Shown: piece by piece, positions 1 to 64,000 of the stretch
Layout: each line of letters opens with the position of its first letter
How positions within the stretch are numbered: position 1 is the stretch's first letter
Assembly (NCBI GenBank): GCA_036172245.1
Contig: JAYWIR010000018.1
Coordinates: 744,001 to 808,000 of the forward strand
Reading direction: 5' to 3'
From: Raillietiella orientalis
Taxonomy: Eukaryota
DNA length: 64,000 nucleotides
Notes under the pieces: generated by a model
What the model saw: only the letters and a program-made list of their open reading frames with translations
Told to the model about the DNA's origin: nothing
Databases searched by the model: none
Position numbers and translations under genes: made by a program

Positions 1-560
1 TCTCTAGCAGGAGCTCCGATCACTCCGAGCAAAGATTGCGGGAGCGCTCGCGAAACCGTCTACACTGCTCCGATGTGACCGAACGGGAAGTTCTTTTCAG
101 AAAGCCGAACCGCCCTTCTGAGACAGAACAGTGGCTCCCGGGCAAGCCGTAGCCATCAATTGTATTGCTCACTGCATCGTCAAGAGGGCTCCGTCATCTC
201 GCGTCTCGACGACTGTGGACTCCTTCATCGAAAAATGCCTGCTATCCAGTGGATGAGCTCGAAATGCTGTGAGATGCAGCCCGGATAAAGAGGTTGACAG
301 AAGTAGCAACATTTCGCGTGCATAGGCTTCCACAGTCGGTGGGCAGCAATAGGTCGTAGGCAGGGTAGGCAGAGTAAACCTGTATCCATTCAGAACCAGC
401 CCGAAATAGATGCAGAGAAGCCAGCTGAGGTCCTACATGCAACAGCCAGCTGAGTTGCATTTTCGAAAGTTTCCGACGGATCGCATTCCACATATTACAT
501 GGAACCGAAAATGTAGCAAAAGTACCGGCGCATACATAGGCAATAAAGTGCACCGGGATA
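1..560 (+). mobile_element. Decayed 3' end of an L1/Tx1-like ORF2 (zinc-finger region), running off the left edge
   Basis: Bases ~34-80 read DCGSARETVY/(H)LLRC, a frameshifted CxxC...ETxxHLLxC motif. The segment is GC-rich relative to its flank and has AATAAA at ~542. Confidence 0.4.
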
Positions 561-1267
561 AAGAGGATTTTTATTGGATTTTTTTTTTTAATTTTGTAAC
601 AGAGTAAGATTTCGTGATTTCGCACTCACGGAATGCATATTGAGCAATCCTCCATCATTTGAAATCTTAGGCACATGAGTGTGCTCTTTATAGTTTCCTA
701 ATGAGGAAAAGCCACTCGGCATGCATTTGTAAGTCTTCCTAATACATACAAAACATTGCTTATACAACATATGGAGTGCACACACGCAATATGAAAGCTC
801 TCTTTCTGTCTTATCTGTTATTTCGTCCATGTATCAGTGCCATATCTCTCAATCGTGCAAACATAAGCTCTGATACGTCATGTATTGTAATACTTTCCGT
901 TTTCACGGAATCGTGAAAGTTCACAAGTCAACTCTCAAATCCTTTGTACTCATGAAGGCAATTTTGTCTGTCGAATTCTGAAGCAAACTCCACAACAAAA
1001 TCACAGTGAAAAAAAATATCGTTTGGTGAGAACTTGACTTGTCACCAACTTCTTTTTCAAGTTTTTCATCAAGTTTATGAGGGCATAAGAAGGTAAGTGT
1101 AGGCATATGTTTCCAAGTGTATGTAGTGTACACTGAAAACTGCGAAAAAGTAAACATTAAAAAAAGAAAAAACAGTTCAAGTCCATTGAATGACTTTTCT
1201 GCAACAAGATATACTTTTAATTTCTGGATTGTGAGGTGTGTTCACAAAAACTTTGATCATCCTGTTG

Positions 1268-2602
1268 CTATTCTGCATTTGTATGACAGGAATCATCAGA
1301 TGCTAAATCCATAATTTCTGAACTGTGGTTCTTAGAAGACTCCAATTTGTCATACAAAACAAGTTCTGGCTCTTCAGGAAAGTGATCTAGAATTATCAAG
1401 CCACATGTGCTCATGGAGTCTAAATCTTCTATAAAACCAAACCAATAGATCACCATGCCACTACCAAATCTATGACATTTCTCAGCTATTTCTCGGTCTT
1501 TCCTTTCTTCACCTGTTAATGTATGCCCAGTATTGCTCCTGTAGGTAACTGCGATGCTTTGAGTCATCACCGAAAGAAGCTTTACTTTCTATCCAGTTGA
1601 TGGGTGTTTCTTGGTATGCTGCAACAAACACTAGAGACTATTTGATGAAATACTTTGCTGCACCAAAAGGAATCTGCAAGCGCACATCTGGAGTTTTATC
1701 ATAGCCTTGTTGGAGAAGCTGCTTCTGATCTAGAAAAGGAACACCCATACGATTCAGATAGTTTTGTAGCTTGTGCTCATAATACTCTCCCATTTCCCTG
1801 AAACGAAAATTTTCTCATAGGAAAAGATGTTAATTACTTACTGCTTAATGTAATCAGTATATGGTCCATAGGAGTCATTTTCCAGTGATGCCTACAAATG
1901 AAACTACAGGACTTGTTGCAAATTCATTAGCTTACCAACCACACATCATAAGCCAAATGGGGATCTTCAATCAACTGAGGATTCTTTATCAACTTGCTGA
2001 CCTGTTTCTTAGAAACTGCAGCACATGAAACCTGCGACACAAATCTCCATACCTGAAGATTCAGGAGACTGCTCTTTTAATCTTCTTTCAAGAATGCTCC
2101 TACTAAGAAGTATAGCAGGAAAATGATTCTGTTGTCCTATTGACAGCAGTGAGCCAACATTCCAATTTTCACTAGTCTTCCTCTCATACCTATTTAGGCA
2201 AATACGTTAACGGGTACTTGATACAATAACTTTTTGCAAACTGATACCCAGAATTACTTTCTCAAGTTAATGATTCCATATTTCAAAGGCATATTTTCAA
2301 ATTATAAACCGACATAAAAATGAAATGTAGACACCACTTACTCATCGATCAATAAATCTAGCTTCTTGAACTTAATCTTGGGCACAAGTTTCTTCACGTG
2401 GCTTTCGTATTCTTGATTTATTATTTGGTGTAACACATCTTCGCGAATACTGCCGTTGGATTTTTGGTTAAATGCTTAGATTTCAAGGCACTTACTGAGG
2501 AAACTGTTCCTTGCATTTTTCGTGGACAACAAATGAATAATGTTGCTGCTGCGACCGAATGAAGCTTATTATGTCATTATATTCACTGCGTTTCAAAATC
2601 AT
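1268..2602 (-). CDS. CDIN1: CDAN1-interacting nuclease 1 (C15orf41 family), 8 coding exons
   Basis: Exons: 2602-2496, 2449-2342, 2189-2053, 2015-1936, 1891-1842, 1797-1664, 1618-1513, 1469-1268, all GT-AG and in phase. The product [12 protein letters not shown]...[12 protein letters not shown]...[14 protein letters not shown]...[46 protein letters not shown] matches the remembered human motifs [17 protein letters not shown] and NRFGPGLVIYWYGFI. Confidence 0.95.
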
Positions 2603-3952
2603 TACTCCATCAAAATTCTCCGTTAATATCACAACAACCGCTACCACTTCACAGGTCGTCCCACTGAGAAAGCAGCAAATATGCTGAATGTCGATTATAA
2701 AAAAAAAAAAAAAAAAAAATGTTGGAAGCAAAGGGGCTCATTTGAAAACCAACCTGTTCGCTGGCTCCAAAATTTGCACGTAGGGCTTCGTCCCGAAGAT
2801 CACAGCCTCCACTTCCGAGGCTGCAAATGCAAAGTTGGAGGGATCGAGCGGACCGTTCAGCTCGCACACGAAATGATTTCCCCAGCTGAACCCATTGGGC
2901 ACTGAATTCCGTTCAGACGTACATTCAAAGAAAGCAAAGGGCGGCAAAAATATGGCGAAGGCACGAGCAAAATGGGAAGGATGTTCCTCTCGGGAACATC
3001 TTCCTGCTAAGGTCAGGCACACGAGATGCTCGAGTCCTCAACGGAAGTTTTACACACAAAGGCCTGAAATCCTTCTGGAAGAGGAGCTTGGAGGAGGAAA
3101 ACCGAGATTCGATTATATAAATCACACGTGTTTTGAAAGTATGCTTCTGCGAGGCACTGAAAATGGTCTCCACTGCATGAGGGAAAACGAACCCTTCATT
3201 TTCAAGAAACAACCTTTGGCTTCCTTCCGACTCATTTCTTTTAATCCTGTGGAACGTACTCGCTTGAAAGCAGCGGGCAACGACAGCAGCAAAAGGTAGA
3301 ACTTCCAAAGTTTGGAAGTTTTTTTTTATAAAGGAGTAAATTTCAACCGCAGGCAGGAATTACTGAAATTTCATTACGATGCTAAATCACCATTGGCAAC
3401 TTATAATGAATGATAATTTCTAACTGCTCCAAACTCCTCTTTTCTAGCTTGGATGTTCAACCTTTTTGAAGAAGACTGTTCACAACTAAATGAAAAAGTA
3501 CTGGAGGCTATATGTTTGGAGTTTACACTGATACAGAGTCCATTGAATCATTGAGACAAATATGTATTTTCACTCATAGTAAAAGTTGTTTTCAGTTTTA
3601 GAGTTAACCTGGCCCTATACTACAAATTAGATGGGGATTAGATGTATGAATGCAATAAAATCAAGAAACAATGCCAAATTTGAAATTCAAACAAATACAC
3701 GGACCGGAGTCAGTTTTAATTCATCTTTTATGATAAACCAAAAACTACCCCTGAAATAACTTGATCTCTCAGAAAAAAATAAACTCCAGGAATACCGTGC
3801 ACCTAATTTTTAAAACAGAAATGTGCAATCTTCAGCTGACCCAATTTCCTAATTCTTATTCATGCTCAAGCATTTTATATCTCGCCATCTTCAGTAGCCC
3901 TCATCTTTCGAAAATTTAGCAAATTTTAGGATGGACTCAGATAAGAAAATTC

Positions 3953-5828
3953 ATCACCCGGATATGCCGGAGCATTTATTATTAAAGTTTTAATACAAAA
4001 TTTTATAATAAAGACGACAATAATGTTTCTATCGTGATAGAACACTTGGTTCTACCACGCTGGAAGACTTGCCATGAACCGGTACTAAGACCGGTGAGGT
4101 CCTCTCCAGCTGCAAAGGGAAAGGGGAAAGACAAACAAAAAGGAAAACAAAAAGAATGAAAAAAGGAAGGGGAATGTTTTTGGGGAAAGGGAGGGAATGG
4201 ATCACTGCATGCCAGGATTGGTCCTCTGCATACTGCTATGGATGCTGACAAATGCTGCTTTAGTGTTCTTTCGGTGGGGCCACCTTGTTGCGGTCTCCGA
4301 AAAGATCATCGTCCAGTGGATGGCGTCCCTGCCTTTTTGGCCTCTTCTTTTAGCGTTCCACCTTGCCAGGATACCGCGAACACCGCAGAGAACTGCAAGA
4401 GACTCAGCGGGGGGTAGGGCATCACGCATGAAGAGGTGCCTGAAAATGTCTTTCGGGTCGCCTACTGGAATATTGAGGATAGACGAGAGTCAATCCTAAG
4501 GTTCCACGAGGACGACACACTCTATCAGAAGATGCGGGAAGGTTTCCTTTTCGCCACACTCTGTAAAACAGGCATCTACATTCCCTAGTGTCCAGTGAGA
4601 GAGGCGAGATCTGCAGAGGATTCCCCAACGCAGGAATAGCAACGCCGTCTCTTGCCACTTCATCGGAAGGGTGACATTATCCCAACACGCTGGGGGCCAT
4701 TTCACCTCCTCCGGAGGTATTGCGAGCAGCTCGCCTCAGAGCGCAAGTCCTTAAGGCGGGAACTCTCGGGGTCGTAGCGTCCGCCAGCTCCCCAGTTGTC
4801 CACGCCTTTAACGATTTTTTCCTGCCTCCCATGAGTCAGGACACTTCCCACATTGTCTGTTCGTCGCTGTCCCTAACGTGTTTGAGGGGGGGGGGCAGCA
4901 CTGGGGCAAGAGGGGTAAAATAAGCCCACAGCAGCTTACGGTGATTGTTTAAAATCTCCTGCAGGGGCTGACGAGAGTATCTTCCACGTCGGTGGCAGTT
5001 GTAATCCGCCTCGCTCGAGTTGTTGATCTTGGCCCACACGGAAACCGACTCCTGAAGCCAGGCATTGCAGTTCGCGGGCCGGTAGGAGATCCACGTGTTC
5101 TCCCTCAGCAAGGCAACCATCTGTCGCACCTGATGACCACAATGGTTCAGGCGACTTTCGCATGCCACGAGGATCGAAGACAATCCTTCGCAACCGGTCG
5201 CTTCGCTGGCGAGGAGTCGTGCGGGTTCGCACCATGGAGTGATCCACAACTTCGCCGCAAGGGCGAGTCTTTGAAATTCGAGCCGCCGCTCTATGTACTC
5301 CAACGTAAGGAGGCCCAGTCCACCGTCCCTGCGTGGAGCGCACAAGTCTTTCAAGCGGACACGGGACCTCCCTGTGCTCCAAAGGGCATTCCTCAGAAGG
5401 CCCCCGGTCCATCTTTTGATGATGGGCGGGGCGGGGCAAACAAAAAGTAAGGGGCGAAGGAGGGGGGCCACGAACGCGTTCCACATCGCGGCCCGTTCCT
5501 GCAAGTAAAACTTGCCATTCCGGAACGGGCCGATCGCCAACTCCACCTTTTGGAGACGTGGGACCAGGTTTCTGCAAAGCAGAAGTCTCCCAACGAAACG
5601 CCAAGGTACTTGATGTACCTGTCCGTGGGGATCCCCACGCGGATCCAGTCCGGCAGTCCGGCCCACGCAGTATTTACAGGAACTATCGTCGATTTCTCTC
5701 TGTTCACCTCTAGGCCCGTCCCGCGGTGCAGCAGCTCAAAGAAGTCTTCGAGCGCCGACCCTGGGGTGGACCCGGGGAGCAGGAGCAGAAGGTCGTCGGC
5801 ATAGGCCAACGGACAAGCAAGTGAGACG
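3953..5828 (-). mobile_element. 5'-truncated L1/Tx1-like non-LTR retrotransposon (RT YADD to 3' end) with candidate target-site duplication
   Basis: Reads LAYADDLLLL...GTGLEVNREKS...IKYLGV...RRDGGLGL...C..CGEKETFPHLLIEC with frameshifts, followed by a T-rich tract and the structured 3' tail. Flanked on the + strand by taagaaaattc (3942-3952) and taagaaaaattc (5829-5840). Confidence 0.9.
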
Positions 5829-6734
5829 TAAGAAAAATTCGAAAAGTCATCCGACCCAATCCAAGCTATATTAGCAAGTTTCATCTTAATAAAAAATCAT
5901 TTCCCTTTGGTTATATGAAATAAGAGTATTTCATCGAATCAGTTATTGCACTTTTAGTCTCCTTACAAATGTGCTGTGTGTCGACTTGCAATGAGAACTA
6001 TTTTCACGAATTTCTGACAGTCAATACTTTAATCTGAAGTAGGTATTGAAAACTAAAATTCTGCCACAAAAAATTAAACGCTTACGATTGCGAGATAGAC
6101 TTCAATTTTGGAATCCAAAATTACCATTTCGTTGGCACATAGTCAAAACAAACAAACAAACATAATCGGCAACTGCATGGAAAGGCATTTACGACGGCAC
6201 AATTTCGATATTTGGACACTGATCGCAGAAACTTGCCTGAAACGAAATTGCGAAATGGGAAAAATAACAGAAAGAAGTTGCAGTTTCAGTGCTACAAAAG
6301 CACAGAATTTTAAAAGAAAAAAAATACGCAAACAAGATTTAGGATAATACAAATGAAGTTGGTTAATCTTTGCAGCTTACGAGGCGTGCAAATTTAGCCA
6401 ATTTACGGAATTAAACGCTAGTGTATAATTAAGTAGTGAAATTTTCGATAATTGATCAACATAGAAGTTTTCTGTGTTATCAACAGAACATCTCCCTCTG
6501 TTTTGCGTGTAAAGTGTTGAAACAGCCATAAGCTCTCACGCCGGTGCTTCTCGACTTTGGCACTTGGTCTTTGTTCCTAGAAATCCTACTTTTAAAGAAC
6601 ATTCCTGTGGTACCAACCTACTTTTAAAAAGTTACTTTTCGATATAAGCGAAATAAGTTTGTGAAATTTCCTACTCCACACGACCTTTCCACGTGGTCTA
6701 TATTAGGTGGTCACATTGTGGCTACCAATAGGGG

Positions 6735-6752
6735 ACACACACACACACACAC
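6735..6752. repeat. (AC)n microsatellite
   Basis: acacacacacacacacac read directly. Confidence 0.9.
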
Positions 6753-7912
6753 AGCTGAGAGCAGTGTGTTCGACACACAAAAGCGTGCAATCCACAGACG
6801 TGAAATCCTGGGTGAAGTTCCACCGTGGAACCACCAGAAATACCGTTAAGGGCCGTTTCAATGCTGGGCAAGGCGGAAACTGAAATACATGAAATCAACC
6901 TCCGCACTGTCTCAATCATGTTTTGGATGCAGATGCATCTTTTGAATGAGTTTACTTGAGCAATGCATCGCAGTAGTCGATCCTTTCAGGCAACAGGAAC
7001 AACAGGTTGAGGTGTTTGCAAATGCTCATGCCACGCTCACAACCTGATTTGAAATGTTTTCAAAACTGCATCACAACACCCTTGATGTGCCCACCACAAC
7101 CACAAGGCTTTTTCAACCCGCAAATCTTGCAGGGCAACCTTCATTGAGAATTTCAAGCCCGTATACGTGTTTCTTTTGACTTTCTGCAAGGAACAAGTAC
7201 TCGGAGGTCGAAAGTGGTTGGTACTCGAGAAACACTCTCCGTTTCTAAATATATACAATACTGAGAAAAGCTTCTCAGGTCAATTTCCGGTATAACCCAA
7301 CTCGGGGTACATTTGCTGAATTAAGCTTCATAAGCATGATTAGCAACACGTATTTGTCATGACCATCAAGACTTGCCTGCCACTAAAAATTTGGAATCTG
7401 ATAATCATGGCAAACGATTTTCGGTAACTCAAATGCTTTAATTATTACCGCAACATTTTACCAAGTAGGCAACGGACATAAATTCTTTGGAGGTGGACAC
7501 AATAATCTGGAGCCATATATACTGTATTCGATATTTAATTTACTTTCACACCTACCATCAATGTGGTTCCTCAGAATCTGTCTTAAGAATGAAAAGCAGA
7601 CAATTTGGTGAAAACATTTCATGACATCTTTCATCATATTGGCCAATATTCGCATTCATACATGAATACAAATAATAATTCCTATATTTACTTTTAAGAA
7701 TCTTAATTTCAATAACATAAAGAACATTCAGTGTACAAGTATCCACTTTAGAAGCTTTAATCCAAATCAATCCAGCTCAAATACAAAAACCCACAATTAA
7801 GGTAACATATCTTTTAAATACAGATTGACAAACTATCTATGGAGAACGTCTTTACTGTAGTTTCCCAAACTCATTTCATGGTTATAAAATGTGAAAAACA
7901 GCACTTGTGCTT

Positions 7913-10900
7913 TTAAGATTGTGCTTTCAAAGCTGAAATTTTTGCCGTCAATTCCTCCAAGTTCTTGTTCATGACTTCCATATTTTCCTGGATGCTCTGT
8001 TGTATGTTATTTAATAGAACTTGATCATCCTGCAAGGACAGCTGAAGTTTCTGCTGAGTGAGATCTACCTGTTTCAAAGTACTGCTGAACAAGGAGGCTA
8101 CATCACTGTAAACTGTCAATACTTATATAAAGTTTACCTTGCTCGTGAAGATTTTGGAGTGTAACTAATCGATCTGCAATTAATGGAAGAGATGCACACA
8201 TCTCAGCACAGGAATTCAACATAGAATACATCTCCATCAACTGAACAAACAGAATCTTAGTAGATAATGCAGTAGCGTAAGTCTTACTTTAGTTTGTTTA
8301 TCAGCATCTTCAATGGATTGTTTATTTTCAGCAATGTGTTGGATATGTGAACCAAGCAGTTGCAATCTTCCTTCAATTAAGTCAATCTGAGAAGGATCAA
8401 GTAGAGTTAATTTGGAGCTAATTACAGATACAGCTCCCAAGAGGCTTCTGTGATTAGTGTCGATGGAAAGCAGATTCTGCTGATTCATATTTCATGCATT
8501 CATAGTTTTCCCTCACCAATGAATTGTCTGGTTCTCCAATTATTTTTTCCAACTTGCTTAAACGTTGCTCCAGAGCAACCAATGTTTCTGTTTGTTCTAG
8601 CTTTGCACACTCAGGCTTGTAACGAAGTTCATAGACAATTTTTCCTGATTCTTCATGAGTTTTCAGCGATTCTGACTGATCATCGCTTTTAAGTGCCTCA
8701 AGATGAGAAATGAGCTGACTGAATGAATGCATAGTAACAAGTAGCACTTAACAAGACAACCTTTGTTGTAGTTTTTCCTTACTGGTCAAGAATCCTGAAA
8801 AATCTGCATTTAACACTGATTGCAGCTGAACTTCCATTAACCGATTGCGCAACTGTTCTACTTGTTGATAGAGTTCAGAAGGGGTTTCATCTTGTTTATG
8901 GGAGTCTATCTGAAAATACTTCATGTGAAAATAATTCATACATGTCATGTTACTCATTGTATCCAATCTCAAGGCAAGTACCTATAACTTCGTGCATTAC
9001 CAGTATTCAAAGAAAAAAAAAAAAAAGATATAACCTTTTCTTGGGCCAATGCATGTAGAAAACCATCGATTTCCGAACGGAGCCTCTGATATTTTTCCAG
9101 TAAAGACTCTTGTTGAGAATTAGCAGTCAGTTCCACCTCGGTAGATCTGTGTAATGCATAAGTTAGTATCCCCATTTGGATTATGAACATCACACTCACA
9201 CTAGTAAACAATCAGGTTTTCTTTGATAAGTACGGTAAATACGGTAAAGTGTTAAATTTTCAAAGATATATAATCAACAAGTAGGCTAATACAGGCATCT
9301 TCCTGTTCATTGTGTCATTACAGTGTTTTAACTGCATTTCAATGTAAGCTATACTATGCAGCATCTTTGTAATCTTGATCAAATATGATCTTGCTTCAGA
9401 AATGCTAAGTTTGAAATCTTTTCCTGGACAAGTTGTGGCAAAATTGAAGCATTTTCATACCGCAAAACACTAAGATTACAGCAGCTGGTTTTGTAGCGGG
9501 TTCCAAATAACTCGGACCAAGCAGACAAATCTTAGGGTAAGTTCAGCAGATACGATAATTCCTTTAATACTAGTTCTCGAGTTCACTAAATTTGAAAGGC
9601 AATGCGTTCTAGGCACACATCTTGGTTATAATATAATAACATTCACACTACATAACTACTGCCAGCTCTTCACAACATTCTTATTCAAATTACATATGAT
9701 TAAAGGGTTCATGTTAATTTTAACTAAAATTACTTTTTGGTTTGCCATCTTCACACGTAATTAAAAGAAGAAAATTAACATTATCAGTTGAACAGACAGA
9801 CCTACTTTTGTGTGCCAATAATCGGAACTGCACTACTTCACAATTAGGCATGCATTGCTTCAATGTACGTACCATACCACTTTTCAAAACACAAATCTTA
9901 TAAGTCACTTGATTTGTATGAATGCAAGTTCCATTTGGGATTTTATATGTGCATGAGTATTTTTGACCTTCAAGTGAAACAAGTGTCCACTTGTTTGCAC
10001 CTACTATGATTCTAAATTGATTTTAGAAGCTCTTGCTTCTAAAATCGGTTTCAATATAATTCGATTTAGGATTCTTCTGTTGAATTTGATTATAAGCATC
10101 ATAAACATGATTTGCAACACATATTTGTGATGTACTTTTATTGAACTTCACAGTATTGAGCTTTGTTAACTGCTTAGAATTTGTTTCTGTATTATACTAA
10201 GTACTTTGGAGCATTAATCTTTTCTTCAGGGAATAGTTTTCCCAACAGAACTATCCACTTTCTCATTTTCAAGTTTTCTCCTGCAATGTTTTGAATTGTT
10301 TATTGTGGATATTTTGTGTGACCTTCATGATTAAAGTATCTAGGAACTGTTTTTTTCATCATCTTCAAGCTTTCGACAACTTCCTTAATTTTTTTTTTTT
10401 TTTTTGGCATACACTTTCACAGAGATGTTTTATTAATTCGAGATATTCTGTTCTAGATTTGGATGTTGCTGATTCCATGATTTCCTAATATTTCAATACT
10501 GCCTATTCAAAGTTAATTGTTAGTATTCTCATAATTGATTCTGGCATATTTTATCCAAAGTCTGCTTTGAACCATGCCATAATCTTTAAGGTAGTTAAAG
10601 CAATCCATTTTGATAACACCAAATTTTGCATCAAATGTTGCCATTCTGCGAATGAATCAATTTACTGAAAAAGTACAAACAAACGACTATAACAAACGCT
10701 CATGATCTAAAGCAGAGATTCATTCTGATTTTAATCTCCTCATTAGCAATACAATTCCAAATAAAGCCCATTATTCAAAGAATGTCACTAAAATTAGGAC
10801 TACATTGAAAAACAAACCAAAACCCAGACTTCAGGCACCATTCTGATCTTTATTTGGAAAAATGCATACAAAGTCTCATACAGAGTTCATGCCTACATAA

Positions 10901-13900
10901 TTTCTAGGCACACATTAATGATCCTGTAACTGCTGCTTTCTCCGATTACACCAAATAAATCATCTATTTCAAAGAGATATAATTATATATATACATGTAT
11001 ATAAACTCGAAAAACTTGTAATCTGCTTTAGCATGATACATTGTGTTACATTATTGATCTGCAATCTCTTTCACTTCTTACCTCTTTCACTGATGCATCT
11101 ATAGATGCTTTTATGCACTTCATCGTCCTTTATTTTGTCTTTGTGCTCATCTTAATTTTAATGGAAGCTAATTTACTAATGCTTCCTTATCATATAATCT
11201 TTATTTATTTGTTTATTTTTCTTCACTCTCTTTATTTCGTGCATTGTTGCACTGTTATTGATCACATGCCTTGCTTGCTTTTATTTCCTTGTGTTCAAAT
11301 CAAGCATAAGAGGTTAAGATCAAAAAAAGTTTATACTGTTTATTACAATAGTTCGAAATTTCATATCCTTTGTGGTTCTCCAGATTGAAGGCTTTGCGTA
11401 ATTTTTTTTTTAGTCTTACTTGATGCTACTGGAAAAGATGCTGTGGATTTTTTAAACAATCTAGGTTTACAAAGCAACTTCTGTTAGTTCACAGACTTTT
11501 TTCTAGAAAATTAACTGCGTGGAAAATTAACAAGGTGTGGTAATTTGCCATTCAAAGTTTTCTTGAATATTCGATTCACAATATGTTCATGTTTAAAAAA
11601 AATCTGCTGATTTATATTTCCTTTATGATTACAACACGCTATTATGAAAGCATATTTCCTGTTATTGAGAAATCATAACAAATCACCGATTATGCTAAGC
11701 TGTAATAAAAAACCAGTGTATCTGCAAACTGATTCTCTTCAGCCAAATAAGTTTCCTGGCAACATGTTTCTGAAGCACAACTCAACAGACCATCAAGAAT
11801 TTGTCAATTGAGAAAACCCATGACAAATCATAATAACAGATATAACTGATGTTTAAAGTGCCTTTGAACGTCAGTTATATGTGCAGGTCTGAAAAGCATA
11901 CAGTTGTACAAACAAATAACTTTTGATAAATAAAAATTCCCTATAAGTGAATACTAATCAACATAAAATAAATGCAAATGAACAAGCAATGAATAAAATG
12001 AAGAATTAGTGCAATAAATAAATTACTATAATATGATGCTAAAATTAGCATTGTTTGTAGGTGCTGAATACATTGCATATGTAATTCCGTTTTGACAAAT
12101 AATGCAGACATTGCTATGATCTAAAACTAATACCATGCAAAGGAATGGAAAAAGGTCATTAAGAACAAACAGATGGGAAAATTAAGATGGGGAATTCAAA
12201 AAACCACATGACCCAGAATAAGATTCATATGGTTTGCTCTCAATGGTTGATTTACAATTCTTCTTATCATTTCCTGATATATGGATGCATGCGAATTGCA
12301 ATCAAATAAGTTCCAGCCATTCCAATTGCCTTTTGAATTACATATTGCTTATTGACAATTACTTTCAAATCCTCCCCAAATACTTGTCTCACATCCTCTG
12401 TAATGTCATGTCATTGGCAATTTTGCATCTAACATATCCTTTCACTACTATCATGCATTAGTAAACTTTGCACAAAATAGTAAACCTCTCTCTAATAACA
12501 AACCACATTCCAAATCTCCTAACAAACTTTACTCACATTTCAAATCAAACATGATAATCATACATTCTCAAGTAGCAATATTGATATTAGTTGGTTTGTA
12601 TACACGAAAAAAAGACTTTATGGAACTGATACAACACTGTCCTCCAATAAAATAATACATTTTTAAATAACAGGGCTAGTTTTTGTTTCTGCCACAAACC
12701 AAATGCACGATTGAATCACATGAAACATTTGTTCAGCTTTACTTAAAAAGTGATTATAAATTATAATCACCAAAGTATTGAATACTCTGAATATCATGAA
12801 AGATAAGATAGTACAGTGTACAACAGTAAAGTGCTAATTTTCTGGAGAGAGAGAGAGAAAAAAAAAAACACTTTACGTGATTCTTCGCATATTACTTTTC
12901 AGAAGAAAACAAAACTTCAAATGATACCAAATGATTACACAAAAGATAGACTGTCACATTTTTTTTATAATCAATTGCTATGCTACAACAGAAATATTAT
13001 AAACAAAAATAAACATTCTTACTATTTATCAATGCAAACACTGGATATGCTTACTTGGAATTATATCCTCTCTTAACTTGGCTGGAAAGGTGATCTGAGA
13101 AATCCACCCCTGCTGAATCAAGCTTTTTATCTTTAAATTTCTCATACGCCTCTTGAGCTGTTATGTTCAAGTTCTCAACTGAGTCTGCATCACTGTGCTA
13201 GTTATGTATTATAACATATGTTAGAAATAAAAACCTACTATTAATCTTCAAAACTTCACATTTATTTCAAATAAAATACAAACTTTAGAATCCCTTACGG
13301 CACATAATGAACCAAAAAAATTTATAAGAATCTCCGAATAAATGTAAAACTCAAAGCTCTTTGAAGAAAATGTAGGCTCAAGTTATAAATCTTCTACTTT
13401 AAAAAATATAGATGACATTTGGAAAACCGGGAAATCTCGAGTTTTTAAATTACCACTAAACTTCCTTAGTTAACATCACACAGTAAAGTAGAATAATGGG
13501 CTGCAAATCATTACTAACTATGGCCAAAATGACTTACTGTGTTATAAATCAATGATTGGTCCGCCTCTGGAAGATCAAAAGTTTCGTAGACGTCGGGTTG
13601 ATCATAAGCCTGTAAATATACTCTCTAGAGTACATACTTCAGTACATGTTTATGCACAATATTCACATCCTTTCCCTATGTCCGAATGCAATTTTCGGTT
13701 ACATACATCTCTATTCAACGGTAACATTCCTAGATCTTAAAAGATTACCTAAATTAATGTAAGTGAAATATTTACGATCAATCAAAAAGGCAACCTTTAC
13801 AAATTAAGCTTAATGCAGAACAACCCAAGTATACATGCGTTGCAAACCGAAGGCAGATATTAATATTTCTAAATGTTAGGCTTACAATCCCTGGCAATCC

Positions 13901-13921
13901 AGTGTATTTGGGGTCAACCAT
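7913..13921 (-). CDS. DCTN2: Dynactin subunit 2 (p50/dynamitin), 9 coding exons
   Basis: Exons: 13921-13886 (MVDPKYTGLPGI), 13609-13538 (AYDQPDVYETFDLPEADQ), 13197-13055 (AYEKFKDKKLDSAGVDFSD), 9146-9035 (ESLLEKYQRL), 8909-8761, 8718-8517 (IVYELRYKPE...LEQRLSKLEKIIG), ~8479-8288, 8240-8138 (DRLVTLQNLHEQ), 8097-7913. Introns are GT-AG and phases are consistent. Confidence 0.95.
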
Positions 13922-14429
13922 TTCCTATTCTTGCTCCGAATAAACAAAGAGTCTTTATCTTGCACACAACATCAAAACGATTATGTTTTACACTATGCAC
14001 ACGTTCTCATCTGCGGGGTCTGGCATTCGTGGACGCACACATTTATTTTGCTTCGATACCACATAGGATTTTCAGATTTGCCTTTATGAAATGCAAATGG
14101 TTCAAAGCAATCGATATCTTTCGATGCGAGTTCAAGACAAGTTCCGTGGACCCTTAATCTGCAAGCTCAGTTATTTGGCAGATTAGAAAAGTCCTATGCA
14201 AAAAATAGAGAAGTAGAAAAATCGAGACTGGGTCAAATCGCTGCTCCGTGAAAATGTCACGAAACCATGCCCAACATGCAAGATGGTCGACAGATCGTTT
14301 TGCAAAATGTCCTTCTGCACTAAGGCTGGAGTCTTGGGTTGATTGCAGTGATTGCTGCCGTTCCACGGCCAGAACGGCTGCGTCTCGATGTTGCAAAAAG
14401 ACCGAAATCCCACAAGGAAACAATAAGCG

Positions 14430-14443
14430 GTTGCCGTGGAAAC
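14430..14443 (+). promoter_or_regulatory. RFX X-box-like motif in the DCTN2 / BAF-like divergent intergenic region
   Basis: GTTGCCGTGGAAAC is one mismatch from the common X-box GTTGCCATGGAAAC and lies 180 bp upstream of the ATG at 14623. Confidence 0.5.
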
Positions 14444-14622
14444 GACCCGAACCACACGGAATTTCCACTGATCGAAAAATTCCCTTATTTCTCGAGCATT
14501 CTTTGCTTGTTAATCGAAACGACCACGACCACAAATCTCATCGACGGTTTGCTCTTGGCGCTGCCAGCTGAGGAATCCTGCAAGACGATCGGTTTCATTT
14601 CGAGAGTTGGACGCAAGAGAGG

Positions 14623-15000
14623 ATGGCAGATTTGGAGGTTTTAAGGAAGATCGAATCCCAAGTAATGATGTTCCCACGAAACAGAACAATAATTTCCTCG
14701 AAAAAGTTAGCGGACTTCCTCGAATACTCTCGTCCGGATGACCCGGTGGGAAAGATTCCAGGAATGAATCGGCAAATGTACTATGCAATGTCGCAAAGGG
14801 GAATCATGAGACTTGAACAAGTGTATGAAATATTTTTGCGATCCAATTACAAGCTGGGAACATTCATCCAGCATCTGGTGGGAAGGATCGGCAGGACGGG
14901 ACCAGATTTCCTCGAAAGAGTCAACATGATTTTTCTGTCTCTGTTCTATTTGCACCTTCGCATGGAATCTCGTCAAAGACGAAGAAGCATACGCTTCTAA
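14623..15000 (+). CDS. Divergent barrier-to-autointegration factor (BAF/BANF)-like protein, 125 aa, intronless
   Basis: SKKLADFLEYSRPDDPVGKIPG...QRGIMRLEQVYEIFL...TFIQHLVGRIG aligns without gaps to remembered human BAF residues 4-68, with 16/65 identities (S4,K6,D9,F10,P19,V20,G21,G25,R37,G38,V45,F49,L50,F59,L63,G68). Good start context (AGGATGG) and AATAAA at 15005-15010. Confidence 0.75.
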   Translation: MADLEVLRKIESQVMMFPRNRTIISSKKLADFLEYSRPDDPVGKIPGMNRQMYYAMSQRGIMRLEQVYEIFLRSNYKLGTFIQHLVGRIGRTGPDFLERVNMIFLSLFYLHLRMESRQRRRSIRF

Positions 15001-15039
15001 CCGAAATAAATTCTTCGCGGTTTCCTGCATTCTTGGTGA

Positions 15040-16250
15040 TTGTGCGCGAAGGGAGACACCAGTGGGTGTTTCACACCCTCGCCACGAGTGCCGACCGCCT
15101 GAATAATGTCTGCATCTACACTCGACGAAGAAGTACTGGCATCTAGATTCTCCATGTCAGTTTAGAGAATTCCAGGACCCCAATCATTGCCCTACTGCAG
15201 GACCGCCCTTTGAGTAAAAAGTAGAACGCACGAAATCTGGACTCCATGTGTATCATACATGTAGCCGGAAGCAACAAGAGATTCAGGTGGTAGAGGGTCC
15301 TTTCGACGAAGGACCCTCTACCACCTTCCTGTCCTTTCTTAGAATTTCCTGACCTCGCCCTGCCAGTGTCCACTCAATCTCCGATCAAGCAGCAGGAAAA
15401 TCCCTCCGCAAAATGCAAAGTCGGTGCAAGGGTTCTGTTGCTCGCCGATGGGAGCGGTCGAGCAGCATGGACCCACTGTCGAGTCCCGCTGCTGACTCTG
15501 TATCGTGTCTTCATGAGCGCACTGTTTCTGTAATGGACTGAGAAACGTGGGAGGATGTCGGGAGCGAGCCCAACTCTAGAAGCTGTCCAAGAATCTCGGC
15601 CGAGACTGCGACGCGCCTTCCAAAGTCGCAGTTGCCTCGCTTCCATCCTGTCCATGAAGGATGAAAGTGAGGAAACTGCGGGTCCTCCCAACTGTCTTCT
15701 CACCTTCGGAGTCTCGAGCGCGTCACTCTGAAGCAGCTGCTCACATCCGGAGAGCGTGCAGATCGGGATCTCGATCTCGCGATTTGTACTCAGTCATTGA
15801 GCAGTTCCTCCTGAACTCTGCTTCGATGTCTCCACGATGAAAGGAATCTGCCTTGCCAAGCACCGACAGCAGTTTCGACGGGAAAGACACGGCTTTTCTA
15901 GGGTAGCGAAAGTGTCGGATCCAAGTCCTGAGCACGTGGAAAACCCACGCGTAGGGAGGCAGCTCGTTGCCTGTTGAAAAGATTCCGCAGAGAGTTGTTA
16001 CTCCTTGTGTGCTATCCTCGCAGACGCAAGCATCCAGCCTGCTTGCTGGATGAAGAATCTGCCGCTGGCGACGCGATCATCTATGGCAGGTCGGGACACT
16101 CAGCGTTCGAAACTGGGGGGCAAACGTAGAGAGGGGATGACCCCTGATTCCTCCGGAATTCGATCCCGATCTGCTACTCTTTCCGCCTGAGAAGACACAA
16201 GGACTCGAGCACCCGGAAGCAGAGAAGCAAGTTTGCAAGCGTTCTCCCGA
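15040..16250 (-). mobile_element. Decayed non-LTR ORF2 fragment (RT C-terminal half onward)
   Basis: GGIRGHPLS (like GIRQGCPLS) at ~16130-16160, LLSVLGKAD, and LGGPAVSSLSSFMDRMEARQL (like GGLGL); multiple stops and frameshifts. Confidence 0.6.
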
Positions 16251-16279
16251 AGAGTTCCACCTCGGCTTGCCGTCCGGGA

Positions 16280-16920
16280 CTGTGGGACTGGGATCGGCTC
16301 GATTCTCCAACCATGCACAATTTAATGAAGGCCTGCCAGGTCACCGGTTTGCAGACCGGCGCGCGGTCCACCACAGCAGCACACGGGAGAAGGTAAACAC
16401 AGAAAAAAAAACTTTGGGGTGTGTGGAAGGGATCACGTCCTGCTGGTGGCAGTCCTGTCCATCCTCTGTGGGATGCCGACAAGGTCTTGCTGGATATTTC
16501 TGTTCAGGTGGGTCTATCGCATCGCCATCCAGGATGAATTGGACGGTGAAGTGGATGGCATCCCTATTGCTATCATCCTATCGCATCGTCCTCCTGTTGC
16601 ATCGCTCCATGCAGAGACGATCCCACGTTGACAGCACAGGGCTGCCAAGGAGGCCGCTGGCCTAAGGGCGTCGCGAACGAAGAGTTGTTTTATAGCGTCC
16701 CTGTGGTTGCCTCCGGGGGTTCCCCGGGCAGTAGTAAACAGTTCCTGAGGGTCCGGAAGGCAACACAGTCCACCAGCAGGTGGAGGAGGGATCCGTGTCC
16801 CCGCAGCTGATACAATTCGGGTCTACACACACCCGCATCCAGTGATGCTATTGCCGCCGCACGAGTGACCCTAGTGCAGCAGGAATAGAACCAACTCCTA
16901 TCAATTCAAGTGAAGGGTGT
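16280..16920 (-). mobile_element. 3' end of the main L1/Tx1-like family (zinc finger, ORF2 end, structured tail)
   Basis: Colinear similarity with 4040-4700, 40060-40700 and 54680-55150; tail motif ctgctg-tggt-ggacc...ccggt-ctgcaa-accgg...tggcag on the - strand. Confidence 0.8.
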
Positions 16921-16929
16921 GGGGGATCG

Positions 16930-18880
16930 TCTCGAGGACTCGTTCTTGCAGCTTTAGTACCCATCCTTCTCCTCATGAATAGCCTGTCTTTTCTAGAGGA
17001 ACTCGCCGTGAGAAGACGTGGTACTCTTGTTTAGACTCAATCGTACCAGGTCGATCCTAGTGTGCCTCGGCAGACCGATAGAGGACTCCTTCACGTCCCT
17101 TGTAAGAGAATATCGTAAACTCCTCTCGTCAAACCCTTGGCAGTGAAGCCAGCTCCCTAGAGCAGATCATCGTTGAGGGTGACAAGAGCCGCATCGGGAA
17201 ACTACTGGACGGTTTGCAGCTAGGAGGGGATCGAGACAGGGTCCATGTTGCCCGAGGATATATAACCTTACCTTCAGATACAAGGAATGTCAAGTTTGAA
17301 AGCCGTGTATGTGGAGTTCGTAAGAAACCTCAGCGACTCGGAGTTAGGTCCGGCGACCTCCGAGAGCTGAGGAAGTTCGGCGGCGGCAATGAATGTGGCG
17401 ATAATCTACTGTCGACTAAAGTTATGTGTAAGCGTATGTAAACGGGAGGAAGGTGTTCCCTGCCTCTGAGGACAAATCGCATGTGATCCACCTGAGAGGG
17501 GAGGGGACCACTGTCGACGTATCCGAGGACGTGGTAGTGATCGAAATCGTCAAAGTTCGGCACTGTTCATACAGTATGTGGCAAAAGAGCGCCACGCTGC
17601 CCCTTCAAAACATTTAACGGGATGATCCCGGCACGTGTAATCACAAAGTTCCTCCTGGTTGTGTCTCAGTTGCGACCACCTCGCCGAGATCCTTAGGAAC
17701 ATGAAAACGAAGGAGGTGGTGGCTTCTCTGCTGCTCTAGCCTCCGTCGTCGGAGCTTCAATCCGCCGAGATTCCGCAGACAAAACTGCGATCGTAGAGGC
17801 AGGCGACGTCCCGTGAAGGGGCGAGATCCTCGGGCGGTCTCCTAGGAACTTAATGGACGTGGTCAAACGTGTCCAGGAACACTGGGGGGCAACGTACTCC
17901 GGAAGCAGGTGCGGCAGGGTTTCCCTTTCCCCGCACCTGGCACAGTTCGGGGCCGCACTTCCGCTGGTCCAGCGGTGGAGGCACGAGTTGCATAGGATGT
18001 TCCAGTGCAGCAGTCACAATGCAGTCCTGCCACTTCAGAGGCAGCACTGAGTTGTCCAAGAACGGCGCGGGGATCTGGATTTCTTCCAACGGGATCCCAA
18101 GGAGGCCCGTCCAGCGAAGAAGGGCGGTGCTGGGCGGAAGAGTCGGCTAGCTGATACGCGCTATCCAGCATCCCTATTGCTTCTTTATTTTCCTGCGATC
18201 TCACAGTTCATTTCCTATCTTGCGGGCTGATGGCTGTCTTGGCCACCCCGCAAGGGCTACAGCATCGCAGCATGGGGGTTTTGCTGAGCCCGCGGGGTCT
18301 TCCTCGGGCAGTCCATCTTCAGCGAACAGGGAGCGTAATTGGAACGACGCGAAGAGTTGCGCGATGGTGGAATCACTGAGAAGTTTCGATCTCGCGCTCC
18401 TGCAGGAGGCACACAACCTCTCCCTGCAGAAGATTCTCGAGATCAAACAGTTCTAAGCAGGAACCCTTGAGGTGAAATGCGACTGGAAGACCTTCCCTCT
18501 CCCATTCCCAAAGAGGGAATCTGCATTCATTTCTGCCGAACGAGTGCAGATGCAGGCATTGTTCTAGTGGTCGGCACTCTTGGCGAGGGTGTGCTCCACA
18601 AGTCACTGATGTCTCCCTTTGCGCACAATCATGAAGGATGCAGAAAACTGCAAAGGACGAGTGCCCATGCTTTCAACCAGACGTAAGCGAGGTCGAGATC
18701 TGGGTTACCCCACTTCTTTCGATTCTGTCTCTGGTGGAAGAACACGATTGGATATCCTGCCGCCCATTGAACAGGAATTCTTGGCGGAAGGAATCACCGG
18801 GAGCGTGGAGGCGTGTAGAAAATCCAACCCTCCCGAACAACGTCACCATTGGTCGTCTGTGAAAACTCTCCCTTGCAAGG
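16930..18880. mobile_element. Mixed L1-like fragments: ORF1 remnant (+, ~17200-17750), zinc-finger piece (-, ~17850-18070), APE endonuclease piece (+, ~18330-18660) joined to a post-RT piece (+, ~18690-18880)
   Basis: FDLALLQEAH (APE LQETH motif), GIVLVVGTL...FAHN, then IWVTP...EEHDWISCRP, which matches LWITP...ENTWISYRP at ~5080-5250. Confidence 0.6.
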
Positions 18881-18899
18881 ATACTGGATGATGTTAGGC

Positions 18900-19930
18900 T
18901 GCTTTCCAAATCCCCGCGGTCCAGGCAACAAGCGGATGCGAATCCAGGAGTTGGGGGACATCCGTCCCCCAGAAATCAGAACCTTAAAGCCATAGGACGC
19001 CCCTACCCTACGAAAAAGACACCGGCAACAGGAAGCGTGTCTGTTAGAAAGAACTCCACTACAGAGAGATAGAGTTCGTGCGCCCAAACAACCCCCATGT
19101 CGGCGACTTATCAAACAAGGTTTCCGTGACAACCAAGCTTCGAGGAAAACCAGCCAACGTCGAAGCTCGTCTTAAAAACCACAACAACTATGCGTGGTCC
19201 AGGGAAGCCAAGAAAAATCTACTCCGCATCATAAGAGAAGACGATAAGACACCAGTGCCCTCCAGGAAGATGCCCATCGTCACAGGGATGACATTGTCAA
19301 TTCCCTGGAGGACGGAACCACGATCTGGAGGAGTGACTTACCGCTAGACTCCCAGAATAGACTCCTGATGTTCTATCACGGAGGAATCCTGAGCGGGTCT
19401 AGAATGAAACATTTTACAGGAGCAAGACAAGATGAGGACTGCAGAGCATGCGGGGATGTGGACACCAGACTTCACGTCTTGACCTACCCCACGATCCATC
19501 AAGACTGGCAGACTGTGAAAAGGGTCATAGGGCAGCAAAACTACTCACCAACAGAAGTCCTAGCCAAGATGTTCCCGGGTTACAACCCCATGGTTAGGAT
19601 GACCGTTGCCCTATTCATCACCGCCATCCTCATAAAATGGTAGAAAATGAGGAACGCCAGCACGGCCGCATCTTCCGTGGAAGTCCTGAAAGCGGTTATC
19701 CGGTAAGAGATCGGCATAAGGAACCGTGGCAGAATGCCGGCCTGGACTTATCGATACATCTAGAAAAGGATCGAAGATAATGCTCAGGCTCAATCAACGC
19801 CCAGTCCACCCTAATGCAGAACCCCAGTGCTGTGACTCCTAGTTAATGAACTTTCAAGAATTCTAAGTGACAGTGAAATGAAAATCGAATGAATGAGTAT
19901 GTAGTGTGAATGTAGAAGAAAATAAATTTA
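18900..19930 (+). mobile_element. 3' part of ORF2 of a second, less GC-rich L1/Tx1-like family
   Basis: DEDCRACGDVDTRLHVL zinc-finger remnant followed by ...ILIKW*KMRN (IWxxRN motif), and AATAAA near 19921. Confidence 0.65.
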
Positions 19931-20128
19931 CCTCACTCCTTGTGGGACTTGGGGAAAATAGAAGCTGGTCTTAAAGGAAGTTATCGTTCAGGAAATCTTT
20001 TTGCAAAATTGTAGCGAAAATGTTCTTTGGTTCTTTTCACCAAAAATGTTCTTTGGTTTCTTGTTACACATTTTACTATGCTTCAAGGCTGCCCATTCGT
20101 TGCACACCCGCTGAAAGCAGTCTGCTGC

Positions 20129-20802
20129 ATGAGAGGACGGAGGTGCGAGCGGCGAGTGAGGCTTCAGAGGTGTCGACCGGCGCCAGTCAGCTGGAGGGGG
20201 AACGAGAGCCACTGGCGTCGGAGGGAAACGGGCAAGAAGAGGAGGACGACCTGGAGAGCGAGGACGAGGACGACGACGACTTGGAGGATGAGAAGGCGGT
20301 TCTGGTGCTCGTCCCTGATCGTACCACCGTTGCCTCGCGCCTGCGTCCCCAAGGACGAAGAGGCGCGGGAGTGGGAGCAGTACCTGGCCACGTCCGCCTT
20401 CCAGGACGCGTACTATGCGCGCTTTTCGAGGTCCTGAGGACCGGCCCAAACTTGTCACGGGGTACCCGTACGTCTTCTGCGGCGTCCAGGCCAAGGCGAA
20501 GCTGTGCATCGACTGTTCGGAAGAGATCATGGACCCCATGAAGACGGACATGTTCCAACCGGAAGAAGATGCTGCTCGCGCGACATCTCCTGGAGGACGA
20601 GGTGGCCAATGTGCTCGAGCTCGTCATCACCCAGAGGACCAGGGTGAAGCTGGGCAACAAGATAAGGACGTCCGACCCCAGCATGGTGTATCTGCCCGGC
20701 ACATGGTTCGGGAACCTGGACCAGGTGCGCTACCTCAGGGGCACCATCCGATCCTACAAGAGGAGGCTGAGGGTCCTGCAGAAGACGCGGAAAAAGCATT
20801 GA
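20129..20802 (+). pseudogene. Frameshifted GC3-rich orphan coding sequence (acidic N-terminus, CxxC, basic C-terminus)
   Basis: Coding-like codon usage passes through ORFs 20020, 20027, 20415 and 20569 in successive +1 frames; no family recognised. Confidence 0.55.
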
Positions 20803-21174
20803 GCGGCGCGCGCTGGGATGCCGGGACCACCCGCTCCTGAACCGACCAAGGGAGTCGATCCTCAGCAATGCACCTAAGATAGGGAGTAGCACCTCCCACG
20901 ACGCCATCACGCGACGGGCTGCGAACCCGGCGATATATATATACATGTATAAATCGCTAAAAGTTTTTTTTTGTTTGCTGTTTGCCTCGACAATCAAAAG
21001 GATCGCCTGCTACTTAATTTAAAATGAGGGAATACCGAAAAAGAAAAAACAGATATGAAGTCCCATATACAAGGGACTGCTTACACATCATGAAATGACG
21101 GGATCTATGTATTTACCAAAACAATAGAAATTTAGGCGTTTTCACGTAAATGTTTCAAAAAGATGTATGTCCAT

Positions 21175-24100
21175 TTATAGGTAGATCAGAGATTTTTTAT
21201 GCAGGTTTAAAATAGACTCTGCTATTACATGGGCAGATTCTCGTTGATATCCACCACTCGTTACCATCACTATCGGTATATTTCTCGATTTTGCCATTTT
21301 AAAAACCATTTCATCACGACTAATAACTCCTCGTCTTGAAATCTGCAGTCCTCCAATAGGATCCCCTTGTAATACATCAGTACCTGCATTGTAGAAAAGG
21401 CAGTGACAAGGGAACTTATCCAATGCTGACTCTAGATGTCTAAACAGTTTCTCAGGTCAAAATGCTACACAAAGTCTCACATTTCCAATTTACACAAGTA
21501 CTCAATATCTGTGATCTGCGGCTCAAGAACCACATTTTTTTTAATGGCTTGTTTGGCTTCCGTGTCATTGGGATAAATCGATCCGTTGTACATGTCCAGA
21601 ATGTAAACTCGTTCATCGTTCAAAAAATCCCTTTCATGTCCATTGCCCTGAAGCAGCAATCATGACATTACAAATGAATCCAAGTCATTACCTGGCAGCT
21701 CCTAAACAATGTTCCCAATTCGCAAAATTTAGCACGAATGGGTTCAAATCATAGCTATAAAACGGAATTACTGAATAAAGAACATTATCAACAAAAAGTA
21801 TGCTATTAAACCAAGTGGAATAGAAAACTGCTGCGACCAAAAATACGATTCACACTTACCTCCTGGACGTTCTGAAACAAAATGAGTTTAACATTACGCT
21901 AATTCATTACTCAAGAAGGAAAACTGGTTTAAGCCTAAAGCTCAAATAGAAAACAACTACGACAAAAATGCATATCGGTGATTGGTCTATCAATGCAGCA
22001 CCTGTACATTTACAGTGCTTGGACTTATTTGGAAAATTAGGGATCCTTCCCATGCAGATTAAGCAAAAACGATTGCTACAAATGAGACTACAAAGTGGAT
22101 CAAAGTGGTTCGGTGAACTCAGCGAAAATAAACTTCATCCAAGACGAATTGAACAAAACAGGATCTCAAAATTGTGGAACGTATGATGTGTGGAGCAAAG
22201 TATCAAGATATCTCAATAACAGGAATGACAGCCATTACAAAAATATTTTGTAACTCCAAATTTCGTCTTTCAAAACACAACCGATTGATGCAATTTTCCC
22301 TCATCCGATGCACACAAACGCAAATCAATCTTTCTGACCACAGTCTATTTGAAGGCGAAATGCTGTAAACAAAAATGTTTTAATTCTCAAGATGGGCCCA
22401 CAAACATGTGGAAATTTTAGAAACAAACGCTTAAAATCTTGTGCTGCAAGTTGCACATATGGGGAAATGTTGTAAACTATCTCTGCACTATCATGACAAT
22501 ATGCGCACTAACTTGAAAAAAATCGAAAAATCATTTCATATGTAAGGTCGCCAAGCAATCCTAAAATACCAATCACTTAAAAATGAGAAAAAGAAAAACA
22601 ACACAAAGGTACATAAAATGAAGCAAACAAGGAACCATACACAAAAAGCGCCATTCCATTGAAGATTAACGAAGGACAGATTCCAAATGAGGAAAATTAT
22701 GTAACATGGAGGAAGCAAAATCATTTAAACAAGAACTGCATACTATGAACCTGTTTATACTTCCAATCATTGGAATTTAATATTCATTTGTTATCAAATA
22801 TTTTGTCTACATGATTTCTGAAAATGGTGCCCTTTGATTTGGATTTAGAACTCATGATGCACATGAGAATTTTGTATCAGTATACACATAAAAAGAAAAG
22901 CAGGTTTGTTTCAAATGCAAAATAACCGTAATCAGTTTCTAATTTTACAGGAAAGTATCCACATCTTTTGAAGACATAAGTCCTGTACACTTTATAGATA
23001 AGGACGGTATGACTCGAGTCTCAATTAAAATGAAGTTTCCATTTCCAGTTTCTAATCCTACAGATACTATAAACACACAATTCATAGCAAAATGACAACA
23101 GTTGCAGCCAAATGATGCTCATTATCCTTGTTTTTCACTTACATTAACTTTATGCATCTTTTTTGATTACATGTATACAAAAACACATATTGGCAAATTG
23201 ACTCGGATTTTCGTTTTGTATTGGAAACAAACAATTTCAAATGGTGTTCTCTGTGCATTATTTAAAAGTTGGCATTTATTAAAAAAATTCCAGAATAATT
23301 ATAAAATACCTATTATTATTTTTTCAATACTTTTCAAATATAACAAGGACCAGGATCAAGCCATTTATCTGGTAATGTGCCTTAGGGGATTTGTACGAAT
23401 CAGTTTTTCAATTTGAATAATAGCAACAAAAATGTATAAATCATGTACAAGAAAGCAGATGTGAATATCATATCTTGTTAATGTAATGTAAACATCCAAA
23501 ATTTTAAAAAATGAAGATCAAAAAAACAATACTATAGTGATCACTAACTTGATGGGCATCTAAATCAACAATCATCACTGTTCGAACAGCATGAAAATGA
23601 TGAAACAAAAAACGAATGCAAAGGCTGATATCTGCATACACACAAAACCCACTGCCTTGTTCTGAAGAGCAATGATGGAATCCACCACCTATATTGATTG
23701 CCCATCCTCTTTCTATGGCCAACTTGCCAGCAAGAACTGTCCCTCCTACATGATATCTGGAGAAAAACAACAAAGCTATACTTTTTTTTTTTTTTTTTTA
23801 CAAACTGCACTATAATAAGGCACTTTTCATTAAACTATCCTTCAAAAGATATAGAAAAAAATTCAAACAGATTTAAAAGCACATGCATTTGAAGGACTGC
23901 TTTCTTTGCTTTATTAGGTGCTTTGCTGCATATACATGTGCAATAATTTAAAGCATACACACTTAGCAGGAAGCTTTAATTAAAATGTCACTTTATTTTT
24001 GAATATTTTTATCAAAGAACAAATTGAATTATTCATTATGGTAGTACCATATGGTATGGAATTAAGTATGAAATAACAATGAGCTTAAAGATAACTAGAA

Positions 24101-25884
24101 ACTACACACAATGCAAATGTAATACACTGCAAGAGCATTTAATACGGGCATAAAAATGGATTAGAAAGAATAATAGCATATTGAAAAATTCTACCATTTA
24201 GAAAACAATCCATTGGAAATCTGTTATTCCACCAAAGCACTGCTAGTAATCCATAAATGACCATAAACTTTGTTTCAAGATATGAACCAAAGAGAAATGC
24301 AAGACAGAAATCGAATTAACGAAACATCTAAATGAAATTGAGTGTTCTCTAGCATTAAGTGTTCAACACATGAAATGCCTTTTACAGAAGGTAGATATGT
24401 TCGGTATAAACTTGCTTTCAAAAATTCTTATGCATTAAGTCTTTGGTCCCATCATTCATAAGTGTCTTTTAATACAATGCCCTGATGAATATTGATGATT
24501 TGAGAATTTCCAATTCGAAATATTCGAACTGGAAATTCTCAAATCCTTCTGATAAAGATCGAATCACAGAAGAAAATGAAGATTAAAAAAAATATATATT
24601 TTTTTTAATAAAAATATCTCTAATTTCTTAAAAATTCCTTTTATAAAAATCTTTAGTATTGAAAAAATGCAATGCATGCTGAAAAAAGACTGAACACTAC
24701 TGAAGGACAGGAAATAGTAAAAGTTTGAGAAATCTTTTGAAAACCCTACGAAAACTGAATGTTCATAAAAAGAAAATAACATTTTATGACAAAATATCAA
24801 TAAAATAATCTTCATCCAAACACTAAGGTTTGGTAAACTGAAAAATGTTTTGTCATTGAAACTTTTAAACTTAATCTTAATTCATTTCTGAATAAGTATT
24901 AACCTAAAGATCAACCACTCAACTTTCAACCTACAAACTCAGAATTATATCTATCTCAGCAGCCAAAAAAAGTTCATTCAAGTTATAGATAGAAGAACAA
25001 AATTAGCAACAGTTCAATAGAGATTTCAGGACACAATGACAACAAAATCAAGCTTTTTCAGAGATCATTTCTAGTTGTTGACCATTAGTTTTACATTTGT
25101 ATCCCTGTATCTCTTGAACCTAATAATCAGTCGTTTTCATTACAAAATATTGACATCAAATCTTATTTTTAGTTCAAAACCTCAAAAAACATCACCCATA
25201 TTCAAACAATTGTAATGCATTTCTATCATAAGGCAAAAAATGTGGTATATCTACATCTTAGGTCACATGTAACCCTTCTAGCATGAGTAGCGTTCTATGA
25301 ATCATCTACCATTATTTTGCATATGCTGGTAGGCTAACATTGGAATCATCATTCAATCACAATTCTGGAATGGCATGACCTTGTAAAAATTAATAAAATG
25401 TTACCTGAAAGCAGAAAGAACATTTCTTTGTAAAAGACAGTTGGGCAAGAATGCTGCACAGGGAACCTCCATTATTTGAGCAATCTGATAACTCCACTGT
25501 AAGGTAATCAGGTAACTACTTAAAATATAGGAATACTTTGTTATTTACCTTGAGACTATTCAAGTAATCCTTGGTATGAACAATTGATAGATCATCAAGA
25601 GAGGCTTGTTCTGGTTTCACAGCAGTCCCCAATGACAAAAGGCCTGCATCTTCCAAAAGCTGCACATGAAGCAAATTAAACAATCAATTTAATATGACCA
25701 AAAATTTCAGCTGAACCATAAAACAACAGACCTTAAACACATGTCCCCACTTTTTTGAATCAAATGGATGTATTTTTTCTAAACCATACAAAGAAATGTT
25801 ATATTCAGGAGTGTAAATAATTGGCCAGCAAGTGGATGGAACTTCCTTGTATAACTGAGATCTGAAACATCTAGCATTAAGCAT
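21175..25884 (-). CDS. HDAC11: Histone deacetylase 11 (class IV); 5' end uncertain
   Basis: Exons: 25884 (or acceptor near 25861)-25732 (WPIIYTPEYNISLYGLEKIHPFDSKKW), 25659-25549, 25496-25405, 23756-23549 (GWAINIGGGFHHCS...DLDAHQ), 21647-21481 (GNGHERDF), 21439-21175 (YNAGTD...VTSGGYQ). Catalytic motifs are intact. Confidence 0.93.
24497..24545. repeat. Near-perfect inverted repeat (22 bp paired, one mismatch, 3 nt loop) in an HDAC11 intron
   Basis: GATTTGAGAATTTCCA-A-TTCGAA-ATA-TTCGAA-C-TGGAAATTCTCAAATC. Confidence 0.9.
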
Positions 25885-27475
25885 ACAAATGCACTATGCT
25901 ACTTTACTTCTCAAATAAAATATTAATGGAATTGGTGGAAACTTCTCTAGTCATTTTTATAGAGACATCTGCTTAAATTCAAAACCTTCAACAAATTATC
26001 ATATAAATGCTCCAAAGTTACTATGAATTTAAGATCTGGAGATAGACACATTTTTGAATACAAAATTAATATAAGATAATAGCACAAATTAATTTGTATT
26101 CTTATGTTACCACATGTTTGCCCATTACTTATATGATTGCATTACAACTCCATTATTACAAAAAAAAAGGACTGGTTTCTGTTTACCTTGTTATATTGGA
26201 ATGAAACATTCATCAATATTGACTTTAATTCTTTGGAAACACATGCATCTCCACATGACTAACATTATAAAACAAAACAAACAGCAGTTCTGCTAGTTAT
26301 AAATTTTGTTAGTTCACCATAATAATTGACCTACACAATGAAAACATGGCACAACTTTGATGCAGCAAAGATAACAATATGAAATCTCTTGTGTGACTTA
26401 CATAAGGTTCAAACCTCACATTGCTGTACTGTGAAGATGATTTGAGTTACTACCTCTGACCTGATGAAATATCCTATTCATTTTCTACATATGTTAGAGA
26501 GATGTTAGGAAGTCTGTCATGAATATTTGGGGCTCTCCAATTTGAATAACAGTTTTAAGAGGTACAGATAAAGCATGAAATCAAAAATCTGAAAATTAAG
26601 GCAAACACTACTGTAACCCCTTAGGATCCTGAAAGATCCAAACTACCAGAATTAAAGTCTTTTGGATACCCAAGTTTTATGAAATTAAGTAGTTGAAGAA
26701 ATTTCCACATCCAGATATGATAGCACTTGCTTAACATCAAGTAGCCTGCTTAATTTATGCTTAATTAACATTCTTATGCTTAATTTCTTACTGAAGGTGC
26801 ACAGTAGGTTTCTCTCTAAACATCGTTATGTTTCTTTCTGTTGCAATAATTAATTGATAGAATAATTGTTTCCAATTTTTAAGCATTTTTGTTCCACAAT
26901 TATTTTTCCTTTGAAGACACCATCTCTGCATTTGTCTTAAGAATTTTTCCTAAACTATGGGTCAAATTCCAATATTAATGGTTTGTAACCATTGATGGCC
27001 AATAAAAAACAATAATTCATGCAGCAAGTTTTTGCAATTGCAGTAATTTAAGCATTTAGCTAAAATATTTCAGAAGCTCAACACATTCTTAATGGGTTTT
27101 GGCATTTTAGAAAGTTAAGGTTCCACCTTACATTTATGAAATTATTTTTCCACTATTTACTGAGGATTTCCTTCCATTCTTTGGATAGTATCAACTCTAA
27201 TCACAACATTCATAAAGCACTCTCTACTTTTACATGAACACCAAAAATGTTTGCAAAAAAAAATTTTTTTTTGCATTCTGCCGAATTATATCTACATTAA
27301 TATGACATGCATGAAATCCGAAAGTTTAGTTTAAAACTCCCAAATTAGCTGCAATGTTGACTTTTAATTGACAATAACTAGTGGGAATTTGTACTCAAAA
27401 CTAATGGACTCGTTAGCATTCTATGATTCTTTCATTTCTTTCCCCTACCAATTTTCCTGCTAAGAAATGACCATG

Positions 27476-27506
27476 GTAGCCCACCCTTAAAATAAGGGTG
27501 GGCTAC
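27476..27506. repeat. Perfect 14-bp inverted repeat
   Basis: GTAGCCCACCCTTA-AAA-TAAGGGTGGGCTAC. Confidence 0.9.
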
Positions 27507-30416
27507 ATTAACAACACATCAAAGCATTTTTTAATAAGCCAATGGATTTCCCATTCTTGGCATATCTTAGTTTCACTTGATTTCGATTTCACATGACTAT
27601 TTATCCTTATGAAATATAAGCATAAGCATTTTCTAAACAATTCAAAGAGCCAGCAATTTGTCAGTAACAAAACCTGCAAACTGTGTGATTCCATTCACAT
27701 CATTACGATCAACTATGTACTTTCATGGCTAAATTAACCAAACTCACTATATGTTTATCAAGGCTGCACAATACTAACATGTTTATTTTTTCATTGATAT
27801 TGCATCTTAAAATGTGCAGTGAAAGCAACTGTGGCTTTTGGATTTTTACAGATAGAATGCAAATCAATCTTGAAGTGTTAGTTACATCATTCCGTGATTT
27901 CCAATGCTTGCATGAAAGAATACTAATTTCTGAAAGACAGTTTTACCGTTCAGCATTTCACGAATTCTTTTTTTTTTGTTCTTTAATAATCAAGTGAAAT
28001 AGTGCAATTTGTGCAAAATATTAATAAGCAGTAATAAGCACCACATTTCTGTTGGGATCTTTCCTGAATGGAACTGTGATCAACCAATTCTAATACTTAT
28101 GCCACTTCATCTGCATATTTTCCAGTAAACTATAAAGAATTCAATTCTTTACAATTTCGATGTAGACTCATCCGAGAAAGTTTACATAATTTCTCAGTAC
28201 ATTAATATTCATAATCAGCCCAAAAAGAGAGAAACAAAACTGGGTGTCCTTTCACACACGATAACTTTATTACAAAATACATATTTGGATGCATTCCAGG
28301 CTGCTGCACGAAATGTTTTACTTACACCTTACATTAAAAGGCACAACAAACTATGTTCTATGAAAACGAAAACTACACTGCTAAATGTGTTCCATGTAGC
28401 TTATATTTTACGCACCATTAACACATTTCTCTTTAGTATTAATATTTTTATTTTGGGGGTCGTCAATAAGGGTTCGGAGATGACAACTGACTGCCGTTTC
28501 GCAAAAAAACTGCAGTTCTCGTCTCCTCAGTCGGGATTTGAACTCTGACCAGATTAGCACATAAATATTAGAAAACATCCATCATGCACATGAACGAAAT
28601 AAGCAAATTTAAATCTTTAGACATTATGGACGAAAGTGTTAAACAACTCGTAAAGCGGTCCTTGTACTGACAGAGCTTGATGCAAATTATTCCAAATAAT
28701 AGTAAAAAAAAATACAATACAAAAATATTACACGACAAAAAATTTCACTTTTTTAAAGTGGTCGTAAACAGGTCTCAAATTCCCAGTTTTGAGTTATAAA
28801 CTTGAAGAGCTAGTAGACTGCAATTAGCAACACTTAGCAAACATCGACTCCCACTTGAAGTCGGAAAGAACCAAACAAAATCCAGATCACAACACAATTC
28901 AAAAATTCTATCAAACTGCTAGTCATTGGAGAACAGCATTCGAATATTTTCCTCATTGCCAGTCTCAGTAATCGACAGTAAATATTCATAATAATACAGT
29001 TCCAATGTTTTTAATTCTGCTAGATTGAAACTTGAAACTTTTTTGTCTACTGTTTTGTTATTTTTAACAGATAAATAGAATCGAGTCTCTGTTGTTGTTT
29101 TCAAATTAGTTTATTTCTAGGTTGCTCATTATGTTCGCTCTCGCTTCACTATATTTAATTCGAATTCCACGAATATCTTTCGTCGACCAAGTGAAATGTG
29201 CTTATGAAATCCTCCAAAATTACTTGAATTGCACAAGGTAGGAAAAAGAAACAGGCACATCATTCTAGACAAATGATTAAAAAACAGGAAAACTGCTTAG
29301 AACCGCTCAGCTATTCATTCTTCGTCTTGTCACATCTAGTCATTTTTCTGATGCTTCTATTCACTGGATTCGTCTACAGCTGTCTCCATATTGCCATGTG
29401 ATATAGAAATTGTCTGCAACAAAGCATGACCGCGTGTCAGTCATTAAGATTTTTCATCATCTTTTTTCAATCTTTGATAGCTTTGGATGAACTCAAAGAT
29501 CCCGTTCGGTAAGAGAATTTGGATTATAGGAGTGTCATGGCCTCACTGTGGAAAGTCTTGTATCAAAAATATGTGCTATGTGATCAATCATGGAAAGAAT
29601 GAATTTAAAATAAACAATATAAAGTTCCATCTTGATGTATGACAGTACCGTTCAGATAAATCATTAACATCGTTTCGGCACAGTTTTCAAGTATTTTCAA
29701 GTGTACTGTACTGGAAGACTCCAGTCGATTATTGATATAGAATACTTGCTTGATAATTCTTAACAGTGATAAGAACCTAGAACGGCATGGTAAAAAAACA
29801 GATGCTCATCAGTTTCTAAGGAAATTTTCTTACAGCTAGTGGACTTTATGCCACGTGAATAAAATAAATCTTAATGATACTAATAGAAAACTTAGTCAGT
29901 TGTCAAGGCCAAAAAAAAACAAACATCATGCACTTCATAGATTAAAATTTCAATAGTATTTTGGGTCAGTTACAGAACTGCAAACGCAGAATATTAACAT
30001 TAAATCAGATTCGTAAAGAAACAAAATACTGGAAACCATGCATAACTAGAGAGCATTTGTAATCTGATTTGATTTTGACGAGACCACATCAAAATTAACT
30101 ACTGTTTATTGCAAGAAATAACTTCGCAATCTTTGATATTAAAATACCTTCCTTATATCACAAGATTAATAAATATCTTCTATATACTCCGACCAAACTA
30201 CAATCCTTGTCTGAAAAATAAAACCTGCATTCCTCCCAAGTTCTGATCTGAGAGATCTGTTAATAAACCTTGAGGTGTTCATGAAACGCTAATCTTGAAT
30301 CTTGAGCTACAGCCTACTAGTTTGTCAACGATTCTTTACTATTTTTTGACAACATTTCTCAATAAAATACTGAAACTGTAACCCTATAAAATTCAAACTT
30401 CTTCAGGACTGTTTAA

Positions 30417-30449
30417 AAGTTTCCATCATGAAAAATGTGATGGAAACTT
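30417..30449. repeat. Perfect 12-bp inverted repeat
   Basis: AAGTTTCCATCA-N9-TGATGGAAACTT. Confidence 0.85.
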
Positions 30450-32948
30450 CTGACAAAGGAACTTTAATGATCTTTCTTAAAAATGACTCTGAGCCGAATC
30501 AGATAGCAAATCAAACAAGAGCCACATCAAGTAGAATAACATGTGGGGCATATTTTATTTTTTTTTTGAAAGGTAAAATCTTTATTTCATCAGGCAAAAT
30601 GCCTTGAGTCGAAATGAAGCAACAAAAACTTGCTAAAGATGCATCAATTTTTCAAAGATTCTGGAAGCATGATCACTTTAACTCTAATAATGCCTACACA
30701 TTTTCGATAGTCAAAACATTTTCTCCTTTATTTGCTCAGTGCTAAGAATTTTGCATTTTCAATGATATTAATAGTAGTTTTGTCTTTTATCAAAGTTCCT
30801 GAAAGCAAATTTTCTTTTTCTACGGCAAAGTCAGAAATTAGTGTTCTCAATGTGCATACATTTTACATAAGAACACCTTCATTACGTGAGAACTGCAAAT
30901 TTAATTCATGACAAACATTTATTTTAGTAAAACATGTTCAGAGGGCTTACAATTCACAAAAGTGCTTATGTCCATTATCTTCATAGTGTTTGTACTTATT
31001 CTTTAAATACAGAAAGCGCTCACATAAAAAATTGGTATCTACATCAGCTAAACGGTTAATGAATTATGCATACCACAAGTCGTAGCATAAACATGTATTC
31101 AGATTTCTTTATTGAACAAACTTCTGCATCTGTTTTCTATCTGAATTTAAACTACTCTGTAATTTTAAATAAGCTTCTATGATCGATAATGATAGTACGC
31201 TTAGCATGATGCAGTTATTTTTCAAACCCTTTTCATTTCATCGTATCATCTCAGTGTGGAAATATTTGAAAGTTGTGTAAGCTTGAGTAGATTCTAGAAT
31301 AGCAAAAAAAAAAAAATTGAATTATTGGTTTTTACATTGTAACTGTTCATTACTTTTCCGTCTAATCGCAAAATAACATTCTGATTTCTGAGATCAGCGT
31401 ATTCTCTCATGACGCTTAAACCATAATGGAAAGCGATTATTTTTTTCAATTTGTATTGTTTTTTTTTTTCCTTTCGAAAAATCATTTCGATCATTTAAGG
31501 ATAGAGCTGTTTAATTCAAGTGTTCGTTTGAAGAACTGATTCTCATAAAGAATCCACGAAGATTGCCTACAAAGTTGAAATAGTTCACAGAAATGCAGGA
31601 CAGTCCAAACACCCTTACGTGAGGAGCCACATTTCGACACATTATAACGCAATTTGATCTTTTCTCGATTCATAATTTTTATGCTTTGTGTGTGCGCCAT
31701 GGAATTTGAAGTCGATATTTCTTTTCTCAATCAGTCATTTGTAGTTTCCTCCTAAAAAATGAGTCAGCAAGTGTAGGTCATGACCAGTTGTCAATGTGGT
31801 CCGAGACCAATACGAAATCCCAGTCGACATAATTCACCTGTCACCCACCATTCATTATAGCGTGCCATATTGGTAGTCTGTGGTAAATTTCAAAAGTTAC
31901 ACGGAGAGAAACTTTTAAAAAATATGTATTTTAACTTCACTCATAGTTCATCTCAAAATGGTATTCGTATGTGATATGATTTGAATCAACTTGATGATGC
32001 ACCGTGCCGCGGTTGTCAAGGATTGCAAAATAGAGCACGAAGCTTACTGCGGTACCTTTAATCATTAATGTGTTCATAAAATGCATCATTTGTCAGTCAT
32101 AAGATACTTTTCATTTCAACGACCGTTTTTATTGCCACGAAATCTGACTTTATGCACAATCCATAATTATCAATCATCATTTTTTTTTTTACATAGTGTG
32201 GAGAGCGAAGAAGTGAAATTGGTAGAGAAACAGACACAGAACAGGAAATTACTCAACAAGTAATGGTGTGATTAGAATTGAGCAAGATTTACTGTACGCG
32301 CAAAATTATCACGTTTTTCAGAGAATACATCTTGTAATTAAAAGTAATATGAACTATCACCATTACCCTCTTTTATTTTTTTTGCGTACTTCGTTTTTCG
32401 TCAGCAGGTCTACATCAAATATCCATGTACAAAAAACACGTCACTTTACAGTCAATGCATTATTTGTTCGCCAATTCGTTCAGCTTCAATATAAAGAATC
32501 AATTTGCTAATCAGAAATTGTGTGAGATTCTGCAAAGATAAACAGATTTAAACGTTGTGCTCGCGATGTGTACGTCTGCTAAGGAGGGCACGCTGGCTAT
32601 TATGAAGCAATAGAGAAGACCTCTAGGTGCTTCGTAAAATAGAAATTGTACTGAAGTATATTATTATCTGTAATCACTACTTTCATCCTCCAATCACATA
32701 ACGTATTTGTACATATGGCCAACTTGTTTTTTATTTGTGAAAACTTTATAATTGAGTTGATCATATACAAAACACTGGCCTTCTAGGCATGGGCTAATGG
32801 CCAAATTTGTTTCATAAAGAGCTAAGGGAAAAAGTTTTTCTTCTTCAATGCTTACATAATTTCTAGCACCGATTAATTTGCAGCACCCTTCCATAATCCG
32901 GTTTCCCAACCAGTGCCTTTATTCCTATTTCAACAACAGGAAAAAAAA

Positions 32949-35165
32949 ATGTTTGAGAAGTGTTTGCTACATGCACAGGGTAGGCATAAATTTGATTTTT
33001 GTTTTGGTTCTTTTGGGGATAGAAGGTATTTTAGGAAATGTCATTAAACTTGATTGTCCAGTGTTTCATGAATGTCCTTATATCTGTGTCCATATGTAGG
33101 TGTGAAGTCGATCACATTTGCCAAACTTTTGTATTGCACAAGAAGCAATATCTCAAAACCTCAGATTACTACCCATTATACTATCCATCCAAGAGAAAAT
33201 GATCCTCGATGGAAAGGTCAGAGTTTTGATTGTTGTATATGGCTTCAAAGAGTGTGAACAATTTTGCTCCTTAATAGATGTGTGTATGGAGCGTCAAGTT
33301 GATCATGCAGATGTAGTTATTGTTGGAGGTGGCCCTGCTGGTCTTGCAGCTGCCATTAGATTACGTCAATTATGCAAGGAAAAAAACCATGATCTGCGTG
33401 TTTGTGTGTTGGAAAAGGCTGGTGAAATTGGTGGACACATCTTGTCTGGAGCCTGTATTGAGCCAAGAGCTCTAGATGAGTTGCTGCCTCAATGGAAGAA
33501 TGAAGGTTTTCCATCACATTCTCCAGTCACAAAGGATAGCTTTGCATTTCTGACGCAAAAGAAAAGGATCCCTATACCTATTTTTCCAGGTAAGTTGTTA
33601 TTCTGGATTGCAAGCTTATGAAATTTATAGAAATTATTGAGTAGGAATGCCAATGCGCAATCATGGGAATTATATTGTACGGTTAGGTCAAGTAGTACAT
33701 TGGCTTGGAGTACAAGCAGAAGAAATGGGTGTAGAATTGTATCCAGGCTATGCAGCTGCTGAGATTTTATTTGATTCAGAGGGCCATGTCCAGGGTGTAG
33801 CCACAAATGATGTGGGTATATCCAAAGATGGCTCACCTAAGTCAAACTTTGAGAGAGGCATGGAACTGCATGCACGCTGCACAATCTTTGCTGAGGGCAC
33901 ACATGGCCACTTGGCTAAACAACTGATAAAGCATTTCAATTTAAGGAAAGATCAACAACCACAAACCTATGCTATTGGATTGAAAGAGTTGTGGGAAGTG
34001 TCACCAGAGCAGCATCATGCTGGCTGCGTGGAACATACTGTAGGCTGGCCTTTGGTTAGGTTCTGAATTTTTCTGTTCTGTTATTAAAGTCTGTTTTCAG
34101 AATCGACATACATATGGAGGGTCATTCATTTATCATTTACAAGATGGTGATCAAAAGTTGGTGGCATTAGGATTGGTCATTGGACTTGATTATGCTAATC
34201 CTTATCTGAGCCCTTATGAAGAGTTTCAGCGTTTCAAACATCATCCTTACATTTCTCAGATTCTGAATGGAGGACGTAGGTAATCTTTTCTGTTCCGTTT
34301 GCCTAATCTTTTCCTTTCATAGGATAGGATATGGTGCTCGTGCTTTGAATGAAGGAGGAGTACAGTCTTTGCCACAATTAGTCTTTCCTGGAGGATGCAT
34401 TATTGGTTGCAGTGCAGGGCTTATTAATGTTCCCAAAGTCAAAGGTTCTCACAATGCCATGAAAAGTGGCATGCTGGCTGCAGAAAGTGTATTCGATACC
34501 TTATTGAAAGTGAGACAATTCTCTCATATGGGCAACATTCCTTTTCCAGGATTCTCAAAAGTCCATCTTTCCTGTTTCTTATGAATCCCGACTACATTCT
34601 AGCTGGGTATGGAAAGAATTATGGAAAGTGCGTAATGTTAGACCATCTTTTGGCTCGTATCTGGGTTTATATGGAGGTTTATTGTATACTGGTGTCGTTT
34701 ATTCATTATTAAGGGGTCGAGAACCATGGACCTTTAAGCATAAAGGTAAGGAGGAGCATGTTGGTTTTTTTCTAGTGTTGCGAAGGTGCGGACCATGAGC
34801 AACTGCAGTCCAAAGATGTGCACAAGCCTATTGAGTATCCCAAACCTGATGGCAAGATCAGTTTTGATTTAATGACTTCTGTGGCACTTACTGGAACTAA
34901 TCATGAGCATGATCAACCACCACATCTAACGCTTAAAAGTGATGATATTCCTGCTTGCCAAAATTATCCAAGATATGAGGGTCCAGAACAGCGATTCTGT
35001 CCTGCTGGCGTCTATGAATACATTCCAGAACATGGAACTGTGCACTTTACAATCAATGCCCAAAATTGTATACATTGCAAAACTTGTGATATCAAAGATC
35101 CCAGCCAAAACATTAACTGGGTTGTGCCTGAGGGAGGTGGTGGCCCTGCTTACAATGGCATGTAA
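32949..35165 (+). CDS. ETFDH: Electron transfer flavoprotein-ubiquinone oxidoreductase, mitochondrial, 8 coding exons
   Basis: Exons: 32949-32979 (start least certain), 33100-33216 ([17 protein letters not shown]), 33278-33589 ([12 protein letters not shown]), 33645-34054, 34101-34279, 34323-34509 ([11 protein letters not shown]), 34550-34745, 34786-35165 (RFCPAGVYE...[16 protein letters not shown]...GGGPAYNGM). AATAAA at ~35177. Confidence 0.97.
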
Positions 35166-36049
35166 TTCTTCCCTCAAATAAAGTTACTAAGTTTTGACTC
35201 CAGAATAATAAAAGTGGTTTGGGAACATTTTTTCCCAAATATGTCTATTTAAAATTACTTATTTGGCAAACAGTACAGTGGATGATAAGTTCAGACTTAT
35301 CAACAACTTATCAACATTTCAGTCTTTCAGAGCTTCCTTGGTACTTTGATAATCTGAGAAAATGTGGATGAAAGTGTCTTGTTTACAGGGATGTGTTAAA
35401 AAAAATAAATGTTTGGACCCACTGATCTTATCCTAGCAAAACAGAAACTGGCAAGAGTGATCCTGAAGCAGCTTTCATCATCACCGTTGCCCTCGCAAAC
35501 ACAATCCTGCTATGCATTTATCCTATGGGTTTGCATAAAAAAAACCAGACTGTTTATAAAAGCAGAAATTACTCCAACAATCCGTGAATGTACGCCAAGG
35601 CATAGTAATACTAATCTTCTAGAGGTCTTGTGGAGCCTTCCCGAAGATTCTTCGAATCTTCTAGAGTAATCATCGCTCTTAGGACGGAGAAGTTCCTTAA
35701 GGTTCACTGAGACTTCTCGTGAGCCTCAGAATATACTCCACTGATCTGGATACAGTGGAGACTCTTGCCAAGTCTTTCCCACCGATTTTTCCTGTGCTTC
35801 ATTCTCTGCTTCCAAAGAAATAGTGGTTTTGAGGTCAGCTGCTCCTAGGTTAGAGTATGTGAGCCTACTGTTCCTTCTTTGTGCTTTGCTAGAGGAAACG
35901 AAGACGACCAATCAAAGAAGGACCGATCGAGCCATAGACTTGGGGGAAGGAAGTACCGTTTCTAGATGGCTCCAGCGTCATGAACTGAGTGGTTAGCAAA
36001 GCACTTGTACGTATGCGTACCTTTTATTTACTTTTTTTTTCGCGACTGA

Positions 36050-37600
36050 AGCATAGCACTCCAACAAGCCGGGCAAACTCCGGTAGGAATCGCAGGGGGA
36101 TGGCAGCAGCCCTGTCCGAAAGTGGCACGGGAACGCCCCTCGGAGACGCCAACCGGACAAGTGCAAGTCCCACTCCTTCACCTCCCAACACATCTCGGTT
36201 CTCCTTGGGGACCGGGATGTGACCGGTTGCCCTCCCGGGGGGTCGGATGCTGGGTCTTTCCCTTTCTTCCCCAAAGTCCTCTAAAGTTTTCCCAAACTTC
36301 AACTTCCGCCCGCTCACCGGGGAGACGATCGCTGCCTCCTCCTCCAGCCTGAGGAGTGGGGCTGCTTGGCGACACCCCGAGGCCCCTGAACACCGGAGTT
36401 CTCTTGGCGCTCTGCGCAAGGCCTCCGAAGCTCGCCGTCTCGCGAGCTTCGGAGGCTTTTCGGTAAGCGTCTGGATGGAACCCTTCGGGAGTAAGCGCAG
36501 CGACCGTAGAGACGAAAGAGCAGAGTGCTCGTCCACTGACCTCGTCTCAAAGAAACGGTCCTGCTACGTGTCGTGCCTCGAAGTGCGGGAGAGCTCACCA
36601 CTTGAACCTCTGCAGGCGTCAGCCTGGAGTTGGCTAGAGAGAAGGCCCCTCTGCCTATTCGAAATGGATACCTCAGGGAGCGTCCTTCTTGTGAAGATTC
36701 CTCTAGGGAAACACTGGAACTGTGCAGCTGCAGGGAGGCGGGAGAAGAATCCTGGTGGTTCTCGACTATCCGAGACGCAGGCAAGTCGGTGAAAAGGAAA
36801 AGGGAGGGGGGTGATGATGTCATGCAGATGAAGGAGGAAGGGAGGGAAAAGGGGAAAGGGAGGAGCATGAAGGAGGAGTCGTGTTTCCATGGTGGCTCCC
36901 CTTTTGATCCCCGTGAGAAACACAGAGCGGAGGCGAACCTTCAGAAAAATGCCAACAACTCTCAACTTTCATCCAGACAACAGCTCATTCTTTTTCCTAT
37001 GGGTGGGTGTGGGTGTATGAGTGGATGGTCCACCGGCATTGCATTCGAACCGCTCCCTGTGCAACGCTCCGGGACTGATCAAGCATAAGCCAGCGCAAAG
37101 GACTTCCACGGTACCGCTGCTCTCAGGAGAGCCTCCCGCCCCCACCTCGACCGGCGTGCGCCCCAAGGGGTCGGGCATCGACAAACCATTTCCAACGTCC
37201 CTCAGGGTCGTCTTTGCCTGAAAGACATTTTCGGGAAGTCTTTTCCGGTTCGATGCTCTCATGACTTGGACGCCTTTCACCACGGTAACCTCCTCTCGCT
37301 GCTCCATCAGCGGAGCAGCAGTGGGAAGGAGATGCCAGTCGACGATCCGAAGAAGGCCGTTAGCCTCACACCCGCTCTCGCCTCACACAATCAGAAGGCC
37401 CTTCTCGAGGAGATCCTGCCTGATCCGCGGAAAATTTCGAGAATAAAGGAGGTCGTGAGCCGAATGGATCCGCAGCCCTGACTGCAACGCTACCCTCCCT
37501 ATGCGAGAGAAAGGGAGCGGGATGGGTGGACGTCCTGAGGGAGAGCAGCAGCAAAGATACTCCTAGGGGATTGTTTAGGGCCAGCGATTCCGAGAGCTAA
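36050..37600 (-). mobile_element. Decayed APE endonuclease plus linker of L1-like ORF2
   Basis: GSVAV (like GGVAI), MSCCLD (like SRLD), PPWKHDSSF (like WKLNxSLL) and GEERERPS occur in the expected order. Confidence 0.55.
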
Positions 37601-38165
37601 TCCGCTCGGGGGAACCCCTTGGGAATTCCTCCGGAAGATGTGGTGGGACACGGGAAATTCCACGCTCCCCCTCTTCAAGCGGAGACTCTGCCCTCGCACC
37701 GGGCCTTTACGTGCAACGGTCTCCGGCACTATTAGGCCAAGAGGAGTGCCGCGCCAGGTGCGCAAACTCGTGTTCTTCGCACCTGCTATTCGGCTGCGGT
37801 GCCCTTCACCGCCGGCGGGCAGGGCACCGAGAGGCGGCTCCGTGCACCTGGGAGACACACCCGCAGTGAGGGGCCTCTTGAAGCGTGGCGAACTGCTGCC
37901 CGTCGCCATCGCAGCGACGTCTCGCCCCGTAGCCTTGGAAACGGCGAGTCACGGAGCACAGAGAAGAACGGCAGGTCAGGGAAGCCCCGCCGAGGATCAC
38001 GACGAGAGGAGCTCACTGCGCAGAAGAACCAAAGAGGAGCGAAACTCCCATTTCTGACGGGATACAGAGGACCCTCGAGGACGACCCGTGGTTCGCCAAG
38101 TACTCAAGAAGAGTTGCTGCATCCCTCAGGGACCCATCGAACAGCGTCTCCACGTGGGAGCCCGC

Positions 38166-38750
38166 TCTGGCGGCCGCGTGCCTGCTATCTCCGCTCGTGG
38201 CGCCGAACGTCGCGGGTTCGAATCCCTTACGGGGAAGGATCGAGGCCGAGAACGAGGGTGCATGTCGTGGGTTTCGAGCCCCGCTCCGCAAGATGACGCT
38301 CGTTAGCACACGAATTTCGGGTGCGGCATGGTGGAAGACGGAAACCCCTGGGTGCTCCCGTTGACTGACCGGGATTTGCAAGTTGGCCCTCCGGGGTCCT
38401 TCCAGGACATCAAGGAGCCCTTCAAAGGAACCTGTCCTGTTGCGAAGATGGAGCCCATATCTCGTACCATGGAGCTGGTGGATTGATAATGCCTCTCCAA
38501 GGTGTTAAGAAATGCTCTGCTCCCTTCGGGGAGCGACCCTCGAGACAAAATTGGGAAACGTCCCTCCTGGGTTCTCTTTAGAGCGGGAAGCAAGGAGCAG
38601 ATCCTTTCTGTGGGTTCCTTCGAAGCAGAAAGGAACGGGTCCTTTCCGGGTTCCCTCTGCGGAATAAATGAGGAGCGGTCCCCACGAACCGGGCAGTCCC
38701 CCCGGAGAGAATAAGGAAGGAGGTGATTCCCTTCGGGATCCCTTCGGGGG
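38166..38750 (+). mobile_element. tRNA-headed long SINE-like element (head plus body)
   Basis: B box GGTTCGAATCC at 38215-38225; colinear with 53378-53900. Confidence 0.75.
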
Positions 38751-38779
38751 CGTGCTTTTCCAGTGCTCCGTCTAGCCTA

Positions 38780-39960
38780 TGGTTAGGGACTCTTTCCTTG
38801 GTATTTGGTGCATCAACGGTGTCCAAGTGGCCGCACTGCTTGAGGGCACCGCAATGGGTGTTGGGAGAGAGGAGGTTAATCCTTCTCGGCAAGCAATGGA
38901 AGCGGGAGCGCCCGTCTCCACGGAATCGTCCTTTCAGGGAACGAGGAAGTGGGGTGATGTGACTGCAGCGCCATCAGCGGCATCCATGGCCGAATCGAAT
39001 GCTTACCAGGACCAGGGCTACAAGTCCTCCCTGACTTTCAAGGTAAATGGCTGGTCTGTAGGAGGCTCCTCGAGCCCCTTCGCGAGGGAGCTGCGCAAGT
39101 GTCCAAAAGGAAGACCTCGAAGGCCTTTCCATACCTGCATGAGCTGAACTGCAAAAACGCGGAGTTGGCTCAGCAACTGCTGAAGACCCCAATCCTGGTG
39201 GAAGGCCGCAAGATCTTCCCCGTGATGAAGGACCGTTCCGTAGGGGTTCACCCTAAGAGAATCACGCTCCGCATGCCCAAGAGCGCAGTGCATGAGACCC
39301 TCGAAAAGCATGGCACTGTGCAAGAGCTATGGGCCAAGCCCAGCCCCTTCGAGGGCTTTTTTAGCGGGCCGGACGCAACGTTCGTCACGGTGCGCGCGAA
39401 CGGCGGGCTTCCCCGCAAACTGAAGGTCGACAACGAAACTGGTCGATCTTTGGTACATGTAGAAGTCCAGGTGCCACTGTGGTCATTGTGATGTCACGGG
39501 ACATTTAAAAAAGAGGTGCTCGAGCATCCAGTGTCATCTTTGAGGAAACAAGGGACACATCAGGCAAATGTTCCCGGAAAGTGCATCCCCGGTCCCTAGT
39601 GCCGCAGAAATCAGGAAATGAAAGCGCGCGGACAAACCGGGAAAGAAAAAACTGAGAAAGGACGGACGACATCAGCAGCCAAAGTTGGAAGCAAAAGAGC
39701 AGCGAAAGTCGAGAACACAAATTTTCGAAGCAGCTGACACTGAAGAGGACTGGCAGGTGGTGGAGTTCAAAAAGAAGGAAAAAAAAAAAAAAGACAAAAA
39801 TGAGAATTCCACCGCCCTCGAAAAAAAAGAAAAGCCCTCAGTTCGAAAAAATCCGAAGATATAAGATGGTTATCGAGCGCGTTCCGGCAGTCGAAGGCGC
39901 CTCCACGGGAGAAAGCGCTCCCGCCGCCGGAACTTGCGAACGGGAATACTTCCTACAAGC
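38780..39960 (+). mobile_element. Frameshifted L1/Tx1-like ORF1 (RRM-like region plus CCHC zinc knuckle)
   Basis: RKWGDV, then ...VHETLEKHGTVQELW..., then CGHCDVTGHLKKRC (CX2CX4HX4C) at ~39478-39519, and a basic tail with WQVV..KKK. Confidence 0.8.
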
Positions 39961-39964
39961 GCAG

Positions 39965-41330
39965 TTCTCAACCGGGTACGTCGGAACGTTTTTTCAATAA
40001 AAAAATAAACATTTACGATTTTACGATTATTTTTTCATTATATAAATAAACATTTACGACTTTCGTGGTGGGACCAGTGATCCAGCCACGCCCATCTCGA
40101 AGACAACCTTCCGGGTAACCGGTACGCAGACCGGCGAGGTTCGCCTCGGCAATAGGGAGGAGGGAACAAACGAAAAAAAAAGAAACAAAAATAAATAAAT
40201 AAAAAAAAAATCTGGGAGGGTGCAGGAAGGGATCACGTCCTGATGGGAGCGGTCCTCTGCATCCTTTGGAGGATGCTGGTAGCTTCTGATGCATGCTGTC
40301 TTTCAGGTGGGACCATCTTGTTGCCATCCTCGTGAAGCGGACGGCAAAGCGGATGTGGCACCCCTGTTGCTCCTTTCTCTTGAGCCACTCCAGGCCTCTG
40401 CAATCCCGCATGGGAAGCACAGAGCTGCTAGCAAGGCTGCCGGCCGTCGCGTACTAGGAGGGGTCTCCATGTGTCCCTGGAGTTGCCGCGGGGAGTTTCT
40501 AAGGGAGCGGCGAAGCATTTCCAGAGGGTCCGGAGGACAACACAATCCACAAGCAGGTGGGGGAGGGATTCGCGTTTCCCTCACCTAGCGCAGTTCGGGT
40601 CCACCCTTCTTCCCTCGTGTTCACTGATGCCTGCGGGAGTCGCACGGGAGACCTCAGTTCAGCAGCATCAATGCCGACTCCTGTCACTTTAATGGGAGGG
40701 TACGAGTGTTCATGAGCACCGGGAGCCACTGCAGGTCTTGCTCCGCAATTACCAGCAATAGCTCCTCCCAGTGCAAAACTCCTCGAGGTGGAGCACTCGG
40801 AGTCGCAGCACCTGTAAACTGACCCCTCGTCCACTCACGTAGCCCTCTTCTCCTTCCGGAGGTTTCCATGGATACATCCCACGTAGCCGAAAGGCTGCTG
40901 CCCATGTTCTCCCTCAGGGAAGGCAGTTCTGCGGCGAGGGAGGTTCTTCCTCCCCACGCACGATTTCTTGGATCTTAAATGATCTCCCGGACCGAGCAGC
41001 TTCTGTAATGCCCGTACAGAAATCGTTGCGTCCGTTCGGCGCTTGGCTCCTGGATTCTCGCCCACGTGCGAACGGTTTTCTGTAACCAGGCAGTACCGTT
41101 CTCAGGGCGGCAGGAGATCCATCCCGTGTTTTTCCTCGCCAGCATGGCCACCCACCGAAGCTGCCAGCTGCAGTGGCAGATGTGGCGGCGACGGAGTGCA
41201 AGGAAAGACGCGAGTCCCACGCTGCCGGTGGCTTCCTGGACGAGGAGACGTGCAGGGTCGCACCAGGTGGTGCTCCACAACTTCGCCACGAAATAGCAGC
41301 AGACGGCGCGCGTGAGAGGGCAGGAGGATT
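39965..41330 (-). mobile_element. L1/Tx1-like ORF2 C-terminal half plus structured 3' end
   Basis: AKLWSTTWCDPARLLVQEATGSVGLASFL...WISCRP, closely similar to 62220-63300; tail at 39965-40160. Confidence 0.88.
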
Positions 41331-42468
41331 TCACGCTTCCGCTGACTTCCCCCTAGAGGCGACACGAGCGGAGGTGGAAAGAACCTGGGTAGAATGCGGG
41401 AGCTCTGCTTTCAGATTTTCATCTCGTTTAGAGGACGCTTCCAATCTCATGTCTTCCAAGAAGAAAATGCAAACGTGGGGAACCATGGATACTGCGGCAT
41501 TGGGGACCACCCCATGCACTGTAGGTCGGAATCCATCAGGATGGGCACGACTGTCACTTTGCCTGGGTCATCCAAATCTCCGGCACAAAATTCCCTTGTC
41601 GATTGGATGCGCCGGGAGTTTGCTGGACTCAATAAACTCGCAAAGAAAAGCAGCGGACAGGACTTCAGGTCCTATCACGTTTCGGGTTCCCTCGGGAACA
41701 CGACGAGGTGCCGATACGCAGACCAGCGAGGTCCTCCTCGGCCACAGAGAGGGAGGGGAAGGGGATGTGTATACAAAGAAAAAGGAGTAAACATAAAAAG
41801 CTTTGGGAAGCGATCAATGTTTTTTTTTTTTTCAAAAAAAAGTCCAGTGGCGACATCATGGGGAAAACGTTATTACTGAAATAGGATGAGTATCTCCTGG
41901 TTATGCCGGGGCACTCTTCCCGGGATGTTCGAGGATCGGCCGGAGAGAGAAGCTCCTATAAGACCCGTACAAGAATCGTTGCGTCTGTTCCCGGGCATCG
42001 CTCCTGGTTTCTCTCCCACGTGCGAACGGTTTCCTGCAGCAAGGCACTACCGTTCGCCGGGTAGCAGGAGATCCAGGTGTCGTTCAGCGTGGCCGTCCGC
42101 CCATGAGATCGGCTGGAGGGTCGTCGCTGTCCGTCGTAGGCCATCCGGATTCCTCTGCGGGTCGCCGCAGCTGCTGCGTCAGATTCCGCGTCGGAAGGCT
42201 CCCTGGAAGCGGGGAAGTTGTTCCTCTTCCAAGACCCTCGTGTGGCGAACGGGGAAAGTCTGGGCGCTCCAGGTACCGCATCCCAAAAACCTCCCTTTCA
42301 TCTCTGTGGAGTCCGCGTTGCCGGGATCTCTTCTCGCTTGCAGCCGTGCGAGGGAACACGACCTTAAACCCAACCCCCCGCTCCCTGGGTGAGAAAAAGG
42401 GGACCACCTCTGCACCCGAATTCCATGAAGCTCAAGAAAAAAAGAAAACTTTTTGAGGTCTGCAGGTT

Positions 42469-42492
42469 ACACACACACACACACACACACAC
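42469..42492. repeat. (AC)n microsatellite
   Basis: Read directly. Confidence 0.9.
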
Positions 42493-42999
42493 AAAACACC
42501 TGCCCTCCCGAAATCGGTGATGACCTTGCATATACACGGCGACCTCGTCAACACGCGGCGATGCACAGTGGCCTTGTAATCTGGCGACGTGGAGGGCGCC
42601 TCGCTGCAGCGACACTCCGGGCTCGCTGTGCCTGATGTCCCTGCCGATGATCGCCTCCAGCACTTCGCGGTCTCCTGCCTCGGAGCGGTGCTTTCGTCTT
42701 TGGGCTGTAGGGAGAGGGGGAATCTCCTTTGCATCTGGAGAGCGTTTTCTCCGGTATTTTGGAATCTCAGGGGGTGCCTGGAGTGCCCACCACGGTCGCA
42801 GGTGCGAAGCAGAAGCGCGCAGCTTTGGTTCGCCCGCTTCGCCTGAGGAACCCGGCTGAAGAGCTGCTCGGGACGAGCGGCGCGTGCGGGAAGGAGGAGG
42901 AACGGCTCGTGCCCCACCCGTCACCCTCGACCCTACTGGAGGTCCTGGCGTTACCCGAGGAGGTGAGGGAACGTTCCCCTTCCTCCGCGTCTTCTACAG

Positions 43000-43778
43000 T
43001 GGGAATCTGCTCTCGCCAGCATCACGTGACCGAGCGGATCGTTTTTCTAGCCAAGACCTGGTGTACTGTCGAGGCCAAAAGATGCTGCACTCTAGAAGGG
43101 GATCCGAGAGGATCCACCATGAAAAATGGGCGGGACTTTTGTCGAGCTTTCGGGGAGTTTCCAGCTAGGCCTCCCACACCGTCCTCTGGCTTCGGATACT
43201 CTCTGCTCCGAACTGTAAAAGGTGCGGAGAAGTGGAAACGCTCCCGCACCTGCTTTGGACTGCGATGTCCCCCAAGGACTGTGGCAGAGGCTGGCTTCAG
43301 CTCTCCTGAACCAGGGGGACACCGCAAGAATTTTGATGCGCCGCTTCTTCACGCCAGGCGGCTTGTCGTTAGGTGCGGTTGTCGCAACGATCTGTTGCAT
43401 CCGCGCCATCGACAAGACTCACCGACATATGGAGTCGCAGGCGATTCGAAGACAGGCCACCGGAATAGCCCACAAGAACATGACGTCGGCTGCCAGATGG
43501 CCTCACCTTCCAGAAGACGTCAGGAAGGGGATCTCCGGCATCCAACGCCGGTTCTGAAAGGATGGAATGACCGATACCAAAGACCCCTGTCCCCCCCCCC
43601 CCTCATATATTTTTTTATATTTTAATATATTCATTCATGGTCCCCTCCCTTCCATTCCGGACTTTCGGTTTTACCGACCTGCGTGTCGGGGAGCCTTCCC
43701 TTCGTTATTCTGTACCCTTTGTCCGGGAACGAGGTTCCCGGATAGTTTAGTAATAAACGCCCCAGCGCACCCGGGTGA
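43000..43778 (+). mobile_element. L1/Tx1-like ORF2 C-terminal remnant plus structured 3' end
   Basis: ORF2-end similarity to 40230-40600; tail CCGAC-CTGCGT-GTCGG, TCCGGGAAC-GAG-GTTCCCGGA and AATAAACGCCCCAG...CCGGGTG. Confidence 0.75.
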
Positions 43779-46700
43779 GAAGCAGCGAAGCTGCTGTCTT
43801 TCCAGCATGCCTTTCGGGCGAAGGATGTCTTCCAGCCTCTGGAAATCTTCACCACGCCTTTCGCTTTCGGATGCGGCCACGTCCGGTCCTGCTTGCTTGC
43901 ACTTGGTGCGAGCAGGGAAGAGTGGCATGAACGCTGAATGCGAATTGTCTGGAGACGATAAGTAAATTCTGCCAAAAATAATTCGGGAATCCGTTAATGA
44001 CAGCTCGAAGTCAAAAAGTTTTGCCTCCAGTCCTCCATTAGTCTCAACATATTCCCAAGCGTCTATCAAACCGAGAGAGTATGACTGCGCTGACATAGAA
44101 GATTTGGCTGGTGAAGAACTAGCTGAACGAACAACTGCTCTGAAACCCACGTGCGTTTCTTACAAACAGAAACCACTGTGCTCATGAACCACAAAGAAGG
44201 GAAAAAAGCTAGAGAGCACGATAATGAGTTGTTTGCAATCTGCAAGAAGCAAATCTACAGAAGAACCCGAGAGGTCCGGAACGCACTGCGAAAATATCTT
44301 CGCACCCTAGCTGCGTGCGTCATGGCAGCCCTGCAGGAAACGAACTCCCTTTGTAATTATCGGATGAATCTGATACTAAAGGAGGAATAAAGCTGATAAA
44401 TCTAATACACGAGGAGGAAAAGCTGAAAACCTACAGAATTAGATCTCCAGAGGCTGGTGAAAATCGAAAAACAGCCGTCCGAGAATGCCTAACGGGGCAG
44501 GAAGAGTTGCAACAACAACAACAAAAAAAATGGTCGGCAGGGTTCCAAAATGAAATGCCAAGAGATGGTGTTCCGATAAAGCACTTGCCGGCTGAGATAA
44601 CGCTGGGATTTCTGGACCCAGCTTTGCGCGGCGTTAACTCCCGAGTCGAAAAAACTAAGGATAAAAAGTGGTGGTCACGTCGAATCGGCGAGCGCAAATG
44701 AAAAGGGGAAAGAAAAAAAAATCTCCAAGAAACGGATCACAATCGGCTCCAGATTATAAACCTGCGCTCAATTAGAAGAGAAGCACGAAGGGATACTGCA
44801 AACGGAACACGCACAAAAAAAATAGTATTTGCGTGGAAAATGCGCCGAAGTAGCAAAAAGTCCGAATCAGACGTCATCATCAGATGCGAAGAGGGAGGAG
44901 GCAAGGGGTCTTTGAAAAGGTCAGGCAATACGAGAGGAGCACGAGGACGACGCGATGATACTTTGGTGAGTCTGCGCGCAGTCTGGAGGATCGGGTGAGT
45001 AGTGGTTCCACCCACAAGCATCAGGAGACGTGGTGGAGGATTTTATCATTTTGAGCCGTGGTGGTAGCCCCCCCCCCTCCCTCTTCATCCATCCTGCAGG
45101 GGAAAAAAAAAATACTCACATATAGAAATGCGTCTTGCCGTGTCCTTTGCGCGTGCTTATAGCTAGCCTTCGAGCGGAAGCTGGAGACCTGATTTTTTTA
45201 AATTCCATCGGAGGGAAAAGAAGGGGAAAAAAGGGAGGGGAAGAAAACGCCAAACATCCAGCAGTGAGCGAGACTCACTTCTTTCTCGCTGCTAGTCTGA
45301 AATTAATTTTAGCAAGTCTCGTCGAGAAGATGGATCGCTATTTCTGTCACAGCCTGACAGATTCTCCTTGGAGACGACAACAACGGGAAACTTCGACAAT
45401 GCATTTGTTGCCGTGAGCGAGCGGGAAAAATCGATGACGTCGCATCGTAGTGCCGGGGAGAAGGAGAAGGAAAAAAATGCGCGTCTCACGGACGGCTGTT
45501 CAGCCATCCCGCGTGCCCGACGGGACAGATTGGATTTCTCGGGTGATCCTCAGGGTAACGGCGTGGGCTGCGGGGATCGCTCCTCCTCCTCGCACAGAGG
45601 GGATCAGGGAAGACCAGAGACGAAAGGAGGAAAGATAAAAATGAAAGCAGGAAGCGGCGAAGCATGTCGTGGGAGGAACGTCTCCGCGGATCGAGCCGTG
45701 CCCAAAACGCAACGACAGGTGACGCGTGCGAAGCAGCGCTTCCCCGTTGCCGCCTGGGGACCTGATGGGTTCACACTGCACGCCCCATCCCGCGAAGGCA
45801 GAGTGCCACTGCGGGGGATACGGGAGACCGTTTCCTCTGATGGAGAACCAGAAGGCGTGCGAAGGGTCGCCCTCAGCCGTTAGAGGGAGCACGGCAAGGG
45901 GTGAAAGCCTTTCCGGAAGCGGGAGATGATGTGGATTGGGTCTTCCAGGTGGGACAGAGCGCATCCAGTCCGCAGAGGAGTTCTGGGATTCCTGCTGAGT
46001 CGGGATGATGCCAGGATATCTGCAAGTCAGTTTTTCCGCGATGTCCCGCGGCTGGCGGGCGCTGGTGCGGGATGCCTCCTTCGTTCTGTCCTTCTCCTCC
46101 TGGATGCGCCCTCACCCTCTCTCAGCAGTCGCTGCCAAGTGAAAACCGGTGGGAGAGAGCATATCGCTGCCGTTTGAAATCCCGAAACGCATTCTCTTTC
46201 CGTTGTCCTCCCCCCCTCCTCCTTCCCCTCTTCCCGCCAGGCAGTCGATCTGACCGTGGCGCGCACGAGCATTTTGGGGTCAGGGAAACTCAATCCAATG
46301 CAGAAGCAGGGGCCAGTGTGGGAGGACTCTGGGAAGCTCGATCCGAGGTCTGTTATTCTTTACCTTCTGCTTTCAAGCTATTGAGACCTGGGTGATATCT
46401 CGGGAACCATCCAGACCGCGTTCCTCCCGAGCTGCTGTGAGAATTTTGGGTTCTCCCAGCAGCTCCCCGTCTCCAGGATCTCGAGAAAGAAGGATGCGTC
46501 ACGGGAACTTCACCGGAGACGAACGGGATATCTCCTCTTCCCACTCCGCTCTTCTATCGAGGTTTGCTGAACGCTCACAGGGGTGGTTAAGGTCTGGTAC
46601 GGCCACCTTCCCTTAGCCCCGGAGCACGAGACCGGGACTCTAGCTTCGTATGACCTCTGGGCTTTTGAAGGCCTTCGACACTCAGTGCTCCAAGGTCACC

Positions 46701-47849
46701 TCCCTAATGATCTGGGTCTCCGTGATCGCGGTCTGGAAGCTGGTAAATTTGTCCGAGCTGCCACTTCCGAGAATTGCCGACAGATAGCGCGCTAGTCGGG
46801 GCAATGGAAGTCGCGGAAAGGGAAGGACCGAGAGGCTTTCGTGACCTGGCGCTCTGGCTGCGAAACGCATTTCCGTCTCCTCGGGACGTGTGTGTGTGGG
46901 AGGAATCCTTTCGCTGACCGCTCTCCAGGAACCTCAAGTGAAAGGGTCCTCCGGGAATTCCGCAGGATCGAGGAATACGCGGCGGTGTCGCGACTACTCT
47001 CCAGACACCCTGGTCCTCTCTCCGCCCTTGCGCTCCTGAGGCCTGGGAACCCGCTCTTGCGCTCCTGGCCACAGGGAAAGTCTATGGCGTGCTTTGAGAA
47101 GATCCCAACCTCCGCTCCGGAGTCCCGGACGTGACCCGGTTCTGGAAGTCGGATGGCTCGACTTGCAATCCTCGGAGTCCTCGCCCGTCCCTCGGCGGCG
47201 CCACCTGCGATCAAGGTTGAATGGCCCAATCTCTCTCTCTTTCTCTCGCTCGTTCGCTCCCGGCTTTTTCAGGCCTCCTTGCATCCTCGACTGTCTCGGA
47301 GAAGGTGCAGGTATGATCGCGGCGTCTGGAAGAACCGCATGGGAGCGGCTATCACGTGCTCCGATTTGCAGATCGAGGCAATGGGATGATCTCGGAGGCT
47401 GTACCTGCGTCGGTCTTATTGAATTACGTCTCCCAGCTGGTGGAAGGGGAAAGCCACGTACTGGTATGGCCAGACCCTTCCCAGACACCTACGTGCCGCG
47501 GATACGTTCCCCATCCTCCCGAAGTCTGGAGCCCCACTCGCCGCGGGGGCACAGCGGACGAGGGTGGCTCCCTCCTTCGGTCGCTGGGACACATTTTCCG
47601 CCGTTCCTCTTCCCGGTTGGATGCGACTGGTCAGATCGCTCCTCCTCCTCCGCCCGAATGCCCAGTTCCTCCTCCACTCTTCTGCGCGGCCGCCATGAAG
47701 GGACTTCCACCGAGCGGGGAATCCGCGCTTTGTCCACCATCTGAACGAACGGCGGTTCTTGTGCAAACAGGGGTCGGGCAGGGGTCAAGTGGAACCAGCC
47801 GCTGTGCATAGCAACGGCAGCGCAGGAGAAAGCGGCTCCTTCCGTGGGA

Positions 47850-48020
47850 GCGGATGGAAGAAGAGGAAGAGGAGGAAACGAAGACAAGGATAAGGATGAG
47901 CATGATAATGGAAGTGATGAAGAGGATGAGAATGAGCATGAGGAAAAATAATATAATAATGAGGTAGAGGAGTAGGAAGGGAGCAGGAGGAGGAAGGGAG
48001 GAGGATGAAAGGAGGAGGAG
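47850..48020 (+). repeat. Purine-rich low-complexity tract (GAG/GAT/AAT triplets), probably the acidic tail of an ORF1 remnant
   Basis: Reads EDKDKDEHDNGSDEEDENEHEEK in one frame and follows ORF1-like sequence at 47350-47800. Confidence 0.55.
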
Positions 48021-51000
48021 GTGCACGGGGAGTCTCGGGCGCCGTGCGCTAAAACTGAAAGACATCTGAAGGTCTCCCTCGCTGAGGGGAGAGAGTGCTC
48101 AAAGGAAAGAAGGGGAAGGGTGGGGTGAGTTCATCTCAGACGTCGGTTTTTTTCGCCGAGCGGCTTCTCTGCCTCCGCGCACCTCCGCTCCTCAACTTCA
48201 AGCCTGGCGTCAGACTTTGGTCTTCCGCGAGAGCAGCTTGAAGCACCACGTCCCTCCGGCTTCTTCCATCTCCATCAGGGAGCAGAGCCGGATGCTGGAC
48301 TGCGATTCATCTTCCCTACAGGGTTTCCCCTCCCCTTCCTTCTCCCCATTTTTTCCCCTTTCTTCCTTTTCCTGCTTCCCGCAGTTCTTCGTCAGATTGG
48401 CCCGTTCGCCTGGAATTGCGATCCTGGTTGCCAGGAGCGACGGACACAGAGGATTATCGCGGGCGAGTTCCTTCTTCCCGGAACCTCTCCTTCCTGGGAG
48501 GTGGGGAGAGGAGGGAACAGTTCCCACTCGGACGTATGAGGGACACGCCGCAGCCTGATCCCGGTTTCCAAGGCAGTGCACTCGGGAACGTCCTTTGTTC
48601 CCGGCCGGATCGATTCCTGACTGCTGCAAACCTCGCAAAGCATCAGGCATCTCGGTTTCTTTCCTGGATCCGAAAGTGCTGCTGCCATTGCTAAGGTTTC
48701 AGCTGGTGCGATCCCGCCCGCCGAGGGAGGTTCAGGGAGCCTGAAGAGGATGCAGGATTCCTGGGGCTTGATCCTCCCACCGAGTCAGACTGGGTTCAGG
48801 GAGAGCCGTTCATCTGACCTCGGAAGAGGTCGCGTTCCGCGGGGCAGCACTGCTGACGGGAGGGAGGAAGCGGAGTGACCTCCGAGGATAGCGCACTCTC
48901 CGGGAACAGAAAGTGAGTGCTCACAGGAAGAGGCTACCTTTCGTTCTCAGCCGGAAGGCAGCGGGCGGAATCATCCAACGGAGTCCGGGACGTTCGTCCC
49001 GCTCGTTCTCTGCCCTCCCGAGATCGGTAGGGGCTCCCCCCTCTAGTTCCCGAGACGACCTCGCGGAGCGGTTTCGGAACAGAGTCCTCCTCTGTTGATT
49101 CCGGTCTGTCCTTTGCTCACCCACAGGTCGAGGAGCGGCCACGGAGGCAGTACCTTCCTCCCTTCGCTCCCTTTAGCAGCTTCGGCAAATCCTCCCGGTT
49201 CAGCTGCGAGCAAGACTGGGTCCCGAGACGGCGCCTCAGGGCCCGGAAGCGCGGAAGTCTCGATTCGCGGAGGACGGAGGAGAAGGGAGAGGAGTAGAAG
49301 GGGGAAGAAAAGGAAGAAAGGAGGAGGAGGAAAAGGGCAGCCGTACCGCGGAGCTCTTCGGACCGAAGCTTTTGCCCGGAGGGAGAAATCTCCCGAAACC
49401 AGGAGGCCCGCCGAGAAACGGCTGCTCTCCCTTACGCCTCCCCATCCTTGACTACGCCCGCACCTTCCCCCGAGAGCTCCGAAATCCTGTCGCTCCTTGG
49501 CTCATCCACCTCCGCGGAGACTGAAGGGGCGTCCTAGGGTGAGTCTCGCTTGTTCGGAAGGATGCGGCGCCGGGAGAACGGAAACTCCCTCCGGCTGCGG
49601 GGTAACTCGGGCACCCCTCATGGGATTCAGGGCAGCACGCCAAGAGGAGGAGGAGATACAGACAGGGGATTGGGGAAGGCGAAGATGACCATCGGGCACT
49701 GGGCGTCGCTCTGAGCAACAGGGATGTATACGATTTCGTCCTTTGTGCGTCCCTTGCGGGTTCCCGCTGGCGCAGGACACTCGCCGATGCGCAGCGAGAT
49801 TCTGCGCGACAGGGCATGGAAGATCAGATCTCGCCCCCTCCCTCAGTTGGAATGCAGAGGACTCATGGCTCGGGAGTGTTCTCTGTCGCGCGTCTCGGGC
49901 CACCGCCCGAGGGTGCTTTTTCCTGCTACCGGATCCGCGTTTTGTCTGCATGTCGGAAGACATGGGCGGCTGGGGTGCAACGAAACGCCGACGGGCTACT
50001 CTCCAGGATGCTCTCGGTGACGTCATTCCTTCGATGCAACCCTCTGGACTGAAGGATGTAGTCTTTGATGGATTGCTCAGCCGCCGCCCAGAAACTCTCC
50101 GGCGTGAGCAGAGAGGGATGCTAGATGGCGAAAGACACCGCTGCTTTCCTGAGGAGGGAGCCACCCTGCCGGACAACAGCTGACCCTTCAAGAATACGAT
50201 TTACCGTCATGGAGGATTAAAGGTAGTGAAAAGAACTCAGGCGCCGAGAAATGACTCCGCAGCTTCTGGGCGAGAGGAGCGCCGGCGTCAGTGCGAGCGC
50301 TCTTCGCGAGATGCCTGGGAGCTCTGGGTCGGGTCGGAGGGTTTCGGGTCGCTTCCAGGTACCGATCTATCCGGAGGCAGCCATTTTGAATATCTCCTTG
50401 GATCCAGTCCACAAGACCCTCACGCACCACTATCATGATTTCACCGGTTGGGTCATCGCGGGAGGATGCGCGGCTAGAACAATGTGAGGAGATTCGTCCA
50501 CGGTCAATGTCCGAGAGGCAGGAGACGCTCGTGCTTCGGAAAATCGTCTTCCATCACGACTAGCAGATCTTGCAAGGGACAAAGTGCTTTTCGCGCCCGC
50601 GTGGGCGGCCGTCTAGTCACAGCGTCCTCTCAGCACCAGGCGTCACTAGTTCCAAGTCCTTCCGCAAGATGACTCTGGGATGATCTTCCAGACTTCGGGC
50701 GTGCCCCGGCAGGAGCGCTAGCGGCCGCGACCGGATGGCCTGCTAGCAAGCAGTCGGGAGTCACGACTAATTGATTTTCCCTTCGGAGTCCTTTTTCCTC
50801 GTTTCTGGAGCGCCTCGGGGGCGCGACAACTTCGTAACCCGCCCACGTGGAGGCGCTGTTCTATGGATCCCTGTTTGGTGCAGCAACTCTTCTTGAGTAT
50901 GTGGAGAAGACCAAACAAAAACGGCAGCAGAAGTGAATCAGCACTCCACCATTTTCAGGCCATTAGTGACCATGTCTCCCGTGAGCTCGTTACTGGACTT

Positions 51001-53377
51001 AAGGACGTGCAGAGACTCCAGTAGGTATCGCGGAATGCTCCAGCTCGGCTCCGCGACCCCGTCCGGTCAAGTGGGTGTTTCCGAAGAGGCGGGAGCTGCT
51101 CAGCATCAGGGTAGCTGTTGCAAGGGTGCTTCCCCCCTGAATTTCCGTTTCCGTAGGTGTACTCATCTCCAGGATCGAGAAGGCAAGCGAGCATCCCGCG
51201 ATGGCGCCTCCTCCTTGGTCCAGCTCGCTCTTCGGAACAGAGAGAGCACCTACGAATGGTGAGGGAGGCGGAGGCGGGTGGAAAGAGCCTCCCGGAGGAA
51301 TCGGCGGATGGGTTTGCGCGGAAGCGACTGACGAGAGGCCTGTTCTTGGGGACAAAACGGTGGCGGAGGACGTAGCAACCGCGATCGCTACAGCTTGCCG
51401 TGACGTCATCGGCAGCCTCTCGGAAGGGAACCCTCAGGACGAAAGCGCGGACGGGCAAATTCGGGGAAAGCGGAGTTCGCTACGATGCACGCACGAGGGG
51501 AGAGCCCACTCTTTGTCCAGCTTACATATTTAATGCGGTGACGTCATGTGGGGAAACGCTCTGCACACCGGCGTGTTGCCAAGCTGCACTGCTGCGGTGG
51601 CTGCATGGCTGCGATCCGCCGGTTGGTTTCCGAGGGTCCCATCTCCAAAGGAAGGGAAGCAGGGAATGACACCGAAGTTCTTCCTCCTCAGCGCCCCCCC
51701 TTCAAGTTTGTGATTTGTTTTGCGGAATAAACGTCCCGGTGTTACCGGGTTCAAACCTCAGCGCCCCAGCTCGTTCAGCGAGCTCCGGGAGGAGGGAAGC
51801 AAAAAATCTTCCCAGAGGCCGCGGTTCGGGATGGCGACGTGCATCCCATCCTTCTGACAGCTCTTTGCCACCTGGAAACAAAGGATCGGGTGACTTTTGT
51901 GCCCTGCCGGAGGTCCTTTTAGGTCCCTGGTCCCCACCTATTCGTGCGCCTCGCCTCTGCCATGCAAAGTTTCACCTATGGCTGGCATTCCTCGCTGGAC
52001 CAAAGGGATGAAAGCCCAACATGGTCGAGTCTGGTCTGACTGTGGGTGGGGGAACGTGGTGATCCAGCGTCCCGACAGAGTAACGGCTTTCTCCGAGAGA
52101 AGAATCAGCGCACCATCTCTCTTATACCTTCCGTTTCGGGTCTCCTCGGATCCTTATGGAGTCGCGGGTGCTGTCCGACGTCTGGGTGAGCACCCCCCCC
52201 TCCTTCTGTGGGAGATTTTCCGAGCGTTCATGATGACCTCAGGGTCAGTTTCCAGAAACTCGGCAGACGTTCTTAGCCACGCGCTTCGCTGCCAGGTGCC
52301 CTGTTGTCCTAAATCAGGGTCGCGCCGGGACCCTGGTTTAGGACAACATTTGTCCAAAGTCAGCTAACACACATCCACGTGCCCTAGGGACATGATTCAG
52401 GGACACCAACTGACCGGTCGGCAACTAAGAGGGCAAAGAGCTCGGAGCAGAAGGGTTGGGGGTGAAAATAAATAAGTGAATGTGCATTTACATGATATGG
52501 GGACACACCGGGAGCAAGTAACGTTGGTCGTCGTCTGAAAACGAGGGGACGGAAGAAGGTCATGCACCTCGCTCGTAACTTTGCCGCGATCCGGGAGGAG
52601 TCCTTTTTGATTTCGGGAGGGAGTCGAGGCCACTTTGCCCCAAACCCTGCATCATGGATGGGATGAAGAGATTGGCTGTCCTTCGGCTCTGTCGCTGCCC
52701 ACCACGTGCAGATTCGCAACTGCTGCGCGGATGATGCAGCACAGCATCCCCAGCGGGAGTCCGTGCAGCGTGAACAACCGTTTCCAGAGCCGCAGAGGAA
52801 AGTCTCCCGGTTGTAGGACTGCTGCCACTCGCTTCCATCATGCATCGCGTTCAGAAGCAGTTGAGGGGGAGACTCGACCCCTCCTCCGCCCACCTGGCAC
52901 GGTTCGTGAACGCGTTTTCTCTCGGCCAGCACTACCTGAGTTGGTTTCGCGCAAAACCCTAGTGCAGGGAGATGTGACGTGGATCTCGGAGGCGGGAGGC
53001 ACATCATGTCGCATCCTGGAGATCCAGGACGGAGAGCAGTGGCGGCGCCGCGCGCTTCTCCATGCTTAGGTTTCACACAGCGCGGCATGGGTTGGAGGGA
53101 TGGGTGGGAGAGGAGACGGGAAAGCGCCACTTTTCTGGGGTAGGGGTGGCGACTAGGAGGAGGTCGCATGGGTGGGTCGTGCCGCTGTGGACGAGAATGC
53201 ACCAGCCGCGCGGTCAGGAGGCAGTGCGGCGCGGGTGAGCCACGACGGGGGCGCCGCTCGCTATGCGGGGGAATGGTGACGGGAAAAGAGGGTCCATGGG
53301 AACCTGGAGCGCGCACCTCTCCCGCTTCAAATACGACGGGAAGTGCCACTGGAGCTAGGAGGGACACAACCAGCACG

Positions 53378-54060
53378 CGATGGCGGCCGTGTGGCTGCGG
53401 TCTCCGCGCGTGGCCCCGAGCGTCGCAGGTTCGAATCCCTCCGGGGGAAGGATCGACACCAGGAAAGGGGGGTGCGTTGTGAATTTCGAGTCCCCCTCGC
53501 AGTATGAAGCTGGCTGGCCTATTTGGGCGTGGCACTGGTGAAGCTAAGTTGACTAGCCGGGATTGGAAGTTGATCCTCCGGGGTCCTTCCAGGAATCAGG
53601 GAGTCCTTTGGGATTCCCCTTCGGTAGCAAAAATGATGCCGTCCCCCCTCTCGAAGGGGGACCCTCTTGTACCATGGAGCTGGTGGATTGGTGAGGCCCC
53701 TCCAGAGTGTAAAGAAGAGCGCTGCTCCCTTCGGGGAGCGACCCTTCAGAGAAAATTGGGAGGCGTCCCTTCGGAATTCTCTTCAGAGGGGGAAGCAAGG
53801 AGAGGATTCTTTCCGGGTCTCCTTCGGAGAAGAAATGAGACGTGATCCCCACAAACCGGGGGGTCCCTCCGGAACGAATGAGGAAGAAGTGGTTCCCTTT
53901 GGGGCTTCCTCCCAAGCGTAAGAGAAACGGACTCCTTCCTCCGGAGTCCTTCATGGATCCAAAGAGTGGTATCCTCCCGGGTACTCCCTGTCTTGAAGAC
54001 CTGACACGTACCCTCGAGTGACAGGAAGAGAGTCTCTAAGTATTGCCACCACAGAAGAAG
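53378..54060 (+). mobile_element. tRNA-headed long SINE-like element, most complete copy
   Basis: A-box-like CGGCCGTGTGG, B box GGTTCGAATCC at 53428-53438, and a hairpin-rich body shared with 38330-38750, 57870-58170, 60450-61100 and 63760-64000. Confidence 0.75.
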
Positions 54061-54258
54061 TGCTGAGCCATACAGCAAGGTGGGCTGAACGTCTGGGGCG
54101 GCTTTCTCTAACGTTCGTCAGTCCAGCACAGTCGCAGCTGTTCCTGGACGGAACGTGGAAGCGCACCTGTTCCTGACCAGCAGTACACGGCTCCAGTTGC
54201 AAGGATCAGCTGGTCTCAAGAATCCTAGATTCCCTGCTGACTGAGAGACTGGGAGCGT

Positions 54259-54560
54259 TTGGGTGCGGAAACACCCGGTGCCCTTGCGGTCGTAGTCGAC
54301 TTGCAAGCAAGAGACCAGGATCAGGAGCTCCTGAAACTTATGGGATTCCCGGCGGTCCTCTGGGACCTACTCTCCAGATGGGGCCACGCGCTCGCAAAAT
54401 TTTTTTCTTCTTCTAGAGGGAAGCACGTGTTTGGCGTGCCGGTGCAGCATGGAACACGTCCAAGTGACAGCCCGAGTCCTCTCCCTGCCCTTCAGCATTC
54501 CCTTCGAGGTGGTTCTGAGGAGACTGGCAACCCTGCCGAGTCCATGACCCGGCACGCCTG
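54259..54560 (+). mobile_element. Reverse transcriptase fragment
   Basis: ALAVVVDLQAR...LLKLMGFP...GVPVQHGTRPSDSPSP parallels 61670-61870. Confidence 0.75.
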
Positions 54561-54639
54561 CCGTGTCGGCTTATGTCTACGACTTTCTGCTGCTGCTCCC
54601 CATGTCAGCCCCGGTGGTAGCATCCGATTTTCACACATG

Positions 54640-55150
54640 TGCACCGGGGCGTTTCTTTAAGAACAAACATAATTCAAAAATTGTGGTTGGACCAGTGATC
54701 CAACCACGGCCAATTTAAAGGAGACCTGCCGGGTCGCAGACCGGCACGGTCCACCACGGCAGCAGAGAGGGGCAAACACACACAAAAAAAAGGTGACAAA
54801 AAATAAAAATAAATACACTTTTGGGGGCTCGGGAAGGTATCACACTCTGCTGGTGGCAGTCCGGTCCATCCTCTCTAGGATATCGGCAAGGTCTTGCTGT
54901 ATGTTGTTTTCCAGGTAGAACCATCGCGTTTCTATCCTAATGAATAGGACGGCGAATTGGATGACGTCCCTGTCGCGGGATCCTCCCGTTGCTTTATTCC
55001 ATGCAGCGACGATCCCGCGTAGACAGCACAGTGCTGCCAGGGAGGTCACTGGCCGAAGGGAGTCACGGACGAAAAGGGGTTTCAATACGTCCCTGGAGTT
55101 GCCTCTGGGGGTGCGGCAGCGCTCGAAGAATTCTTCGGGTTGATCCATCG
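54640..55150 (-). mobile_element. L1/Tx1-like 3' end
   Basis: ORF2 end (GIVAAWNKA...) plus tail hairpin GTGGTTGGA-N7-TCCAACCAC at 54683-54707. Confidence 0.85.
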
Positions 55151-55199
55151 CGGCGCGTGCGCTTGAGATAACGGGACGAAGGCGTCCGTCTACCCATTT

Positions 55200-56100
55200 C
55201 GTACGGCGTGGGCTGGACGGCCCAACTGGATCCTCTTGGGGATCCCCGCAGTTCGGCACTTTAAGAACCTCGGCGTGCCGTTGGGGAATTTTTTCCCGGA
55301 GGAGGCGTGGATTGAGCTGTCTTCAGAGCGCAGAGTCGGCTCTCGTCCCGTTCCGGGATGGCCAGTTCCTCTTGCCGGAACGGGCCGTTACGTGGGACAC
55401 GTTTGCAGCCTCTATCCTTCGCCCCCTGCCTTCTGTTCGCCCCCAGCCCAGAAGCATGATAAAGAGGAACGAAGTCCCTCTGCGGAAAGCCTTCTGTGGA
55501 GCGCAAAGAGAGGTGGTCAGCATGAATGCCGGCACCATTGGAAACATCGGGAGTCCAGTCCTCTTCATGGAAGGAAGACCCCTTCATCTTTAGATATCTT
55601 TACCACGGAAGACCAAGATGGTGAAAAACGAAAGGAACGGTCCCGTAGACCACAATCCTAACCCTGTTGGGCCTGCGGAGGAGCGGGAATGAAACTCACG
55701 TCCCTGCCTGACCAACAGTGGACAAGGACTGGGAGCAAATAAGCAGGATAGATACACCAGGATCGACGGGAGGAGAAATTTCAAGGGTGCTTCTTGAAAG
55801 TGAGGAAGCCTTGGAGGATTTGTGCTCTCTACATCGGGACGGTGGCCTCAGCCTCTTGACGCTGGAGCTGAAGCTCCGAAGACTGGCGCTGGATCCTGCA
55901 AGATATTGGGCCACCCATCGGCGCGTGCAAGCGCACAAAGTTTGGGAGGCAAGGAAAGGTATCACAGATGTGCTCCTGGATTCCTCTGCATCCTCAGCAG
56001 GATGCCGGTACGTTCCTTGCGGTGCGGGAGAGGCGGCCATCTTGTGGGTATCCTCAAAAAGATCACCAACGGGCCGGCGTCTCCGCTCGTCTGGCCTCCA
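55200..56100 (+). mobile_element. RT thumb / post-RT fragment
   Basis: HFKNLGVPLGNFFPEEAW (cf. YIKYLGVSLGDFCFAETW at ~5570-5620) and LEDLCSLHRDGGLSLLTLE. Confidence 0.8.
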
Positions 56101-56521
56101 GCATCATCGTAGCTTTTCGCCGCCGGTGAAGAGGCCTCTAGGCACTCTCCTCGTGCTGTCTTTCGGTGAGTCCAGGGACGCTGCCGAAAGTTCTTCGCGG
56201 CTCGAGGGTCCCCACGTGAGCTCCTAAAGAGTAGGCGGAGTGTGGACGGTCCTCCTGGTCCCGGGAAGGGTCGCGCGCGGCTGTTGCGAGAGGGCGGTCT
56301 CTCCCCATTCGACAAGCAACCGTTTCCTTGCTTCCGCAGCAGCTTCAGCGTCCGCGCGCGCTGGAGCTGATGTGCTCCTCCACCGGACACGCTTCGGCCT
56401 CCGCACCGCGGGCGACGCGGACGCAACGGCTCCAGGCGCAGCGGCGAGAGGAGGCATTCACGACGGAAACGACGCCAAAATAGCGGCGACCGGAAATGAA
56501 CGGCAAACAGCAGCAGCAGAG

Positions 56522-57710
56522 TTGTCACCCGGGGGACTTATTTGGTATATAAAAAAAATAAACATTCTCAATTTTTGGGGTAGGACCAGTGGTCCAACTT
56601 CGCCCATCTCAAAGATAACCTACCGGGTAGCCGGTAAGCCGGTACGCAGACCAGCGAGGTCCTCCTCGGCCAGAGAGAGGGAGGGGAAGGGGAAGTGTAA
56701 AAAAAGACAACAGAATAAAAAATATAAAAAAATATATTAGTAAATAAATATAAAAAAACTTCGGGAAGCGATCATTATTTCTTTTTTAAAAGGCCAGTGG
56801 CGACCTCATGGGGAGATCGTTACTGTTGGCCTATGATCATTAACACGCAGTTACTGATGCATTTATTACATAACGTAATGAGAATACATTTGTGTGGTCG
56901 AACCGTCGGTTCTACCACGCGCAATGAACCTGCCGAAGAGCGGTGCGCAGGCCGGTGAGGTCCGCTTCGGCAGCTCGAAGGAGGGGAAAACAAAGACGAA
57001 AAAAATAAACCAACAAAACAGGGGAGGTTGAATTATACACGGGAAGGAGGGGGGAGGGGAACCGAGGAAGGGAACACGGTACGCTGTCCTGCGTCCTCAG
57101 CATCCTGAACAGGATGCAGGCGCGTTCCGTCCGTACAGCGGCCGGGTGGAGCCATCTCGAGGAGGTCTCCAGGAAGATCCGAGCCCAGTGGATGGCGTTC
57201 CTACCATTTCGGCCTCTTATTCTGGCGTTCCAGGCCGCCGCGATCCCACGAAGGCGGAGGAAAGCTGCGGGGGACGCGGCTGGAAGCGGTGCGGCACCAC
57301 GCGTGAAGAGGCGTTTCAAAAAGTTCCTGGGGTCCCCCACCGGGGTTCCTAGGGTTCGTCGCCAGGCGATTCCAAAGTGATTGGAGGGCAGCACAGTCCA
57401 ACAGCAGGTGTGGGAGGGTCTCCTCTTTCCCGCACCTGTCTCACTGACTGTCTACGCTCCCCCCCGTGTCCAGTGGAGAAGGCGCGCTTTGTACGGGATT
57501 CCTCCATGCAACACCAGCAACGGCGACGCATGCCACTTGAAGGGGAGGGCGCCACTGTTCCAGCGTGCTGAGGACCACTTCACCTCCTCTGGAGGGATGC
57601 CGAGCAGCTCTCTCCAGCGTAGAAGTTTTCGGGGTATTTTGCTCGAGGTCTCAGCGTCCGTGGCCTCCCGAGTTGTCCACGCCCCCAAAAGTTCCGTCTT
57701 TGCTGCCATG
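56522..57710 (-). mobile_element. Two tandem L1/Tx1-like 3' ends (56522-56820 and 56855-57710)
   Basis: Two structured tails; 57050-57710 is colinear with 4200-4810, and 56640-56820 is close to 41715-41870. Confidence 0.85.
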
Positions 57711-57869
57711 CAGCATGTCACTTCCCACCTTGCCGGGATTGCGCTGTCCCCTGAGTCCCTTAGGGAGGGCAGCACTGAGGAAAGGGGGGTGTTGCCGATG
57801 AAGGAAATCCTTTCGGGTTCCTCTCCGTTTCGCTGCTTCCACTTCCAGCTTTTTTTCCCCTTTTTCTCG

Positions 57870-58487
57870 TTCTGAAGAACCGTTCGCCTTCTTAGAAAGG
57901 CACCTTCAAAGCTCTTTAACGCTGTCTATGTCACCCGAGGGTTCACGTAAATCTTCAGATTAATGTGGTGAACCCTGAAGGAACCGCCCTATGAATCCAG
58001 GAAGGCTCCCGAGGATGGAGTCCGTTCTTCTCACGCCTGGGAGGGAACTCCTAAGGAAACCCTCGCCCTGGCTGTCTCCAGAAGGGAACCACTTCCTTAT
58101 TCACCGGTTTGTGGGGGCTGCTTCTCATTTCTTCTCTGAAGCGAATCCACAAGGAAACCTCTGATGGATTGCTCCCCTGTGCTGCCGAGACGAACCCTAC
58201 TGGCGTGCGTGCCAGTTCCCGGCAGGTTTCTCCTCGTAGTTATAGGTAATTTGGGGCAGGATCAGACGTCCTGCCACAGACATGGATGTTTATTTTATAA
58301 ATAAACGCCCCGGCGTTACCGGGTGTCAACCAGTGCCGCGCCCGAGTAGGCCAACCAGTGTCATCCTGCAAGGGGGACTCGGAACCACACCCCTCCGTTC
58401 TCGGCGTGGATCCTTCCCCGGACGGGATTCGAACCCGCGACGCTCGGGGTCACGCGCGAAGGCCGCAGCCACATGGTCGCCATCGGA
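57870..58487 (-). mobile_element. SINE-like element interrupted by an opposite-strand L1 3' tail (58178-58325, +)
   Basis: tRNA head at 58330-58487 with B box at 58425-58435 on the - strand; body and tail at 57870-58170. Confidence 0.7.
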
Positions 58488-60449
58488 GGCTGTTCTCTGC
58501 ATTCTCCGAGAGATGACATCAAGTTCCCCTTCCGTGTCTCCCCGGCTGGGGCCGCCTCGCCGCCATCCTCGCTGAGAGAACGACACCATAGTCATCCTAC
58601 CCTTTTTCCAGGGACGCTCGAGGCCACAAGCAGCAGCTGCCAATGTGGCTGGCCGCAGTGCGTCCCACACGAAAGGGAGCTTTCTGACTCCATTGGGGTG
58701 CTTTCCCGAGTGCAGGGGGCCGGAGGGCAGCGTAGTCCGCAAGCGAATGCGGAAGAGAGCGAACTCATCCGCACCTGACACGCCTCGAGTCCTCCCCTCC
58801 CTCCCCTGGTCCAACGGTGCCGGCGGACATTGAGGCGCCAGTAGCTCCGTCTCCCGTCTCTTGCGAGGATCTGTCGTGGAACGCCGCGGGCAGCTCCCGA
58901 TCTTCCGGGAGAATCTCCGGGAGCTGGGTCCAACCATGAAATTTCCGAGGACTTGTCAAGGTTTCCGCTACCCGTTCTTTGAACCTGGCATGACCAGCTC
59001 TGCCCTGAGCAGTCCAGTCACCTCTATTTTCTTTCTTCCGAGACCATTCCCTTCTTCCTGAGGCTGAGGGAAGGGTGGCAGCCCTGCTTTCATCCACGTG
59101 CTGCTGCACGTTCCCGTTTGTGTCCGTTTTATTCCCTTCTTCCCTTTTTGGTTCCCCGAGTTGCATCGACTCTCCTGCGCTTCCCAGGGCTGTAAGCAAT
59201 TCCGGGTCTCCCATCCTCGAGGAAGAATGGAAAAACGGCAGGGAATCTCATGGTACGGAATTTCAGGCACTTTACTTCAGCTGATCCCAAAACTGGGAGT
59301 CTCCTTCACGTCTGAGCCATCTCTGCAGTCGAAGGACGCCGGGATGGGATGGCCGGATGCGGAAAGAGAGCAACAAGGTGGCGTCCTTCTCAAATGTCAG
59401 CAATTTCTCCCGAGGAGTCCCGCGTCTCTCGTTCCATGAATGAAGGTGCGCTCTCGAGAAATTGCAACTCCCTTCCCTCTTTTTGTTTTTCTTTCTCTTC
59501 CCGTTTGCACCCGTTTCCACACCAACCGTTCCTCCATCTGTTTATGGGACTGCCGATTCCCACGGAACTGCCTCGATTCCTCCGACTCGATGCGAGAGCA
59601 CTAGTCATCCCGAGGCAGAACCTAACAGGTCGCATATCGCGAACGTGACCTTGATCCAGACCAGCAGCGGAAACCGAAACTCGCATTTCGCGCACGGCGG
59701 CTCTGCATTCCCGGATGAGGACGCATCTAACTTCCGAGCAGCAACCCTCCAAGGGAAGAGCCGGCGCGAACTGCCGTCAGGCGGTTCTGATCGGTTCAGC
59801 ATTCCCCCGTGGAATGCGTGAGCCGCCTCTGGGAGCAGACGAAGCCGGAGCGCAGCGTCCACCAAGGAAGCGACCAAATCAGGAGTCCTGCGCTGCACCG
59901 GTATGGCTCTCGGTCCGTGTTCTGGACCAGCAGCCCGTGACGATTTTTTTCTTTTCCCCTCTTCCCTTCCTCATTAGCCAGTCATCCACAACGCAGAGCG
60001 GGCGAAAATCTCGAGCGTGCCGCTAGTGGATGACTTTCATCCGGGAGGGACCATTCGCCGGCTGTCCTTCGCCCCGAAGAACGTTCAATGCAGCTAATTA
60101 AGCATCATCAATCTGCTTTCAGGCGGACAGAACTCTCAGCTGAGGGAGGGAAGTCATCCAAGGTGAGGAAAACAATAAGCAGGAATTAAAGATTTATTAT
60201 GCTAATCTTATCTGTAAATCTTGAGAAGGATTCGGGATTAACGGGAGTGATATCGAGTGGACACCATTTCGAGATCAAGCGAACGTTCCGGCTCCTGGAG
60301 GAAAGCCAAAAGCCGTCGCTAATTCTCTGGACGCTGGAAGGGATCGCATTCGACGACTGTTGGAATTGGCGAAAACTGATGCTCCCTACGGCCTGGGAAT
60401 CCTTTCGAGTTCTCCCGTCTCGCCGCTTCTTGCCTTCCAACCTTCGTTC

Positions 60450-61100
60450 TTTCTTCTGGTTCGCCACTCTCTGAAGAACCTTCCACCCCCTTACGAAGGT
60501 CCCACGAAACTCTTCAGCGCTGTCCGCGTCATCCCCAAGAGTGCGTGTCAACTCTTCAAGTCACTGGGGGGACAACCCTGTAGGGACCATCCTATGAGCT
60601 CAGAAAGGCTCCGGAGGAAGGAGTCCGTTCCTCTTACGCTTGCTTGGGGGAGAGCCCGAAGGGAACCCTCACCCTGGTTGTCTTCGAAGGGATCCCCCAG
60701 AGCGAACCTCTTCCTCATCTTCTCCGGAGGAAACCCGGAAAGGATTTCTGCTCCTGGAATTTCTTCTCTGGAGGGAACCGGCAATGGAATCGCTCCTTGT
60801 TTTTGTTCCTCAGAAGAGAACCCCGAAGGGATGCTTTCCAATTTCTCTGAGGAATTGCCTCCCGAAGGGAGCAGAGCGCTTCTTCGCACTCTGGAGAGGC
60901 ATCATCAATCCACCAGCCCCATTGTACTCGATGGGGGGTCCCATTTTCACAACCAGAGGGGAACCCCAAAGGACTCCCTGACTCCCGGAAGGACCCTGGA
61001 GGGTCGACTCCCAAATCTCGATCAGCCAACGGGGATATCCGGTTTCCACCAGTGCTCACTGAGGCATAGTCAGCAAGTTCTTCCCATCCCTGCACGCGAA
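60450..61100 (-). mobile_element. SINE-like element body plus tail (head missing or decayed)
   Basis: Reverse complement is colinear with 53530-54050. Confidence 0.75.
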
Positions 61101-61149
61101 AGCACCTTCCGAAAGGGATTTTGCGCTATTCCTATTCCCGGAAGGCGCT

Positions 61150-63300
61150 CCAGCAATCGGAGAGGAGGAGAGAAGGAACCTCGATGAGCCTTCCACGGCG
61201 GGTAAAATAATCACCGCCTTCGGAAGCCTTAAGAGGCGAAAGGCAGCAGGGGAGGATGGCCTGCCGGTGGAGTTTTATCAGTGCTTCGCGGCAGAGCTGA
61301 CTCCCCTGGTACAGCAACTCACCTTGCTGATACGCGAAACAGGCGACGCTCCGCCTCGTTTTGCTCAGCTAAGGTGCGGCTCCTCCCCAAAGGAGGAGAC
61401 CTAAGGAGCATCAGCAACTGGCGGCCGATTACCGTGCTAAACGCGGACGCCAAGTTGCTTCCGAAATTATGGGCAGAGAGTCTTAGACGGGTGGCGGAAC
61501 GCTTCATCAACCAGGAGCAGTCATATGCTGTTCCCGGGAGGAGCATGGATGCCGACCTGTTCTACGTAAGCACATGGTTCGCGCACCTACAAGAAAGGAA
61601 CAATTTGGGCAGCCGGAATTCCGGAGAGTCCGTCGGTGAAGAACGGGATGGCCGAGCGGGAGAGGGAGCCCTTGTGGTCGCAGTCGATCTGCAGAAGGCA
61701 TTCGACCGAGTCGACCTGCAGCCTCTTCTGGAGCTCCTGGAACGCTTGGGCTTCCCGGCCGCATTACTGCGCTCCAGATGGCGCGATACGCTAATCAACG
61801 TCTCTTCCAGCGGACGCACCGCGTACGGAGTGTCGGTATGGCGCAGGATACGGCAGCCTGAGCCCCTTGCTCTTTAGCACCTATTTCGAATTGGTGCTGA
61901 GAGCGTACAGAGAGACTCTGGCGCACCTGCCGCGTGATTGTCCCCGTACGTCTGCGGTGGCAGCGTAAGCCGACGGCCTTTTGCTGCTGCTCTTCATGTC
62001 CACCCTGGCTTCTACAGTCGAGAATTTCTTCAATGTGCTGAGTCGTGGTACAGGACTCAGGGTGCACAGGGCGAAGTCGTCCGTGATGCCAGTCGGTGCG
62101 GTGGGACAAAGGGAGGTCCCGAGTCCGCTTGAAGGACTTGTGCGCTCCGCATGCGGCCTAGGTCTCCTGACGCTGTAATGGCTGGAGCTGCAGCTCCAGT
62201 TTCGAAAACTTGTTCTCGTGGCAAACTCTGGAGCACCACCTGGTGCCAACCTACACGCCTCCTCGTCCAGCAAACCACCGGCAGCGTGGGGCTCGCGTCT
62301 TTCCTTACACTCCGTCGCCGCCATATCTGCCACTGCAGATAGAAGCTTCGGAGGGTAGCCGCGCTGGCGAGGAAAAACACGGGATGGATCTCCTGCCGCT
62401 TCGCGAACGGTACTGCCTGGTTACAGGAAACTGTTCGCACGTGGGCCAGAATCCAGGAGCCAAGCGCGAAACAGGTGCGACATTTCCTGTATGCGCATAA
62501 CAGCTGCACGCTCCGGGAACTCCTGGAAGATCCTGTGAAGAGTACGTGGCAAACAGAACCTCCCTCGCCGCCGCGCTGCCCTCCCTTGGAGAGCACATGG
62601 GCAACAACCTTGCGGCAAAATGGGAGGTTACTGTGGAAATCTCCGGAAGGAGGAAAGGACTGGGCTATTGGACGACAGGCCAGCTCACCGACGCTGCGAC
62701 TCCGATTGCTCGACCTCGTGGACTTTTGCGTGCTACTGGGTCGCAAGACCTGCATTGGCCCCTGGTGCTCATGAACTCCTGCACCCTCCCATTAAAGTGA
62801 CAGAAGTCGGCATTAATGCTGCTGCACTGGGGGATCCCGTGCAATGCCCATACACATCATTGGACAAGGGGAGGTATGGATCCAAACTGCAAGGTGCGGG
62901 GAGCGGGAATCCTTCCCTCACCTTCTAGTGGACTGTGCTGCCCTCTGACTCCTTTGGGGACGCTTTGCCGCGACTCTTGGAACACCCAGTGGAAACGCCA
63001 GAGGAGACCAGGACGACAGAGACGCCATCAGTTTTGCTGTCCTCTTCATGAGGGCAGCGTCAAGAAGGTCCTATCTGGGAGTCTTGAAACAGGAAGTTGC
63101 CGGTATCCTTACAAGGATGCAGCTGGATAGTGTCCTCTCCAGTACACATTCCAGATTCCCTCCCGGACCCTTCCTTCTTTTTGACTGCATGTTCTTTGTT
63201 TTATGCTTTTTTCTTTTTGTTTGTCACCCCTTCTGTGGTGCCGAGGCGAACGCCGCTGGCCTGCGTGACAGTTCCTGGCAGATTCCTTCTCGTGGTTAGT
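61150..63300 (+). mobile_element. Decayed L1/Tx1-like ORF2 (RT through zinc finger) plus 3' tail
   Basis: LLPKGGDLRSISNWRPITVLNADAKLL...QSYAVPGRS...VAVDLQKAFDRVD...LGFP...RRIRQ. The catalytic YADD is mutated to *ADG at ~61966; tail at 63235-63300. Confidence 0.92.
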
Positions 63301-63759
63301 TCCCCGAAACCGGCAAGCAGTGGGGTAAATTTATTCATGACAAAGTTTTACAGTTTCACCGACATTGGCAACGTAGTTCCCTCAGGTGAACGTATTTCAT
63401 CAATGGATTCCCACAGTTCGCTTCGTAGCGTCTGCAATGCCACCATCAGGGTGGTTTTCTCGGAATGGGTCACTGTGGGATAGAGGGCGGTAGATTCGTG
63501 CTTGTCACTTCCGCGATCTTTTGCAGGATGTAGCGGTAAGTCCAGGCGGGTTTCTTACCTCAATTCCTAATCCCAATTTCCCGCTTGATCAGGCCTTGGA
63601 AGATGTTCACGGCAAGAACCATGTTTCCCGTATTCCTCATTTTCATCCTTCTTATCACGACACTCGTGATGAATAGGGAGATCGGTGCACTGTACCATGG
63701 GATTGTATTGCTGGACATTAATGTTTCCGTCGAACATTCCCGCTAGAATGTTTATTGTG

Positions 63760-64000
63760 TTTTTTTTTTTTTGGTTCGCTAAGTACCTCAGAGCCGGTAG
63801 CGTGCCTCGCGGCGCACGTGGCTCTTTTAAGCACACTGTTTTGTTTCTAAGCTTCTCCCCTGCGACAACCCCACAGGGGGGGCGTGTGATTCTTCACGAT
63901 AGGGGGCATTCCGGGATGGAGGTCCGCCCTATGAATCCAGGAAGGACTCGGAGTCCGTTCCTCTCCCGCTTGGGGAGAGAAACGCACCTCCCATCCTGAT
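63760..64000 (-). mobile_element. 3' part of the SINE-like element ending in GCGAACC plus poly(A)
   Basis: T-run at ~63759-63772 directly abuts ggttcgctaagtacctc; the same end motif occurs at 38090-38110 and 60458-60470. Confidence 0.7.

Follow-up and report, generated by a model that had tools for sequence, protein, structure and literature searches.

An uninterrupted open reading frame of 125 amino acids, running from ATG to TAA on the plus strand at positions 14623 to 15000 (TAA included), lies upstream of DCTN2 in the stretch of 64,000 nucleotides analysed here (the window), and is a candidate BAF-derived gene. Its sole Pfam match is SAM_BAF, and its language-model neighbours are BAF clusters. 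We put the chances at about even that it is a real, single-exon and fast-evolving descendant of BAF, divergently transcribed from the DCTN2 promoter region. At the level of sequence, its signal is consistent and specific to the BAF family; every accepted BAF, the viral copies included, gives a far stronger one. Homology, expression and fold, together with every functional statement made below about the open reading frame (ORF), are what we infer from these data.

The open reading frame and its surroundings

The window is animal DNA with AT-rich, CpG-depleted introns (GC approximately 0.30, CpG observed/expected 0.15–0.43), and its GC-rich blocks (0.5–0.6) are decayed retrotransposons. The DCTN2 (dynamitin) gene occupies 7916–13921 on the minus strand, where nine ORF pieces match Pfam Dynamitin in co-linear order. 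Its first coding exon, MVDPKYTGLPGI (13886–13921, minus strand), is directly followed by a GTAAGC donor, and the gene carries introns, as the earlier note had said of the neighbourhood. The ORF and DCTN2 are arranged head-to-head on opposite strands with their ATGs 702 bp apart, and the 701 nt between the divergent ATGs (13922–14622) represent a candidate shared promoter. Between 14001 and 14750, the GC content is 0.42–0.48 and the CpG observed/expected ratio 1.09–1.25, compared with a ratio of 0.15–0.43 in the intron at 12001–13250. Both the spacing of the ATGs and this CpG level fit the earlier proposal that the ORF makes use of the DCTN2 upstream region. On the other side, approximately 6 kb of repeat debris leads up to the 3' end of a minus-strand histone-deacetylase gene (Pfam Hist_deacetyl), which we take to be HDAC11-like. 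Exons of ETFDH (ETF-ubiquinone oxidoreductase) were found at 33–34 kb. No ETFDH exon matched an entry of the protein library at more than 77% identity, and the best matches came from brachiopod, mollusc, arachnid and insect entries; the host is thus an animal without close relatives there.

The start codon lies in the context gagaggATGG, with A at −3 and G at +4, so that the intact frame with a good start context described earlier was recovered as such; further in-frame ATGs are present at codons 15 and 16. An AATAAA at 15005–15010 is the sole plus-strand copy within 13939–19921 (approximately 6 kb). It had been reported 5 nt after the stop, and while its presence was confirmed, the measured distance is 4 nt. 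An N-terminal extension of 22 amino acids (14623–14688) precedes the BAF-like core, with a helix predicted at low confidence for residues 4–15, and an Arg-rich C-terminal tail, RMESRQRRRSIRF (14959–14997), ends in SRQRRRSIRF; both additions, already listed in the earlier note, can be read in the translation. The leader at 14575–14622 shows an in-frame likeness to BAF positions 52–68 that scores 0.1 bits and was taken as chance.

The window contains 54 ATG-initiated ORFs of 100–160 amino acids, so the length of the ORF is by itself no evidence, and three of them fall within 14254–15030, one being a 107-amino-acid antisense ORF that overlaps the candidate. These counts favour the possible, if doubtful, alternative that we are dealing with a chance ORF in GC-richer promoter-proximal DNA upstream of DCTN2, without descent from BAF. 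Such a frame would perhaps belong to an upstream antisense transcript, and its P-V-G, P-G, R-G, F-L and F would be accidental. Some look-alikes would also be expected to turn up when many windows are scanned. For a chance ORF, however, the Kozak context and a lone AATAAA right after the stop would be extra coincidences.

Codon usage was scored with a table of 676 codons taken from neighbouring host exons. The log-likelihood of the ORF was −7.8 in frame versus −54.9 and −24.0 for the two shifted frames, which placed it fifth of 54; ranks 1 and 2 were training exons, and rank 4 was the ORF's own antisense frame, whose score of −8.1 is as good as that of the ORF. GC contents at the first, second and third codon positions were 0.46, 0.35 and 0.51, versus 0.54, 0.34 and 0.34 in host exons. 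The periodicity is consistent with coding and does not decide the strand, and the third-position composition is unlike that of the neighbours.

Together with the 600 nt upstream of it, the ORF (14000–15012) is single-copy in the window at both the DNA and the protein level, and given the lack of a second copy it stands outside the window's repeat families. A repeat begins 12 nt beyond the stop (edge at 15013–15124), has an inverted copy at 18541–18655 that is 81–87% alike, and opens a GC-rich block of transposon debris. Reverse-transcriptase debris near the ORF is fragmentary and of mixed orientation. No direct repeat families of at least 30 nt were detected in 13000–22000, and a search of 13000–16000 against Rfam gave four matches at E ≤ 1, none of them within the ORF and each far under its gathering score.

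These surroundings bear on whether the ORF is a retrogene, as had been proposed. The absence of introns agrees with that origin, but no A-tract is present, no target-site duplication was recognised, and the repeat from 15013 is unrelated. They bear equally on a decidedly unlikely alternative, namely that the ORF is a drifting intact copy (retrocopy or segmental duplicate) of a divergent BAF paralogue located elsewhere in the genome and is nonfunctional here. A drifting copy would account for an intronless ORF, given that some natural BAF genes (L003, L025 and L029 of the reference sample described below) appear to be split by introns, as well as for a GC3 of 0.51 against 0.34 in neighbouring host exons and for a position bordering 6 kb of transposon debris. 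On the other hand, nothing interrupts the frame, its start context is good, and neither an A-tract past the AATAAA nor a target-site duplication was recognised. An old pseudogene was also considered and is unlikely, because a frame that is intact and in register at approximately 20% identity is a misfit with neutral pseudogene decay.

Strength of the BAF signal

A Pfam search of the ORF returned SAM_BAF (PF02961) as the sole family at E ≤ 10, with 14.6 bits and an E-value of 0.049. The match joins ORF residues 25–89 to profile positions 3–67 (65 of 88 positions) without gaps, and does not reach the SAM_BAF gathering score of 25 bits. Among five fetched natural BAFs, the canonical ones scored 137–154 bits, and a divergent metagenomic one and two viral ones 91–95 bits; with known BAFs at 91 bits or above, the ORF lies far beyond the known spread of the family. 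As controls we used the 50 other non-genic ATG-ORFs of 100–160 amino acids (the 54 minus the candidate, ETFDH exons and a reverse-transcriptase piece), of which one matched a Pfam family at E ≤ 0.05 (YxzE, 0.041). The antisense ORF had no Pfam match at E ≤ 0.05, and 109 small minus-strand ORFs yielded six stray matches with E-values of 0.027–0.098 on four ORFs. Given such stray matches in the window, E-values like that of the ORF occur by chance.

To build profiles of our own, natural BAFs were fetched from metagenome contigs with the degenerate motif G-I-G-x10-G-F-D-K-A-Y. This gave 37 loci, 36 of which encode BAF-like sequence, the other (L018) being a chance match. The motif had no matches in viral contigs, and a profile scan of viral contigs (IMG/VR) found two BAF homologues, L038 and L039. 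Twenty-six metagenome loci were aligned, and the two viral sequences were added to make a set of 28. Dropped were L002, L009, L010 and L034 (an upstream ATG lengthens them to 99–107 amino acids), L003 (truncated), L019 (partial), L004, L012 and L026 (running off the contig end), L029 (75 amino acids) and L018 (not BAF). L003 stops after a V-L-G-Q stretch, and L025 and L029 begin at approximately residue 16. Few small chromatin proteins of animals are as conserved as BAF; the fetched natural BAFs are 57–78% identical to one another, with 41–46% for the viral ones.

With the 26-BAF profile, the ORF scored 4.8 bits, a value matched or exceeded by 22 of 20,000 shuffles, and ranked first among the 511 window ORFs of at least 60 amino acids. 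Adding the two viral sequences raised the score to 5.9 bits, matched or exceeded by 10 of 20,000 composition-matched shuffles, with the same first rank of 511. When the 28-BAF profile was run on all 2,420 window ORFs of at least 15 amino acids, the ORF again came first, with 7.6 bits versus 5.6 for the next. Alignment of the ORF with the BAF profile by hhalign gave a probability of 3.1% (P 0.014), and its identity to the 28 BAFs ranges from 15.5 to 22.6%. Such tests on the sequence cannot be regarded as independent, because the ORF had been picked beforehand for its BAF look. Whether the similarity goes beyond chance is a borderline matter. The chance-ORF explanation draws on the fact that all alignment statistics are sub-threshold (14.6 of the required 25 bits in Pfam at E 0.049, 3% in hhalign, 4.8–5.9 bits with our own profiles), and on the next window ORF scoring 5.6 bits.

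A feature search in the ESM Atlas gave the ORF a recognition of 2811 and a top match of 0.94 that shared 172 features; BAF clusters made up 16 of its 30 matches. Weaker neighbours at 0.84–0.85 were helix-hairpin-helix/SAM-like domains such as Cdd1 and HHH_5. According to the calibration, a top match of at least 0.9 arises in 4–10 of 100 shuffled proteins, 29 of 100 of those pass the recognition mark, and at least 170 shared features are seen in only 1–2 of 10 chance matches. The antisense ORF, with a recognition of 1625, had no usable match. Measured against this calibration, the top match of the ORF speaks against a chance frame, as does the failure of the antisense control. Furthermore, profile HMM and language-model features converge on one family out of thousands, and the match covers nearly the whole domain in a single gap-free register. 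The designation as a divergent BAF paralog, which the earlier note had wanted checked against the Pfam BAF family, therefore fares differently on its two sides. BAF is the sole family signal in Pfam, in the language model and with our own profiles, but the Pfam cut-off was failed (14.6 bits against 25) and the hhalign probability is low.

BAF is a small all-helical protein. AlphaFold predictions from the single sequence reached a pLDDT of 54.1 for the whole protein and 53.5 for residues 22–114. Both runs placed helices over the core, six of them in the trimmed run (ORF residues 26–34, 41–44, 50–58, 64–73, 78–88 and 96–113). Foldseek found nothing at E ≤ 0.001 with either low-confidence model. 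With the whole-protein model (pLDDT 54.1), BAF chains took ranks 2, 9 and 19 at E-values of 0.5–2, rank 2 being 6ghd_A (E 0.5, 21% identity over 86 columns); with the trimmed model (pLDDT 53.5), BAF was among none of the 23 matches. VIA-align gave BAF a Z of 3.4–3.5, below unrelated globins at 4.5. A homodimer prediction with two copies of residues 22–114 scored 0.02 against a mark of 0.32, and speaks neither for nor against dimerisation. Monomer modelling, suggested earlier as a check, thus yielded the helices across the core, but at these pLDDT values it did not single out the BAF fold.

Searches for relatives covered protein libraries, contigs and structures. A word search of a 5.8-billion-protein library returned one candidate for the ORF, which did not score. 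Exhaustive phmmer against 1.84 billion representatives gave one match at E ≤ 0.001, a repetitive protein of 1029 amino acids that matches the Arg-rich tail only, in 13 stretches; this likeness is of low complexity, and the protein was rejected as a relative. Among 353 pattern matches in metagenome contigs and 22 in viral contigs there were no relatives. Against the PDB, phmmer found no BAF at E ≤ 10, and the sole row within that limit (E 1.1) was an unrelated chain, taken as chance. A word search with the divergent metagenomic BAF L025 returned L025 only. That neither fold support nor a relative emerged (Foldseek, VIA-align, protein libraries) is a further point in favour of a chance ORF.

Residue states and possible function

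The BAF-like core comprises ORF residues 25–89 (14695–14889), equivalent to BAF positions 3–67. The register is gap-free and identical by Pfam, hhalign (over residues 25–71), two HMMs of our own and MAFFT. Numbering was carried over through L001, whose residues 2–89 correspond to profile positions 1–88 and residues 3–90 to residues 2–89 of PDB 1ci4_A; by this chain, ORF residue n is human residue n−22. The gap-free alignment of the earlier note was reproduced in this way, and the equivalences it listed (S4, K6, A12, G25-I26-G27, 32/33, G47 and L58) all hold in the shared register. Beyond the core, ORF residues 90–105 (14890–14937) may correspond to the final helix of BAF, as aligned by MAFFT only, and a helix is predicted at 96–113.

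At the N-terminus, the equivalents of Ser4 and Lys6 are present as S26 and K28 (Ser in 24 of 27 and Lys in 26 of 27 fetched BAFs), and E34 takes the place of Ala12 (Ala in 13 of 27). The helix-hairpin-helix region, ORF residues 41–57 (14743–14793), is degenerate. It retains P-V-G and I-P-G, the former being P41-V42-G43 at human 19–21, where Pro occurs in 13, Val in 25 and Thr in 19 of the 28 BAFs. The hallmark G-I-G hairpin (G25-I26-G27) is absent in the alignment with the 28 BAFs, its place being taken by G47-M48-N49; G-I-G is found in 28 of 28, of which 26 had been fetched by a motif demanding it and the two viral ones had not. A Pro ahead of the hairpin Gly is common to the ORF, L025, L038 and L039, the residue being Ala in 25 of 28 BAFs. 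Y54 and A55 occupy human positions 32 and 33, which are mostly basic (Lys in 9 of 28 and Arg in 22 of 28, respectively), and R59-G60 stand at human 37–38 (Lys in 19 of 28, Gly in 28 of 28). Under the column of human Gly47, which is Gly in all 28 BAFs, the ORF has Glu69 (codon GAA, 14827–14829), so this dimer-interface hallmark is absent as well. Further along, T80 replaces Leu58 (Leu in 21 of 28) and H84 stands at human 62, which is Trp throughout (28 of 28). In total, the ORF retains 4 of the 16 columns that are invariant among the 26 BAFs, nine of the 16 being fixed by the fishing motif; Gly47, Leu50, Phe59 and the Trp lie outside the motif.

Several of these positions have been probed in human BAF. 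As far as the accessible part of one study goes (PMC10769424), G47E impairs homodimerisation and not DNA binding, L58R loses LEM binding, A12T loses lamin A/C binding, and K6A loses DNA binding. The accessible part of another (PMC13443024) describes the helix-hairpin-helix as human residues 20–35 and gives T2/T3/S4 as phosphosites.

If the ORF is a real gene descended from BAF, the encoded protein would keep a small helical BAF-like core with the core hydrophobic positions, the Lys6 and Ser4 equivalents and, within the helix-hairpin-helix, P-V-G and P-G. It would have lost residues needed for canonical BAF work, namely the second hairpin glycine, the basic pair after the hairpin and Gly47 in the dimer-interface helix, as well as Leu58 (LEM contact), Ala12 (lamin contact) and the invariant Trp (His84 in the ORF). 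The product might then be a small, nuclear, chromatin-associated protein that neither cross-bridges DNA as a canonical homodimer nor docks LEM proteins, and its Arg-rich tail could serve nuclear import or non-specific nucleic-acid contact. It would resemble vertebrate BAF-L, a relative of BAF lacking DNA binding, in kind, while having a separate origin. The monomeric or non-bridging variant, also put forward before, is a conjecture by analogy, in which single-residue mutant phenotypes of the human protein are transferred to one of approximately 20% identity.

The most far-reaching version seems unlikely to us: an invertebrate BAF offshoot, independent of BAF-L, that has kept the fold and a phospho-regulated N-terminus, replaced the dimer glycine, half of the hairpin and the LEM and lamin contacts, and gained an Arg-rich tail. 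Were it true, the offshoot could cap canonical BAF as a monomer or poison it as a heterodimer, possibly in germline chromatin remodelling or foreign-DNA defence, and would amount to a natural experiment on which BAF surfaces are dispensable. More generally, a real gene would show how far the BAF fold tolerates change at approximately 20% identity, and would provide a natural separation-of-function allele bearing substitutions that are used in the laboratory. A chance ORF would instead mark the limit of what sub-threshold similarity and language-model neighbours can tell without expression or comparative data.

Relation to known BAF proteins

The viral homologues L038 and L039 are, like the ORF, divergent and outside the canonical animal gene, and both have the Pro ahead of the hairpin Gly. 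Unlike the ORF, they score 91–93 bits in Pfam and retain G-I-G, Gly47 and Leu at the human-58 column. They raise the very unlikely alternative that a BAF-like gene was carried in by a mobile element or virus. Two IMG/VR viral contigs do encode BAF homologues, the Pro is common to the ORF, L025 and the two viral BAFs, and a repeat begins 12 nt after the stop. However, the identity of the ORF to the viral BAFs (15.5% and 20.2%) is no higher than that to cellular ones (16.7–22.6%), there is no adjoining viral or transposon gene in frame or in the same orientation, the segment 14000–15012 is single-copy in a repeat-filled window, and scanning viral contigs with the ORF found nothing.

In the preferred reading, a divergently transcribed single-exon gene of the host's own BAF lineage, the closest known protein is BAF/BANF1 (PF02961; PDB 1CI4, 2EZX, 6GHD and 7ABM). 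Core size and the register of 3–67 are common to both, the ORF keeps Ser4, Lys6, P-V-G, the hairpin Gly25, Gly38, Leu50 and Phe59, and it is predicted to be all-helical (in a low-confidence model), as BAF is. It differs in being 15–23% identical and under the Pfam cut-off, and in having G-M-N for G-I-G, Glu for Gly47, Thr for Leu58, Glu for Ala12 and His for the Trp that is invariant among the 28 BAFs; the 22-amino-acid N-terminal extension and the Arg-rich tail go beyond BAF altogether. The ORF is not assignable to the BAF family: tested on three points, it falls short of the Pfam cut-off and lacks both the G-I-G hairpin and Gly47. Other helix-hairpin-helix/SAM-like domains (Cdd1, HHH_5) had no Pfam match in the ORF at E ≤ 10 and ranked below the 16 BAF clusters.

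A full-text literature search for divergent invertebrate BAF paralogues found none, which may nevertheless be in print; if real, the ORF would be a BAF offshoot without a reported invertebrate counterpart in that search. Known BAF offshoots are few: vertebrate BAF-L, the cichlid banf2w variant and viral copies. BAF-L (BANF2) shows that offshoots of BAF with altered surfaces have a precedent, and the ORF would be of the same kind. BAF-L is approximately 40% identical to BAF, far closer than the ORF is. It is reported (PMC8877947) not to bind DNA, to be testis-enriched, and to bind histones H3/H4 and protamine. With no animal in the library exceeding 77% identity to the host in ETFDH, any likeness of the ORF to BAF-L would be of separate origin. 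By analogy, the ORF may function as an offshoot of BAF comparable to BAF-L.

Sequence flanking the candidate ORF

Downstream of the 125-aa candidate BAF-derived ORF (14623-15000, + strand), an inverted repeat pair of approximately 112 nt, 81-87% alike, was found at 15013-15124 and 18541-18655, with the first copy starting 12 nt after the ORF stop. Both copies encode, in one frame, a similar peptide (…GEGV.H..…SPFAHNH…CRK…), and they look like the ends of two oppositely oriented copies of one transposon family. A near-perfect palindrome (43 nt, 93%) also lies 3' of the ORF, at 15285-15326, and its weak miRNA-like Rfam rows were far under their gathering scores. Immediately 5' of the ATG, the in-frame leader (14575-14622, including LQDDRFHFESWTQE) scored 0.1 bits against BAF positions 52-68, the L-K-K-D-E…F..W stretch. 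This likeness is probably due to chance; that the leader is the remnant of a second BAF-like unit is less likely.

Base composition and neighbouring host genes

Blocks of decayed retrotransposon sequence (GC 0.5-0.6) occupy 4000-6000, 14000-21000, and 36000-64000 of the window, and the DNA around them is AT-rich intron (GC 0.30-0.34). CpG is strongly depleted in the introns, whereas the GC-rich blocks show no depletion. Within these blocks are weak RVT_1 matches at 5393-5896 (- strand) and 61545-61874 (+ strand), as well as several knuckle-like C-x2-C…H-x4-C ends. Neighbouring host genes include exons of a histone deacetylase (21175-23797, - strand), presumably HDAC11-like, and of ETF-ubiquinone oxidoreductase (33106-34066, + strand). 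DCTN2 introns span approximately 60-90 nt between 3' exons and up to kilobases at the 5' end.

Metagenomic and viral BAF homologues

Among the metagenome contigs, L025 carries a divergent BAF-like ORF of 75 aa (571-795, + strand), which has 45% identity to a canonical BAF, a V-P-G-I-G hairpin, and Pfam matches to BAF (95 bits) and additionally to IMS_HHH. It shares one record series with L010, a canonical BAF, and a protein library search with L025 returned no match beyond its own protein. Two further metagenomic BAF ORFs (L003:161-319 and L029:571-795, both + strand) break off after V-L-G-Q or start near residue 16, which suggests that genomic BAF copies of some organisms have introns at these points.

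Two IMG/VR viral contigs, both approximately 39 kb long, carry one BAF homologue of 91 aa apiece (L038:1001-1273 and L039:983-1255, both + strand), with Pfam scores of 91-93 bits. These viral proteins share 41-46% identity with canonical BAF and, like it, retain G-I-G and Gly47.

Follow-up and report, generated by a model that had tools for sequence, protein, structure and literature searches.

A predicted multi-hairpin recognition module and an exact end without poly(A) in divergent L1/Tx1-type LINEs of Raillietiella orientalis

Stem-loops of human L1 and Alu are reportedly the subject of a published study. Experimental tests of ZfL2-1, ZfL2-2 and UnaL2, stringent LINEs of another clade (L2) with a single stem-loop followed by short tandem repeats, indicate that the ORF2 protein reads the stem as a structure and the loop as a sequence (PMC4176376). 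In the L1 clade, a monocot lineage is described as carrying a conserved hairpin at its 3' end, with compensatory changes in the stem and fixed bases in the loop (PMC3472496), and families without a 3' repeat account for 9 of 233 L1 families in flowering plants and 5 of 15 in green algae (PMC3472496, PMC3747384). The module described below resembles the 3' ends of the monocot lineage 1a (LINE1-1_ZM, with ZmSINE2/3) and of the Chlamydomonas element L1-1_CR (with SINEX-3_CR), which likewise belong to the L1 clade, have a compensated 3' hairpin with a fixed loop and have been read as recognized by the reverse transcriptase (RT) (PMC3472496, PMC3747384). According to the main-text descriptions, however, the plant and algal tails consist of one hairpin of about 45-50 nt that is shared with a SINE, and L1-1_CR ends in poly(A) (PMC3472496, PMC3747384), whereas the module in this animal has four to five helices over 130-170 nt and a tail-less, exact end, and no SINE partner with a common tail was seen among the 16 clusters from 316 of at least 1,727 ends.

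A multi-helix 3' UTR is likewise described for A-clade R2, in which a pseudoknot-hinge-stem-loop positions the template for TPRT, and R2 would be the closest precedent if the crossing helices discussed below are real (PMC11601368). R2 differs in having a single ORF, specificity for rDNA and a different endonuclease, and its pseudoknot has been proven by structure and rescue mutants (PMC11601368), whereas the candidate pseudoknot of the module has no support from covariation. Furthermore, the Tx1 group (Tx1L, Keno, Kibi and others) shares with the elements studied here an ORF2 with APE, RT and zinc finger and a strong, lineage-specific target preference inside other repeats (PMC4494074, PMC3747384). 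The zinc-knuckle signal in the ORF1 region is weak here, and no close protein relative was found, the best being about 30% identical. Tx1 elements with a structured, tail-less end were not found in the literature searched, nor was any description of this tail; Repbase and most subscription papers lay outside that coverage.

The DNA analyzed, hereafter the window, is a 64-kb stretch of a 210-Mb genome and contains AT-rich host DNA as well as GC-rich nests of decayed LINEs. A host gene for ETF-ubiquinone oxidoreductase with several exons lies at 33100-35165 (+); its exon at 33.6-34.1 kb is 69-77% identical to homologs from many animal phyla alike, with no close relative among the matches listed. 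An open frame of 142 amino acids at 14572-15000 (+) has a weak BAF-like Pfam match under the cut-off (E 0.03), and a GC-rich segment at 20000-21000, outside the LINE ORF2 map, has long open frames on both strands and an acidic run, with no Pfam match in the one frame scanned. No tRNA or tmRNA was found.

The repeats belong to two-ORF LINEs of about 5.5 kb with an endonuclease-RT-zinc-finger ORF2. Comparison of an RT fragment from the window with the genome gave 5,370 first-look candidates, of which 150 were scored, and several lie in open frames of more than 1,100 amino acids. Twenty loci fetched by RT similarity alone, which cover lineages A-D only, include intact copies with an ORF2 of about 1,215 amino acids, in which Pfam recognizes RVT_1 (E 7e-22) and zf-RVT (E 4e-4). 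Among public proteins, the nearest are of the L1 type and share about 30% identity (23-33%), many combining Exo_endo_phos, RVT_1 and zf-RVT; most of those with names are RT or LINE-1 ORF2 proteins from plants, algae and amphibians, and none of the matches listed is labeled Tx1. A zinc knuckle in ORF1 is a feature of the Tx1 group, and zf-CCHC was detected in the ORF1 region at a weak E of 0.02-0.03 only, in two of five upstream frames. The length of full copies was taken from duplications that bracket whole copies in lineages C and D. As in other members of the L1 clade, then, ORF2 combines an endonuclease, an L1-type RT and a zinc-binding domain at the C-terminus, and the elements have target-site duplications and are often truncated at the 5' end; upstream of the hexamer AAUAAA, inserts measure between 5 nt and 5.5 kb. 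Their terminal motif (AAUAAA, 3 bases, CCCGG, 4-7 nt, CCGGGU) has at least 1,727 exact matches in the genome and none in a reversed control; a metagenome scan gave 0 matches.

An earlier note on this DNA had listed ten copies of a structured 3' end in the window. A covariance model trained on 19 natural copies, of which 3 lie in the window and none is the focal copy, recovered all ten on the strands given there (E 8e-28 to 4e-7, values that are rough), with the next match at E 0.12, and added an eleventh, a minimal 5'-truncated copy at 51696-51755 (+) that comprises hexamer, hairpin C and end and has a 12-bp target duplication. The nine stems quoted in the note are present letter for letter. 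Complete copies are found at 43651-43781 (+; lineage E, 90% to the lineage consensus) and 58173-58329 (+; lineage H, 91%), and the former, listed earlier from 43645, belongs to a second deep clade and has no CUGCCG/CGGCAG helix. Two copies of the main lineage lie at 56522-56681 (-) and 54628-54771 (-), the latter, listed from 54640, having lost the 3' strand of hairpin A through a partial deletion. The copy at 56840-56982 (-) is decayed, and partial copies are located at 16232-16388 (-; nearest to lineage A), 41596-41753 (-; hairpin A region without the terminal part) and 63229-63343 (+; lineage H). The CUGCGU-type loop that the note described is indeed usual, but the copy at 3951-4121 (-), listed from 3953, carries CUUAGU, which is typical of its lineage F. 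Most window copies have ORF2 remnants directly upstream on the same strand. The scores of distant copies come largely from the terminal motif (31 bits in the minimal copy), and they therefore demonstrate shared ends more than a shared upstream fold.

Read along the minus strand, the focal copy illustrates the parts of the module. The decayed remnant of the ORF2 C-terminus (40387-41292, amino acids 866-1167 of an intact relative; 46% identity to the intact ORF2 of L032 by tblastn, E 3e-69) is followed by a TGA at 40233-40235, in the same context as the ORF2 stop of intact copies, at which a 3' UTR of about 270 nt begins. A pyrimidine-rich tract, first C and then U-rich, at 40161-40232 precedes the folded module and is present in all lineage consensuses shown. 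The enclosing helix P1 has its 5' strand at 40147-40152 (lineage form CUGCCG; 89.8% of cells paired in the sequence-only alignment A1, hardly any double changes) and its 3' strand, decayed in this copy, at 40108-40113. Between them lie the 5' strand of a proposed and unproven crossing helix P2 (GRACC, 40138-40142; 76% paired, no double changes) and hairpin A (40118-40135), with 6 bp and the loop CUGCGU, which tree-corrected double changes make the best supported helix. Hairpin B (40065-40089) has about 11 bp and a short variable loop, with double changes at 9 of 11 pairs. The module continues beyond its earlier description into GUUUAUUU at 40003-40010, which is complementary to the downstream hexamer (stem D, 14 of 24 lineages in a stem test), the poly(A)-signal hexamer itself at 39989-39994 (AAUAAA, here mutated to AAAAAA), the terminal hairpin C at 39971-39985 (CCCGG, a 5-6-nt loop, CCGGG; decayed here) and the last five bases, GNNAA, at 39965-39969. 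The element ends at 39965 without poly(A), as judged from the A counts and target duplication offsets given below; no target duplication was recoverable for this copy. At 39995-40064 (-), the AU-rich stretch containing GUUUAUUU is locally duplicated, and this lengthens the copy by about 45 nt relative to its lineage.

The note had treated the copies as a single L1/Tx1-like family; they are a group of deeply diverged lineages. Our sample of 316 distinct ends, from 307 loci plus the window, is a small part of the genomic total and fell into 16 clusters of at least three ends, with 44 ends in smaller groups. The 24 lineages used are these clusters after splitting together with three added pairs, and in the structure tests a single copy stood for each of J, O and P. 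The ORF2 C-termini are 28-86% identical between lineages and form two deep clades. Every cluster of at least three ends has a same-strand ORF2 upstream; for lineages K and N it was seen in just 2 of 15 and 1 of 11 loci, mostly short ones that were cut off. Independently of the terminal motif, the full motif is found at the end of 19 of the 20 loci selected through RT similarity, and the twentieth, L050, keeps hairpins A, B and C around an AT-rich insert over the hexamer. This insert is a tandem expansion of about 200 nt (roughly 7350-7550, minus strand) and takes the place of the hexamer region between hairpins B and C. In lineage Q (L078, L146, L192) the terminal hexamer and hairpin C are present and hairpin A is not recognizable.

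The comparisons support selection at the level of structure for hairpin A, as the earlier note had proposed for the module as a whole. In A1, five helices are 85.8% paired compared with 78.9% after shuffling (0 of 500, in a control that ignores relatedness) and 27-45% when slid. We corrected for relatedness by mapping changes by parsimony on the ORF2 tree, and the covariation of hairpin A remained strong: paired double changes numbered 8 versus 1.8 expected among consensuses (0 of 4,000 null draws), 7 versus 1.2 among natural copies and 10.4 versus 1.4 across 22 lineages, and 0 of 4000-5000 null draws reached the observed counts. Its loop begins with CUGCG in 20 of the 22 lineages, with B and F differing and the G4 consensus blurred. 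A conserved 3' stem-loop with compensatory changes and a fixed loop is one feature of stringent LINEs, others being a tail that retrotransposition requires and the cognate ORF2 binds, and a SINE partner with the same tail. The combination of variable stem and fixed loop seen here is the pattern reported for stringent tails (PMC3472496), which supports a stringent reading of the module. The stem and loop recognition of the L2 clade is, by analogy, likely to be a suitable working model for hairpin A. Lineage B is among the youngest (mean identity 0.96), and its ORF2 C-terminus is 86% identical to that of lineage A, which has a different loop A; since B and F changed this loop and B is young, CUGCG is not strictly required in that form.

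For hairpin B, the claimed pairing is kept across lineages, but the tree-corrected support is mixed (P 0.02-0.22). The test on consensuses gave P 0.02-0.04 with six G/I/D rows and M partly misaligned, and the test on natural copies gave P 0.13-0.22. One further test yielded a very low P that was set aside, because it located the stem center by pairing and misplaced it in several lineages. In the main clade the sequence of P1 is conserved; F, F2 and M have lost this helix, for which the tree shows no paired double changes. Folding z-scores are -2.8 to -3.8 in four young copies and -1.8 to -3.2 in four window copies.

Short hairpins may also arise as palindromes in DNA that are perfected by template switching during copying, in which case they would not reflect selected RNA. 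We found one such event in L017, where a perfect fold-back duplication of hairpin B at about 1500-1760 of the match region (minus strand) is a sign of template switching; hairpins A and B are short-looped and thus easiest for this type of repair, and the long-range helices have no double changes. However, the loop of hairpin A stays fixed while its stem changes, its consensus stems contain G-U rather than A-C mismatches by 8 to 1 (non-independent counts), hairpin C of lineage B and stem D of lineage C are both capped by GNRA tetraloops, and the architecture persists over very deep splits. Template-switch repair can act on single copies and leaves the fixed loop and conserved architecture unexplained, and as a general account of the hairpins we consider it very improbable.

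The crossing helices around hairpin A, from which the note had derived a pseudoknot or alternative folds, are possible on paper and fared less well: paired double changes, which would help to mark an R2-type pseudoknotted tail, are zero in either helix, although the lack of variation limits this test. Likewise, the suggested pairing of the UGCG loop with a downstream CGUR shows no more compensatory change than chance (P 0.64-0.77). Pairing of loop A with the bases 5' of hairpin B, with P 0.64-0.77 in the tree test, is compensated in lineage B only and does not hold in F, M and two G4 copies. A kiss between loop A and the loop of hairpin C can be drawn in 15 of 22 lineages, with variants that are all transitions; loop A is changed in 2 of the 7 lineages without a loop C match and in 0 of the 15 with one (Fisher about 0.09, lineages not independent). 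One hypothesis is that the whole tail of 130-170 nt forms a single tertiary unit, with a P1/P2 pseudoknot, a kiss between UGCG and CGYR in the terminal hairpin loop, and reverse transcription that starts exactly at the poly(A) junction and skips the tail. We regard this as quite improbable. If true, it would bring an R2-like folded template into the L1 clade, the shared fold could let rival lineages that sit antisense in each other's ORF2 copy one another, and the elements would be a naturally occurring means of inserting DNA at specific sites with an exact end and no tail.

Catalysis had been mentioned as a possible function, and the order of strands (P1, P2, hairpin, P1', P2') is similar to that of HDV. 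Combined with the exact end, this raises the question of whether the module is a ribozyme that cleaves itself to generate the 3' end or release a fragment. HDV has a 3-bp P3, P1' directly after P3', P1.1, P4 and a catalytic J4/2 before P2'. In the module, by comparison, the stem of hairpin A has 6 bp, a linker of 3-4 nt follows, and zero bases separate P1' from P2', which leaves no room for P4 or a catalytic linker. None of the 21 consensuses contains a core motif of hammerhead, twister or pistol on either strand, and 1 of 21 (plus one antisense) has an HDV L3-like word, which lies outside the loop. The Rfam comparison that the note had proposed returned nothing at gathering score over the window and chance-level matches only (E at least 1.5) on three module regions. 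Furthermore, the NN bases beside the end vary freely, and a cut at the 5' edge would part the tail from the ORFs. A ribozyme is therefore unlikely, and we give this explanation almost no weight.

A different role is conceivable for the upstream domain (P1, hairpins A and B, stem D), which could serve RNA processing or stability by tuning the use of AAUAAA or blocking nucleases, with only hairpin C mattering for copying. HIV-1 provides an example of a hairpin that occludes a poly(A) signal. Here, AAUAAA lies at the usual distance from the end and is base-paired by stem D (at least 6 bp) in 14 of 24 lineages compared with 3.5 expected from shuffles, though the lineages are not independent, and the distance of the upstream domain from the end varies. 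However, this same test found no stem D in any of the five G lineages or in E, E2, H, O and Q. A nuclease-resistant fragment would also cause truncations to pile up at the 5' edge of the module, and the absence of a clear pile-up, in a small and partly biased sample with short inserts of 5 to 288 nt, counts against a nuclease block, as does the lack of an Rfam match against the processing role in general. We consider a function restricted to processing or stability improbable.

The terminal part of the module is best characterized by where the element stops. We selected 88 ends without requiring A, from 90 of the first 100 motif matches, and after CCGGGU found A at +4 in 86 of the 88, at +5 in 80 and at +6 in 28; the longest A-run within 20 nt is at most 5 in all 88, so that the poly(A) tail of relaxed, mammalian-type L1 is absent. 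Target duplications of at least 11 bp were identified for 77 of 316 ends, whereas a control position gave 10 of 316. Of the 77, 66 begin at offset 5 (51 cases) or offset 4 (15 cases), and 71 have a length of 11-17 bp; offsets of 3-7 were seeded in the main test, and a separate run with 0-21 gave the same mode. Taken together, the A counts and offsets indicate that the element stops 4-5 nt past the terminal hairpin and is tail-less. The hexamer lies 24-25 nt from the end in 24 of 24 lineages and the distance from hairpin C is constant, whereas that from loop A varies between 97 and 149 nt. The 5-bp stem of hairpin C, a motif that was used to collect the ends, is invariant in 24 of 24 lineage consensuses and shows no covariation; its loop is variable. 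The elements thus stop exactly and without a tail, and the spacing between this stop and the invariant hairpin C is fixed. In L065, L167 and L153, a newer copy has inserted directly where the 3' module of an older one ends, giving two ends in succession.

Like Tx1 elements, the lineages prefer particular target sequences, with flank motifs that are lineage-specific. The 3' flanks of copies from the young lineages A-E2 (e.g., L034, L141, L210, L035, L043) place many insertions in the ORF2 of relatives, mostly antisense: at codon 592 in the RT domain for A (7 of 15) and B (15 of 30), at codons 292-293 for C (9 of 16), at 1072-1073 for D (6 of 7) and at 86 for E2 (6 of 13). The A and B insertions are independent, since their 5' truncation points differ. 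In lineages E and A/B the preference is also seen on the far side of the nick, which fits recognition by the endonuclease, and read-through pairing was dropped as a source of the preference because it is not needed. Lineage C copies in L036, L038 and L042 lie head to tail, the element end being followed by the target duplication and the apparent 5' start of another C copy.

We favor the hypothesis that the module is probably a 3' UTR recognition tail used in the stringent mode by divergent, Tx1-like LINEs of the L1 clade, a prediction made from sequence comparisons. It is supported by the retention of the module over 24 lineages despite the divergence of their ORF2 C-termini. Recognition by the RT, the first of the functions named in the note, is the likely role, and the fixed, tail-less end backs this reading. 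The failure to find a SINE partner among the 16 clusters, the changed loop A of lineages B and F, the invariant stem of hairpin C, the mixed support for hairpin B and a sense strand that folds better than the antisense in just 13 of 24 lineages count against it. Under the stringent reading, the ORF2 protein would bind its own RNA via these hairpins; hairpin A would offer its conserved CUGCG loop as a sequence handle, and hairpin C may act as a ruler that sets the RT active site 5 nt downstream. More tentatively, the RNA could be cut and polyadenylated about 22 nt past AAUAAA, in which case the final AA might represent the first two residues of a tail of which the rest is skipped. The AA may start such a skipped tail because AAUAAA is situated 22 nt before it and the preceding three bases vary. 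The Drosophila I factor is said to prime internally on polyadenylated RNA. Both an encoded and a poly(A)-derived AA are compatible with the DNA.

The tail of this animal L1/Tx1 group is thus real, and it represents a stringent tail of a more elaborate kind. The novelty of a structured 3' module is lower than the note implied, as stringent tails have already been reported in the L1 clade (PMC3472496), but no description of this more elaborate form was found in the literature searched. The natural loop variants of lineages A and B would be useful for mapping specificity, and LINEs with exact ends and site-specific insertion could become useful as tools for gene insertion. It has been proposed, from very few examples, that the L1 clade was ancestrally stringent and that RNA specificity was lost in mammals and plants (PMC3472496). 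An animal L1/Tx1 group with a deeply conserved multi-hairpin tail, an exact end that lacks poly(A) and near-intact young copies provides a testable case for ancestral stringency.
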